A stretch of 64,000 nucleotides of DNA, from assembly GCF_963676685.1 (NCBI RefSeq), contig NC_092347.1:85994001-86058000 (forward strand), read 5' to 3'. Below are positions 1 through 64,000 of the stretch, piece by piece. Position 1 is the first letter of the stretch. Each line of letters starts with the position of its first letter. Both the position numbers and the translations under genes were made by a program. The notes beneath the pieces are model-generated. The model searched no databases, was not told where the DNA came from, and worked only from the letters and a program-made list of their open reading frames with translations. Source of the stretch: Mytilus edulis. Lineage: Eukaryota.

Positions 1-86
1 AAAAATCAATAAGACATCTTGTACTTTTGAATGGATAATTATATATATAATCAATGCATATAATGCTTTGACATTGAATATTACAG

Positions 87-2040
87 AGATATGTTTTGTG
101 CTGGGCGAGTAGTAGAAGAAGATCTGAAGAGAACAATGAAAGCTTGTGGTGGCTCTATACAAACAACCGTTCAGAATCTGTCACCAGATGTGTTAGGTTC
201 CTGTGAGACATTTGAAGAAATCCAAATTGGAGGGGAAAGGTAACTTAACTTATATATAAATTTGTAGTAGTCTACAGAAAAATTAGAAAAATTATATTTT
301 ACAGTCGTATTTTAATCTGGCTTTTAAAAGAACCCAATATTTGCATAATGTAAAACATAAAAAGGTTTATCCAGTAATTGAATTTCATCCATTCTGATTA
401 AATTACAGATTATGTGTCCAGTCTTTATTTATATATTTGGCAATTCAACTTATGTCATGTATGTGTTAATTGAATTATTGAAAGAAAAACTACAAAATAA
501 ATGATTTTTTCCATTGATAATTTTTTTAGAATCTTTCATAATAAATTGCTGAAAATAATATGAAAGGTAGAATTATTATGTTTATAATATATGATATAAT
601 GCTGAATTGTCATTTTCATGATTCTTTCAGATATAATTTATTTACGGGTTGTCCCCAGGCTAGAACATGTACAATCATTCTACGTGGAGGTGCAGAACAG
701 TTTATAGAGGAAACCGAGAGATCATTACACGATGCTATAATGATTGTAAGGAGAACCATGAAGAATGATGCTGTTGTTGCAGGTGAGAAAGCATATAATA
801 TATTTGGATTGGTATTTTCCCATAGTCGTGTACAGTAAATAAATACTGAAACAGTTGGTCTAAAAAAAATCAACTAGACCACTTAGATAATGCATTTTAT
901 TAATACATCAAGAAATTGTCTTTATGATAAAATATGTGGGGTATGTCAAAGATAGCAACTGAAAGACACAAATAACCATTTTGTTAGTGTCTTAAATACA
1001 GCATATTCTATTTTTCTCCAAAGAGCTGTTTAACTAGATTTACATATAAACTTGTATAGAATTAGAAACGAACATGAAAGCACTTAATAGTATACCTTGC
1101 TTATGCAAGTATACAATACATGTTGGTGGTTATTTGTTTCACACCGTTCAATTTTATTTGTAGGTGGTGGAGCAATAGAAATGGAATTAAGTAAACATTT
1201 GAGAAACTTGTCAAGAACTATTGCTGGTAAAGAACAGTTATTGATGGGGGCCATGGCTAAAGCTTTAGAGATCATTCCACGACAGTTATGTGAAAATGCT
1301 GGATTTGATGCTACAAATATACTTAACAAATTACGTCAGAGGCATGCACAAGGTAAGAGTACACTAAGAAATGTTTAGTCTTACTTTCTCTTTTATATTT
1401 AACAGTACACTATTGTCTAAATCTTTGATAAAAGTTATAATGCATGTTCCTATAGTTAGTGGCTCATGTATAATATTTTCAATGCAATAATGGTATTAAA
1501 GTCACGATCTATGTAAAAAAATATACATTTATGTGAATGTGGTATTTGTAAGCCTTATAGAATGTATGATGTAGAATCATTCTGTTGCAGTATGATGGTT
1601 GAGTTCATCTTTTGATTATTGTTTGCTTAGTGTCCAGCGGAAAGTCCGAATTTAAGACACTGATAATCAAAAAGCTGCAATTTAATCAATCATTCTTACA
1701 AATAAACAAGATTATGTATCATTAGCAAGAACAAAAAAAGAACAAAACACTCAATCCTTCGTTCTTTTCTCTTTTCTGAATTAGTAGTAAAAATAAGATT
1801 TTTAAAACTTATATTTCAGGTGGTATCTGGTATGGTGTAGATGTACTTAATGAAGATATTGCAGACAATTTTGAGAATTGTGTATGGGAACCAGCAGTAG
1901 TTAAAATAAATGCCATCACAGCTGCTGCAGAAGCAAGCTGTCTCATTCTTTCTGTTGATGAAACTGTTAAAAATCCAAAAGCCCAACAAGACGGACCTCC
2001 AGGTGGTGGAATGGGACGAGGTCGAGGACGACCCATGTGA
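87..2040 (+). CDS. CCT7: T-complex protein 1 subunit eta, 3' portion (last 4 exons: 87-239, 631-782, 1164-1352, 1820-2040)
   Basis: GT-AG exons join in frame: [83 protein letters not shown]../[40 protein letters not shown]. The motifs and the GRGRGRP tail are characteristic of CCT-eta. Confidence 0.96.
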
Positions 2041-2987
2041 TCTAGATTTATACTTTATTTATTTGTACATTTATGTGTCTCTGAACAAATTACCCTCCAT
2101 GAAGATTATCTATTTGTCGCCGCATTTGTGCTTTGTATTTTCGTATCATAATGATTGTACTAGAAATTATGTGAATACAATTTTTATACAACAGTTGTGT
2201 TATATTTGTTTCCATCTGCATATATCACTTGTATACAAAAGACACAGGAATTCAACAGCAAATTACTGGTATCTATGATGAGTTTATGTACACTAACCAC
2301 AAATTCATTCAAGAAATCAAACAAAGACAAAACTCAAATCAAATGTGTGATATTTATGGCTAGGATTTAACTATTGTAAATTCAGAAATTATTGGGATGC
2401 TTTTATTAATGAAAAAAAATATACCTATATAATGTTTCCCAGTAAAATAAAATTGTACTCATAACTTCAGTAGTGATATTCCTTTAACAGATGACACATT
2501 AATTTCTGAATTTACAGTACCTTTTATCTTTCCAAAACATTTAATTACCAACAAAAATAAATTCTACATACAAGATGGCACTTATCTGAGCATGGATGTG
2601 CTCTTTTCTATTGGTAAAATAATTTAAAACCAGTAGCATTTGGTTAATTATAGTTTCTTTGAAAACATTACTAGATGATGTTGTTAAATGATCTATGTCT
2701 AATATGTTAATAATTTTAAGCTGATGATTTGATCATTTTATTTATAAAACCAGACTTTAAAATTGTTTTTGTCCACAGCATATTATGTAGCATTTAGGAG
2801 TTAGAGCATACATAAGACTGGTCGACTCCAAGGCAGATCAATGTTTCCATTTCTGGTGGCATCTTCATGTAGACTATTTCCTTGAGAACTAGCACAGTAA
2901 AAAAAAATGTCTAAACATGTTGATCCTTTACAAAGCCCGGTTCATATTCATATCACGTTAACAAGTTCTTGTCCTAATATGTAATAT

Positions 2988-3196
2988 AGGGCCTCGTTGG
3001 CCAAGTAGTCTTAGTAGTCCTACTACTATAATCACTAGCCAGTCAACAGTTGACTCCAATCATAATTGACTAGGATTGTAAGTTTTCCTACCGTAGGTTG
3101 TTAGTTTTCTCTGGTCACTCCCGACTTCCTCCACCAATAAAAACTAGACGCCATGAAATTGCTTAAAAATGACATTAAAACACCCAACAATCAATC
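2988..3196 (+). mobile_element. Degenerate SINE-like element
   Basis: GC-richer head and a tail CTTCCTCCACCAATAAAAAC..CGCCATGAAAT..GACATTAAAACACC..(AATC)n. A related tail lies at ~16660-16755. Confidence 0.5.
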
Positions 3197-4345
3197 GATG
3201 ATTTGTAATATTATCATTTAAGTATATATCTGTCTCCTTCTCAACTTGGACAAAGCATATCCTCATATTGGCAGATTTTATCTGACCTCAGCCTCATTTT
3301 CATTATTAAATATTCAAAAAAGTTTTCATAGCAAGGTCTTTTCTAGGATACTATTAGCAATTGGTGAACTATATAGATTGTGATGTGTACATGTCTGTCT
3401 TGCAGGGTTCATTTGACTTTGTCCTTTTTCTCATGGTTCAGTTTTGTAGATAGAAAAACAAGATCAGGAGCATCTGTCCATGACGATCAATACATGAACA
3501 GCAAAAAAGCAAAGAAACCGTGCTTTTCATGGTGTTCTTCATCTTTAAGAGTCATAGGAATGCCTTCAACATAGAGCGAAAAAACTTGAGTATGCATCAT
3601 GTTTCATTAGATACTAAGCTAAGGGTCCGATATATTTGGATTATGGAGTTATTGTAAGGTGAACGTGTGTTTAGCAGGGTTTGTCTGACTTTTGACATTG
3701 TTTTCATGGTCGGGTTTGTTTTATATTTGGTGTATGGAATGATTGCATTGTGTACATGCTGTTTTGCAGGTTTTAACTAACCTTGACCTTATTTTTATGG
3801 TTCACTAGGTCTGTTTCTCATATACTATAAGCAATAGGCCTTTACCCTCCATGAATAATTGATAATGTTTAAGTTTATGGGATACATGCATTTAAAAAAG
3901 ATTCATATTACAGACGTCCAACTAAATTCATTCTTCGAGCAAAGCAGCAAGACTTTCAGCACTCTCTTGTCTGATAATCCCTCTTGATTGACATGACAAT
4001 ACTCTTAATAGAGTGGAAGTAGATCAAAAGCAACAAATAGACTGATAGTTTTATTATACCAGCAAGTCTGGAGCGTAAGTCAACATAGTTTTAAATTATG
4101 ATATTTTGCATGTTGGTTATCATTTTACAGTAATTCATCCATCTGTGACTTAGATATAGTATATTTTACACGCATATATAAATGGGCAACCTGGTCTCCG
4201 CTAATAATTCTACATCCTCACTTAGCCTAGCATGTGCAGGCAATATTTTTCAATGAAGTACAGTATGATGACAAATGATACATTGAAACAATAATATCAT
4301 TGCTATCACAAAAGCTAATTCTCTCTTCTTTCTAACACACCTGTG

Positions 4346-7300
4346 TCATAAAAACATGTCTTCAAAGTAGTCATCAAACTCTTCCTCCCTAAAACAGAAA
4401 ACAGGAATTATTTAAAAAGCTTAAATCTGCAGGGCTATTGGTACTTTACGGAACGGAACGGAACGGAACGGAACGGAATTTCATTTAAGGTAATTTATTT
4501 TTCCGTTCCGTTCCGTTCCGCAAAGTACCAACGGAACGGAACGGAAAAATAAATTAAAAAGTTTAAATCAGATTCATTTTGATCACTGTCTCTAATCAAG
4601 GACGACGTGAGGTCAGTCTAGATATCAAAATGCATGACTTGCAAATGCGTTAATTTCATGATAATTTATCAGGACAATCCGACATATTCATCTACAGAAT
4701 ATTTCCCGATGTTATACATTATTACACATTTCACCTGTGAAGATGAGATTAAGTATACATTTGTGTTATTTGTATATGGAAAACCGTAAAACACAGAAAT
4801 TTTAAAGTTTGTTTTGTTTTAAAGATTTTTCGAAATTTTGATAAATGCCCCCTTTGGATACCTTAAATGAAATTCCGTTCCGTTCCGTTCCGTTCCGTTC
4901 CGTTCCGTAAAGTACCAATAGCCAATCTGCAGCTCATACAATATTTTTTTAAAGAATGCTAGCTATAGCAAATGCATAGCATAAAATGAACCTTAAATCT
5001 GGTTACAATAATCTGAACATGAAATCCTTCAAATGGACTTTTATTTATTTAACAATAAATTGATAATAAAGAATACGAAATGGACCAGGTGACAATAAAC
5101 TGCACAAGAAATGGACCTTATCTGCTGTGAGCCTGTGATATATTCTGAACACAAAATGGACTTTAACATTGGTGACAATAAACTAGACATGAAATGGACC
5201 TTAACTCGGGTCACAATGTATTGTTCATAAAATGAATCTTAACTTCATCTGGTGACAATGAACTGAAGATAAAATGAATCTCAACCCTGGTGACAATAAT
5301 ATAATGCCAAAATCATGCATGCAAAATCATGCATACTAAATGTAAGTTAAAAGCTACAGCCAAAAATGTGAACTTAAAAATTACCAAAATTGCCTAATAA
5401 ACCTTCCATACCTTATACACGCCTGGTAAACCATCTAATCTCAACCAAATGTTGAGACGGAAAAAAGTATTCTGGCACTTCCTGTTGAGCTTTTCTGGTT
5501 CAAAATATTCAAAATAAACACAGGGTATGTCGACTTTTCGTCAATTTACTGAAAATCAATGCGGTTTTTGTAAAATCGGAGAATGTCATGCCATAGATAT
5601 TGGAATTTCAGTTTGTCTCGTGTATAACACAAACGAATATGATTTAAAATGACATTGTAATGACTTTTCTCCAGCAGGTAAATGTGGCCAGCGCAGTCAG
5701 CTATTGACAAAATGACAGTGATATCATTGATAAACTAGCATATATATCAGTAAATTAGTATTTTTCTAAAACATTATAAACATAAAATTACAGTTTGTTC
5801 TTTTTCTTTATTAATATAATTTCATTAAGCTAAATATGTTATAAAGTATGTCATGTTGAGATTTTCTGGTATCGGTTGAGATATTTTGGAACAATGTTGA
5901 GATCTTCTGGTGAATGAAATTTTCAACTATGAAAAAAAAAAGATGTGGTATGACTGCCAATGGGACAACTGTCCACAAGAGACCAACATGACACAGACAT
6001 TAACAACTATAGGTCACCGTACGGCCTTCAACAATGAGCAAAGCCCATACCGCATAGTCAGCTATAAAAGGCCCCGATATGGCAATGTAAAACAATTTAA
6101 ACGAGAAAACTAAAGGCCTTATTTATATATAAAAGAAAGCGGAAAACAAATATGATTCAATATGTAACACATAAACAAACAACAACCACTGAATTACAGG
6201 CTCCTGACTTGGGACAGGCACATACATAAATAATGTGGAGTGGTTAAACATGTTAGCGTGATCCCAACCCCCCCTTACCTGAGACAGTGGTATATATAAC
6301 AGTACAACATAAGAACGAACTATAAAAATCAATTAAAAAAGGCTTAACTCATCAGATGGACAAAAATGCAATTGAACGTGGTCGGGTTCTTGAACATCCC
6401 GACAACAAAAAGACACTAGGAACAGATTTGAGAGTACTCGCAGTTATCTGACAGCTAACTCACAACTAATAAAAAAATCATGCATCTAAGACTATAAACT
6501 ATCAATCTGTACACATCCAACATCCAATCAATCTAGTGTAAAGACGTCATAAACAGTCGGAGAAAAACATGACCTTGTGTAGTTTAGTATCAATTACATA
6601 TACAAATGTAAAAATTCATAAATTTGCCGTATATTGTTTGACATTTCAACAGTCATTTTAATCTTGTCTGTAGTTATGACAGCAGCTTCTAAAGAGGCCT
6701 TTGGTTGTAATAGAGTCTGTGTTTTTTAATGTTGTAATTGACATCTCCAGGGCTAGAATTTATTCATTTATTTATGTGTAACATATTTGTTGTTCGTTCA
6801 TTTTTTTATATTAATAAGGCCGTTAGTTTTCTCATTACAATTGTTTTACATTGTCATTTTGGGGCCTTTTATAGCTGTCTATGCAGTATGGGCTTTGCTT
6901 ATTATTGAAGGCTGTACGGCGACCTCTAGTTGTTACTTTATGTGTCATTTTGGTCCCTTGTGGAGAGTTGTATCGTTGGCAATCGTACCACAGAAAGAAC
7001 ATTTATAATAAAACGGATACATACAAATTGAAAACAAATCGTGTAAGAAAAAGCAATTATTGGTATGTTAGTTTTCTTTAGTATCATGAATATTTTTGGC
7101 TCAACTTCTCAATCATGATCAGGCAAAATTATTGGCTTTTTATTCTGACATTTTTTTTAATTCCTCTTCCACCACATTTTTCGGCATATAACACGTCCGT
7201 TTTATTTGGCCATTACATCGCAGACTCCTAACGGATGCAAATTTTGTAAATAAAAATCTTTTGTTTTGGTCCTTTCGGCGTTCGTTCGAGCTATCTGGTA

Positions 7301-10300
7301 AAGTGTGACCACAGTTTTTAGCAGATATCGCATGCTTAGCATAGACACATACAATTTTTTTTTTAACTATCTCCAGTTGCGGATCCAGAAATGTGGGGGC
7401 CCACTGACTGACATAAGAGGGGGCCCGCTCCAGTCACGCTTCAGTGATTCCCTATATAAGCAACCAAATTTTTTCCCAAACAGGGGAGCACGGGCCCCCT
7501 GCCCCCCCTAAATCCTCCTCTGATCTCCCACAATTTAGCTACGTCGAATCCAGTTTTAAAATATTTAAAAAGAAAACTGAATTTATATTCAGAAATGGAT
7601 AATCATTAAATTCATTCTTTTCATCAAAAGTTATTTTCATTTAAAATAGATAATTGCAAAGGAGATGTACATACAATGGAGATTACCTCTAACTGTCATA
7701 ATCTGAAGGAGAACAGTTTTCCGTTCTAGCGGACAAATGTGGAACTATCTCCTAACACTTTTAAGACAATTCTAGCTTGAACAGTTCTAATCAAGAACTG
7801 ATTTGGTCATTGGTAAGTTCTACCTAGAACTGATTTACACAGTTCAACCTGGAACTGATCCTGACAGTTCCACAGCTGAAAAAATCTACGACTAGAGCAG
7901 AACTGCGACCTGATTTCGCCAAGAACGCATCACGATTGTTTTAAACATGTTTAAAGTTGGCTACTCTCAACACGATCACCAAGACCTCATCAAGACCGTA
8001 ACACGACCAAACTGCACTACGATCGTCAATATCATTATTTTTTTAGAGATCGTAGGGCGATCACGACCTATTGTGACGGAGCCCGGGTAATAATATAAAT
8101 GTTGCTGAATATTACCAAATATTAAGGATGTGCCCTGAATGCAGTTGTGACCAAACATCTAAGTTTTAATTATTTCAATACAGCACCTGTAATTACACTA
8201 AGTTGGACGTCACTTATAATACTTACAAAGCAATTTTAAAATCGTCATATTTTTTTTTGTGATAAGTATTATTATATAATAATGACAAAAATGACATCTT
8301 TTACTCACATTTAAATTATCATCACCCTGAAATAATGTGTACGAAAAAATAAACCTAGAAAAGGGGTCCTGTTCGATTGTTTAGTTTTTAACTATTTTAT
8401 TTCTTTATAGATGTACGCATTTTCGGCATTAAATAATGTCTGTAAGGAATCGAATTCGTCCAAATCATATTAATGAATAACCATTGTAAAATAATCTTAA
8501 TTATATTTGTAAGGCATGCATTTTTCTATCGGCAATGCTTAAAATTGTATCTGTATTTGGATTTTATGTTACCACAGACAGAAGACATGAATCAGGTTAA
8601 CCATAAAAAAGGTAAACTCGAATAGTACAACGCAACCAGAAAGTCTCAACATTGTGACAGAAAGACTCAACCAATACCTTTATATCTCAACCATTTTTAT
8701 TTTTTTATTTTTCTGCTCAGAGTAGGCCGCTGACAAACAAATATTTGTGCAATTTACAGATGTGGTTATCGTAAAGCCTAAAAAAACACAAATTATTGAC
8801 ATATTTTCTTGCTAAGTCATTAATATCATGGCACTTCTATCGGATTTAAAGAATGTTAACATTATAATTCGTAGGAGAAAAGTGATTGTGACTTCAATTT
8901 AAAATATTTTAAACCAAGAAGAAACATATTAGTTACAAGTATGATTTATCTATGGCATGACATTCTCCGATTTACAAAAAAAGTCGTTGATTTTCAGTAA
9001 ATCGACAAAAATTCGACATACCCTGTGTTTATTTTCAATATTTTGAACCAGAAAAGCTCAACAGGAAGTGCCAGAATACTTTTTTCCGTCTCAACCATTT
9101 GGTTGAGATTAAATGGTTTACCAGGCGTGTTATATGTAATAAAGGCTGTACAAAGTAGACACATATTTATGCTGAGCACACAGGAATATCAAATGATCTA
9201 GAACAAACCTTGATTTTTCATCAGGTAATTTAGCTGGACCACTCCAGATAGATTTATCCTCTTCTGAGTCAGGTTTTTGAGAAGTTGATTGATCAGGTGG
9301 TTTCTTAAAGGTTTCATCTAAACTGGAATCTAAAGTATAAAGTATCTGTACAGTAAATGAATCTGACTTCTTAAAAAGGTCATTGGTTAATAGGTCTTTT
9401 GATTGAGGTAAGCCATTTCAATTGATATTTTATAGTGTGTCTTTCTATGTTGTGTTGTTACACTATTGTTTCAGGCAAGTGTGAAGGTTGGTACCTATTA
9501 AAACGTTTAAACCTGCAGCATAAGTTTGCACCAGTCTTAAGTAAGGAACCTCTTGTTCAGTGGTTGTCGTTTATTTCTACTCCAGTGGCTTGAGTCCAGC
9601 CAGAAATGAAAATAACAATTTTGGTGTATACAACCTCTGCAGCATATATTATATGACTCATGCACTTGAGAGGTCCAAGATATTGTCTATGTGTTAATGA
9701 TGGACCATAAAAACAAAGCTTTTAACCAAAGGATAAAGATGTATAATACCTTTATCAGACTGCATTTCTTCTGTTTTTTGTTTCTTGTGCTGTGATTTGT
9801 CTTTTCTTTTTGATTTTGGAAGAATTTCTTTTTTCCTGTAAATAATCAAAATTAAATTTATGCATAAGGCTTCACAAAATATGTGTGTCTTTGTTCCTTT
9901 GACATTAAAAATTTTAGAAGACAACTTCAAAATAGCAGGCATGAGAATTTAACATTTGCTTTGACGCTTTATTCACTTTGTCATGCCTCAATACATTAAT
10001 CTAGACCTATTTGTTTTCATTTTATAACATTATATTAGTATGTTTGAAATGAAACAAGTTGAACCAACACCTGAAATGGTAATCGTATGGTTTGGTAATA
10101 GAGGGTGGATTACGAAAGGTATTCACAGTTGTCTTTCACTAGATAAGTAAAATAGAATAATAATAAAGACAACAACAACCATCAACTACTGCATGGTTAT
10201 AGTTTATTCTGTTTTCTTTCAAAAAGGCAAGGTATGCATTAAATGAAATTATTTTATTCTAGTTTTGATTAAATACAATGTGATTCAAAATTGATAAAAG

Positions 10301-13300
10301 TGCATGAAAATAATTTAAAAGTACAAAAAGGTGCAACATATTAAAATGCTGTACATACCTATGATGATAATTTAGTTTGTATGAACAGTCTGGACATAGC
10401 CCTGAAAATAACAAATAAAATATGTATGTATTGAAATTGACACGAGGGCTTAGTTTAGTGACTGTGATTTAATTATCTCATTGAAGAATTCACAATGTTA
10501 TTTCATAATATCTTGAAATTACCCTGTACTGCATGTAATTGCATGAAGTATGCATTCAAAGAAATAATATATAAGCATTGGTATTTACACTTACTTTTTC
10601 AACAGATTTTTTTGCTTTTTCATAATTCTACATTTTAGATGCAATATAAAATATAAAAGTGTTTTTCAATCAATCCACTTACGTAATTTGACGAGAGCAT
10701 TTTTCTTTTCCCCATGTTCCATATACCCAAAGTTCACTTCCCAACTTCTTAATCCTTCTGTTTCTTTACATTTCTTATTGCCACATGAAAACTGGCCTGT
10801 GAGAAATAGGAACTCTTTTTTTTATTAACATAGCAACAAAATAAATGAATGAGAGCTTCTACATACTTGTATACTAAAAGGTTACATGTATATATTGCTT
10901 CATATTTTTTTATTATAAGTGGCTTAGAAAGCCATATATAATTATGGTGAAGAACAAGCTGACAAACTTTATAGCAACGTCATAAGCAATGTTTAACAAT
11001 TAAAATGTAAATAAATGTTTGAGAATGGCAACACTGATAATAGAAGCAGTACACTGACTTAGGCACTGATCTACCTAAACATATGATAATATTAAATAAA
11101 AATTTGACATACACTTATATTTAAGAATAAAGAATAAATCATTTAAGTCAGTGTCACTATAAAAGCCATCAAATGAAATTGTGACCTCTTTGCAAGTACC
11201 AAGACTCATAAGATGTAATGACACACTTCTAAAACTTCCATTAGTGTTTTAAAGATCCTGCGCTCGTGGTCATAAAAGTTTACTTGGTACTCAGAGTACA
11301 AAATATGTGCTAAAAAAACCATATCTAAGTATTTTGATAAGTTGATTTCTGGGTCTGGGTCTGAGTCTGATAATCTTAATTGAAAGTTTTTTGATTGCAA
11401 AGTACTTTCATTCTCCAGTAATTATGGTTTTATTAGTATTTACTTGCATGTACATGAACTTTGGATTTTTCGTCTGGTTTTTGTTTTACATTGTTGTAGC
11501 CTCATTAACTAACAAAAGTGTATTAATTATCCCCCTTTAATCCTATGTAGTGTATGACAATAAAATATATTACCGTTTCCATCCACAACCTCCTTTTCAA
11601 TTCTCCATCTCATTGCAATCTACAGATACAGTAATTTTGTGTAATTAACAGAAGATAAACAGTTTCATTTGTTGACAACTAAGTTTATTTTAATTGAAAA
11701 CTGTTCACATTAAAACTATCCTCAATATATAAAAATTAAAAATGCACAATCAACTAAAAAAAAGTGTTATAAAATAAATAATAAATTAATATCAATCAAT
11801 AAATAAAAAGAGATATATGACAAAAGATCAATGAAACAACAATTTATTAACACAAGTTCACCAAAATAACAATCTAATTGAAATTAAATCTCTCACTCGC
11901 TAATTTTTTTATTCTTGGTCGCTGCGTGGGAGATCTAACAACATCCCATTTGACAGGGCGTCAGAGCTCAAAATCGATTGTCCAATCAAAACAGTGCTCC
12001 CAAAATCTTCACTGTGAAGTAGACTGGCACAGTCAGTCGCAATTTTTATCGACTTCCGTAAAAGGGAAATAATTCATAACAACAAACTAAACAAAATGGT
12101 AGCCCCCAGTACAAATGTAACAAATGGCTTCGGGTGGATTGTCAACACCTAGACGACTTTATAGTCGATCTAACGTGTGTATTTTATGCAACTTTTCGTT
12201 TATTGTAACCGAAATTAATGAAAATGGACAAAAAATTGAGAAAAAACTGTTTCATGAAAAATATAAATTGACCACGGAAAGAGTAATCGCTATCCGAAAA
12301 GTTATCCCCGATTTTAAAACTGTTGATGACACAAACAATGGGGTGTGTAAGAAATGTTTCCGGCGGATTGAAAAGGTTAATCATTTAAGAGAAGAGGCAA
12401 AACGACACGAGGCGGACATTTTAAAGAGTTACTCAGCCGTTCAGAGTGTGTCTCACGTTTCAGACATTTCAAACAAAAGACTCCTAAGGTCTCCATCAAC
12501 GCCAGATCCATCTAAAAAGAAAAACAAACAATTTCCGTCCATAGAATTGAGGCATTTAGTGCAAATTCCAAATTTGTTTGCACATACATCTACCCAGGTT
12601 CATGATGTTAGACCTCTGTATAGCCAACCTACCAACTTGCCAGACATGTCAGAAGCAACCTTTGCACTGCCGCTTAAAATAATACCAACACAGACAAGCA
12701 TTAAAATTGGTAAGTTTACAGTAACAACATACATTTACTTACTTTCTTTTAATATGTCATGTCAGTAGTTTCATGAATTTGGGGTTCATATGAAAAAAAA
12801 AAAGGTATGGGGTTCATATGGAAAAAAAAGTATTGTTTCATTGTAGAAATAGTATGAAATTAAGGAATGTACAGCCCAGTTCTTGCTGATTCCTTGGCTA
12901 ATTTTGGCTATACATTTTTGTACTTTGGTTTGCTTCATGGTCAGTTCCATGGAACATGTTTATCAGCTCTGCAATATGTTTGTATAATTTATTGACCTTA
13001 CAAATATTTTCATCTTGAGCTTGAGCACCACTGGAGAGACATTATTTATTTATGTAAATGCACATGGCACATAAAAATTTGTAAACTGTTATGTTACAAA
13101 TAAGGCTTACATTGTACAATTCTTGGTTGAATTGTTTCATGTTTTTCATGTCAATGCTTTTATTGGTTTGCTAATCATTGATGATTGTTGCCTATTACAC
13201 CCTCTTCATTTGAACCTTGGTCATGTTGAGGGTTGTCTCATTGACAATCATACCTCAATTTCTTTTTTTTACTATTTGACAAACAAAATGTTTGTGTTAA

Positions 13301-16300
13301 CTACAAATGTATATATATATCATCATCACCAGATAATGCACCAGATTTTAAATCTGCTAAGAGATCTCTTGGGTTTTATAACCAAGAAAAAGAGAACCAG
13401 AATTCATCTCTCAAGGACGGAACTGTCAAGGTTTAACAAAAAATGTTTTGTTTTTTGTTCAGCATGTTCAGTTGATACATTTTTATGCAGCATTGTATGA
13501 TTAAGTTTTCAAATTCATTCCAAATTTCTAAATTTGTTGACCATTTAAAGGATTTTATTTTTTTTTAATCAAATAATACATTGAGATAATAATGAGTTTA
13601 ATAGCACAATGCATTTGTATACATGTATACAGATACATGTATTTATATGAAAGTATGTTTTTCTTGTAACATAAGTTTTAATCTTTATAGATCAGATCTC
13701 TGAATTCAAAATAGATCTTACCTAATCATATCATGCTGCTTTTGTTATATAATGAGAAAAAAAAGTTTCGCAACACATTTTTGACCACACAACAATAGTC
13801 TTTGAATGAAAAAATATTGAAAAGAATTTAGTTGTATCATGTATGTTTAATTGTCTACCATAAACTTCCTTTACTTAGCTAACTCGTTTCTTCTTTTTGT
13901 CAAAAAAGTGTTAACATGTTAAGTTCATGTGTGCTTTAAGCAATATGCATGTTGTGATTTCCCCTTTCGTGGGAAAAATTTGGTTGATTATATAGGGGAT
14001 CACTGAAGCATGACTGGAGCGGCCCCCCTTAGGTCAGTCAGCGCCCCCCCCCCCCCCTTTATGAAAAGTCCTGGATTCGCCATTGATATAAACAAATAGA
14101 AAATGTCCTTAAAATAGGTACCTTAAATGTTGCAAAACTTTTTTTACTCAGTATAATTTATGTTTAAATTTAAAAATTCTGTTTTTTTGCATTTAGTTTA
14201 GTCATGAATGTAGAGTTGACAGTTGTCACATGCATGACATACATGTACTGTGTATCTGAATGATGTGTAACAGTTTATTGATTCAGAAAGTAGCAATCAC
14301 AATCATCCAACAGATTAAGTGAAAGGATGTCATAGACAATCTGAGAAAGCATCACCATTTGCAATTTCAAAACATATAAACACACATGTACATTAAATCA
14401 ATATATAGGACCTGATGATTTTTTTCGCCACAATTTTTTTCTCCGCAAAATGTGAAATGGCGCCAGTGGAAACCCTTGGGCCATACATTTTCAAAATGCA
14501 TGACAATACACTTTTAGGTATATGCTTTTATATAAAAACAAAATAATTTTTTAACAATAAAAATCATATTCATAGATCTCGGCTATGATGTTTATATTGA
14601 TTCATGGATATATCTAAAATAATTTATGTTAAAATTATTTATTACTATATATTCTCCTTTAGGTATCGATATACTATCCAAGTGGAAAGAAAACTTCAGT
14701 TATAACAGCAGAAGCTTATAAAACCATTTGCAGAGCTCTCGTAAGAGGAACTGATAATGTTAATATTGACCGAACAATTGTACAAACTTTATGCAAGTCT
14801 AACCCAATGCAAGTTGTACATGGAACTGCAGGGTTAATACAAGAAGAATGCAAGATAATCTGCAAGAGAGGCACCCAAACTTTATTTCAAAAGAAAGGCT
14901 ATGATGATTTTTTCAAATTCAACTGGGACCATATGTACAATGAGTTAAAAATGATGTGCCCATCAATGCTGGCTATAATATCATCAATAGTTAGTGATAT
15001 TCCACCTAGTGTTAATACCAAGCCTTTCATGCATATAATGGTAACTGCTGCAATTGGATTACATGGACGATCACAAGAAATGTCAGCAATACAATACATG
15101 GTTGGATTTCTTTTGACTCATGGAGGCTGTACACAAAGAGTATGTTCTTCATTATTTCTTATACAAGTTAATGGTTAATGTATTCATTATTATAAGAATT
15201 GTACAATATTCACTCTCAGTTTTAGGGGCATATCATGATGTACTTGCTGCTGAACATGACATATATCCACAATTCCATCATCATTATAAAAAAAGAATCT
15301 TATATTTGGATCTGCAAAGATATATTTTTTTCTAAACACTAAGTAGCTATATCATTTGTCTAACATTCTAAAACTTTAGACATTAAAATATATAAAAACA
15401 TCTACACAAGATACAGAGGTACAATGTACATGTAGTTCAATTAAAACAATGAACAAATTACATGTTTCTACTTTGTTGGGCACTTTTAAGAAAAGTGTCT
15501 TGTTACATATAAAAGTGACTGCTAATTATTGATAATGGTTACATTATTCTTGATACAAGAACATGATGGATACATTTAGTCATCAGTTTATACATGTCTT
15601 AGATGCATATATTTGTATTTAATTATTTTAGGCATCTATGCTACCTATTAACTATAATTTATTCATTTTTTTTATAATTATAGGATATTGAAAGACTAGC
15701 GAAAATCGGAGTTTGTGTGCACCCACAGACAATTCATAATAAGTTAGCAAGCTGGCAAGACAAACTTGACTTAGAAATACTGTCTATTCGAGATTCATGG
15801 GCAAATGGTGGAACTACAAAATACCAATTAATTGGAGATAACTGGGATAAAAACATCCTCCCATCTTACCGCACTTCTGATCAGAAAACACTTTCCTTAC
15901 ACTTGTTTAACATGTATGCCATTGTAGACAGAGTTCCAGCAGAAAAAAATACAAGTGAAAGTTTCCTAGATGTGTCAGACCTTGACCTGTTAACATTCAT
16001 TCCATCTTTAACAGAACAAAAACAATTGATGCAGGAACTCACTTTTATTTTTGCAACATCTGTTATTCAGAATGTGCCTCAGATTGGACGACTTTTCAAG
16101 AAAATATATCCAGAACATTTAAACCATACCTACAGTGACTATGCTGGATTAAAGACAGCCCAGGTATTTGTAACTCCTATTATTTTAATTATTAAACAAC
16201 ATACTTCATCAAACTATATCATTTGTTAAAGTGACTTTAAAGGTCATATTTCTCTTCATCTGACTTAGACATAGGACCTCAAGATAAAAAAATACAGATA

Positions 16301-19300
16301 AAAATACCTTGTGGAGGTGGGGAAATTAACTTTTTCATTTTTTGACATATATAGACTCTTGATACATGTACATGTATTTGGCAAATGAATGTGATGTTTC
16401 ATGTACCATTGAAGATATATAATAGTTTGTATGGGTATTTTACATTTCAACCTGTACATGATTTGTTTTCAATTTGTTCATGCCATTCATTATAATATAT
16501 ATATTGTTTTCAGTATCCTCTTGGAATATATGACTGTAATGAAAACAAGACACAGGAAGTCATTCAACTTTTAAAAGAACTGTCGGACAAGTATGTGCCA
16601 TTGAAGGATGGTAAAATAGTAGAACCAGTCTTTTTTGGAGGTATGCATGTTTTATAATTCTTCTGGCACCTCCATTTCCTCAACCCTTTAAAATTGGTGC
16701 CATGATTTAGTCAATAGTGCTGAAAGTGGCATTAAACACCAACAACCAATCAACTAACTATTGACTTTTTCAGTTTCAAGGTCACATCAAATTTAACCTG
16801 TTCTTTCATCATGTCCTGAACAGTACAGTGACAATAAATTGTAAGCCAGGGATCTAAAAATTCTTATTGAAAAATTTATTTTTTTTTAAATTATTTATGA
16901 GCACATGCTTACAAATTCTACACTGGAACAATCAATATGTCTTTTCAATATGACCTACACACAACTATTTCGCAAAACAAATGATGTTGTAACTGACAAT
17001 AGGCTTTACTCTTCTCCATTACAAATGATTAAGAATATTTTATTGTAAAATCTGAAAATTAAATCAATATTTATCATTTTAAAGGAGACAGACTAACAGA
17101 TGAGCGAATACAGGGTGCTCAAAGTGCCATGGGCAATGCAGACACAGCAAAAGAAAAATTGGAAGGATTCATCTCTAAAACTGAGGATTTCCATAGGCTG
17201 ATGAATTTCTTAGAGGTAAATTACTAAAACATTCTATAAACTGGCATATATGTACATTTTGTATGTACTCCAACATGTTCAATTTTACTAATATGCTAAT
17301 CTGTAAGCATTGCTTTGGGCATTAAAATTTACTTTTCTCTGTCTACATTAAGTAAAATATTAATTTCCATTTCTGGAAAACTAGATTTGTATAAAAATAA
17401 GGAGATATGGTATGATTGCCAATGAGACAACAATCCACAAATGTTTAAATGTGGATGAAAGCAATTATAGGCAAGCATATGGCCTTCAACAATGAGATAA
17501 ACCCATACTGTATAGTAGTCTTTCCTCATGATCAATACTTTATGAAAAATCAGAAGATAAGCAGACCAGATATTTTAATGCGTACATTCAAGTATGTAAT
17601 ATTTAAAATGTATAGAATTCAAATAAGAACAATGACTACTACCCATAACTATTAACAGAATGTACCTTTACTGAAAAAAACCTATTTATTTAATTTTATG
17701 ATCGACCTATGTTTGCAGGCTATACACAAGTTGACATACAACAGTGGAAGTGGAAATGACCCATGTACAGCCTACTACTATCGAAACCTACTCAATATGA
17801 GAAATGTGAAAGGCAAAGTTAAAAACTCTTATAGGCCATATAAGCTACTGTATTATACAATTTTGGATGCTGTTTTATTGTTAATGTTTTTCACATACTT
17901 CAACTTAGCTGATTTAGACTCAGACATCCCTATTCCAGAGAACTTTGAAGACATGGACAAAATAAAACAAATTGATTGGCTTGATACAATCTGTAGAAAT
18001 ATTCTTCAGCAATTCTTTTTTGAAAATAATGAAGACATATGTCATGCTGTTAGGGAAGTTCTGTCAGATCCAGAGCATGAAGTGAATTATTGGACTGCAA
18101 ACCTTGAAGATGGACATGTGAAATGTCATTTTTGTGCAAGGACATATACTTATGTTGGCTCATTAAAGTCCCATGAAATGAAAGTACACGGTGTTCAAAT
18201 AAAAAAAGAAAAGAAAAAAGCTACTGTAAAAGATCAAGATCAGCTACAAGACTATATTTTGATGCTCTTTAAACTAACACTCCTTCATAAAAACCTTGAC
18301 ACTGCAGTTGACATGGGAGATGGTGAGAGATGTGTAAGATCAACCAAGTATGAATTGCCCATTTATAACAAAACTAACAAAGTGAAATATGTTATTGCTT
18401 CTGTACACTTAACAAGTTTAATATCAGGTGTTCTTCCTGGTGATCAGTCTCAAAGCTTGATATCAAACAGATTTGTGAATGTACAGGGTGGTAAAAATAA
18501 TAATATAGCTCTTGATGAGCATTTAGAAATGCTCAATCGTGACAGCAAGATCACTTGTACTGGACACCAAACGAAAGAAAGCATCATCAAACATTCTAAG
18601 GAATATGCTCACTTAATCAACTACATAAAGTATTTCGAGCTTATCAGCGGTACTAGAAAACGCAAGGGATTTCATCACTTGCCATCTTATTGTGAGGATG
18701 TGAGAAAAGTTGCTAAGGACTTATTGGAACACAGTGCACTTAAACATACAATCAATCGTAAATTAAAATGTAAAGACTTAAAAATTGACAGAAATCCGTT
18801 TGAAAATTGTGTGTCAGGACTGTCATCTATGATTCATCGTCATAAACCGCCAACTCCATTTCGTCGTTTACGTGACAAGCATATTTAGTAGTTGTGTGAT
18901 ACCGTGTCTTAGTGTAGTATTTTCTCACTGGCTATATATAGCTATTAAACCATGCCTTATCCTTGTCAAACTCTACATCTAGTCTCTGGTGGAACTTTTC
19001 TCATTGGCAATCAAACCAAATCATGCAAATCTTATTTCGTATAAAGATCAATTTATATATACAAGACCTTCTCACAAGCAGACATGTGCTTAAAATGTGT
19101 GAATATCAAGTTGGCTAGGAGCTCTATAAACCTCATGTTTACTATGCTTTGTTTGTCTCTAAATAAAATTTACTTGCTTAAACTTACTTCTGAGTATTCA
19201 CTATTCATGCTACATGTATTATAATTTACTGATATAATTATTGTCTTGCAAATGAATAATATGAGATCTGATGTATATGTCAACGAGACAGCAACCCAAT

Positions 19301-22300
19301 TATAACAAGAGTGGACACACTAAAATGTCTCACCTTTTCTAGTGTTCTCAATTGAATTAATGTTGATAAGTTTTTTCTACAAGCATTGATTAAATTCAAT
19401 GTTCACATGTTTAAGGTGAAATAAACAATCACAGGCTGAACAATCATTCCAAACACCAAATTCAGTTAGCCTATTGCTAAAAGTATCTTAGAAACAAACC
19501 TAATCAAAAAAATTTAACTTTGACCAATGAACCATGAAATGAGGTCAAGGTAAGATACATCTTACTATTATTCAATACACAACTATAAATAACTTATAAT
19601 ATCTGAAAAACTATCCCATTTAAAACTTAATATTGACCAACCACGAAAATTAGATCAGAGTCAAATAATACCTGCCAGACAGATGTAAACATCTTACAAT
19701 TATTCTATACACCAAATGAAGTTCTATCCCTATTGTATCTGGAAAACAGACTAAATCATATCAATGAACCATGAAATAAGGTCAAGGTCAGATGAAGCAT
19801 ACCAGACATATTTACATGTATACACATTACATTATGATTCATTCCATAGATTGTAAACCAAATAAAGTTCTTGTATTCCTAGCTTATAGTATATCAAATT
19901 AAAAAAAAAACAGCATTGACCAATGAAACAATGAAAATGAGGCGTCAGGTAGGTGATCGTTGGCAGCGTAAGCTCTCAACTTAAAAGCTTAGTGTTTCAG
20001 TAGTAGAAGACCTGGATGCTTCATACTTTGTATATAGATGTTACAAACTTTTTGTCTGTCTTATGACAAACATCCTAAACTTAAGGTCTCATTATATATC
20101 AACTTATCAAGCTGTATATTGTCCTGAGGTTGAGCCTCTCAAAATTGTTGATAAATTTAACACAAAACTTTCAACAAATTCTTCAAATGAAAATAAAACA
20201 CAAAAACTCAACATTGGCCAATGAACCATGAAACTGAGGTCAAAGGAAGACGTGTGATACCGGCTAGACAGACATTTTCAGTGGTTGTCTTTTGTTAGTG
20301 TGTTTCATATATGTTTCTCGCTTCTTGTTTTGTAAATAGATTAGACTGTTTAGATTTTCTGTTTGAATTGTGTTACACTGGTTATTTTGGGGCCCTTTAT
20401 AGCTTACTGTTCGATGTGAGCTTTTGCTCCGTGTTGAAGGCCGTACTTTGACCTATAACTGTTTTAACTTTTTATACATTGTTACTTGGATGGAGAGTTG
20501 TCTCATTGGCACTCATAAAGCATCTTCTTATTTATATGTACACCTTTTGTGCTTACAATCATTCCATATTCCACATATAGTTGACCTACTGCTAAATAGT
20601 ATTTAAGATATAACTTGAACCTTAAGCTTGAAGCGAGGTTCTGACAGACATGTATCTAGTCGTTTTAAGGTACCCATCTGAAATGCTGACATGAAGCTTG
20701 ATACAAAATTTCAGGAAGTTGCTGAGAGTGGCACAAAATTTTATGGGACAGACATATCAGTGAACTTTCTTTTGGAAAGGTGGTTTAATTACAACAGGTG
20801 CCTAGATATGAAAAGTTGCTGGCTGTCTCATTGGTAATGATAACCATTTTCCTTTTTCCATTTAGATACAACAGAAAGGCAAATGAATTTATCTGTCTCA
20901 TTGGCATTGTCACACTCATACAACTCATTTGACCAAACAGTAAATTATATGCGGTTAACTTTGGAAAAAAATGGCTTTATTTACATGATTTATTTACTAC
21001 TTTTGTCAATTCATATTCTTTTTTAATCATCACAAATGTCTAGATCTGGTAGTCCCATTAGTTCAGCTTCATACTCAGCCCAGTCATAACTTTCTGTGTT
21101 GGAATCAGATTCACTTTCACTTATATTTGATGTGTCTGTGAACATTATTTCAAGTGGTAAAGTATCACATATTCCACAACTACATTTTAAAGCACAAAGA
21201 TCACAACATGTGTGGCTGGTTTCTACACTTCTCAATTTATCCATGTCGGATTTCTTTAAGAAAGGTTGAAGTAAAGCTGTTCTGCGGCAATCTTTACTGC
21301 TGTACACTTGTTTAACGTCTACATCAACATGCCTACTGTTGTAAGAATTGTACAGAATTAGTCCCAAAGAAGGTTTACCATTTCTTCCAGCTCTACCCAT
21401 TTGTTGAATAAGATCAAGTGTGGTTTTCGGTGCACCATACAAAATAATGTTTTGGCAGTCACAGATGTCAACACCCATGCCCAGTGCTGAGGTGGCTACG
21501 ATAATTCGTAAAGAACTATCTGGCTTTTTAAGTTCCGTTAAAATCTTGTCTTTCCTTGATGTTGTACTCTCTGAATGATACATATCAATGTATCCAATAT
21601 AACTAGGGAGTTCATTTGAAATATATTTATACATTTTAGAAACGTCTATAATTGATGTACAATAAATTAATGTTTTAGGAAAATTTTCCTTCTCTTTATG
21701 CAAGCCATCTATAAGCCAGCACATAGCTATCTCCAGTTCAGTGTTAACTTTATTGACCACAATCTTAATGTTTTCCTTGTTTGGTGACATTGTAATGTCA
21801 GTCACATCTGGGCTTAGGTTTAGGGCATTCATTACACGCTTTCTTATTTTTAATGTACATGTTGCACTTAATGCGAGAACACTGGCAGTGGGACATATGG
21901 ATCTAATTTCTCCTATGTGCTGGAACCATTTTCTGAATGCTGGTTTCCCATCAATATCTTCTCCCCTGAAATACAAATTTAGATAATTTAGCAACAGATA
22001 TGTATAGTTTGTTCTTATTTCATAATGCAGTTAAAACATTGCACCAGGCTAGGGGAGGGTTTTGCAACAACAAACATGTTAACTCCATCTTATTATGTAT
22101 GTGTCTAGCTGTCCCAAGTCAGGAGCCTGTAATTCAGTGGTTGTTGTTTGCTGTTGTATATCATTATATTTTTTTTTCATTTACAAAATGTATTGTTTTG
22201 TTCTTAAACAATGTTAAATAAGGCCTATTATTGCTTTCATTGCAGTATGTTTTTGTTCATTGTTGAAGACCCATTAGTCATTAACTATGTCATTTGTTCA

Positions 22301-25300
22301 TTGTTGAAGAGTTCTTTCATTGGCAATCAAACCACATTTTCTTATTTTTATATTATAGGGTTATTGCATGAATATTGGGGAATATTGTCCCGAGTAGAAT
22401 TTTATATTGCACGAGCTTGCGAGTGCAATATATGTTCTACGAGGGACAATATTCCCCAATATTCATGCAATAACCTTATTGTATAGCAATATAATATTTG
22501 AAAGTGAAAATTGGTTTAAACTAAGATTTTGTCGTTGATGACGTCATGAATTTTGAAGATTTATTGCACTAGTGCAATATTATATTGCTATGCAATAATA
22601 AGAAATATTTTAGATATGCTTTGCATCTTTTTTGGTGAATAGCATTCAATTTAGTAATCATTTCACATTGGTAGTAGAAGCCATCTCATTTTCATGTTGC
22701 TTAATATAATTAGATGGTTGTACTTATCTTGATTAGTACATATATTGCATGTTGCAACTTAATATTTGATCCCAATTGAAATCACCCAATCAAGGGCACC
22801 TACTATGGGAACAACCACTTAACTTCAAGAGGGGGGGGGGGGGGCTATGTTTTTTGTCAGGGCCAGACATTTTTGTTCGTGGTTCGCACAAACAATTTTA
22901 TTTGATTTGTCAAAGCTATCAATCAGATTATTTTTTTTTCTAAATTTAATACCATCTGGAATCTGGATTCAGAATATTTTTTTTGTCATCTCCTTGAACA
23001 GAATATTTTTTTTCATCAAATTGGGAATCAGATTATTTTTTTAGGAAAAAAACATAGCCCCCCCCCCTTTTGCAGTTAAATGGTTGTTCCCCAATGAAAA
23101 GCAAAAATGAGAATTGATAATATTGTGCAACTTTAAACTTTATTTTGTTATTATTAGCACTATACAAATTTGTACATGAACTAAAAATTATAACATTGAA
23201 ACAGCTGATGAAGCCCACTGGTCACAATACACCTAATTAACAAGTAGATTTTTCTGTAAGATAACCAGGTTAAGAAAGATTTGTTTTCTCAATTTACCGT
23301 CATTGTAAGCTTAAGTCATGTAAGTGAACATTTTTTTGTTGATTAAAAAGCATCATTTAAATTTTCTTACCAAGTTGCAATAGTGTGAAACTCATCAATG
23401 ACAATTGTGGACACATGTAAAGTCTTTAAGACTTCTCTGCAGATAGGATCTCCAACCAGTGTCTCAGGAGATGCATAGATGATGTTTACATCCTTCATGT
23501 CCTCACTGATATCAGAACTTGAGCCTTCAACAGAAAATATTCATTATAGATACAAAAATATGTGTCCATAGGACAAGACACCATGTGCATCATTATATTT
23601 CACATTTTTTTTATTTTAGTTTCCATGTGTTTTATGCAAAATCATTCAGCCTGATGTATTTTCTCATTTGAATTGTTTTGCATTGGTCAATTAATTAATG
23701 GCCTTGTATTTAGTTTACTACATGTATGCAGTATGTGTTTGCTCATTGCTGAAGGCCATATGGTGACCTATCATTGTTAAATTCTACATCATTTGGTCTT
23801 TTGGAGAGCTGTTTAATTGGCAATCATACCACATACATGACATACATTCTTATTTTTATATTTATATAAAAAATGAATAGAATTAAGGATAAATTGGTTT
23901 AGTTACTGTATGTCAATCTAGACTAATTATAAATTAAAATCTCCACGCTTGGTCATTTTTTTTAATCTTTGTTAGTAATCTCCATGTCATGGGGTGGATA
24001 CGTAACTTCCTAAAAACGGGGATGTGCCAAAAATATCAAAGGTATTGAATTGTCTTTAATAGAGACCTAAATAGACTGTCTGTGATTTCTTATTGGTAAT
24101 AAATGTTTCATCATTGAATTAGTCCAAACTCTTTTAATACTTTGCCTGAGTTGACTTTTTAGACAAACAGAGTAGACTTATTAGCAGTCCGGGACTCCCC
24201 AAGTTGTACAATTATTCCACCCAGTGGTTTGACGGTAAATTGACCCCCTTTTTTGAGTCCAACAAAAAATTGGTATGTGCCTTTTCCCCCTACATAACAT
24301 GATTACACGGCTAGTATTAAAAGCAAAGACTTGTTGACACCGAGTCAGAATAATGTGTTTGGATATGGTTGCATTAGATAAAATAAATAGTCTCATATTC
24401 ATTATGTACAACATGTAAATTAATCCCAATTACCCTGAAATACAGGAACCACATGAGGGGTCCCAATCCATATAGAGCACTTAAATAACCCTAACCCCTA
24501 ACAACTAGTATTTATTAATTACTATTAACCCATTCTCTAAACTATATGGGCCACTAAAGTAAAAGCAGGCCAAAACATACAAATGTAGACCCCCAATAAA
24601 TAAGCAGAATCCCAAAATAGACAAGTACAAATGTACACATGTACAGGACCCCTTCCCAAATGACTGTACATTTCTAGCTGAAGCAAATTTATAGTTACCT
24701 ATATACACTGCTTTAAGATTTGGTATCTTCTGGAGTCTTTCAACCTGGTCCTTCATGATTGAAACCAGCGGGCAGCACACTATTATTTTACCAATGTCAT
24801 TAATATGCAATTCACGTTGTACAGGAATACACATTTGAAAAGGCAAGGATTTGCCGAATCCTGTTGGTAAAACGGCCAAGCAATCATCTCTCGATATCAT
24901 ACATTTCAAAATTTTCATTTGTTCTGCTTTTAACTCTTTAACTCCGAACTGAGGAAGAATTTTAATTATCGCTTCATTTATTTCACTCGAATCACTGGAC
25001 GTCGCCATTTTGTATGCCAAGCCGAACATCAGTAATAAAACGATCGCTGATTGGATTGAAAGAAATCTCGGAAACGATTTTCATTGGTCAGAAAAAGGTG
25101 GCAAATTTATTCAAATTTTGAGCTCTGACGCCCTGTCAAATGGGATGTTGTTAGATCTCCCACGCAGCGACCAAGAATAAAAAAATTAGCGAGTGAGAGA
25201 TTTAATTTCAATTAGATTGCCAAAATAACAAACATCTAGAATTCACTGTCATCTTAGATGGAAAAACATACAATTCTATAATAAAACATGCTGCATAAAT

Positions 25301-28300
25301 TATTAAAAGCAATTGTTTCCATAAAAAAGAGATACAAAGTTTGAAGCAAAATATACACAACAATCATTGTACAGACTGACAGATTGACTCTCCAAATCCA
25401 AGATATCTTCAAAAGAAAACAATAAGTTTTGATTTTGAAATTTCTTAAACATAGTTTACATATATAAAATTATCAGCCTGGATACTATGTTAATTATATA
25501 CAAAAAGCATTCCCCTGCATTAAATTTACCAATCTGATACAGGTAGACAGGCTGCTATTTCACATTCTGACTTATTAAGGTAGAAACACACAGTTAGGAG
25601 TGTAGTTTCCAATTTTGACCCTAGTGGATTTTTCAAATATGTTTTTGTACAATAAAATTTATTTTTAGACAGCTGATAACTTATCTAGCCTTCAAAGCTG
25701 GGTTATAAGAAGACAAACAGAAATCTTAATTTGAAAGAAGGCAAGTGAAAGGGAAGGTAAAATCTATGAGTATACAGGTAGGTTACATTCAGGATATTTG
25801 ATTTTGATAACATCACCTTGTTTTCCTTGTACCTGCTGAGATCTGTAATACAATACTCCTTGAACAGTTTGTCATAATACTTCTTGGCGAGTCTCTTCTC
25901 CCTGTTGATACAAAAAATATTATTGAGTCTGTGTGTCATATGAACCTTTCAGTATAATCTCAATTAATGTATAGATGCTCTGTGATGTTTTAAAGATGTC
26001 AGACAGAATAAGACCAGGATGAGGAATATCATACTTTGGGCAGATGAAGAAAATGCATTGAAACCTGTCGAAACCAAATCTTGCAAACACCAAAAAACCT
26101 GGCTTCACCAAGTATGATCTTACGCCAAGTTATATCAAATTATATGTGTTGTGAACCTGATGAATCAGATAATCTGACAAACAGAACAAATCTTAAGTCC
26201 AGAACGGGATTGGTTCAGACAGGTTTCACTGTTCTAATAATTTGTAAGATGATTTCCCACATGACAGTTAAAAAGACACTGACTCTAGCATAAAATTGAT
26301 AGCACAATCCTGTAAAACTTGAGAACCATCATATAAAATGTAGTTTAATGTAGATTCTTATATATGCACCATAATTGTCATATTTACAATGATAACATTA
26401 AGGAATATTTACTAGAATATTCAATAGTTTATGGATACACTATGTTAAATACCATGTTTCATCAGGATCATCTTCTTCATTCCATAGGAATCTGTGATGC
26501 TCTTTAATAACATCTATGTCTCTTTTATCTTTGGAACTAGAAATATATTTATCATTAAATCAAAACTCCAAATGAAATTTATGCAAATGAAAGATAGAGG
26601 GGGAAAAAAAATTCTTTTAACAAAGATGTAACCAATGTTCAAATCAAAATGATATCATAAATTTCACTTCATTTACATACAATTTTATATTCTAAAATGT
26701 AATTTGTGTTTAAATTGAGATATGACTAGGTTCAAATTTAAGTTTAAATTACATAGACATTTACCTTTGTAGCACCAAAAGCAAAATATGTTCAGAAATA
26801 ATACTTTTTGTTTAATAAGTCTTTATAATAATGAGAACACATTTGAAGTGTCATTAAGAACAACTTTGGCAAACTTTCAAGAGTTGTCTCCCCTTCTTTT
26901 AGTAAGGATGTTTTTTTAATCTTTTAGCAAAATAACGAGTTGTAAGATTTATACAATTAATGCATACCTGTCTCTTTTAAAATCTGCCTTTGATCCACTG
27001 TAGTAAAGTATGTAGTCGTTAATAAACTTCTTATGACGTGCAAACTGATTCAATGTCAAGGAAAGTAAATAATGTTCATGAATATTCAAAATTAGTCTAC
27101 ATCAAAATATTATTTTTTGGTATTTCAAGAAAAATAATTTTAACATTTATGTTATATTTTAAATGTTATTTCAAAACAGTCTTCCCATGATATCAACCAA
27201 TAGACTCATCTTCCTTTCAATTTAATCTACTAAATATGCTATGCCTTCACTTTGCATTTGTTGTTTGTAAATAAGTATGTCTTTAAACATCTTCTATTTT
27301 CATTCTATACCAACATAAAAGGATACAGCATCCATACTAAGAACATGAAATCTTTGGTTTTTCCATTCTTCTCTGAAATCAGAATAAAATGAAGTTCACA
27401 ATGCAACATTTAAAAACAAATATAGATTAATGAATATCATATCTGCACAGTGCACTTAGTCTAAAATTATTCATTCTTGAGAGAAAAAATAATATTCCTC
27501 AATTTTTGTAAATGTGGAATTTAAGACCCGAAATATGATTGATGTGATCCCATAAAACAGATAATTCTAACAGTCTTAATTTGATGACGTCTAATATATA
27601 TTATCAAATTGTGAATAAATCTCTACATTTCAATTTTCAGAGAGTAAACTACTTCTTACCAATTTCAAACAACTCACTAGCCAAAAACTAAGACATTACT
27701 TCAACTGATTTCTTTTATTATAATTTCCTTTTTGTAACAAATTATAAAAAAAAAGGTAAGCATTTTTTTCTGTTGAAATATAGCTTTGCTATGTTTACAA
27801 AATTATTTATGTAAACCAATACCAGTCATTTATAAGACATGTATTACCAAAGTAAAACTTAGTAGTCATGATTTAGCTATAGAATGTGGTCGCTATTCTG
27901 CAATTCCAAGAAGCAATAGACTATGTAGTTTTTGTAAAAATGACATTGAAGATGAGATGCATTTATTTTAAAATGTCCTACTTATCAAGGTCTTAGATCT
28001 TATTTAATAAAACCATATTATTGGAGAAAACCTTCTATGTATAAATATATATATTAATGAGTTCTAATAATCTTAGAGAATTATGTTATATGGGTAAATT
28101 TATATTTCGTGCACAAAAATTAAGATCTAACATGATGTAATATGTTTCACACATTACCTTCTGCTATCTATGTATACTTTGTGTAGTTTATATGTTGTAT
28201 GCCTATAGTTGTTATGACTTTGGTAAATAAAGATATAATATAAGATTTTCCTGAAATTGCTGTAAGCTAGGTATGGAAATATTCTACTGTGAGACTTTTG

Positions 28301-30183
28301 CTTTGAGATCTACACCATCTTTTTCTGTGTAGACATATTCACTAAGTAGATTGTAAGATAAGTATAGGTTTTTGGAGGATGTTCTTTCTTAATTTAATTT
28401 TTTGAATTTTAAAAAAAAATATTAATATTAAACTATGACATTAAACATACTTGCTGTATTCTTCTTCGACATGTCTTTTGTTTGTTATCTTTTCTGATGC
28501 TTTCTTCTTTGGTGGCACTAAATCATTCCTCTTCTCTCTGAAGAATAAAATCAAATATGTCCCTTACTGCTCACAGAATCATAGATTTAAATTTATATCA
28601 TCTTTGAGCATAAGGTAATAACATGATATCATTTTTAAAGTAAAGACAAACACCATTTCAACAATACATGTATCATAATGATATCAACATGTCATCACAG
28701 AGGTAAAATAGGAAAACTAGACAATAGTTACCTTCTCCTGTCTGCTTCTGAGTCATATTCAAATTCTGAATCAAGACCACCTCCTTGGTGAATCTAAAAT
28801 TTAAAAACAAATATCAGTCAGGGGACTTACTGAAATAAATGATTTTTAAATCACTTATTTGAGTAGCAAATTCAAGGTTTTGTCACAAATTGGGATTTTG
28901 TAGTTTTTTCAAAATTTTAAACACATAGATTTAAATAATATCTTTAATTAGTAAAATTTAAAAAAAAAAAGAACTTTTTGCTTCTTTTAAGTAGCAAGGT
29001 TTATGCCTTTGATGCTATCATGTAGCTGAAAATTCTATTTTAGTTGAAAAATGCTATAATAATGGCTTTACATAATGAACTGACACTTTCTTAAAAGATT
29101 TTCCCCAGCAGTGGGAGTATTTTTCCTGTGAAGTTCAAGGTTTCATCTTTCAGATTATGTAATAAAAGAGGGACGAAAGATACCAAAGGGACAGTCAAAC
29201 TCATAAATCTAAAACAAACTGACAACGCCATGGCTAAAAATGAAAAAGACAAACAGAAAAAAAGTGATTTTTATGTCATTATCCTTGATTCAGTACAAGG
29301 TCATCACCTGAAATGACCTGGTCATCCTAGACAACACAGATGTTGGTTCTGATAAGTTTAGAAACATAATTAGTCCCTGGATCATTAGTATTCTATATTT
29401 AAAGCTACAATAAAATTAAATCACTTCTTCTAGTGATTTATTTGTACTACTTAAATAGGTGATTATTGAAGAAAGACAACTCTAACTTCCAACCTTTATG
29501 GAAATAATGTTACTTGAATCGGTGATTTAGAAAATCACTTATTTAAGTAAGTCCCCTGACTGAATATACTTAAATGTAATCTCAAAGAATAAGACTTAAT
29601 TAAGTTACATCAAATATCTACTTACATAAGCATCATGATGGATGCCACATGTGGAGAAAGATCTGCTTACCATTCCAAAGCATTTGAGGTGGGTTTTTTT
29701 TAAATTTTACTAATTCCTCAGTTTTTGGAAAGGTTCAGGTTGCTTATTCTTTGGTTTATTATACTGTTACATTGTATATTGTGTTTGTAAATTGAAAAAC
29801 AAAGGATGAGAGGGAATTAATCCACATAAAAAAAGTATTTACACACATAAAATAAACAACTGCACTTTTGTTGTTGTACTTCATGTGGGTCTCATTTGGG
29901 TCTAAGCATGACGCGGAATTGTCAATTTTTGTAAGCGCGACATGTGAAAGTGAAATTATTGTGCCGTGAAGACGGGAAATGAAGTCTAGCAGGACACAGG
30001 AAATAACGACAATTGTGTAAACAGGATACGGGAATCTGACAAAACAGTAAGCGGACCCGGGATCAGAACCCCCCACCTCCAATGAGACCCCCCTTCATCC
30101 TGATGTTACAGTAGCTTGTTTTGTATATTTTATTGGTTTTTTTTAATGGTGTTTACCTTTGCAAGATCAAAAGATTCTGCCAT
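4346..30183 (-). CDS. FRA10AC1: FRA10AC1 homolog (spliceosome-associated protein), 13 exons, ~306 aa: 30183-30157, 28793-28732, 28537-28451, 27372-27327, 27044-26968, 26536-26453, 25901-25817, 11619-11574, 10796-10683, 10401-10359, 9835-9750, 9329-9209, 4388-4346
   Basis: All phases are compatible (921 nt). Peptides RFHVLSMDAFARHKKFINDYILYY, HRFLWNEED..WEKRLAKKYYDKLFKEYCITDLSRYKENK, RWRIEKEVVDGNGQFSCGNKKC..GLRSWEVNFGYMEHGEKKNALVKLRLCPDCSYKLNYHH and the C-terminus EEEFDDYFEDMFL* match the FRA10AC1 family. Exon 1 is the least certain. Confidence 0.93.
4433..4923. mobile_element. MITE with (GGAAC)n-containing TIRs and 9-bp TSD (MULE-like)
   Basis: TIR GGCTATTGGTACTTTAC(GGAAC)nGGAATTTCATTTAAGGTA at both ends. 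Direct repeat AATCTGCAG at 4424-4432 and 4924-4932. Confidence 0.9.
4980..5300. repeat. Degenerate tandem repeat, ~35-40 bp unit
   Basis: Recurring AAATGGACCTTAA..TGGTGACAATAAACTGAACA-like units. Confidence 0.6.
5418..9129. mobile_element. Non-autonomous DNA transposon with ~180-bp TIRs, CAC..GTG termini and 5-bp TSD (Transib/CMC-like)
   Basis: CACGCCTGGTAAACCAT..GTCATGCCATAGATA (5418-~5599) is inverted at ~8948-9129. TTATA flanks both ends (5413-5417, 9130-9134). Confidence 0.8.
5935..6560 (+). repeat. Abundant dispersed repeat (GATGTGGTATGATTGCCAATGAGACAAC family)
   Basis: Related fragments at ~6780-6990 (-), 17400-17520, 20280-20530 (-), 23700-23860 (-), 36120-36260 and 40750-41040. Confidence 0.7.
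11870..11974 (+). repeat. Left TIR of AcademH-like element
   Basis: CAATCTAATTGAAATTAAATCTCTCACTCGC...GGGCGTCAGAGCTCAAAAT, the exact reverse complement of 25115-25219. Confidence 0.95.
12124..18888 (+). CDS. Academ-type DDE transposase (DUF6589-like core), 7 exons, ~1022 aa: 12124-12709, 13333-13430, 14663-15139, 15684-16163, 16514-16640, 17085-17215, 17719-18888
   Basis: GT-AG exons are in compatible phases with no stop (3069 nt). N-terminal CILC..CKKC. Core motifs LIGDNWD, YPLGIYDCNEN, FFGGDRLTDERIQGAQ, EDFHRLMNFL, AVDMGDGER, NRFVNVQGGKNNNIALDEHLEMLN. Internal C2H2 finger CHFCARTYTYVGSLKSHEMKVH. Exon 2 is the least certain. Confidence 0.85.
21023..25008 (-). CDS. Transposon-encoded RecQ-like SF2 helicase, 3 exons, ~468 aa: 25008-24699, 23524-23371, 21965-21023
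   Basis: In frame (1407 nt). Q-motif LKAEQ, Walker A LPTGFGKS, Ia CPLVSIMKDQV, Ib YASPE, II DEFH, aromatic loop WG..FR..F, III SAT, IV LIYC, V VATSALGMGVD, VI QQMGRAGRNG, zinc-binding CRR..CCDLC..CSCGIC. Confidence 0.92.
22357..22477. repeat. Foldback palindrome within a helicase intron
   Basis: GGTTATTGCATGAATATTGGGGAATATTGTCCC..TATATTGCAC GAGCTTGCGA GTGCAATATA..GGGACAATATTCCCCAATATTCATGCAATAACC. Confidence 0.85.
22807..23092. mobile_element. MITE nested in a helicase intron
   Basis: TIR GGGAACAACCA(C/T)TTAACT..GGGGGGG / CCCCCCC..AGTTAAATGGTTGTTCCC. Confidence 0.7.
25115..25219 (-). repeat. Right TIR of AcademH-like element
   Basis: Exact inverted copy of 11870-11974, followed by the TSD CCAAAATAA. 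Confidence 0.95.
27045..27326 (-). other. U12-type (minor spliceosome) GT-AG intron of FRA10AC1
   Basis: 5' splice site GTATCCTTTT. Branch site TTTCCTTGAC with the A 11 nt upstream of the intron end. No polypyrimidine tract. Confidence 0.88.
27783..28240 (+). pseudogene. 5'-truncated non-LTR retrotransposon (LINE) ORF2 C-terminus and 3' tail
   Basis: LQNYL..ITKVKLSSHDLAIECGRY..IPRSNRLCSFCKNDIEDEMH, then (after a frameshift) KCPTY..LR: a CCHC-type LINE C-terminal finger. Ends in AATAAA plus (ATA)n. Confidence 0.8.
28815..29562. mobile_element. MITE with CAG..CTG TIRs and 5-bp TSD
   Basis: CAGTCAGGGGACTTAC.. / ..GTAAGTCCCCTGACTG, flanked by AATAT on both sides. Confidence 0.8.
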
Positions 30184-30512
30184 ATTAAGACATCAAATAC
30201 AGACGGTATATTTCAAAACATAAGCAAGAATAGAATATTCATATAATATTGTTCTGCACTTTCACTTTTGTTTCAAAACAGGATATGCTTTGGACCATCT
30301 AATTTTGAATAGGGGTAACTGTGTCAAAATATAATATTTATCTAAATAAGTCTCTCTTTTTCCTGCGGTTTATATATGTTAAAATACATTGTAACAAACA
30401 AATAAAGAAGTAATTTGTAAACTAAGTCTAACTGTTCATTGTGAACAATACAAAAATGACAAATCCTACACCAACTTAAAACATTCACACCCATGAAATA
30501 GAACAATCCAAT
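30184..30512. promoter_or_regulatory. Putative bidirectional promoter of FRA10AC1/EXOSC1
   Basis: Only ~330 bp separate the divergent start codons (30183 on -, 30513 on +). Confidence 0.65.
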
Positions 30513-33500
30513 ATGTCTGCGCCCAGGATTTGTGTTCCAGGTAAACATGCTCAAATTCAACTGATTCCTGTCATATTTTACAGTAAAGATTAAAATTTTT
30601 ACGCACAAAAGCATAAGCAATTAATTTTCAAGTGAAGACATATCATTTTATGTGATTTAATATGAGGCAGGCATTACCTGGGAATGGGGACGAAGTCTAT
30701 GGATTTTTTTTCGTCCCCATATATAAATGGCACTGGCTACGGTTACATGGAAATGTAACAATAAAAAAAATATTATTGTTACATCGGAGACAAAATTTCT
30801 TACAGCTATAGGAACGAACTCTGAAAAAAATGATATATCAAAAGCAAGGTTTGCTAACTGCTAAGTTGGATACTGAAATTTGAGGTAAACCTAAAATCCG
30901 TAATGGACGGCAGTGCGATCATATTGAAAGACGACATGAAACTATACCACATGCTTTCAACCAAAATATTGGATGAGGAAGTATTTCTCACCAGAAGCAT
31001 GGCAAACATTAAAGGTTGCCTTATCTTCTAAAAGGAATATTGCAGAATAGAATTGCACGGTATGCAATACAGACGTTCGTAATGCGGCATCACTGGGAAT
31101 CCGGGTCCGTTCGCGCCCATTCACGTTCGCACCCACTCATGTTCGCCCCCATTCACTTTCGCACTCTACATGTTCGCACCCAAAGTCCGTTCGCACCCTA
31201 CATGTTCGCGCCCAATTTTAACTTTGTAATCAAGTAGTATTCTTATAAGTATTATTGTTTTCATTGTCTCAAAATAAAGTGATACAGCATTTTTTTGTGT
31301 TGAATAAATCTTTATCATGTTTTGGTTAGTGTATTACTATAACTTTGTTTCATTGACTTGTTTCAAAATGAAGTGAGATTCTGACTACGTTTTTTTTTTA
31401 GTCTTGAATAAATTTTATCATGTTTTGGTTATAATAGTGTATTGCTATATTTTATTGTTTCATTGTTTCAGATTAAAGGGACCAAGCTGTTAAAAACAAT
31501 TATCTTTTGTGTTTTTCATTTATAATCTTCAATCTTTTACTCATACCAAGCTATAAATACATTCAGTATTTACACGAAAGCAATTAAAAACAACAATGAT
31601 TATTCAACTGGAATTTGAATTAAAATTGGGCGCGAACGTGTAGAGTGCGAACGGACCTTGGGTGCGAACGTGCGAGGTGCGAACGTGTAGGGTGCGAAAG
31701 TATATTGGGCGCGAACGGACCTGATACCCATCACTGGTGTGTGATGGCTGCTTGGAGTGGATTCATCAAAAATGCATCGGACTTAAACATGCTCCAAAAC
31801 CACTTACTCAGGATATGTAGAAACTGTCATTGTAAATACAAAAATAAATAAATTGTATGTAATAATTGTATGTATTGTAAATATAAAATAAACGTCATCA
31901 ATTTTTATAAATTAGTACATCCATCTTACAAGTCCCATCGTACATTGCTGTTTCAAGTTCATGTAACAATAACGCTATGTAACCGTAGCCTCAATATTTA
32001 TTGTTACATTCGTAATTAATCAGGTCCTTACCCGACCATGCATTCCGGTATTTAGTCTCCAATGTAACAATAATATTTTTATACCCCCGCTTTAAAAAAG
32101 GGGGGGTATACTGTTTTACCTCTGACTGTCCGTCCGTCCGTCAGTCAGTCCGTCCCATGAAACTTTCGTCACATTTTTCTCAGGAACTACACATCCACCC
32201 TTTCTGTAATTTGGTATCAACATTTATATAAGTCAGCTATACAGTGTGATGCGTTTTCAGATTCATCACTCGACAACTTCCTGTTTACCGAACACTTGTA
32301 TGATTTTACACATGATAACCAAGTTGAAAATTTTCGTCACATTTTTCTCAGGAACTACAATACAAGGATTTCTGAAATTTGGTTTCAGGATTTATATAAG
32401 TCAGCTATACCGTGTGATGCGTTTTCAGATTCATCACTCGACAACTTCCTGTTTACCGAACACTTGTATGATACACATGATAACCAAGTTAAAACTTTTC
32501 GTCACATTTTTCTCAGGAACTACAATACAAGGATTTCTGAAATTTGGTTTCAGGATTTTTATAAGTCAGCTATACCGTGTGATGCGTTTTCAGATTCATC
32601 ACTCGACAACTTCCTGTTTACCGAACACTTGCATATTTTTACACTATTAATATTATCCACTTGCGGCGGGGTATCATCAGTGAGCAGTAGCTCGCAGTTT
32701 CACTTGTTATTATTGTTACATTTCCATGTAACCGTAGCCAGTGCCTATATAAATCAGACTAAATCAAATACACAGTATGGCAGTGTAACCGGAGAGCACG
32801 AATTTCATTACAAAATTGCTTGTCTCCACCGGGACTCGAACCCGGTACCTCTGTGTTACAAGGCAGCGCGCTAACCCACTGGGCTAAAGAAGTACTTCCT
32901 TAGCTCAACCGCTTATGGCTGACTAGTTAAGTACCTACTTAAGTTTTTCTAAAGGAAGCAATCCTGTCACAGCAGTAACAAATTCTAAATCTAAATTGTC
33001 TCTATAAATTTTTGAAAATCATTTCTGCTATTGTCAGAATATTTTATGATCAATATCTGAAGTAAATGCCAAAATGAAGATACCCACATCAAACCCGTGC
33101 TGATTCATAGATAAGAATAACTGTTGGGATAGCCAATACACACAATTTCTAGTATTTTTATGCTCGCTCCATTTACTGGGCATTATGTTTTCTGGTCTGT
33201 GTGTTAGTCCGTTTGTCCGTCCCACTTCAGGTTAAAGTTTTTGGTCCAGGTACTTCTTGATGAAGTTGAAATCCAATTTATGGGCATTATGTTTCTGGTC
33301 TGTGCGTCTGTTCATTTATTCGATCATCCGTCCCACTTCAGGTTAAAGTTTTTGGTCGAGGTAGTTTTTGATGAAGTTGAAGTCCAATCAACTTGAAACT
33401 TGCTACACATGTTCCCTATGATATGATCTTTCTAACTTTAATGCCAAATTAGAGATTTTACCCCATTTTTCCAGACCAGATAATATATAAACAATACTTT

Positions 33501-36500
33501 TCACAGGATTTTATTTTCATTTTACAAAAGATGTACAGGATACAAATGTACCATCCACTTCATGTCACCCAACTTAAAATTCAGTATGGTTTCATCTGTT
33601 CTATAAAAAATATTATTTTATACGTTTGTATTTAAGGCAAATTCCTTTAAAATTACATGAAAGTAATGCTTTTCTTGTTTTTATATTTATGCAAGGTCAA
33701 AGAATATGTCACATTGAAAATGGTACAACAGCTGGAAATGGTACTTATCAAAGGAATGGGTTTATATACTCCAGTATAGCTGGATACCTAAAAACAGATA
33801 AAACAGATGATGGACAGGTAAAAATAGCACTGTTTGGTTGGAATAAATAAACAAATATCATTGTTTATTTAAAAAAAACAAAAAACAATGATTACGCAAA
33901 TATAAGTTAACCAAACCAGCCAAATATCACCAATTCTTAATGAATGAGAACCTATAAAATAAAAATGAGGAGAGGTGGTATGGTTAGCAATGAAACAATA
34001 ACCCACCATGTCCACCAAACTAAAAAAACTATGATGTAAATGTTTTGGACCATATGAGAATTTGGACCATACATTTATGGTCATGACCATATGGGTATAT
34101 ATTCCCTTGTTCCGACCATACGCGTATTATATAGGTAATTTCATTATTATATAATAATAAAAAGATTAGCTAAATAAAAATTATTAGTTTCGCATAGTTA
34201 ATTTTAGTTAATTTTACTTACTTGTCAAAACTATAATAAACACATTTTATACCGATGGTCATTACTGATGGTCATTACCGATTTGTTATTACGAGTGAAT
34301 GGCAATATGTCAACTTAGAAAAATAAATTCAAAAAATTTCTTAATGAATGGTTACACAAGAAGTTACTCATGGAAATTAATATTGTTTTTGAATATTGTG
34401 TATTGCAGTCATGTTACGATATTTGAGATCTAGAGCTTCTAAAAAACATCCTAGATATATCGGAATGGCCCAAGTCCTTGATACCACTGTACGCAGCTAT
34501 CTACAAAAAGGCTAGCTTTTCGATCACAAAAAAAGGTGTAAATGAAAAGGATTGTGCACATCCAAGACTTGCAAATGCAAAAGAGTTACCGTGTGGAAGT
34601 AAATGTCACCCCAAGCCTACATGCAAGAATAATTGTAATTAGCTAGGAAAACTATCTATGGCATCAATATTTAATTTTTACGTAGTATTTGAATTATAAA
34701 AATAATACATTGTCATGTAACCATTATTTTTTTTTTTTAGATAAAGTTTTATTATTATCGAAACTTTTATAATGTAACTTAAAATCAGGTAAAAAATACC
34801 TATATGGTCCAGCCCTTTAATAACCACAAAAGTATTATACTTATATGGTCGGACCATATGAGAATACACATATGGTCATGACCATACGTGTATGGTCCAG
34901 ATACGCATATGGTTTGGAACAGAAACAGCAAATAGTTTAATCACAATTTTTATACTACTGAACAGAATGACTTCATACTTGGTTAGCAGCTCTACAGTGA
35001 TGAAAGTATGAAATTGAGAAAGGAAATGGGGAATGTGTCAAAGCAACAACAAACCTACCATAGAGCAGACAACAGCTGAAGGCCACCAATGGGTCTTCAA
35101 TGTAGCGAGAAACTCCTGCACCCATAGGTGTCCTTCAGCTGGCCCCTTAAAAATATGTATACTAGTTTCAATATATGTATTGTAAAGGTATATTACCACA
35201 GAATTAATAAAGTGTATCTCATTTGTCATTTAGTCTAATTATGAATGCCATTAATCATAGAATAATATTATTTCACAGAACATGATCAGAATGATGTAGT
35301 TGTAGGAATGTAAGATTTATAATTGACCAAATTGTACACGACAGAAAATTGATTTATTCTGATATTAAAATTTTAAGGTGTTAATTGAAGTAAAGAGAGA
35401 TATAGAACAGAATGTGGTACCATCAGTGGATGCTGTAGTTACAGCTAGGGTAGGTGTGTCTAATTGATATAAGAGAGTCAAAGATTTTATATCCATGTAC
35501 AGCTAAATGAGTAGTTTTTTTGGTCTTTTTTTCCTCTTCAGTTGATACTGAATTTAAAAAACAATTTTCTTTTTACACCCTAAACATAACCATAACACTT
35601 GAGTGTCTATGATGTACATTATCAATATATACCACTTCTCCATCGTAGAGATATAAAACAAAATAATTTATCACCAAAAACTTTAACAAAACTGTGGTTA
35701 TCTCCCTTTGAACAGCAACTTTGGTAAGTTTGTTATATACCATATATAATCTAATTGATGTTTTATAAAAAGATTGAATTTATTTGCATTTTGCTTTCAA
35801 AAAAAGAAATTAATAACTAATGTATTTGAACATCTTTTTGTATATGCAACCATTCTGTAAAACGTCTGTATTTCCCTTGTACAAGATCTAATTTGTTCCT
35901 CATGTTTGATTGTTACAGGTGACAAATGTGAATCCAAGGTTTTGCAAGTGTTTGATACTCAGTGTAGGAAAGATAGGTCTCAGGGAACCATTCAGAGGAC
36001 AAATCAGGTAACAGATAGAGGAATATGTCTCTAAAAAACTCAATTAGTCAACCCCTCATCACTTGCGGTAATGTAAAACAAATTAAACAAAACGCCAGTG
36101 ACCTGACTTATGCTAAAACTAAACGAAAAAAAATATGTAAGATAGCAACCAATAACAACCTCTGTAAATCAGGCTCCTGACTTGGGACAGGCTCGTACAG
36201 AATGTGGTGGGGTTGAACATGTTGTTTGCTTTCAAGCCTCAACCTAACCTGGGACAGTGGTTTTACATCGCTTTGTTTATTTGGTAGAAATTCATTGTAT
36301 GACTTGTTTTATATAAAAAAATCACATCTTCTTAAAATACAATATTAACTGCTTTAAGTAAATAGTTATCAAAGGTACCAGAATTATAATTTAATACATT
36401 AGAAGCGTGCTTCATCTACATAAGACTCATCAGTGACGCTCAGATCAAAATAGTTATAGAGCCAAAAAAGTACAAATTTGAAGAGCATTGAGGACCCAAA

Positions 36501-39500
36501 TTACACAAAAGTTGTGCCAAATATGTCTAAGGTAATCTATTCCTGGGATAAGAAAATCCTGTTTTTCGAAAAAAAAATCAAAGTTTTGTAATAGGAAATT
36601 TATAAAAATGACCATATCTGATATTCGTGTCAACACCGAAGTGCTGACTACTGGGCTGGTGATATTGTTTTACTCCATATAACGGAGGTGTGCCTATATT
36701 GGCAGAAATTCATTGGATACAGATACAGATACCCTCGTTGAGGAATCTTTGTTGATTTATACCATTTAATGTTAACATGATGAATCAAAATTATCAAATA
36801 TTTACAGGAAGGAAGATGTTAGAGCCACAGAAAAAGATAAGGTAAAATATTAGCACAGATCTTGAATTTTATCAACTTTTATGATTTAAGAAAATTTTGG
36901 CAAATATCAACATGACAGAACCTTACAACAAAAGTTCTTAAAAATAAAAAATTATATCAGAATAACCTACACAAATGAAATGCTACCATTTTGCTAAATT
37001 AATATATTTCTCTAAATATTGAAGCCAAACAAACAAAGTCTTTCTAGACTTGAAAAGAAAGACCACAAGCATATAATTAAAGGGGAGAAATAAGAATACT
37101 TTTCTTTAAATTTTATGGATTTTATGATTTTGACAGGTATTGCATAGCTTTAAACACAGAGCTTAAATGATACATAGAACAAGCTTTGCTATAGTGTCAT
37201 TATCAGTAGGCCAATCATTGATGTGACCTATCACCTAAATCATTGAAGTACTGTTAATGATTTAATAATGTTGCCTAGACAGAATAGTTGTAGTCATGCC
37301 TCATGACAATTTAACAACAAAGTGTACTTCCTATAAACATTAACTCACTAGGCAATGCAAAAATGTACAAGAGACAACATCAGGGGCAAAGCAAAATCTG
37401 TCGTTAGTCTCGCATATATTGAAGTAACAATCAAACTGTCTGTTTGTATATACCTATGGCATTACATTGTTGTCTTACACTGTACATAAAGACATCTTGG
37501 TTTTTGACAATCTCATCTCACAAAATGTTCATTCCTTATGTCACGTTAAACTTTTAGTTCTCATTTATCACATCTATCAAAGAAGGGGTTTCTTTTAATA
37601 CATTGTGCATTATTGTTTATTCTAATATGACGTGCTTCTTTCGCTTTGTAAACAACACCGTGATAAAATTCTCGATATATCTATACTTAGCGCAGACTCC
37701 AAGATGTACACAAATGGCTGTTTAAATATGCCTCCCACGTAAATCCACATGTATCGTAACCTATGTGTAAACGGTTGTGGATTTCGCTGTGTTAACAATT
37801 ACAATTGAATAAAACCCTACAGAACATTTATTCTGATTCTGATGCATAACAAAAAGAATTTACACATTAGAGAACGGAAAAATGGACAAAAACAAAACAA
37901 ATTAAAATTCCGCGAAATTCCAGTAATGATTTTTGCGCATGAACGTCATCTCAAAACATGACGTCATACGAATGAAAACGTCAAAGCTGAAGGTTTTTCT
38001 ATTGCGTTTACCTTCTAAACTCGGATAAAATTGCATTAAAATAAAGTATTGAGGTAGGTGTTGTTAGTTTTCTGTTCTATTGCAATATTCGCACATTTAC
38101 TGATTTCAGCAAGTCAACATGGCGGCTCCTTGGTTACAACATGTCAACAGTGAATTTGACGGTAACTTACGATAAAAAATGCAAATCTAAAATTGCAAAT
38201 GTTGGGTTTACTGAGAAGTAAAAAAAGTAATCACATTTTTTCTAGCGGTTAGTTAAGAAATCATTCATGCAGGTTTATTAGATTTGTTTTACATTTATCG
38301 AACAGTGGGTAAAATAGATCAGCCACACACACGGTATACCCATCATCGCTTCAGTTTTTTAATGATCGTATTTGTCCTATTAGAATCGAAATAATTCATG
38401 GAAGCCATAGATTTGTTGTAAATTTACACATGGCCTGGGCCGTGATATTCGTTAATTTTATCCCTCGCTAACGCTCAGGATAAAATTCGAATATCACGGC
38501 CCAGGCCATGTGTAAATTTCCAACAAATCTATGGCTTCCATGAATTATTTCTTAATTTAATGGCACTTATTCCTTAAAATGAATAAAAGTAGACATGGAT
38601 TATACATCGAAGAGATGATAAAACAACAGCAGAACAGCAAACAGATTTAACATGAACTTTGTGTGTGATGTGTCATTTTGCTAATTAAAGATTTGTAATT
38701 ACAGGTTGAGATGTATAAGTCATTCAGACCAGGCGATATAATTGTTGCAAGAGTTGTATCCTTTTTAAAAAAAAGTGTCTTACTATAAAATGCATGAGAG
38801 TATGCAGCACCACATTCTTCTATTTGCATATAAGTTAAGTGACACTCATTTTTGTCAACCCTTCGACTTTAGTCGATAAAGCGAGACTAAGCGATCCTAC
38901 ATTCTGTCGGCGGCGGCGGTCACAAATATTCACTCTGTGGTTAAAGTTTTTGAAATTTGAATAACTTTCTCAAACGATCCTGGATTTCTACCAAATTTGG
39001 ACAGAAGCTTGTTTATGATCAAAAGATAGTATCCAGAAGTAAATTTTGTAAAAATAAAATTCCATTTTTTCTGTATTTTACTTATAAATAGACTTAGTTT
39101 TTCTGCCGGGAAATATTACATTCACTCTGTGGTTAAAGTTTTTAAAATTTAAATAACTTTCTTAAACTATCCTGGGTTGGTACCAAACTTGGACAGAAGA
39201 TTGTTTATGATCATAAGATAGTATCCAGAAGTAAATTTTGTAAAAAAAAAATCCATTTTTTTGTATTTTACTTTTAAATGGACTTAGATTTTCTGCCAGG
39301 AAACAATACATTCACTCTGTGGTTAAACTTTTTAAATTTTAATAACTTTATTATACTATTTTGGATTTGTACCAAACTTGGACAGAAGCTTGTTTATGAT
39401 CAAAAGCTAGTATCTAGAAGGAATTTTTTTCTTAAATAAATCCATTTTTTTGTATTTTACTTTTAAAGTGACTTAGATTTGCTGCGAAACAACACATTCA

Positions 39501-41228
39501 CTCTGTGGTTTAACTTTTTAAAATTTTAATGCCTTTCTTATACTATTTTGAATTTGTACCAAACTTGGAAAGAAGCTTGTTTATGATCAAAAGCTAGTAT
39601 CTAGAAGGACATTTTGTTTTCTTCTAGTTAACATTACATTCAGTGTGCAGTTAAATTTTTTAAACATTTATTACATAAACTATCCTGGATTTTTACCAAA
39701 CTTGGACAGAAGCTTCTTACAATCAAAAGATAGTATCAACAGGAATATTTTATTGATTTGTTTCGTCATTTTTGTTGAGCTTGCGATAAACAGAAAGAGT
39801 AGGCGAGACTGTGGGTTCCACGGAACCCTTACAAATTTTTTTTCTCAATGTACATAGAATATGAAAAATGAGCCATTCTCATTAGTATTGATTTTATTTT
39901 AACATGTTATTTTGAGTGCATGGGTTGTGGTACCTCATTCAAATTGTAGCATGCAGTCTTCCTAAGACTTTGAGTTTTTTTCAAGTACTACCAAAGGACA
40001 TATTTGTTTTAGAAAAAAAAAGTTTTAATACAGGGAATGTAGTCAAGCTAGATTTCTTAGAACTCAGCTCAGCCCTCCTCTTTGATTTAGATCCCTACAA
40101 AGCAAAAGATACACAGAGAAACATACAAATAATATCATTAAACTGTTAGTTTACCTTTTCTTTAACTTTTCTCAGTTATCTCTAGGTGATGCACATTCTT
40201 ATTTATTAACTACAGCAGAAAATGAATTAGGTGTTGTCATGGCTACAAGTGAAGCAGGTAAACCTTTTTCCTAGATATATCTAGTTGTAGCTATTTACGA
40301 TCAGATTTTCACATTTGTTTTTATCAAAACAATTTTAAGTCGAATTACATACATGTTTTAGCAATTAAAACCAATAATTCAAACTATTGTCCATCTGTTG
40401 AATCGTTGATCACATTTATTGTATGTGTATTTGAAATTTTTTCTATGAAACATATGATCATGTGATATTCATATGATACTGCATATCGGAAAATATGTGT
40501 TCTTCTACTTTCTCTTTTTTACAGCGTACAGTTTACTGTGAAAAGTATCCTACACAATATTTTATCCATTCATTTACTTTAATCCATTGAACAATGCCAT
40601 AAGAGTCTAAAAATAAATACATACCACATGTACTTTTATTTATACAGCAAAGATTAAACTGCCTCATGTAAAGACCAAAACCATGAACAAAATCAATAAA
40701 CGGTATTCAATTTGATGCAATAAATTAGTCAGTTATCGTTTAGTATATAAAAATAAGGAGATATTGTATGATGCTCATGAAAAAACTATCAATAAACAAT
40801 AGGAATAGTGGACAAAGATGTTAATAGTTACAGGTGACTGTATGGCCTTCAACATTGAGATTAACCATTAACAATAAAGTAAGCTAATAAAGGCCTCACT
40901 ACATTCAAATGTAAAACAATTTAAGAGAAAAAATAACAGCCTGATTTTTACATGTACTACAACAATTAATAAAAAACAATATATAGTTAACAGAAAGAAA
41001 AGAAAACTGTTGGATAACAGGTTCCTGTTTTAGGACAGACAACTAATTATTTAGAGGGCATATTTCAGTGGGCAGGTTTGATTGAATTTTTAACATTAAT
41101 TTTACATTTCAGGTGCTAATATGGATCCAATCAGTTGGTGCGAAATGAAATGTCCAAAAACATTAGCAATAGAACACAGAAAAGTAGCAAAAGTACAGCC
41201 AAAATATATACAATATACTGATACGTAA
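30513..41228 (+). CDS. EXOSC1: Exosome complex component CSL4, 8 exons, ~197 aa: 30513-30540, 33696-33817, 35378-35449, 35919-36007, 36808-36841, 38705-38755, 40176-40257, 41113-41228
   Basis: MSAPRICVPGQRIC..GNGTYQRNGFIYSSIAG..FRGQIRKEDVRATEKDKVEMYKSFRPGDIIVARVLSLGDAHSYLLTTAENELGVVMA..PISWCEMKCPKT..EHRKVAKVQP. Phases are consistent (594 nt). Confidence 0.95.
31096..31728. mobile_element. Nested MITE with subterminal GTTCGCACCC repeats and 8-bp TSD
   Basis: GG..GGTCCGTTCGCGCCCA / TGGGCGCGAACGGACC..CC termini. CATCACTG flanks both sides. Confidence 0.85.
32077..32707 (+). mobile_element. HINE/DINE-like (Helentron-associated) element with an internal ~140-170 bp tandem array
   Basis: 5' TATACCCCCGC plus short inverted repeat, (GTCC)n microsatellite, tandem repeats, 3' GCGGGGTAT subterminal repeat and GTGAGC..GCTCGC hairpin. 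T-rich flanks. Confidence 0.75.
32784..32971 (-). mobile_element. 188-bp solo LTR with an internal tRNA-like Pol III cassette (Helenus-like TRIM LTR)
   Basis: TGT..ACA termini and 4-bp TSD GCAG. Minus strand 32892-32821 has A box TAGCCCAGTGG and B box GGTTCGAGTCC. Confidence 0.7.
34041..34921 (+). mobile_element. Internally deleted Ginger2/TDD-like transposon
   Basis: Imperfect TIRs with TGT..ACA ends and GACCATA repeats. Degraded Cys-rich transposase C-terminus (KGCK..CTSKTCKCK..LPCGSKCH..CKN) at ~34530-34645. Confidence 0.65.
35010..35170 (+). repeat. Dispersed repeat (GAAATGGGGAATGTGTCAAAG..GGCCACCAATGGGTCTTCAATG family)
   Basis: Second copy at ~56420-56630. Short fragments at ~61480-61525 and ~62485-62530 (-). 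Confidence 0.75.
38388..38551. repeat. Long foldback palindrome
   Basis: GAAATAATTCATGGAAGCCATAGATTTGTTG..GGCCGTGATATTCG inverted around CTCGCTAACGCTC. Confidence 0.85.
38756..40175 (+). other. U12-type (minor spliceosome) GT-AG intron of EXOSC1
   Basis: 5' splice site GTATCCTTTT. Branch-like TTTTCTTTAAC with the A 10 nt upstream of the intron end. Confidence 0.85.
38851..39838 (+). mobile_element. HINE-like element with ~190-bp tandem units, inside the U12 intron
   Basis: Head with TTCGACT..AGTCGA hairpin and (GGC)n. TTCACTCTGTGGTTAA recurs at ~38930, 39121, 39311 and 39497. 3' hairpin GGGTTCC..GGAACCC. Confidence 0.75.
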
Positions 41229-43274
41229 ATAAAAATTGAGAATTAAAACTGCATTACTGTTTATTTTGCCTGTAACGTTGAGAGGTCAAAATCCAAAAGA
41301 AAAATTGAAATGAAAATATAGGATACATTAATAGGAAAAGGCAGTCTGTCTTAAAAAAAAATCAAAAATTTCTTGATTACTCAAATTACTGATGTACGTA
41401 AACCAATCCATGGTGAAACATCAAAGGTCATTATAAATAAATTAAAATGTAGGAGTATAACTGTTTAATGCAATGAGACACAAATCCAACAACACAAGGT
41501 AATAACAAAAATATGTTGTACATTTAAAGGTCAGGTTTACCATAAGGCATTCAACAATGAGCAAAATAAATAAACAAAGGTAATATAAGTAATCTTTAGA
41601 AAGTGCTCATAACTTGTGAAATCCTCGTTTAACAAATATGAACACAGTTAAAATATTGATATTATGCCCCTTAAATACATTTTGGTAAAATAACAATGCG
41701 AGATACACACAAGCACTTACATAAGTAATAAATAAAAGTCTTAAAAGTGAAGTATATGTCAGAGAGCTATCAACAATATAGATTAAGAAAAGATTGCTAA
41801 AGTTCTTACCTTGGTCACAGCTTCAATTTGTATTATAACAATTGCTTGATACATGTCATATTTCACTTTGTTCATGTACCTTCAATCAATGTATACTACC
41901 TGTTTTGATATCAATTATTATCCAAGATGTTTCATTACTTTGCCCCTAGACAAATTTAAGGTGAAAGTCACATCTGACAAGTATTGAAAGAGTGTTCAGA
42001 TTATATTTCATTCTAGATCTTCTAGCACTTCTAACAATTATTCCTCATTACCTTCACCTATTGTTTATTGTTGACAATCATATGTTAACACTTGTATGTT
42101 TTGATTCTTTTGTGACTTTGTGTTGGTTGTTTTCTGTCTAATTTATAAAAACCTACATCATCCCATTAGGCATAAACGCCTAGAAGAATTAAAGTTACAG
42201 TACCTCAATTATTCCTTCAGAAATGTAATTTAATGATAATTGTTGTTGTAATATTACATATGATTGTTATCTTATAGAAAAAAAATTGGATATAGGTTAT
42301 CTATCTATGACACGAAATCAGTACATCCAAAACAACAACAAAAAAAGCTCACAAAAAGCAAAGGAACAGCGCTTTTATTGTTTATCTGCCTCTAAAACTT
42401 ATTTGTGAGGCTAATACTTACTAGTTAGGTGATGAGATAAAATGACAATGATAAACATGCATCCATATCACAAAAGATGTCCTACAATTGTACCAACAAA
42501 GTTATTTGGTTGTGGTTACTTGTCTTTTTGGTACAAGGAATGCATAGTACAGTAATATGTATGTTTGTTTATTTGTCTGTGTTCAAACTTACAATGCATA
42601 ATTTATATGACAACCATATATTCAATAAATGTATAAAATATAATTCTGTAAACACCTAAAAAGTGTACAAAACATCACCAATAATAAAAAAAAGAAATAT
42701 GAAATGTAATTATCTATAAATATTTTGCGATAACATATATCCTTCATTAATATGATTATAATGTTAAATGAATCATTTCAATCTATTTTGATTTGACTTT
42801 AAAAATCTTGAAGTTTATACAATTAAAACAATTAAAACCGAACATAAAAATGCTATAAAGGGGAAAGATGACACATAATATAGATTCTACCACTGCATCA
42901 AGTGTAAGCCGAGAGAGGTTAAAAATTATATTGTATGAGATTTGGTGGTGGAATCTGTTTCTCTAATGTTTTTAAGGCAATATAAGGACAAACTTAACCT
43001 AATGTTTTTAAGCCAATATAAGGACAAACGTAACCTTTCTTTTCGAATGATCTGCAAACAGATATATTCTTTCTATGTGACGTCATCAGGCATGATCTCC
43101 TTCTTTCATGACGTCACAATGGGAATTTCAGAGGAGAGCAAGAAAATTTTTGAGGTCATAATCAAATTTTGACCAATGAAGAACTGACATCAAACATAGC
43201 ACATGATGATTAAATAAAAATAATCAACAGGTGAGGATAAGGATAAATCAAGTAAGTATTAGAGAAATATAAAT

Positions 43275-43430
43275 TCCACAACTGCAATGAGTATGTTACG
43301 ATATTTCTCCACTCGAGACAGTTAAATTTTAATATTGAAAGTGCGAAGCTTGCTGAGCTTTTAAAATTATTAAAATTTAACTGTTGAGAGTGGAGAAATA
43401 TCGTAACACACGAGATACAGTGGTGGAATC
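43275..43430. repeat. Imperfect foldback palindrome
   Basis: TGTTACGATATTTCTCCACTC..ACAGTTAAATTTTAAT inverted around GCGAAGCTTGC. Confidence 0.7.
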
Positions 43431-44104
43431 TGTTTCTCTAATGATTTTTGTTCTTCCTTTTCAAAGATCTGAAGAAAGTTGTGTACTATTTATGTGATGT
43501 AATCACTCATCAGACATTGTCGCTAATTTTGATGACATCACACTAGGAAAATTTAGAAGAAACCATGAAAATTTAACATCACAATTAAATTTTGACCAAT
43601 CATTTGCCAATAACAGATTTTTCACTAGTGAGGAGAGATATTTTTCTCACACTGCTCAAGGATTTGTATACAAATCCTTGCACTGATCAAGAAATGTGAA
43701 AATAGCACAAAAATAATCAAAGGGTCAGGAACACAACAGGAACAGAATAAATCAGTTCAGAATAAGAGAAACATGAAAGAACAATTCAATTGAAATTAAG
43801 GATGGAACAATTTGAATAAGGAACAGTTCCTTTATTTTTGTTTTTCATATTGAGAGTATTTTTCTTGATCTGTTAGATGCTTTTATTTTCCTTTTTTATT
43901 AGAAATTGTTTGAATCAAAATATATCAATTCTTTTCAAAATTAACAGTGAAAAAAATGGTTGTTGAAGTGGATAAAAAAAAACCAGAGACAAGTGTCCGT
44001 TGTTGTCCACTTATCTTATTTTTTTCTAAATTGTTACTTAGTAGTTTTTTTTAAATATTCCATGAGTGAACAATCTCTTTGAGAACATTTTTAATTTGCA
44101 TAAC

Positions 44105-44126
44105 CACTTCCGGTCAGATCATGTGA
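44105..44126 (+). promoter_or_regulatory. ETS site and M-box/CLEAR-like site upstream of GALC
   Basis: CACTTCCGGT (44105-44114) and TCATGTGA (44119-44126) lie 20-40 bp upstream of the ATG. Confidence 0.45.
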
Positions 44127-44145
44127 TTTACAGTGTTTGTTGACA

Positions 44146-47100
44146 ATGTTTCTGACACCGGTTGCTTGTTGTATTTTATGTTACCTTTGCACAAATAGTT
44201 ATGCTGAAGAAGTGACATACCCTGTTGACGACACTTCTGGATTAGGAAGACGATTTGATGGCATAGGAGGCCTCAGTGGAGGAGGAGTACATTATAATTT
44301 ATACCTTTTACTTTGAAATAAATCTGCTGATCTGCTGAATTTTGATCTTTTTGATTGTCTTTTGATTGTTTTATAATAATAGCAATACTCAATAGTAGCA
44401 TTATTCACATTAATAAAAACCTTGCAATAATTTTTAGATTTAAAGTATATTGTACGTAATGTATCTACGAAACTAAAGCTCTTATGTCCTTTCTTTACTA
44501 TTTGTGGACCATAGAGCTATGGAAATCTATTTCAAAATATTATTTGATAATAGTGTTAAGGAAATGACTATTCAAACATGATTAGGTATGTCATATCCTA
44601 GAAAAATGTCTAACAAAATGAATTATATATATTGACAAGTTATGCATGGACTTTAACAATATTCTTTTTGGAAATAAGTGTGAACTAAACATGGGTCGCA
44701 ATTCCAATTGTTTTTCAAAGATGGTCAGCAAAAAGTCAAAAAATAACATAAGGACCTTAGAGTTACGGTTCTACAGCTATACCTAATGGTACTAAATAAC
44801 TGTAACAACAATTGAGCCTTATAAAAGAGTGAATAATCAGTTGTAATTAAATTACCTTTTCTATAACAAACTCACAAACACTTGTCTCAAAAAAGAATTA
44901 CCTATAGTATACATTTTTATATATAAAGATAGGACAAGTGCCTGTGCTCCATCTGTGTATTTGTGTTGACTTACTAGTGCTAAGCCTTAAAGTTTCAGTA
45001 ATTATTTTAAAATGCCCCAAAGAGATTAACTTACCCGATACATTAAAAAGTTAAATGGTAAATATTACGGAATGTGGAAGACACGATAAGAATAAGCTGT
45101 TAAAAAAATGTGTAAAATAATTGTCGATTTTATGTTTTAGGCAACATCAGTGCTGTTACAAAACTACCCAGAACAGCAGAGGAATGAAATCTTGGATTAT
45201 TTATTTAAAGTAAGGTGCCAAATTACAACACTATAGCAACAAATAGAAACAAGAAAATGATCAAATCAAGTTTAAAACTATTGTCATTTAAAAGAAAATA
45301 AGACTTTATAAGTAAAAAATTGTTTTGGATTTTTTACATTTTTTGTGTACTCCATTGTAAAGAATAATTAAAACTCAAGGATAACTTGTGTTCTCTTCCT
45401 GATATTTCATTTAGCATCCTAGTAATCATGGTAAATGGGAAATTTTAAAATACCATCTTATTTCTAAAAATTATAGCATCACATGTACACTGTATATATA
45501 TCCATAACATTATCTTTAAGTCAAAACCAATAGACCACTTTCGAGTTCATCCGTCACCGGAAAAAACTCGTCAATTATACGCGCCTTTATCATCGTCATT
45601 TGTGCGTTTGGGGGCGTCGTCACTTCCTTCCAATGTTGAGCGAGTGGTTGGAAAACTATAATTCTATATTGTACGAATTATTCGGCAAATTGAATTCTCA
45701 AAATTGACAATCAACACTGCTGTCATTAGGGAAATGTCAGTAAGTACCTACAGAGCAACCATTATTTCTAGTTTATCCTGCACAAAGACGATCACTAAGA
45801 CGCTTGATGAACGTAAATAGTGCAGGGATACAGGCGAGCCCCTCTATCTGGTAAATGACGTCATAAAGGCGTGTATAATTGACGAGTTTTTGCCGGTGAC
45901 GGATGAACTCGAAAGTGGTCTATTCAGATAGCATCAAAGTTCACATTCAAGAAATATAGCATAACATAAAATGTACGGTCCGTGATCCTAAAAGGCCACG
46001 GAAAGATCACTGGCTCAGCTATCCATTGAATGAAAATATCAGCCCCATATATTGCAATTAACATGTTCTCATTTTGAATATGTACATGTATTGAAGTTGA
46101 TTTATTGGAGTTTCAAAGATAATTCTTTTATACTGCCAAAGATTTTTTGTGTTTATTTGATCATGGGTTCTGGAACATCAGATGGATTTTTTTATTATTT
46201 TTGAACATCAAAGGAAATACGTGTTTGGTGAACAAATTTCTATATACATGATAAATATTCATCAATTATGTACATGTTCTTCAGACTCATTTAAACATAA
46301 TATAAAAGTTAACGATCCACTGAAAAATAAATTTGTTGAATGAAATTTAAATTCTTTCATTTGACATGTTTTATATTTGATGTTTACATTATTTTTAGGT
46401 CTCAGTAAATTTCAAACTATTATGTGTACCCTCATGAAAAAGAATGTCTGAATTTTTGCTGAGTTTTGCTGAATAGGTTCTGGACCCTAGCTGAATGCAT
46501 GCTGAACCAAATTTTGGGATCTGAAAACGTGCTGAAGCACTTTTTCCAAATTCTGAACAAATACTGAAAACTTACTGGAATGTTCAGATTTGTTGAAAAA
46601 GTGCTGTAACATTTTCTGAAAAGTTCAGACTGTGCTGAAAAATTCAGACATCGCTGAACTGAAGCTGAAAATAATCTGAATTGTTCAGTTATTGCTGAAC
46701 TCCTCAGACAAACATCTGAAACTATGCTGAAATTTTTTTGATATCTTTGAACAGTGCTGAATTTTTCAGAACAGCCCTGAAAACTTTCTGAACAGATTTT
46801 CAAGATCCTGAAATGTTCAGAAACAATACTGAAATCATTCTGAACAGAATAAATACTTGCTTAATTATTCAGAGAGACATCTGAAAATGTGTTGAACTAT
46901 TCAGACAGTGTTGAATTGTTCAAAACAGCTAAAAAAAAAGCTTTCTTAAATGATAGAAAGCTGAACTGTTCAGAACAGCTCTAAGAGCTTGTATGAACAG
47001 ATTTGCCAGATGCTGAACTGTTCAGACAGAATACTGAAAATCTTCTGAAAATAATACAAACAAGAATGTGTCCACAGTACACAGATGCCCCACTCACACT

Positions 47101-50100
47101 ATCATATTCTATATTTAGTGGACCTTGAAATTGAGGTAAAACTCTAATTTGGCATTAGAATTAGATAGATCATATCATTAGGAACATGTATACTAAGTTT
47201 CAAGTTGCTTGGACTTCAAGTCTTCATAAAAAACTACCTTGAACAAAAACTTTAACCTAAAGCGGGACAGACAGATGAATGGACGGACAAACAGACAGAC
47301 GAACAGACCCACAGACCAGAAAACATAATGCCACCGGCCTCTACTATCGTAGGTGGGGCATAAAAAATATTTTTCAAACTTTTATATCAGACCAGAGCAG
47401 AATACATGTACACCAAAGACCACCAAACTGAAGTTGTTTTTTTAATTACATGAGTTGATCTGCAGTCAATTGGCGTTTACAACGTAAACAATTAATTTTT
47501 AGAGCAGAGTAATTAATATAACATAAGCATTGTGACATATGATTTTTAAGGGAAAGTTTAAGAATTTGGGTTGTATCTTTTTGAGATATTAGCCAATCAG
47601 TAAAATCAAAATATATTCGAAGTGAAAATAGTTTATATAAACAAATAAAAAAATCTCAAAATCATTAACTACATATACCAAAAAAAAAGGGGGGGTTGTC
47701 ATTTAAGATTCTCCCACTCAGGGGCACCCAAATGTAATCATGTCCACAGGTACCTGTGAAATCTACGATAAACAATAATAAGCTGGCTTTCTATTTAAAG
47801 TCATGAGTACACTATTAATAATGTTATGATTGATAATCACATTAAAAACTGAAGATCTTATATCAATTACAATTTATAACAAGTTTGTTTTTTCTACAAT
47901 AAATTTCCTTTCTTTAAAAGTCCTGATTCCCCAACTTGCAAAACATAATCTGTTAATTTTGGGGGCGAATTAACCAGGTCCGATTTGACTTGGTGCCGAA
48001 CTGTATATAACGGTGCCGATTTGACAAGGTGCCGGAATGTCTAGAATTCATTTATATGAAGACTTGAGAGGCATACTAAAATTATACCAGCAAGTACCTA
48101 TGTTATATTAAAATATTGACACCGGAGGTCTTGCCAGGTGTCAATGTGTCTTGGTGTCGAAGTATTTATAAAAATTCAAAATTTGAAAAGGGAACTTACG
48201 TTGAAATTATTTGCGATTTTTTCGATAGCCTATCCGTTTTTGCTGGTGCACTGCCAGTGTTAATTTTATCTGTAGAAGAAGTTTTCTGAATCTCTCTCCA
48301 AGTTCTTAAATATGCCTTACTTAATTGTATTTCGGCATAAAAAAAAGAACTAAGAAAAATATCAGATTAGTCAATCGTTGTGTTGTAAATACAGTGTTAT
48401 TTACAAGCACTGATAGTACAGTCAATTATATAGGGAGTTAAAACGTTTTCATGATCTGAGCTGGTCCCCTGCTGGCTACTACACTATGTTCGTAGAGAGT
48501 AGATACCAGTTTAATAAGTGAAACCTTTCTGAACCGGAAACACATAATAAATTACGTCAACAAAAAACTATTTAGGCGCCCTAAATACGATTTGTGAAAT
48601 GATGGCTATATTTATCAGATAAGTATATTACAGTTTGAACTGAAATGTTTATTGCTAATTTTAAATCATATTTAAAGATAAAAGTTTATTGAGACAATCT
48701 ATAAATACCATTTTTGAGAAAGTCAACACCAGAAAATAAATTAAAATGAAGAAAATCCTTGAAATTATGTATTGAACTTGTGCACATCATTATGCACTGA
48801 CCATTCAACTTACATGTATTTAGAGAAAATCAGAGGAGGAAGGGGAATGCCCTTGTTTTTTTGTAGGAACCAGCTGTTTTTTTACTTTAATGGGGAAAAA
48901 AGAAAAAGGGGGGGACATGCTTTTGCAAGTTTGGGTATGTGAGATACAGGGGTTGAATATGGAACAAAGGGAGGGGGAGAATGTGAGAGAATTCATGATT
49001 TTTTTTTTTACAAAATAACTGGATTTGGTAAATGAACCATATTTTGGGAACCAGCAGTTTTTTTTAATTTGAGGGACAAAAAGGGGGGGGGCATGCTTTT
49101 GCAAATTTTGGAATGTGAATTATAGGGCATTGTGGGGATTTGGAATTGAGTGAGGGGGAGGATGTCAGATGTGAGAGGAATAATGGAAAAAAAATACATA
49201 AAAAGCAGGATTTCGGAAATGAACCATATTGTGCCCCTAACCTGAACTTAGATATGACACATTGCTTTTCTTTATGAAAGTATCAATCAATGGCAGATAC
49301 AGGGTGCCAGGGTCCCACATATGGAGCTTCATATATATGATAATTGCATAGACTTTTTACAAGTATTCACACCAACAGGAGCGGATCCAGACATTTTAAA
49401 AAGTGGGGGTGCGGCAACTATATGTCCCAATTCAAATCGACAAATGCATTGATCATTAAAAAAAGGGGCGCCCTTTCCTCTAACAAAATCATGGATCTGC
49501 ACCTTTCAATACAGAAAACTCTAAGAAATTTTATACTTTTTTTCGCTTCCCTTCTAAAATTTTTTTTTTTTCATGATATTAAATCAATCAATTAAAAAAA
49601 TGGCATTATGAAAAAATCATAATTTATATTGAATTAGAAAATAAGTAAGACATTGGATTCTTTGTGGATTGTATTTTCTTGCAGGTGAAAGTCCTGCATC
49701 TTCCACAGAAACTTTTTGAAATTCAAGCAGAAATTGAACTGATCTAAGTTTGAAGCTCTGAAACTTCAATTTTGATTAATACAGAAAGAAAGAGAAGTTT
49801 ACATATATTATAATCTGATTTTTATACGACCGCAAATTTTGAAAAAATTTTCGTCGTATATTGCTATCACGTTGGCGTCGGCGTCGTCGTCGTCCGGCGT
49901 CCGAATACTTTTAGTTTTCGCACTCTAACTTTAGTAAAAGTGAATGGAAATCTATGAAATTTTAACACAAGGTTTATGACCACAAAAGGAAGGTTGGTAT
50001 TGATTTTGGGAGTTTTGGTCCCAACATTTTAGGAATTAGGGGCCAAAAAGGGCCCAAATAAGCATTTTCTTGGTTTTCGCACTATAACTTTAGTTTAAGT

Positions 50101-53100
50101 TAATAGAAATCTATGAAATTTTGACACAAGGTTTATGACCACAAAAGAACGGTTGGGATTGATTTTGGGAGTTTTGGTCTCAACAGTTTAGGAATTAGGG
50201 GCCAAAAAAGGGCCCAAATAAGCATTATTCTTGGTTTTCGCACAATAACATTAGTTTAAGTAAATAGAAATCAATGAAATTTAAACACAATGTTAATGAC
50301 TACAAAAGGAAGGTTGGTATTGATTTTGGGAGTTTAGGTCCCAACAGTTTAGGAATTAGGGGCCAAAAAGGGACCCAAATAAGCATTTTTCTTGGTTTTC
50401 GCACCATAACGTTAGTATAAGTAAATAGAAATCTATGAAATTTAAACACAAGGTTTATGACCATAAAAGAAAGGTTGGGTTTGATTTTGGGAGTTTTGGT
50501 CCCAACATAATAAGGGGCCCAAAGGGTCCAAAATTAAACTTTTGTTTGATTTCATCAAAATTGAATAATTGGGGTTCTTTGATATGCTGAATCTAACTGT
50601 CATGACTGTGTATGTAGATTCTTAACTTTTGGTCCCGTTTTCAAATTGGTCTACATTAAGGTCCAAAGGGTCCAAAATTAAACTTAGTTTGATTTTGACA
50701 AAAAATGAATCAGTTAGGTTCTTTGATATGCTGAATCTAAAAATGTACTTAGATTCTTGATTATTGGCCCAGTTTTCAAGTTGGTCCAAATCGGGGTCCA
50801 AAATTAAACTTTGTTTGATTTCATCAAAAATTGAATAAATGGGGTTCTTTGATATACCAAATCTAACTGTGTATGTAGATTCTTCATTTTTGGTCCTGTT
50901 TTCAAATTGGTCTACACTTAAGTCCAAAGGGTCCAAAATTAAACTTAGTCTGATTTTAACAAAAATTGAAATCTTGAAGTTCTTTGATATGCTGAATTCA
51001 AAAATGTACTTAGATTTTTTATTATGGGCCCAGTTTTCAAGTTGGTCCAAATCAGGATCTAAAATTATTATATTAAGTATTGTGCAATAGCAAGTCTTTT
51101 CAATTGCACAGTATTGCGCAATGGCAAGAAATATCTAATTGCACAATATTGTGAAATAGCAAAATTTTTTTTAATTAGAGTTATCTTTCTTTGTCCAGAA
51201 TAGTAAGCAAGAAATATCTAATTGCAAAATATTGTGCAATAGCAAGATTTTTTTTTAATTGGAGTTATCTTTCTTTGTCCAGAATCAACTTAAATCTTTG
51301 TTATATACAATATACAATGTATATTCACTTTTTACTACCAACTGATAAATTAAAATAATCTTTACCATTCAGTGATAACAAGCAGTTTTTTTACATCTTA
51401 ATATTTTATGATGTATTTAAATGAGTAGTTATTGTTGCAAACTCCATTAGAAATTTTAATTGAGATTAGTTTTGGAATAAGGGAAAGGGGGATGTGATTA
51501 AAAAAATTGGGTTCAATTTTTCTCATTTGAAATTTCATAAATAAAAAAGAAAATTTCTTCAAACATTTTTTTGAGAGGATTAATATTCAACAATGTTCAA
51601 CAGCATAGTGAATTGCTCTAAGAGAAACAAAAATTTTAAGTTCATTAGAACACATTCATTCTGTGTCAGAAACCTATGCTGTGTCAACTATTTAATCACA
51701 ATCCAAATTTAGAGCTGAATCCAGCTTGAATGTTGTGTCCATACTTGCCCTAACCGTTCAGGGTTCAACCTCTGCGGTCGTATAAAGCTACGCCCTGCGG
51801 AGCATCTGGTTATTTAATATACAAATGATTCTCAATTTCTGAATTAATAGAATTAAAAGTTCATGAACAATTCATGATTCACATTATTTGAAATAATTAT
51901 CAGGCCGTTGAAATTGGATTCAATTTGATGATTTTCCCTATTAATGCAAGAAAATTTCAAAGGGTTGAAGGACAGGAAAAAATAGAACAAGACGCATATA
52001 TACGAAATGTTTCAAGTGAAAGACGTGAGATTACATGTAGATTTACTGTAGTGCTCCTTTCCTGTGGTAACCTAACTGTGTACAATACTTGGCCCAAGTA
52101 TCAACAGCAGCATGGAAGCTTTCACTTGGGACAATTATAAGTTTATTATATAAAAATAATTAGATGTGGCATGATTGATGCTGAGCAAACAATTCATAGA
52201 TAAAAAAAAAACCAAAAACCCAGAGATATAATAAACGGTCATTACTGGTCAGTTAAAGATTAAAATGGGCAAAATCTATACTGTATTATGTATAACCGAC
52301 TTCAAAATGTGTCCACTTTCTCATAAATTTCTTATGTCACAATGCTGGGTCATTGATGTCACAACATAACAAACTAATCATCAGTTGTAAAAGGCTTGAC
52401 TGATCTGATTGCAACTATATAAGACACAAAATAAAAAGCAATAATAAAAAAGACAAAGACACAACTAATTATTCTACTTCACATATGACACCATTGTATT
52501 TCTTAAATAATGTTTATTTGTTTTGGATAAATAGTGCCTTTCAGACAGAATATTAAAAAGCTCATATTGTCTAAATACCCATGGAAACTTTCCTGAATTA
52601 TAACTGAAAATCATCTGAACCTTTCCTGAAAAATGTAAGCTAAAGCTGAAAATGGTCTGAACCCATCCTGAACAATAGCTGAAGACTGAATATTGGCTGA
52701 GTATAGATTAATTCAAATTTTTACTGAATATTTGCTTAAATATTGTTTTGTTTGTTGAACATTTTAGAAAGAAATGCTAAAAAATTTACCTTTAGAGTCT
52801 TAGATGAACTTTAACAGAAAATTTGCTGAAAACCCACTGTAACGGGTTAAATTATAGCTGTTTTTTTTTAGAAAATAGTGTTTAAGAGGTTCTGAATATT
52901 TCAGCAAGTTGTTCAGAAAGATTCAGAAGTAATACTAATTTTTTCTGAATATTTACTGAAAATGTCTTGCTGAATTGTGACTGAAAGTTTGCTGAAAACT
53001 TGCTGGAATGTGCCAAATTCAGCCATCTTTAAGCAAAAGGTTTTTTATAGGTTCTGAATATTTCAGAAAGGTGTTCAGAAAAATTCAGAATTAATGCTGA

Positions 53101-56100
53101 ATTATTTCTGAATATTGCTGAATATTTACTGAAAATGACTTGCTGAATTGTTACTGAAAATTTGCTGAAAATGTGCTGGAATGTGCCAAATTCAGACATT
53201 TTTAAGCAAAAGGTTTTTAATAGATTCTGTAAAATTCAGCAAGGTGTTCAGAAAAATTCAGAATTAATGCTGAATTATTTCTGAATATTGCTGAATATTT
53301 ACTGAAAATGTACTGCTGAATTTTTACTGAAAATGTGCTGAAAACTTGCTGGAACGTGCCAAATTCAGGCATTTTTAAGAAAAGGGTTTACTAAATGTGT
53401 TCAGTAAAATTTCAGCATCGAGTTCAGAAAAAATTCAGAAAAATATTTTCATGAGGGTAGTTCAAAGAAATAATTTTTTTTTTTAATGTGTTTGTTAAGC
53501 AGACCTGTCAACTACTATGATTACCCCAATCTATTGGGGACATTCCCCATGAGAGGTGTTCATCAGAATTTTGGAATTCTTTATTTGATGAACTGAACAC
53601 CTCAAAAACAGGCATTCAAATGAGTTTATAAAGGTGTTAAAGCACATAACATACTTGAGCTCATGCAAACAATATATTAAAAACATGTGTGACAATAAAA
53701 GACTAGCATAAGTTCATCTTGCACTTAGAATTCCCCTTGCAAGTAGGGATAAGTTACTGTTTTCAATAAAAATGTTTATCAACATTGAACATCAAGGAAA
53801 TGAAATTCCCCTACAACTTTGATTGCCACTAAATTGTTACAAATGAGACAGCATTGCAAAACATCCTTATACTTACATAATGACTTATAAAACTGTATCA
53901 TCAACCACTTTCCATGTCAGACTTATAGATTTATAAAACGTTGAAAAGTACAATTTTGATTGATAAAATATTCAGGGTTTTTATGCACGTATTGTAGTGT
54001 TAGCTGTCTCATTTCAGAGATATACACATTACTTTTTGTATCAGCAACCACTTTCCATAAAAAAGGATTTCATTTGTAGATTTATAAGAAGAAAAAAAAA
54101 CATAATTTTGTATGATATAGTTGGGTATTTTTTAAAACATAGTACAATTGTAATACAAATGTAACTGTCTTATTTTCAGCCTAATTTTGGAGCCAGTTTA
54201 CATCTTCTGAAAGTAGAGATTGGTGGAGATGCTCAAAGCACAGGTATTGTTATTGTCAACTTCTTATCAGATATATATGTAGGTACATATAGATATATAT
54301 AACAGATGGAATTTTTGGAAAATTTGTCAGTCTTAAAGTATTGGAAGAAATGGAAACTTACATCACAACTGAATCATAATAATTTACTTTTGTTAAAGGT
54401 CAAACTGTTAGCAAAGTTTGAAGTATATGAAAAATTAGAAGCACACATTGTTTCACAAAAAAATGTACTGGAAATTTTCACTTTAGAGTATTATATTAGT
54501 CATGATATATAGATGTAATCACTTATTACAAGAAGCTTGGGATGAAAAATTTATAATAGGATTCCATATGGTTATACTATTAAAATGGTAGTTATAAAGG
54601 TATCTCTCCTACAGAAGACCTCTTTGTGATCATATTCATTTCCAACAATAGACAGGAATAATCCACCTCTTCAAATGTTAAATTATGGGATGGACACATT
54701 ACTGAAATCAGAATAAAGTTGTATATCCCTTGTCATGTTATAAAATTTGTTGTTTTAGAAGGAACAGAGGCTTCCCACATGCACAACAGCTGGGATGAAA
54801 ATTATAATAGAGGATATGAGTGGTGGTTGATGAAAGAAGCTAAAAGGGTTTGAATTTTTATATGTTATTTTACTTTAAACATTTAGTTAGGTAACATACT
54901 TTATATTTGAAGGCTGTTCTAAAAACTGTGTTTTCATTTATATATTCATTTTATGTTTTCCATGAGTTTTGGATTCAAACCCATAGATTTGTTTTTTATA
55001 ACAGGTGTTATTCAATGATGATTTTTTTTAATAATTATACTGGCTTTGTACCAATTGTTTATCAATTAAATGTTAATGGTATGTATATTTCTAGATATCT
55101 TTTAACTTGATTTACTAATTCCAGAGAAATCCTAATATTTTGTTATATGGACTACCGTGGGCATGGCCAGGGTGGATAGGAAATGGAACAAGAGATCCAT
55201 ATGCAGACATAGAACTACCAGCTAATTATATCCTCAAATGGGTCCTTGGCGCCAAGAAGTATCATAATTTAACTATTGATTTTATTGGGGTAAATATATA
55301 ACTATATATAAGTCATAAACTATATTGAATTGATGTATGGGCAAATTATAATTTATACTTTACAACACTAGTAGTCAGCCTAGAAAATCTTTAAAGAAAT
55401 TATTAACACATAAAACTTAAAACATGAAGGGGGGAAGAGAAAATTCCGGTGTAGATGACCATATACATAAGAAAATAAATATGAACTTTTTTAAATTCTC
55501 AGCCCTTCATTCCCAGTTTAGATTAATATGTGTTCTCAAATCTTTTGATGTTTTTTGTTTGGTTTTGCTGAAAGGTGTATTACGCTAAACATAGGTATTA
55601 CTTTACAGATTGTGGTGATAAAATTGTTTGAACCTTTTTTTTTATGTATTTTAGATTTGGAATGAACAGGCATATGATGTGAAATATATTAAGGTAATTA
55701 TGGACTCTCATTATCTAAAAATCTAATGGACATCTATATCTAGAACTTGAGATACACATGATGGTCATCTGGAAAAGAAAGCTTTTCAATCTCTAAAGAA
55801 TTAGTACATGTGAAATATTTGTACATATCAATACTAATAATACACAGTATATGAAAATAAGGAGAGATGATATAATTGCCAATGAGACCTCAAAATCAAA
55901 ACGTAAATCCTTTCTTTTCTATGTTTAATTTTGAAAAAAAGTATTACTATTTGGGAATAGAGAAGTTGTTCTAGTTTTTGCAGACATCAATTAATAAAAT
56001 TCATCTTATAAAATCTTTACTGTCTGCTGGTATCTATTTATTTAAAGAATGATATACTGAAATGCAATATTTTAGTTCCAGATTCACATTTGGGAGTTAT

Positions 56101-59100
56101 TTATTCAATTCTAACATGTCGTCCTTCAAACACATTGAGTATACACCCGTGGAAAATGTGAATATATTGCCTGGGTTGTTCCAATCTTACTCCCACTTCA
56201 TATGCTTTTTTTATGAATGAGTTACCTGATGTTATAAAACGACGACTTAGGAATATAAGCATTTTACAGGAAAATACAGGCTTGCGAAACTGAAAATCAT
56301 TGCAACAAAGGAAACATAAACAAACGAAGCTAAAATGTGGTATAAGTGATAAGGACATGATGATTGACTAACAGAACGGGAGCAATTTAAGGATTTAATT
56401 TCAATCAGATTGGTATTATAAAATTGATAATGAAATGTGGAATGTGTCAAAGAGACAACAACCTGACCATATAGCAGACAACAGCCGAAGGCCACCAATG
56501 GGTCTTCAATGCAGCAAGAAACTCCCGCACCCAGAGGCGTCATTCAGCTGGCCGCTAAACAAATATGTATTCTAGTTCAGTGATAATGGGCGTCATACTA
56601 AACTTCGAAATATACACAAGAACCTAAAATGATTATGCATGCCATTTTAAAAAAAAAAAGAAAAGATAAATATTTAAAACATTGTGACCAGTAACAACTT
56701 CAATCATCTAATGACTTATGACAAATTGTTTTCTCTTATTTCAGCTGTTGAGGAAAGTCTTAGATAACAACAGTTTACAACATGTTAGGATCGTAGCTGC
56801 TGATGGAGGCTGGGGTATTGTCAATGATATTAACAATGACTCAGACCTAGCTAAAGCTATCGACTATATAGGGTAAGGTTATATAATCACTAAAGCTATC
56901 AACTATATAGGGTAAGGTTATATAATAGCTAAAGCTATCAACTATATAGGGTAAGGTTATATAATCACTAAAGCTATCAACTATATAGGGTAAGGTTATA
57001 TAATAGCTAAAGCTATCAACTATATAGGGTAAGGTTATATAATAGAAAAGCTATCAACTATATAATGTAAGGTTATACCGGTATAATAGCTAAAAGTATC
57101 GACTATATAGGGTAAGGTTATATAATAGCTAAAGCTATCAACTATATATGGTAAGGTTATATAATAGCTAAAACTATCAACTATATAAGGTAAGGTTATA
57201 TAATAGCTAAAGCTATCGACTATATAGGGTAAGGTTATATAATAGCTAAAGCTATCGACTATATAGGGTAAGGTTATATAATAGCTAAAACTATCGACTA
57301 TATAGGGTAAGATCATATGATTGAAAAGCTATCAACTATATAAGGTAAGGTTATATAATAGGCAAAAGTATTGACTATGTAGGGTAAGGTTATATAATAG
57401 CTAAAAGTATCCACTATATAGGGTAAGGTTATATAATAGCTAAAAGTATTGACTATGTAGGGTAAGGTTATATAATAGCTAAAAGTATCGACTATATAAG
57501 GTAAGGTTATATAATAGCTAAAGCTATCAACTATATAGGGTAAGGTTATATAATAGCGAAAACTATCAACTATATAGGGTAAGGTTATATAATAGCTAAA
57601 ACTATCGACTATATAGGGTAAGATCATATGATTGAAAAGCTATCAACTATAAAAGGTAAGGTTATATAATAGGCAAAAGTATTGACTATGTAGGGTAAGG
57701 TTATATAATAGCTAAAACTATCGACTATATAGGGTAAGGTTATATAATAGCTAAAAGTATCGACTATATAGGGTAAGGTTATATAATAGCTAAAACTATC
57801 GACTATATAGGGTAAGGTTATATAATAGCTAAAACTATCGACTATATAGGGTAAGGTTATATAATAGCTAAAAGTATCGACTATATAGGGTAAGGTTATA
57901 TAATAGCTAAAACTATCGACTATATAGGGTAAGGTTATATAATAGCTAAAACTATCGACTATATAGGGTAAGGTTATATAATAGCTAAAAGTATCGACTA
58001 TATAGGGTAAGGTTATATAATAGCTAAAACTATCGACTATATAGGGTAAGGTTATATAATAGCTAAAACTATCGACTATATAGGGTAAGATCATATGATT
58101 GAAAAGCTATCAACTATATAAGGTAAGGTTATATAATAGCTAAAAGTATTGACTATGTAGGGTAAGGTTATATAATAGCTAAAAGTATTGACTATGTAGG
58201 GTAAGGTTATATAATAGCTAAAGCTATCAACTATATATGGTAAGGTTATATAATAGCTAAAACTATCAACTATATAAGGTAAGGTTATATAATAGCTAAA
58301 AGTATTGACTATGTAGGGTAAGGTTATATAATAGCTAAAACTATCAACTATATAGGGTAAGGTTATATAATAGCTAAAACTATCGACTATATAGGGTAAG
58401 ATCATATGATTGAAAAGCTATCAACTATATAAGATAAGGTTATATAATAGCTAAAACTATCGACTATATAGGGTAAGGTTATATAATAGCTAAAAGTATT
58501 GTCTATGTAGGGTAAGGTTATATGGGGAGGGAGTCCCCAATAACAGTAGAAAATTCAATAAAAAAAAAATACGGGAAAATTTCCAGAATTTTTCATTGTA
58601 CTGATGAACTCAAAATCGTTCAAATTTTTTTTGTCGTGTTTTGAAATCCCGGACCTGCGCAGAAATGTACAATGTACTTCCTTTTTCCGGTCTCGTTTGT
58701 ATGAAACTTTGAGTAAAATATATATTTATCAGTCTAGTATAAAATAGGAAGGAACGCGCAATACCAATTTCATTTTTAATAATTCCTTAATATGAAAAAA
58801 CGTTACCTGATGATAGCGTTTCTTTGTTTACATTGCAAATGACGTCATAATTTAAATAACGTCACAACTAAATCCCTAACAGAACCAAAATCGGAAACGT
58901 TACAGTATTTCCGTTTCTTTTTTTTTAAACAAATATTTAAGTTACAAAAAAATAATTCATACAGACTTCGTCCCCATTTACAGGTAATGCCTGCCTCATA
59001 TTATAATAGCTAAAACTATCGACTATATAGGGTAAGGTTATATAATAGCTAAAACTATCGACTATATAGGGTAAGGTTATATAATAGCTAAAACTATCGA

Positions 59101-62100
59101 CTATATAGGGTAAGGTTATATAATAGCTAAAACTATCGACTATATAGGGTAAGCTTATATAATAGCTAAAGCTATCGACTATATAGGGTAAGGTTATATA
59201 ATAGCTAAAGCTATCAAATATGTAGGGTTAATTAACGATATATATAGTTCTATTATTTGTTAAACGATTCAGACCTTGCTAAAGCTATCAACTTTATAGG
59301 GAAAGGTAATATAGTAGCTTAAGCTATCGACCATATAGAGTTATATGATATGATAGCTAAATTATTGTCAATGATAAGGGCAATGATTCAAACCAAGCTA
59401 AAGCTATTGACTATATAGGGTAAGACCATGAGTAAGCTAATTATCTTGCCTACAAGCATATGAACCAGATTTAGCTATAACTAGCACTAATCAGGGTAAG
59501 ATAATATGATAGCTAAATTAATTATTTATTGTCAATGATATAAGCAATAATTCACACCTAGCTAAAATTATCACCAATATTGAATATGGTCATGAAATAT
59601 CTAATAATATTGGCTGTAAAGGATGTAGTCTAGACCTAGCTAAAGCTACTGGCTCTAGGGTAAAAAAGCTAGAGCTATCACCTATTAAGGGTAAGATCAT
59701 GCTGCTTATTTATTTACAGTGTGCATTACCCAGGAACAGAGTCTGTCATGTCAGCTGTTCAGACAGGGAAACAGTTATGGTCATCTGAGGATTTCAGTAC
59801 ATTTAATGACAATATAGGGGGAGGATGCTGGGCAAGGGTGAGTCATGCTTGACCTTGCACTGTTTTAATAGTAATCCTTTTGTATTCAATAGGAATTTAG
59901 ATATACAGCCTCAATCTCAAGTACAGATTTGTGGCTCTTTTGGATTTTTGAACTGCAGTTAAAAAAAAGGACTTTGAATATTGCAGCCTGTAATGGCAAG
60001 AACTGTTATCTTTCAAGTTTAGAACTTATGCTTCTCATTTATCAAAGGACATATTCATAACTGACTCATGATTTGTTTGGTGAAATATTGTTCTACTTTA
60101 GAGGCATGATAGATGCTCTAAGATATAATTTGTGTTTCATTGAATCCTAATTTTAGAGAGGTGGTCACAGGTGGTTTAAGGATTTTGCTGAGATACTATT
60201 TGAGAAATTAAAAACACAACAAAAGAAAATCAATTTGTAGTATTGGAAGTTTTATAATTTGCTCTATTAACATTGTTGTATTTATAGGCATTAATCTTCA
60301 TTACATATGTTGTTATTTCAGCTCTTGAATCAGAACTATGTTAATGGAAGATTTACAGGGTAGGTAAACTTAAGAGTATTGGCATCTAATCTATGAGATT
60401 TTGTATGTTGAAATCTATGTAATTTATCGTTTCAAAATCTAAGAAATTATTGGTGTTTGTACTAAAAAAACAGAAATAATGTCACATCAATGGTTATATG
60501 TCCATTGTAATGGATTTTGCTAGCCAATAAAAAAAAAAAACGGTGTACTTTTTTTTTTTAAATATTACCCAGAATGCATTAAATTCTCAAATGTCAATTT
60601 GAAAGCATGAATAGAATAGAAGTTTTTGATATACTTCATAACATAACCATGATAGCACATTATAAAAATTTTGTTGAGTAGTTGCAGTAAAACAAATTGT
60701 ATTTCTTTATAACATTTTAATATAAACAAACATGATAAATATTTGCAAACTTTGTGAAGAAATGTAATAAATTCCAGTTCACTTGTGTTTACATCATAGG
60801 TAAGGAAGGACATAGTAATATTTTTGTATATGAAATTTATAGTAAAAATAATTGCAATGTTTCCTTTGTAGAACTATATCGTGGAATTTAATTGCCAGTT
60901 ACTATGATGCTCTTCCTTTTGCACGTAATGGTCTTATGACAGCAAATTCACCATGGAGTGGAAGTTATGTGGTCAATAGTCCTATATGGATGTCAGGTAT
61001 ACATACTGATATTGTACATTGCCATATGCACTATTTGTCAACTTATTCATATATCTGCAAAAACAAATCTTTACTAAATCCACTGAAATAAGAACTCCAG
61101 TTTGCCTAATGCAAATTTTATTAAACTGGTATGCAATGCTGAAAACCAAACAGACAGAGTACTAATTTGTGAAGTGAGTTATTAGCTGCTGCACTCTAAC
61201 TTAAGTGTGTCTTGTCCAAATTTTATGGAAATCATACATAAGGCTTAAATTTACAACACACAAACAGAGTTCTTATTTATGTAGTGAGTCATTTACTGTT
61301 TTAGAGTAATGCCCCTTTTTACTTGGAAAAATGCAAACTTGAGCTGGAGCATTTCTGTTCTTAGACACATTCTTTTTTATTCATGTAGACATAATGGACT
61401 AATGTCAAAGAAATAAATTGGTGAAAATTATGTATATATTATTATATACATAAACCGTGAAAATATTTCTAACAAAAAGTGAAATTGAGAATGGAAATGG
61501 GGAATGTGTCATAGAGACAACAACCTATAAGAAACCTTACTTTTTTCAAACTGGAAACAATGAAAATGAATTTAAGAGACTTTTTATGAAACTTCTCACC
61601 TAACTTTCCTCCCTAAAAAATCAAATTGTTACTACAGTATGCCTTAATTTATATTTCCTATAGCACATACAACCCAGTTTACATTGCCTGGATGGAAATA
61701 CCTGTCACATGGTAGTGGTGTTGGTAAACTGAAATATGGAGGGAGTTATGTCTCCTTGGTCAGCCCTGATGGCAAAGATCTCACAATTGTCATAGAAACC
61801 ATGGTAAGTATTAAACACATGGGGGACATATTTTTGAATTAAAATGTAATGATATCTTTCTTGTGATTCCTAATAACCAATATTCATTATGTATGAAACT
61901 CGAAAACATTGAACTAAGTAATTAAATGTTTAAAAAATTAAGTAGCAAAAAAAAACATCAGTTTTCACTGTAATAATCTTATACTTAAGGCAGTTCATGA
62001 CCCTGTTTGAAAAATGTTGTTGGGCCTTCCTTTGAGTTTTTTATAATGTTTTGTCCTGATGGACAAAGTCCAAACTTATACTTCTTAAATGATTAAATGT

Positions 62101-64000
62101 TTAGTGTAGACCGTTTTTCATAGTTTAACCTGTCATTTTAATCTATTATCCATATTCATTTTGGTTTCATTGCAGGAAGGTTAATTATAGCAAAGCCAGG
62201 ATAGTTCTTAAAGATAATGAAGCCCTATAATTATATTGTTATTTGAAAATATTGAACATTTACAAAAAATATTCTTGAAAAAAAAACCAGGAATTGGATT
62301 TTTATATCTTTGCCAATTATTTTTTCAGAGTCATGATCATTCCATTTGTGTTAGGCCACCACTTCCCGCTTATACAGTGGCTCAACAGAATATCACCATA
62401 AAACTTGGTGGCAGCTTTGTAAGTATAAAATATAGGTTATAAAAACAGCTTTTTTTCTTCAGCTGTTATCTGCCCTTTGGTCAGGATGTTGTCTCTTTGA
62501 CATATTCCCTATTTCCGTTCTCAATTTTATTGTAAAAATTGAAAATTCCCTTGATGGCACCTTTTTTAATATTGGAAATACGAAATATCTTCTTGGTGGC
62601 AATTCTTAAGTATTGAAAGTAGAAAATATAACTTTGTAGGCAGCTTGGTCAGAATTGAAAAACATATTTTGATGACAATTTTCAAGTTGAAAAGTCTGCA
62701 GGTCTAACATCTGATCTTTAAAGATGACATCTCAAAATCATGCTTTTTTGTCAGTTTATTGTAGACCATATTGGCATGATTGAATACAAGAAGTTTGATA
62801 AAGCAAAAATGTAAGACATAATTATGAAAACTGATATCTGACAAACTGATGTAAGGATATGTTAGTTTAATGCAGGTAGCATTTTTGATTTTTCAAATCA
62901 GAGGGGACAAAAAAGGGACCTTATCATATCTTTACCCTTTTTACACAGCCAAAAATTACAGCTCAAACTGTCTAAACATCCACTTTCCTTCTTAAAAAAG
63001 GCAAGGTGTACTACAGTTATCAGTTTTGACCTGCTTTTATTGCAAATTGAATTCAGTACCACCTCAAAATAATTTATTACATATCCTGATGTGAATTCGA
63101 TGATTATCCTGAAGGTACTTATATACAATATTCTTCATTTCAGGCTAAAATAACAGAAGTAACAGCATGGTATAGCCAGTTAGGATTTGATGGGAAGAAT
63201 GATACATTTATGCAAAAAGTCGATATTAAGGTTAGAAATATAAAGATAGTTGTTTATTTACTGGGTAAGCAAATTCAATGTTGATACAATATACAATTAA
63301 AAATAACACAATCAGGAAGAAAGAAAGCAAACTTAGCTTATTGGTGTGCTGATTTTTTTAAAACCTTAAAAGGAGAATGTATTAAAAGTCTAAATCTGGA
63401 AAACAGGGGAGATAATTAGATAGGATTCAAACCACTATCAAACTGTTTTAATATGGCATAATGTTACATATCATTGATCCTGTATGAATTTTTGATTTAA
63501 ACATTTGTATAGATTTGTAGAAAACAACCTATATTGGTTACTCTCCTATCAAGCAGAGCAAAACGAGGACTGGAATACAACTTTTTCTCACGCTCATTAA
63601 CTGTATGAATTTTTGATTTAAACATTTGTATAGATTTGTAGAAAACAACCTATATTGGTTACTCTCCTATCAAGCAGAGCAAAACGAGGACTGGAATACA
63701 ACTTTTTCTCACACTCATTAACTGTGAAATTTCATAAAAATCCGCTGTCTGAAAAGTTCTCTTGAACCTTTGTCACCAATACAACAATTAATATTAACTT
63801 AAAAGAAATCAATACTATTGATATGATGACATTCAATTACTTTATTATCATTTATAACATGATACAGTTGAATTTTAGGTACCAAATGGATTGATACATC
63901 TGAGATTAGATGTAGATCAAGTAGTAACCATAACAACAATAAAATTAGGTCAGAAAGGAAGTTATCCTAATCCACCACCCAGTAAACCATTTCCTGTGCC
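44146..64000 (+). CDS. GALC: Galactocerebrosidase (GH59), 5' portion running off the window. Exons: 44146-44286, 45141-45209, 54180-54243, 54759-54847, 55125-55289, 55655-55693, 56745-56872, 59720-59837, 60322-60359, 60872-60996, 61664-61803, 62329-62418, 63144-63230, 63879->64000
   Basis: Signal peptide, [61 protein letters not shown], catalytic IWNE and [44 protein letters not shown]. Confidence 0.95.
45529..45924. mobile_element. MITE with ~70-bp TIRs (AATAGACC..GGTCTATT; possibly ISL2EU/Harbinger-like)
   Basis: TAGACCACTTTCGAGTTCATCCGTCACCGG..TCAATTATAC is inverted at the other end. Confidence 0.85.
47058..47366 (-). mobile_element. Short HINE-like element
   Basis: Minus strand reads TTTTATGCCCCACC..GGCATTATG..(GTCT/GTCC)n..GGGGCATC plus hairpin and CTTGTT. 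A related head lies at ~33155-33470. Confidence 0.7.
49819..51811 (+). mobile_element. HINE-like element carrying several satellite arrays (161-bp and ~130/270-bp units)
   Basis: 5' TATACGACCGC and 3' GCGGTCGTATA subterminal inverted repeats, (GTC)n, TGGTTTTCG at 50071/50232/50393, and a 3' hairpin. Confidence 0.8.
56848..59230 (+). repeat. 39-bp minisatellite (~48 units) derived from the GALC exon 7/intron junction, interrupted at ~58522-59000
   Basis: Unit TAGCTAAAGCTATCGACTATATAGG|GTAAGGTTATATAA. The first unit is the real exon end plus donor. Confidence 0.95.
58522..59000 (-). mobile_element. ~480-bp non-autonomous element inserted into the minisatellite
   Basis: It interrupts a repeat unit. 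Its end (CTTCGTCCCCATT..CAGGTAATGCCTGCCTCATA) is the reverse complement of 30661-30700. Confidence 0.75.
63480..63722. repeat. Near-perfect tandem duplication, 121-bp period
   Basis: CTGTATGAATTTTTGATTTAAAC...CTCATTAA starts at 63480 and again at 63601. Confidence 0.9.

What the first reader, a model, noticed from the sequence alone, without database searches (positions are those of the whole stretch)
11861..25228. Intact, recently inserted 13.35-kb two-gene transposon: DDE transposase + RecQ helicase (AcademH-like)
Seen: 105/105 identical TIRs, a perfect 9-bp TSD, and two convergent multi-exon genes that splice into uninterrupted ORFs (~1022 and ~468 aa). The ORF track shows only fragments, so the unit is easy to miss or to mis-annotate as a host RecQ/BLM gene. 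Known: AcademH is the Academ lineage that encodes a RecQ-like SF2 helicase and makes 9-10-bp TSDs. To my knowledge it is described only computationally, and the role of the helicase is unknown. Inference: this copy is a candidate active element and a usable substrate for studying a helicase-assisted cut-and-paste system.
Basis: partly seen in the sequence, partly recalled or inferred. Interest (0 to 1): 0.88.

Follow-up and report, generated by a model that had tools for sequence, protein, structure and literature searches.

The report
Young AcademH-type transposon in a mussel
This is a real, structurally intact 13.35-kb mobile DNA element in a Mytilus mussel genome that carries its own cutting enzyme plus a RecQ-like helicase; it belongs to an already described class (AcademH), moved very recently, and could serve to test what the helicase does.

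Summary
The TIRs are 105/105 identical, the 9-bp TSD (CCAAAATAA) is perfect, and two tail-to-tail GT-AG genes are open: a 7-exon, 1022-aa DUF6589 transposase and a 3-exon, 475-aa RecQ-like helicase. The genome holds three more copies, 0.23-0.41% diverged. One is full-length with a different perfect 9-bp TSD. There are also about 60 TIR-bearing elements, mostly 110-180-bp MITEs. All nine examined have perfect 9-bp (one 10-bp) TSDs. DNA contigs of two other mussel labels carry the element almost unchanged. At this site they leave the flank exactly where an empty site would. RNA contigs cover only exons and stop at predicted donors. The transposase model (pLDDT 89.7) matches only DDE transposases. 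Across the genome, 26 of about 38 DUF6589 loci have a convergent RecQ-like helicase, down to about 25% identity, so the helicase belongs to the element. The helicase, 9-10-bp TSDs and TIRs fit AcademH; direct comparison with Repbase Academ was not possible. A complex prediction passed its controls (0.65 vs 0.20), suggesting direct transposase-helicase contact. The scan already found another AcademH-type copy elsewhere in this genome (s1-836132). Verdict: a new member of a known kind.

The parts
11861..11869 (.). Left target-site duplication, ccaaaataa
   Evidence: Read directly; identical to 25220-25228.
11870..11974 (+). 5' terminal inverted repeat, 105 nt, starting CAATCTAATTG
   Evidence: 100% complementary to 25115-25219. 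The first 30 nt occur 129 times in the genome at <=2 mismatches, against 0 for the reversed control.
12124..12709 (+). Transposase exon 1: N-terminal CxxC...CxxC zinc-finger-like region, donor GTAAGT, phase 1
   Evidence: The ORF is listed. It is homologous to the N-terminus of Ostrea edulis P0227. DNA similarity to the diverged C8 relatives ends at 12708.
13333..13430 (+). Transposase exon 2 (98 nt), the least supported exon
   Evidence: One of two 98-nt AG..GT open candidates that restore the phase between exon 1 (phase 1) and exon 3 (phase 0); the other is 12880-12977. Its 'SAKRSLG' resembles 'KARRSLG' at the same place in P0227. It is unchanged in all four copies.
14663..15139 (+). Transposase exon 3
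   Evidence: It has a single possible acceptor. It is homologous to P0227, P0228 and P0237 from 14663. An RNA contig ends at 15139, the predicted donor, and runs on for 32 nt. The NCBI model P0223 starts at the ATG at 14807.
15684..16163 (+). Transposase exon 4, with the first catalytic Asp candidate (GDNWD; codon 15837-15839)
   Evidence: Junctions are. The D is nearly invariant in 36 homologues. It lies in strand beta-1 of the predicted RNase H-like core. The codon was checked.
16514..16640 (+). Transposase exon 5
   Evidence: GT-AG junctions, phase 1; 100% match to P0223.
17085..17215 (+). Transposase exon 6, with the second catalytic Asp candidate (GGDRLTDER; codon 17087-17089)
   Evidence: An RNA contig at 17092-17216 runs on for 30 nt beyond the donor.
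17719..18888 (+). Transposase exon 7: helical insertion domain with a C2H2 finger, catalytic Glu candidate (LDEHLEMLNRD; codon 18526-18528) and the stop codon
   Evidence: Pfam DUF6589, 4e-20. E627, C496 and H514 are invariant; C493 and H509 are nearly invariant. The profile matches only C2H2 fingers in the PDB by sequence. Codons were checked.
21023..21965 (-). Helicase exon 3: RecA-like lobe 2, QxxGRxGR, the CRR...CC..C zinc motif, an acidic tail and the stop codon
   Evidence: Helicase_C, 3e-17. Best PDB matches are WRN, BLM, RecQ and RECQ1.
23371..23524 (-). Helicase exon 2, with the DEFH (DExH) box
   Evidence: tblastn of P0001; GT-AG junctions.
24699..25029 (-). Helicase exon 1, with Walker A (PTGFGKS)
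   Evidence: DEAD domain, 1.8e-8.
25115..25219 (-). 3' terminal inverted repeat, 105 nt
25220..25228 (.). Right target-site duplication, ccaaaataa
22343..22583 (.). Nested abundant palindromic repeat in helicase intron 2; a passenger, not part of the machinery
   Evidence: 57-nt inverted arms (I2). There are dozens of 96-98% identical copies across the genome. It is present in all full copies, because they align end to end.
13961..14050 (.). Nested, very abundant repeat fragment in transposase intron 2; a passenger
   Evidence: Summed word depth in DNA runs reaches about 243,000 for the 200-nt bin that holds it (over 1.7 million at one position), against about 35 for the surrounding element. 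It accounts for most RNA reads laid.

Best explanation
This is an autonomous cut-and-paste DNA transposon of the AcademH type in a Mytilus genome, inserted very recently at this site.

The + strand gene encodes a 1022-aa transposase. It has an N-terminal zinc-finger-like region and an RNase H-fold DDE core. The candidate triad is D439, D591 and E903 of the 1022-aa model. A large helical insertion domain carrying a C2H2 finger splits the core. The transposase recognises the 105-bp TIRs, excises the element and integrates it across a 9-bp staggered cut. Repair of that stagger gives the 9-bp TSD.

The - strand gene encodes a 475-aa minimal RecQ-type helicase with both RecA lobes and the Zn motif, but no RQC or HRDC domain. 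This helicase has been a fixed companion of this transposase lineage over deep time.

My committed mechanism is that the helicase is a transposase-bound ATP-driven accessory. I expect it to dock through the start of its second RecA lobe onto the catalytic core next to the second Asp and the C2H2 finger. There it would unwind or remodel DNA at the ends or the target, allowing the wide 9-10-bp stagger. Short TIR-only MITEs are moved in trans by the same proteins.

Shown: TIRs, TSDs, gene structure, multiple young copies, MITEs with 9-bp TSDs, exon-only RNA contigs, the DDE-transposase fold, RecQ motifs, and genome-wide gene pairing.

Inferred: catalysis, current activity, the physical complex (prediction only) and the helicase's step. 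I put about 0.4 on a transpososome-bound DNA-unwinding role, about 0.3 on donor-gap repair or replication, and about 0.15 on complex disassembly.

The confidence given is for the identity claim (a recently mobile AcademH-type two-gene transposon), not for the helicase mechanism.
For: - **Anatomy.** TIR and TSD are confirmed. Both genes are open with canonical splice sites. No other ORF of 60 aa or more in the element, among the ten scanned, has a Pfam domain.
- **Mobility.**
  - The C6 copy is 13,399 bp, 0.23% diverged in substitutions, with a different perfect 9-bp TSD (GTTTCTTTC).
  - Two further copies lie on C11. Pairwise divergence among all copies is 0.23-0.41%.
  - Nine MITEs of 111-182 bp all have perfect TSDs, eight of 9 bp and one of 10 bp, all different.
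  - There are 129 TIR ends genome-wide, against 0 for the control.
- **Insertion polymorphism.** X14 record 2 (592 nt) and X8 record 17 (587 nt) match the single-copy left flank up to 11872, then run on unlike for 318 and 150 nt. Position 11872 is the TSD plus 'CAA', and 'CAA' also begins the right flank.
- **Age.** Element contigs differ by 0-2 nt per 1.3-2.7 kb, while flank contigs differ by about 1.4%.
- **Transcription and splicing.** X17 RNA contigs lie only on exons. Unique intron bins have depth 0. The contigs stop at 12708, 15139 and 17216 with unlaid tails.
- **Transposase fold.** The AF2 model has pLDDT 89.7 and pTM 0.86. The 25 best structural matches are all DDE transposases, recombinases or integrases. 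The leading ones are:
  - P element, Z 8.2, rmsd 6.0, 364 aligned
  - ISCth4, Z 7.3
  - Hermes, Z 7.1
  - RAG1, Z 6.3
  - Transib, Z 6.2
- **Catalytic residues.** The conserved D, D and E sit on beta-1, after beta-4 and on the post-insertion helix.
- **Helicase.** The best matches are WRN 1.6e-36, E. coli RecQ 1.6e-26 and BLM 6.6e-26. All listed hits are RecQ-family. Walker A, DEFH, SAT, QxxGRxGR and CRR..CC..C are conserved.
- **Pairing.** 26 of about 38 DUF6589 loci have a RecQ-like helicase within 13 kb in tail-to-tail orientation. Identities fall in parallel, for example 58/45, 52/50, 43/38 and 28/28 %. The two genes have consecutive locus tags in Patella caerulea. They share contig lengths in Saccostrea, Mizuhopecten, Ostrea and Pinctada.
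- **Class.** AcademH makes 9-10-bp TSDs and AcademX 3-4 bp (PMC10045372). Academ is expanded in bivalves (PMC10294476).
- **Complex prediction.** ipSAE is 0.65 against a best control of 0.20.
  - The mark was reached by 51 of 78 solved complexes and 2 of 108 mismatched pairs. On eukaryotes it was reached by 39 of 65 solved pairs and 2 of 126 unrelated pairs.
  - The three runs agree in at least 65% of contacts, and partner pLDDT is at least 77.
Against: - No direct comparison with Repbase or Dfam Academ transposases was possible, and Kojima 2020 is not held. The superfamily label is therefore indirect.
- One full copy (C11a) has no TSD and a frameshifted transposase. Another (C11b) lacks the helicase 5' exons. 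Only two of the four large copies are fully open.
- A raw-read mussel RNA run (X22, about 6% of it read) shows essentially no reads on the exons. Expression is low or tissue-restricted.
- X17 is a metatranscriptome kept as contigs. The splice joints themselves were not displayed.
- The letters of the putative empty-site contigs beyond 11872 were not shown.
- Predicted interface residues are no more conserved than the rest of either protein: 0.52 vs 0.57 and 0.57 vs 0.59.
- The complex score is the model's own confidence. 7 of 44 blindly picked neighbouring gene pairs also pass.
- The fold Z-scores (6-8) are in the range the tool calls middling.
Confidence: 0.85

Rival explanations
1. The element is structurally intact and moved recently, but it is no longer mobile in this genome. 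It may be silenced or dependent on a lost factor, so it is a young fossil and not an active element.
For: X22 raw RNA reads show almost nothing on the exons. Two of the four large copies are damaged. There are few large copies. C11 holds many degenerate fragments of related families.
Against: Two copies have both genes open. The TIRs are 105/105 identical. Copy divergence is 0.23-0.41%. Exon-only RNA contigs occur in another run. There is an apparent empty site in two other mussel labels. MITEs with exact TIR ends and perfect TSDs are present.
Confidence: 0.25
2. The element belongs to a different DDE superfamily, for example one related to Mutator/MULE, which also has long TIRs and 9-10-bp TSDs, or to an unnamed one. 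In that case it acquired a RecQ-like helicase independently of AcademH.
For: Long TIRs plus 9-bp TSDs also fit MULEs (my own knowledge). ISCth4, an IS256-type relative of MULEs, is among the best fold matches at Z 7.3. Academ reference sequences could not be compared. Only DUF6589 is hit in Pfam.
Against: There is no hit to MULE or any other named transposase Pfam family. P element and Hermes score as well or better. A helicase together with 9-10-bp TSDs is the published signature of AcademH (PMC10045372). Academ is the superfamily reported as expanded in bivalves (PMC10294476). An earlier follow-up in this scan reached the same class for a sister element (s1-836132).
Confidence: 0.08
3. A host RecQ-family gene and an unrelated domesticated DUF6589 gene happen to lie between two MITE copies. 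On this reading it is a composite or chance arrangement and not one transposon.
For: NCBI pipelines annotate the helicase as RecS, RecQ or WRN-like host genes. MITEs with the same ends are common.
Against: The whole 13.35-kb unit recurs at three other loci with different flanks and a different TSD. The tail-to-tail pairing recurs at 26 loci, down to about 25% identity. The helicase is only about 30% identical to any solved RecQ and lacks RQC and HRDC. The flanks are single-copy while the interior is multi-copy.
Confidence: 0.02

Closest known systems
AcademH lineage of the Academ superfamily (Kojima 2020, Mobile DNA 11:15; seen here only through PMC10045372 and PMC10799480)
   Same: A TIR-bounded DNA transposon encoding a DDE-type transposase plus a separate SF2 RecQ-like helicase. 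TSDs are 9-10 bp. Copy number is low. It is found in animals.
   Different: This is a specific Mytilus family: 105-bp TIRs, a 7-exon and a 3-exon gene tail to tail, and 13.35 kb. That is long compared with the 5.6-kb mean of curated bivalve Academ consensi in PMC10294476. It has an associated MITE family and apparent insertion polymorphism. Homology to the reference Academ transposases was not testable here.
AcademX lineage
   Same: Presumably the same transposase superfamily.
   Different: AcademX carries an XPG nuclease instead of a helicase and makes 3-4-bp TSDs (PMC10045372). Here no nuclease domain was found and the TSDs are 9 bp.
Cellular RecQ helicases (WRN, BLM, RECQ1, E. coli RecQ)
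   Same: Two RecA lobes with Walker A, DExH, SAT, QxxGRxGR and the CRR...C..C zinc motif. The best sequence matches in the PDB are all RecQ family.
   Different: About 30% identity. Only 475 aa. No RQC winged-helix, HRDC or exonuclease domain. It is encoded inside a transposon, is multi-copy, and is always paired with a DUF6589 transposase.
Bacterial transposases with an ATPase partner (MuA-MuB, Tn7 TnsB-TnsC, IS21 IstA-IstB); comparison from my own knowledge
   Same: A DDE transposase works with a separately encoded ATP-dependent partner. Here a direct contact is predicted.
   Different: Those partners are AAA+ ATPases that choose or hold the target, not SF2 helicases. There is no homology, so the analogy is functional only.
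Helitron and KolobokH, other helicase-encoding eukaryotic DNA transposons (PMC10799480)
   Same: They also carry a helicase as part of a DNA transposon.
   Different: From my own knowledge, Helitrons use a Rep/Pif1-type protein, have no TIRs and make no TSD, and Kolobok makes 4-bp TTAA TSDs. Neither fits the 105-bp TIRs and 9-bp TSDs seen here.
hAT, P element and Transib/RAG1 transposases (solved structures)
   Same: An RNase H-fold DDE core interrupted by a large helical insertion domain before the catalytic Glu. These are the best structural matches.
   Different: There is no detectable sequence similarity. The TSD lengths differ. Those elements have no helicase partner.

Membership tests
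AcademH (Academ superfamily) | Transposase homologous to Academ reference transposases | not testable with these tools
   No Repbase or Dfam library is on hand, and Kojima 2020 is not held. The only hit is Pfam DUF6589 (5e-39 for P0223). Relatives occur in bivalves, gastropods, amphioxus, Saccoglossus and cnidarians.
AcademH (Academ superfamily) | Element encodes an SF2 (RecQ-like) helicase in addition to the transposase, inside the TIRs | tested here: met
   A 475-aa helicase lies between the TIRs in every full copy. 26 of about 38 DUF6589 loci in the genome are paired with a helicase.
AcademH (Academ superfamily) | Target-site duplications of 9 or 10 bp (PMC10045372) | tested here: met
   This copy and the C6 copy have 9-bp TSDs. 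Of nine MITEs, eight have 9-bp and one a 10-bp TSD. All are perfect and all differ. One copy (C11a) has none.
AcademH (Academ superfamily) | Terminal inverted repeats | tested here: met
   105/105 nt. The same ends occur on about 60 elements.
DDE/RNase H-fold transposases | RNase H-like fold with a catalytic D, D, E triad in canonical positions | tested here: met
   The AF2 model has pLDDT 89.7. The 25 best structural matches are all DDE transposases, recombinases or integrases, with Z 8.2 to 5.6. D163 and D315 are nearly invariant and E627 invariant; they lie on beta-1, after beta-4 and on the helix after the insertion domain. The spatial clustering of the three residues was not inspected.
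RecQ helicase family | SF2 helicase motifs (Walker A, DExH, SAT, QxxGRxGR) plus the RecQ zinc-binding motif | tested here: met
   Motifs are present in the window copy and conserved in 27 homologues. All 37 PDB sequences matched at E<=1e-15 are RecQ-family helicases.
RecQ helicase family | RQC winged-helix and/or HRDC domains, as in most cellular RecQ helicases | tested here: not met
   Pfam finds only DEAD, Helicase_C, ResIII and Cas3-like_C_2 in P0001. The protein is a minimal core, so it is RecQ-like but not an orthologue of a cellular RecQ.
Mutator-like elements (considered and not adopted) | MULE-type transposase domain (Pfam MULE / Transposase_mut) | tested here: not met
   No such hit for any exon or for P0223 or P0227.

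The most novel reading that the evidence does not exclude
The AcademH helicase is not a loosely associated repair factor. It is a subunit of the transpososome. Its second RecA lobe (residues about 238-299) would dock on the transposase catalytic core beside the second catalytic Asp and the C2H2 finger (P0223 residues 284-289, 324-337 and 500-512). ATP-driven unwinding would then set the unusually wide 9-10-bp integration stagger. This Mytilus family would be mobile today. Its two intact copies, matching MITEs and a polymorphic insertion would make it the first workable experimental system for helicase-coupled cut-and-paste transposition in eukaryotes.
Probability: 0.3. Interest if true: 0.7.

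Novelty: new member of a known kind. Interest (0 to 1): 0.48.

Why it matters
In the literature I could read, AcademH is known only from sequence analysis, and nobody knows why a cut-and-paste transposase keeps a RecQ-type helicase. This Mytilus family offers a compact set of parts for testing that:

- two copies with both genes open;
- short MITEs (111-182 bp) that could serve as ready-made substrates;
- a clean 9-bp TSD read-out;
- a concrete predicted transposase-helicase interface to mutate.

It also matters for annotation. Across bivalves these helicases are named RecS, RecQ-like or WRN-like host genes, and the transposases 'uncharacterized' or 'C2H2-type domain-containing'. That inflates host DNA-repair gene counts.

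The element is nearly identical across several mussel labels while its flank differs by about 1.4%. That suggests very recent spread or introgression in the Mytilus complex.

Tried and rejected
- **Whole-element search.** It was swamped by nested abundant repeats and missed the full copies. Searching the TIR and single exons found them.
- **Kojima 2020.** It is not held under DOI or PMC id. Statements about AcademH come from PMC10045372 and PMC10799480.
- **Joined spliced proteins.** Exons were searched by reference. The near-identical database proteins P0223 (746 aa, from the ATG at 14807) and P0001 (475 aa) stood in for folding and complex prediction. The joined-protein search is therefore left out.
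- **Direct exon 1 to 14663 splice.** Rejected. The RNA contig and the DNA conservation end at 12708/12709, where the donor is GTAAGT in phase 1. The only acceptor at 14663 is phase 0, so an intermediate exon is required.
- **The fetch from genomes allowance.** Three things went unread: the diverged C8 relatives, a candidate 8.2-kb element at C12:50003267-50011449, and the full extents of the 52-58% families.
- **Empty-site haplotig in this assembly.** None was found; both flanks are single-copy.
- **X22 raw RNA reads.** They gave no usable expression signal.
- **Profile search against PDB sequences.** It hit only C2H2 fingers.
- **Search for fungal relatives of the transposase.** It returned only animals.
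- **Interface conservation test.** Neutral; the interface is no more conserved than average.
- **Other ORFs in the element.** The ten others of 60 aa or more that were scanned have no Pfam domain, so no XPG nuclease was found.
- **Tandem repeats in the element.** None.

Full report
**Observation**

- The repeat finder returns a single outstanding inverted pair, 11870-11974 and 25115-25219. It is 105 nt long and 100% complementary.
- The nine bases outside each arm are both ccaaaataa.
- The element proper is 13,350 bp, in an AT-rich (about 31% GC) animal genome of 1.37 Gb.
- Database proteins 96-99% identical to its exons come from Mytilus trossulus and M. galloprovincialis, so the host is a Mytilus mussel.

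**Gene models**

The exons were defined in three ways:
- homology to database proteins;
- splice signals and phase arithmetic;
- RNA contigs.

*Helicase (- strand).* tblastn of P0001 ('probable ATP-dependent DNA helicase RecS [Mytilus trossulus]', 475 aa) gives three blocks.
- The junction sequences give exons 25029-24699, 23524-23371 and 21965-21023.
- Both introns are GT-AG, and the phases are 1 and 2.
- The sum is 1428 nt, or 475 aa.

*Transposase (+ strand).* The NCBI model P0223 (746 aa) starts at the ATG at 14807. It fixes five junctions, all GT-AG.
- Oyster homologues of 928-983 aa extend the homology upstream to 14663. P0227 (983 aa) also matches the ORF at 12124, which holds a CxxC...CxxC region.
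- Exon 1 ends at 12709 with donor GTAAGT in phase 1. The only acceptor compatible with the open frame at 14663 is phase 0. A small exon must therefore lie between them.
- The 98-nt candidate 13333-13430 restores the frame. This exon is the weakest part of the model.
- Each exon is open in its phase in the window copy.
- Ten other ORFs of 60 aa or more in the element were scanned and none has a Pfam domain, so there are two genes and no XPG nuclease was found.

**What the proteins are**

*Transposase.*
- The last exon hits Pfam DUF6589 (4e-20), and P0223 as a whole scores 5e-39. No named transposase family is hit.
- An alignment of 36 homologues shows:
  - nearly invariant D163 (GDNWD) and D315 (GGDRLT) and invariant E627 (LDExLExLNRD);
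  - a C2H2 finger between the second D and the E (C496 and H514 invariant, C493 and H509 nearly so).
- AlphaFold2 on that alignment gives a confident model, with pLDDT 89.7 and pTM 0.86.
- The order of secondary structure is that of an RNase H-like core: beta1 (D), beta2, beta3, alpha, beta4 (D), alpha, beta5. A long helical insertion follows, then the helix with the E.
- Foldseek's best matches are Hermes, ISCth4, P element and RAG1, all weak, with E values of 4e-3 or higher.
- VIA-align puts only DDE transposases, recombinases or integrases in the top 25:

| Match | Z | Other |
|---|---|---|
| P element | 8.2 | rmsd 6.0, 364 aligned |
| ISCth4 | 7.3 | |
| Hermes | 7.1 | |
| RAG1 | 6.3 | |
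| Transib | 6.2 | |

- The Z values are middling by the tool's own standard. The homogeneity of the list and the position of the conserved acidic residues make the DDE-transposase reading firm.
- In the 1022-aa numbering the triad is D439, D591 and E903. The codons are 15837-15839, 17087-17089 and 18526-18528.

*Helicase.*
- It has DEAD and Helicase_C domains.
- All 37 PDB sequences matched at E<=1e-15 are RecQ-family helicases: WRN 1.6e-36 at about 30% identity, E. coli RecQ 1.6e-26, BLM 6.6e-26, then RECQ1, RECQ4 and RECQ5.
- Walker A (PTGFGKS), DEFH, SAT, QxxGRxGR and the RecQ-type CRR...CC..C zinc motif are present and conserved.
- There is no RQC or HRDC domain. It is a minimal RecQ core and not an orthologue of a cellular RecQ.

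**Is it a transposon, and how young?**

A whole-element search was swamped by nested repeats. The TIR and single exons found the family. The large copies are:

| Copy | Position | Length | Substitution divergence from the window copy | TSD | Transposase | Helicase |
|---|---|---|---|---|---|---|
| C4 (window) | C4:86005870-86019219 | 13,350 bp | (reference) | CCAAAATAA, perfect 9 bp | open | open |
| C6 | C6:92005075-92018473 | 13,399 bp | 0.23% | GTTTCTTTC, perfect 9 bp | open | open |
| C11a | C11:34654806-34668155 | 13,350 bp | 0.38% | none | 1-bp frameshift | open |
| C11b | 5' end at C11:9149953 (- strand) | 10.2 kb, 3'-truncated | 0.31% | not determined | open (3-bp deletion) | 5' exons missing |

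Pairwise substitution divergence across all copies is 0.23-0.41%.

Short derivatives are also present.
- Nine short TIR-only elements (111-182 bp) all have perfect TSDs. Eight are 9 bp and one is 10 bp, and all differ.
- The first 30 nt of the TIR occur 129 times (64 forward, 65 reverse) at <=2 mismatches, against 0 for the reversed control. That makes about 60 elements, mostly MITEs, with two TIR subtypes.
- TSDs are 70% A+T, which matches the genome composition, so no target motif is evident.

**Reads**

The stretch 11400-17399 is held at over 90% of its sampled words by DNA runs under four organism labels and at least eight studies. I laid four runs on it.

- *Element and flank divergence.* In X8 (organism C) and X14 (organism D), contigs of 1.3-2.7 kb cover the unique parts of the element with 0-2 differences. 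Their depth is about 2.5-3 times that of the flank. Flank contigs differ from the window by about 1.4%.
- *Empty-site-like contigs.* One flank contig in each run stops matching at 11872 and continues unlike. X14 record 2 is 592 nt and runs on for 318 nt. X8 record 17 is 587 nt and runs on for 150 nt.
  - Position 11872 is the end of the TSD plus 'CAA', and the right flank after the TSD also begins 'caa'.
  - This is exactly the signature of an empty site.
  - So this is strong but not closed.
- *Flanks.* Both flanks are single-copy in the assembly, and no empty-site haplotig exists there.
- *RNA contigs.* Run X17 is a metatranscriptome kept as contigs.
  - It has depth only on exon bins and zero on unique intron bins.
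That is the pattern expected for spliced mRNA.
  - This includes exon 1, which the NCBI model lacks.
- *Raw RNA reads.* Run X22 (about 6% read) shows essentially nothing on exons, so expression is low or restricted.

**Is the helicase part of the element?**

Yes.
- It lies inside the TIRs of every full copy.
- Across the genome I matched transposase hits to helicase hits by coordinates. 26 of about 38 distinct DUF6589 loci have a RecQ-like helicase within 13 kb, always tail to tail.
- This holds from 100% down to about 25% transposase identity, and helicase identity falls in parallel (58/45, 52/50, 54/46, 43/38, 28/28 %).
- In Patella caerulea the two genes carry consecutive locus tags (SNE40_022131 and SNE40_022132). 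In Saccostrea, Mizuhopecten, Ostrea and Pinctada they share contigs of identical length.

**Comparison with what is known**

- PMC10045372, by the author who described AcademH, states that AcademH makes 9-10-bp TSDs and AcademX 3-4-bp TSDs. It links the difference to the helicase versus the nuclease.
- PMC10799480 describes AcademH as low-copy elements carrying DEAD/Helicase_C domains.
- PMC10294476 reports a bivalve-specific Academ expansion, with 100 curated consensi of mean length 5.6 kb.
- The helicase, the TSD length and the TIRs were tested here and are met.
- Homology of the transposase to reference Academ sequences could not be tested. The original paper is not held and no TE library is on hand.
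- MULE, which shares long TIRs and 9-bp TSDs, was considered and not adopted, because no MULE domain is detected.
- An earlier follow-up in this scan filed a 22-kb sister element elsewhere in this genome under the same class (s1-836132).
- I therefore file this as a new member of a known kind.

**Mechanism**

*Shown:* the ends, the 9-bp stagger, trans-mobilisable MITEs, a DDE fold, and a motif-complete RecQ core that has stayed with this transposase lineage over deep divergence.

*Inferred:* how the helicase acts. I tested one specific idea, direct binding, with complex prediction on transposase residues 222-746 of P0223 plus the whole helicase.
- The score was ipSAE 0.65, against a best control of 0.20.
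- The mark was reached by 51 of 78 solved complexes and 2 of 108 mismatched pairs. On eukaryotes it was reached by 39 of 65 solved pairs and 2 of 126 unrelated pairs.
- The three runs agree in at least 65% of contacts, and partner pLDDT is at least 77.
- The confident interface joins two parts of the transposase to helicase residues 238-299, the start of RecA lobe 2. One part is the helices flanking the second catalytic Asp (284-289, 324-337). The other is the C2H2 finger helix (500-512).
- This supports binding but does not show it. Interface residues are no more conserved than average, and 7 of 44 blindly chosen neighbouring gene pairs also pass.

My best estimates for the helicase's role are:

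| Role | Probability |
|---|---|
| Transpososome-bound motor that opens end or target DNA | about 0.4 |
| Donor-site gap repair or replication | about 0.3 |
| Disassembly of the strand-transfer complex | about 0.15 |

**Verdict**

The class is already published, so a specialist would not be surprised. The value lies in an unusually clean, apparently still mobile family with ready-made substrates and a testable interface. Interest is 0.48.

Noticed in passing
G000 contig C11, about 5-70 Mb (own-genome hits): Roughly half of the 128 RecQ-like helicase hits lie on the single chromosome-scale contig C11, as do many degenerate DUF6589 fragments. Most of them carry stop codons. C11 looks like a graveyard or accumulation zone for this transposon class.
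   Followed up: no
window 13961-14050, 13224-13271, 16712-16742, 22343-22583, 20277-20542: The introns of both genes carry fragments of very abundant short repeats. Summed depth in DNA runs runs to the hundreds of thousands or more, against about 35 for the element. One of them is a palindromic MITE with 57-nt arms at 22343-22491. All are shared by the full copies, so they were present before the last amplification. They also dominate RNA read mapping.
   Followed up: partly
G000:C12:50003267-50011449: Two TIR ends of the G>A subtype lie in inverted orientation 8.15 kb apart. This may be a shorter autonomous or deletion-derivative member of the family.
   Followed up: no
Protein database names: Element-borne helicases across bivalves and a limpet are annotated as 'RecS', 'RecQ-like', 'Q1-like' or 'WRN-like' host genes. 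The transposases are annotated as 'uncharacterized' or 'C2H2-type domain-containing'. The M. trossulus clusters hold 13-16 member sequences, which suggests more copies in that species.
   Followed up: partly
window 11400-17399 in runs X8 and X14: The element is nearly identical (0-2 differences per 1.3-2.7 kb) in DNA runs labelled as different organisms, while the adjacent single-copy flank differs by about 1.4%. This fits very recent spread or introgression within the Mytilus species complex.
   Followed up: partly
G000:C11:34654806-34668155 (copy C11a): This full-length copy has intact TIR tips but no TSD: tcttttact on the left and atgagtcac on the right. It also has a 1-bp insertion that frameshifts the transposase. 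The missing TSD is unexplained. Possible causes are recombination between copies, a flank deletion or an assembly error.
   Followed up: partly
window 56848-58523 and 59002-59228: A 39-bp minisatellite with about 43 and about 6 copies at 89-96% match. It contains GGTAAG, and another first-stage note (s1-839910) reads it as a repeated splice donor.
   Followed up: no
window 25573-25710; G000:C13:16.38-16.43 Mb: About 140 nt of the right flank match, at 84%, a long tandem array on C13 with a period of about 1.4 kb (sometimes 2.1 or 2.8 kb). The same match occurs in a smaller array on C2.
   Followed up: no
window 12124-12400 (transposase exon 1); P0176, P0274 and P0275: Amphioxus relatives of the transposase carry a weak or precomputed zf-AD (ZAD, PF07776) hit at their N-terminus. 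The mussel exon 1 has the same CxxC...CxxC spacing but no significant Pfam hit. This may be a ZAD-like end-binding or dimerisation domain.
   Followed up: no
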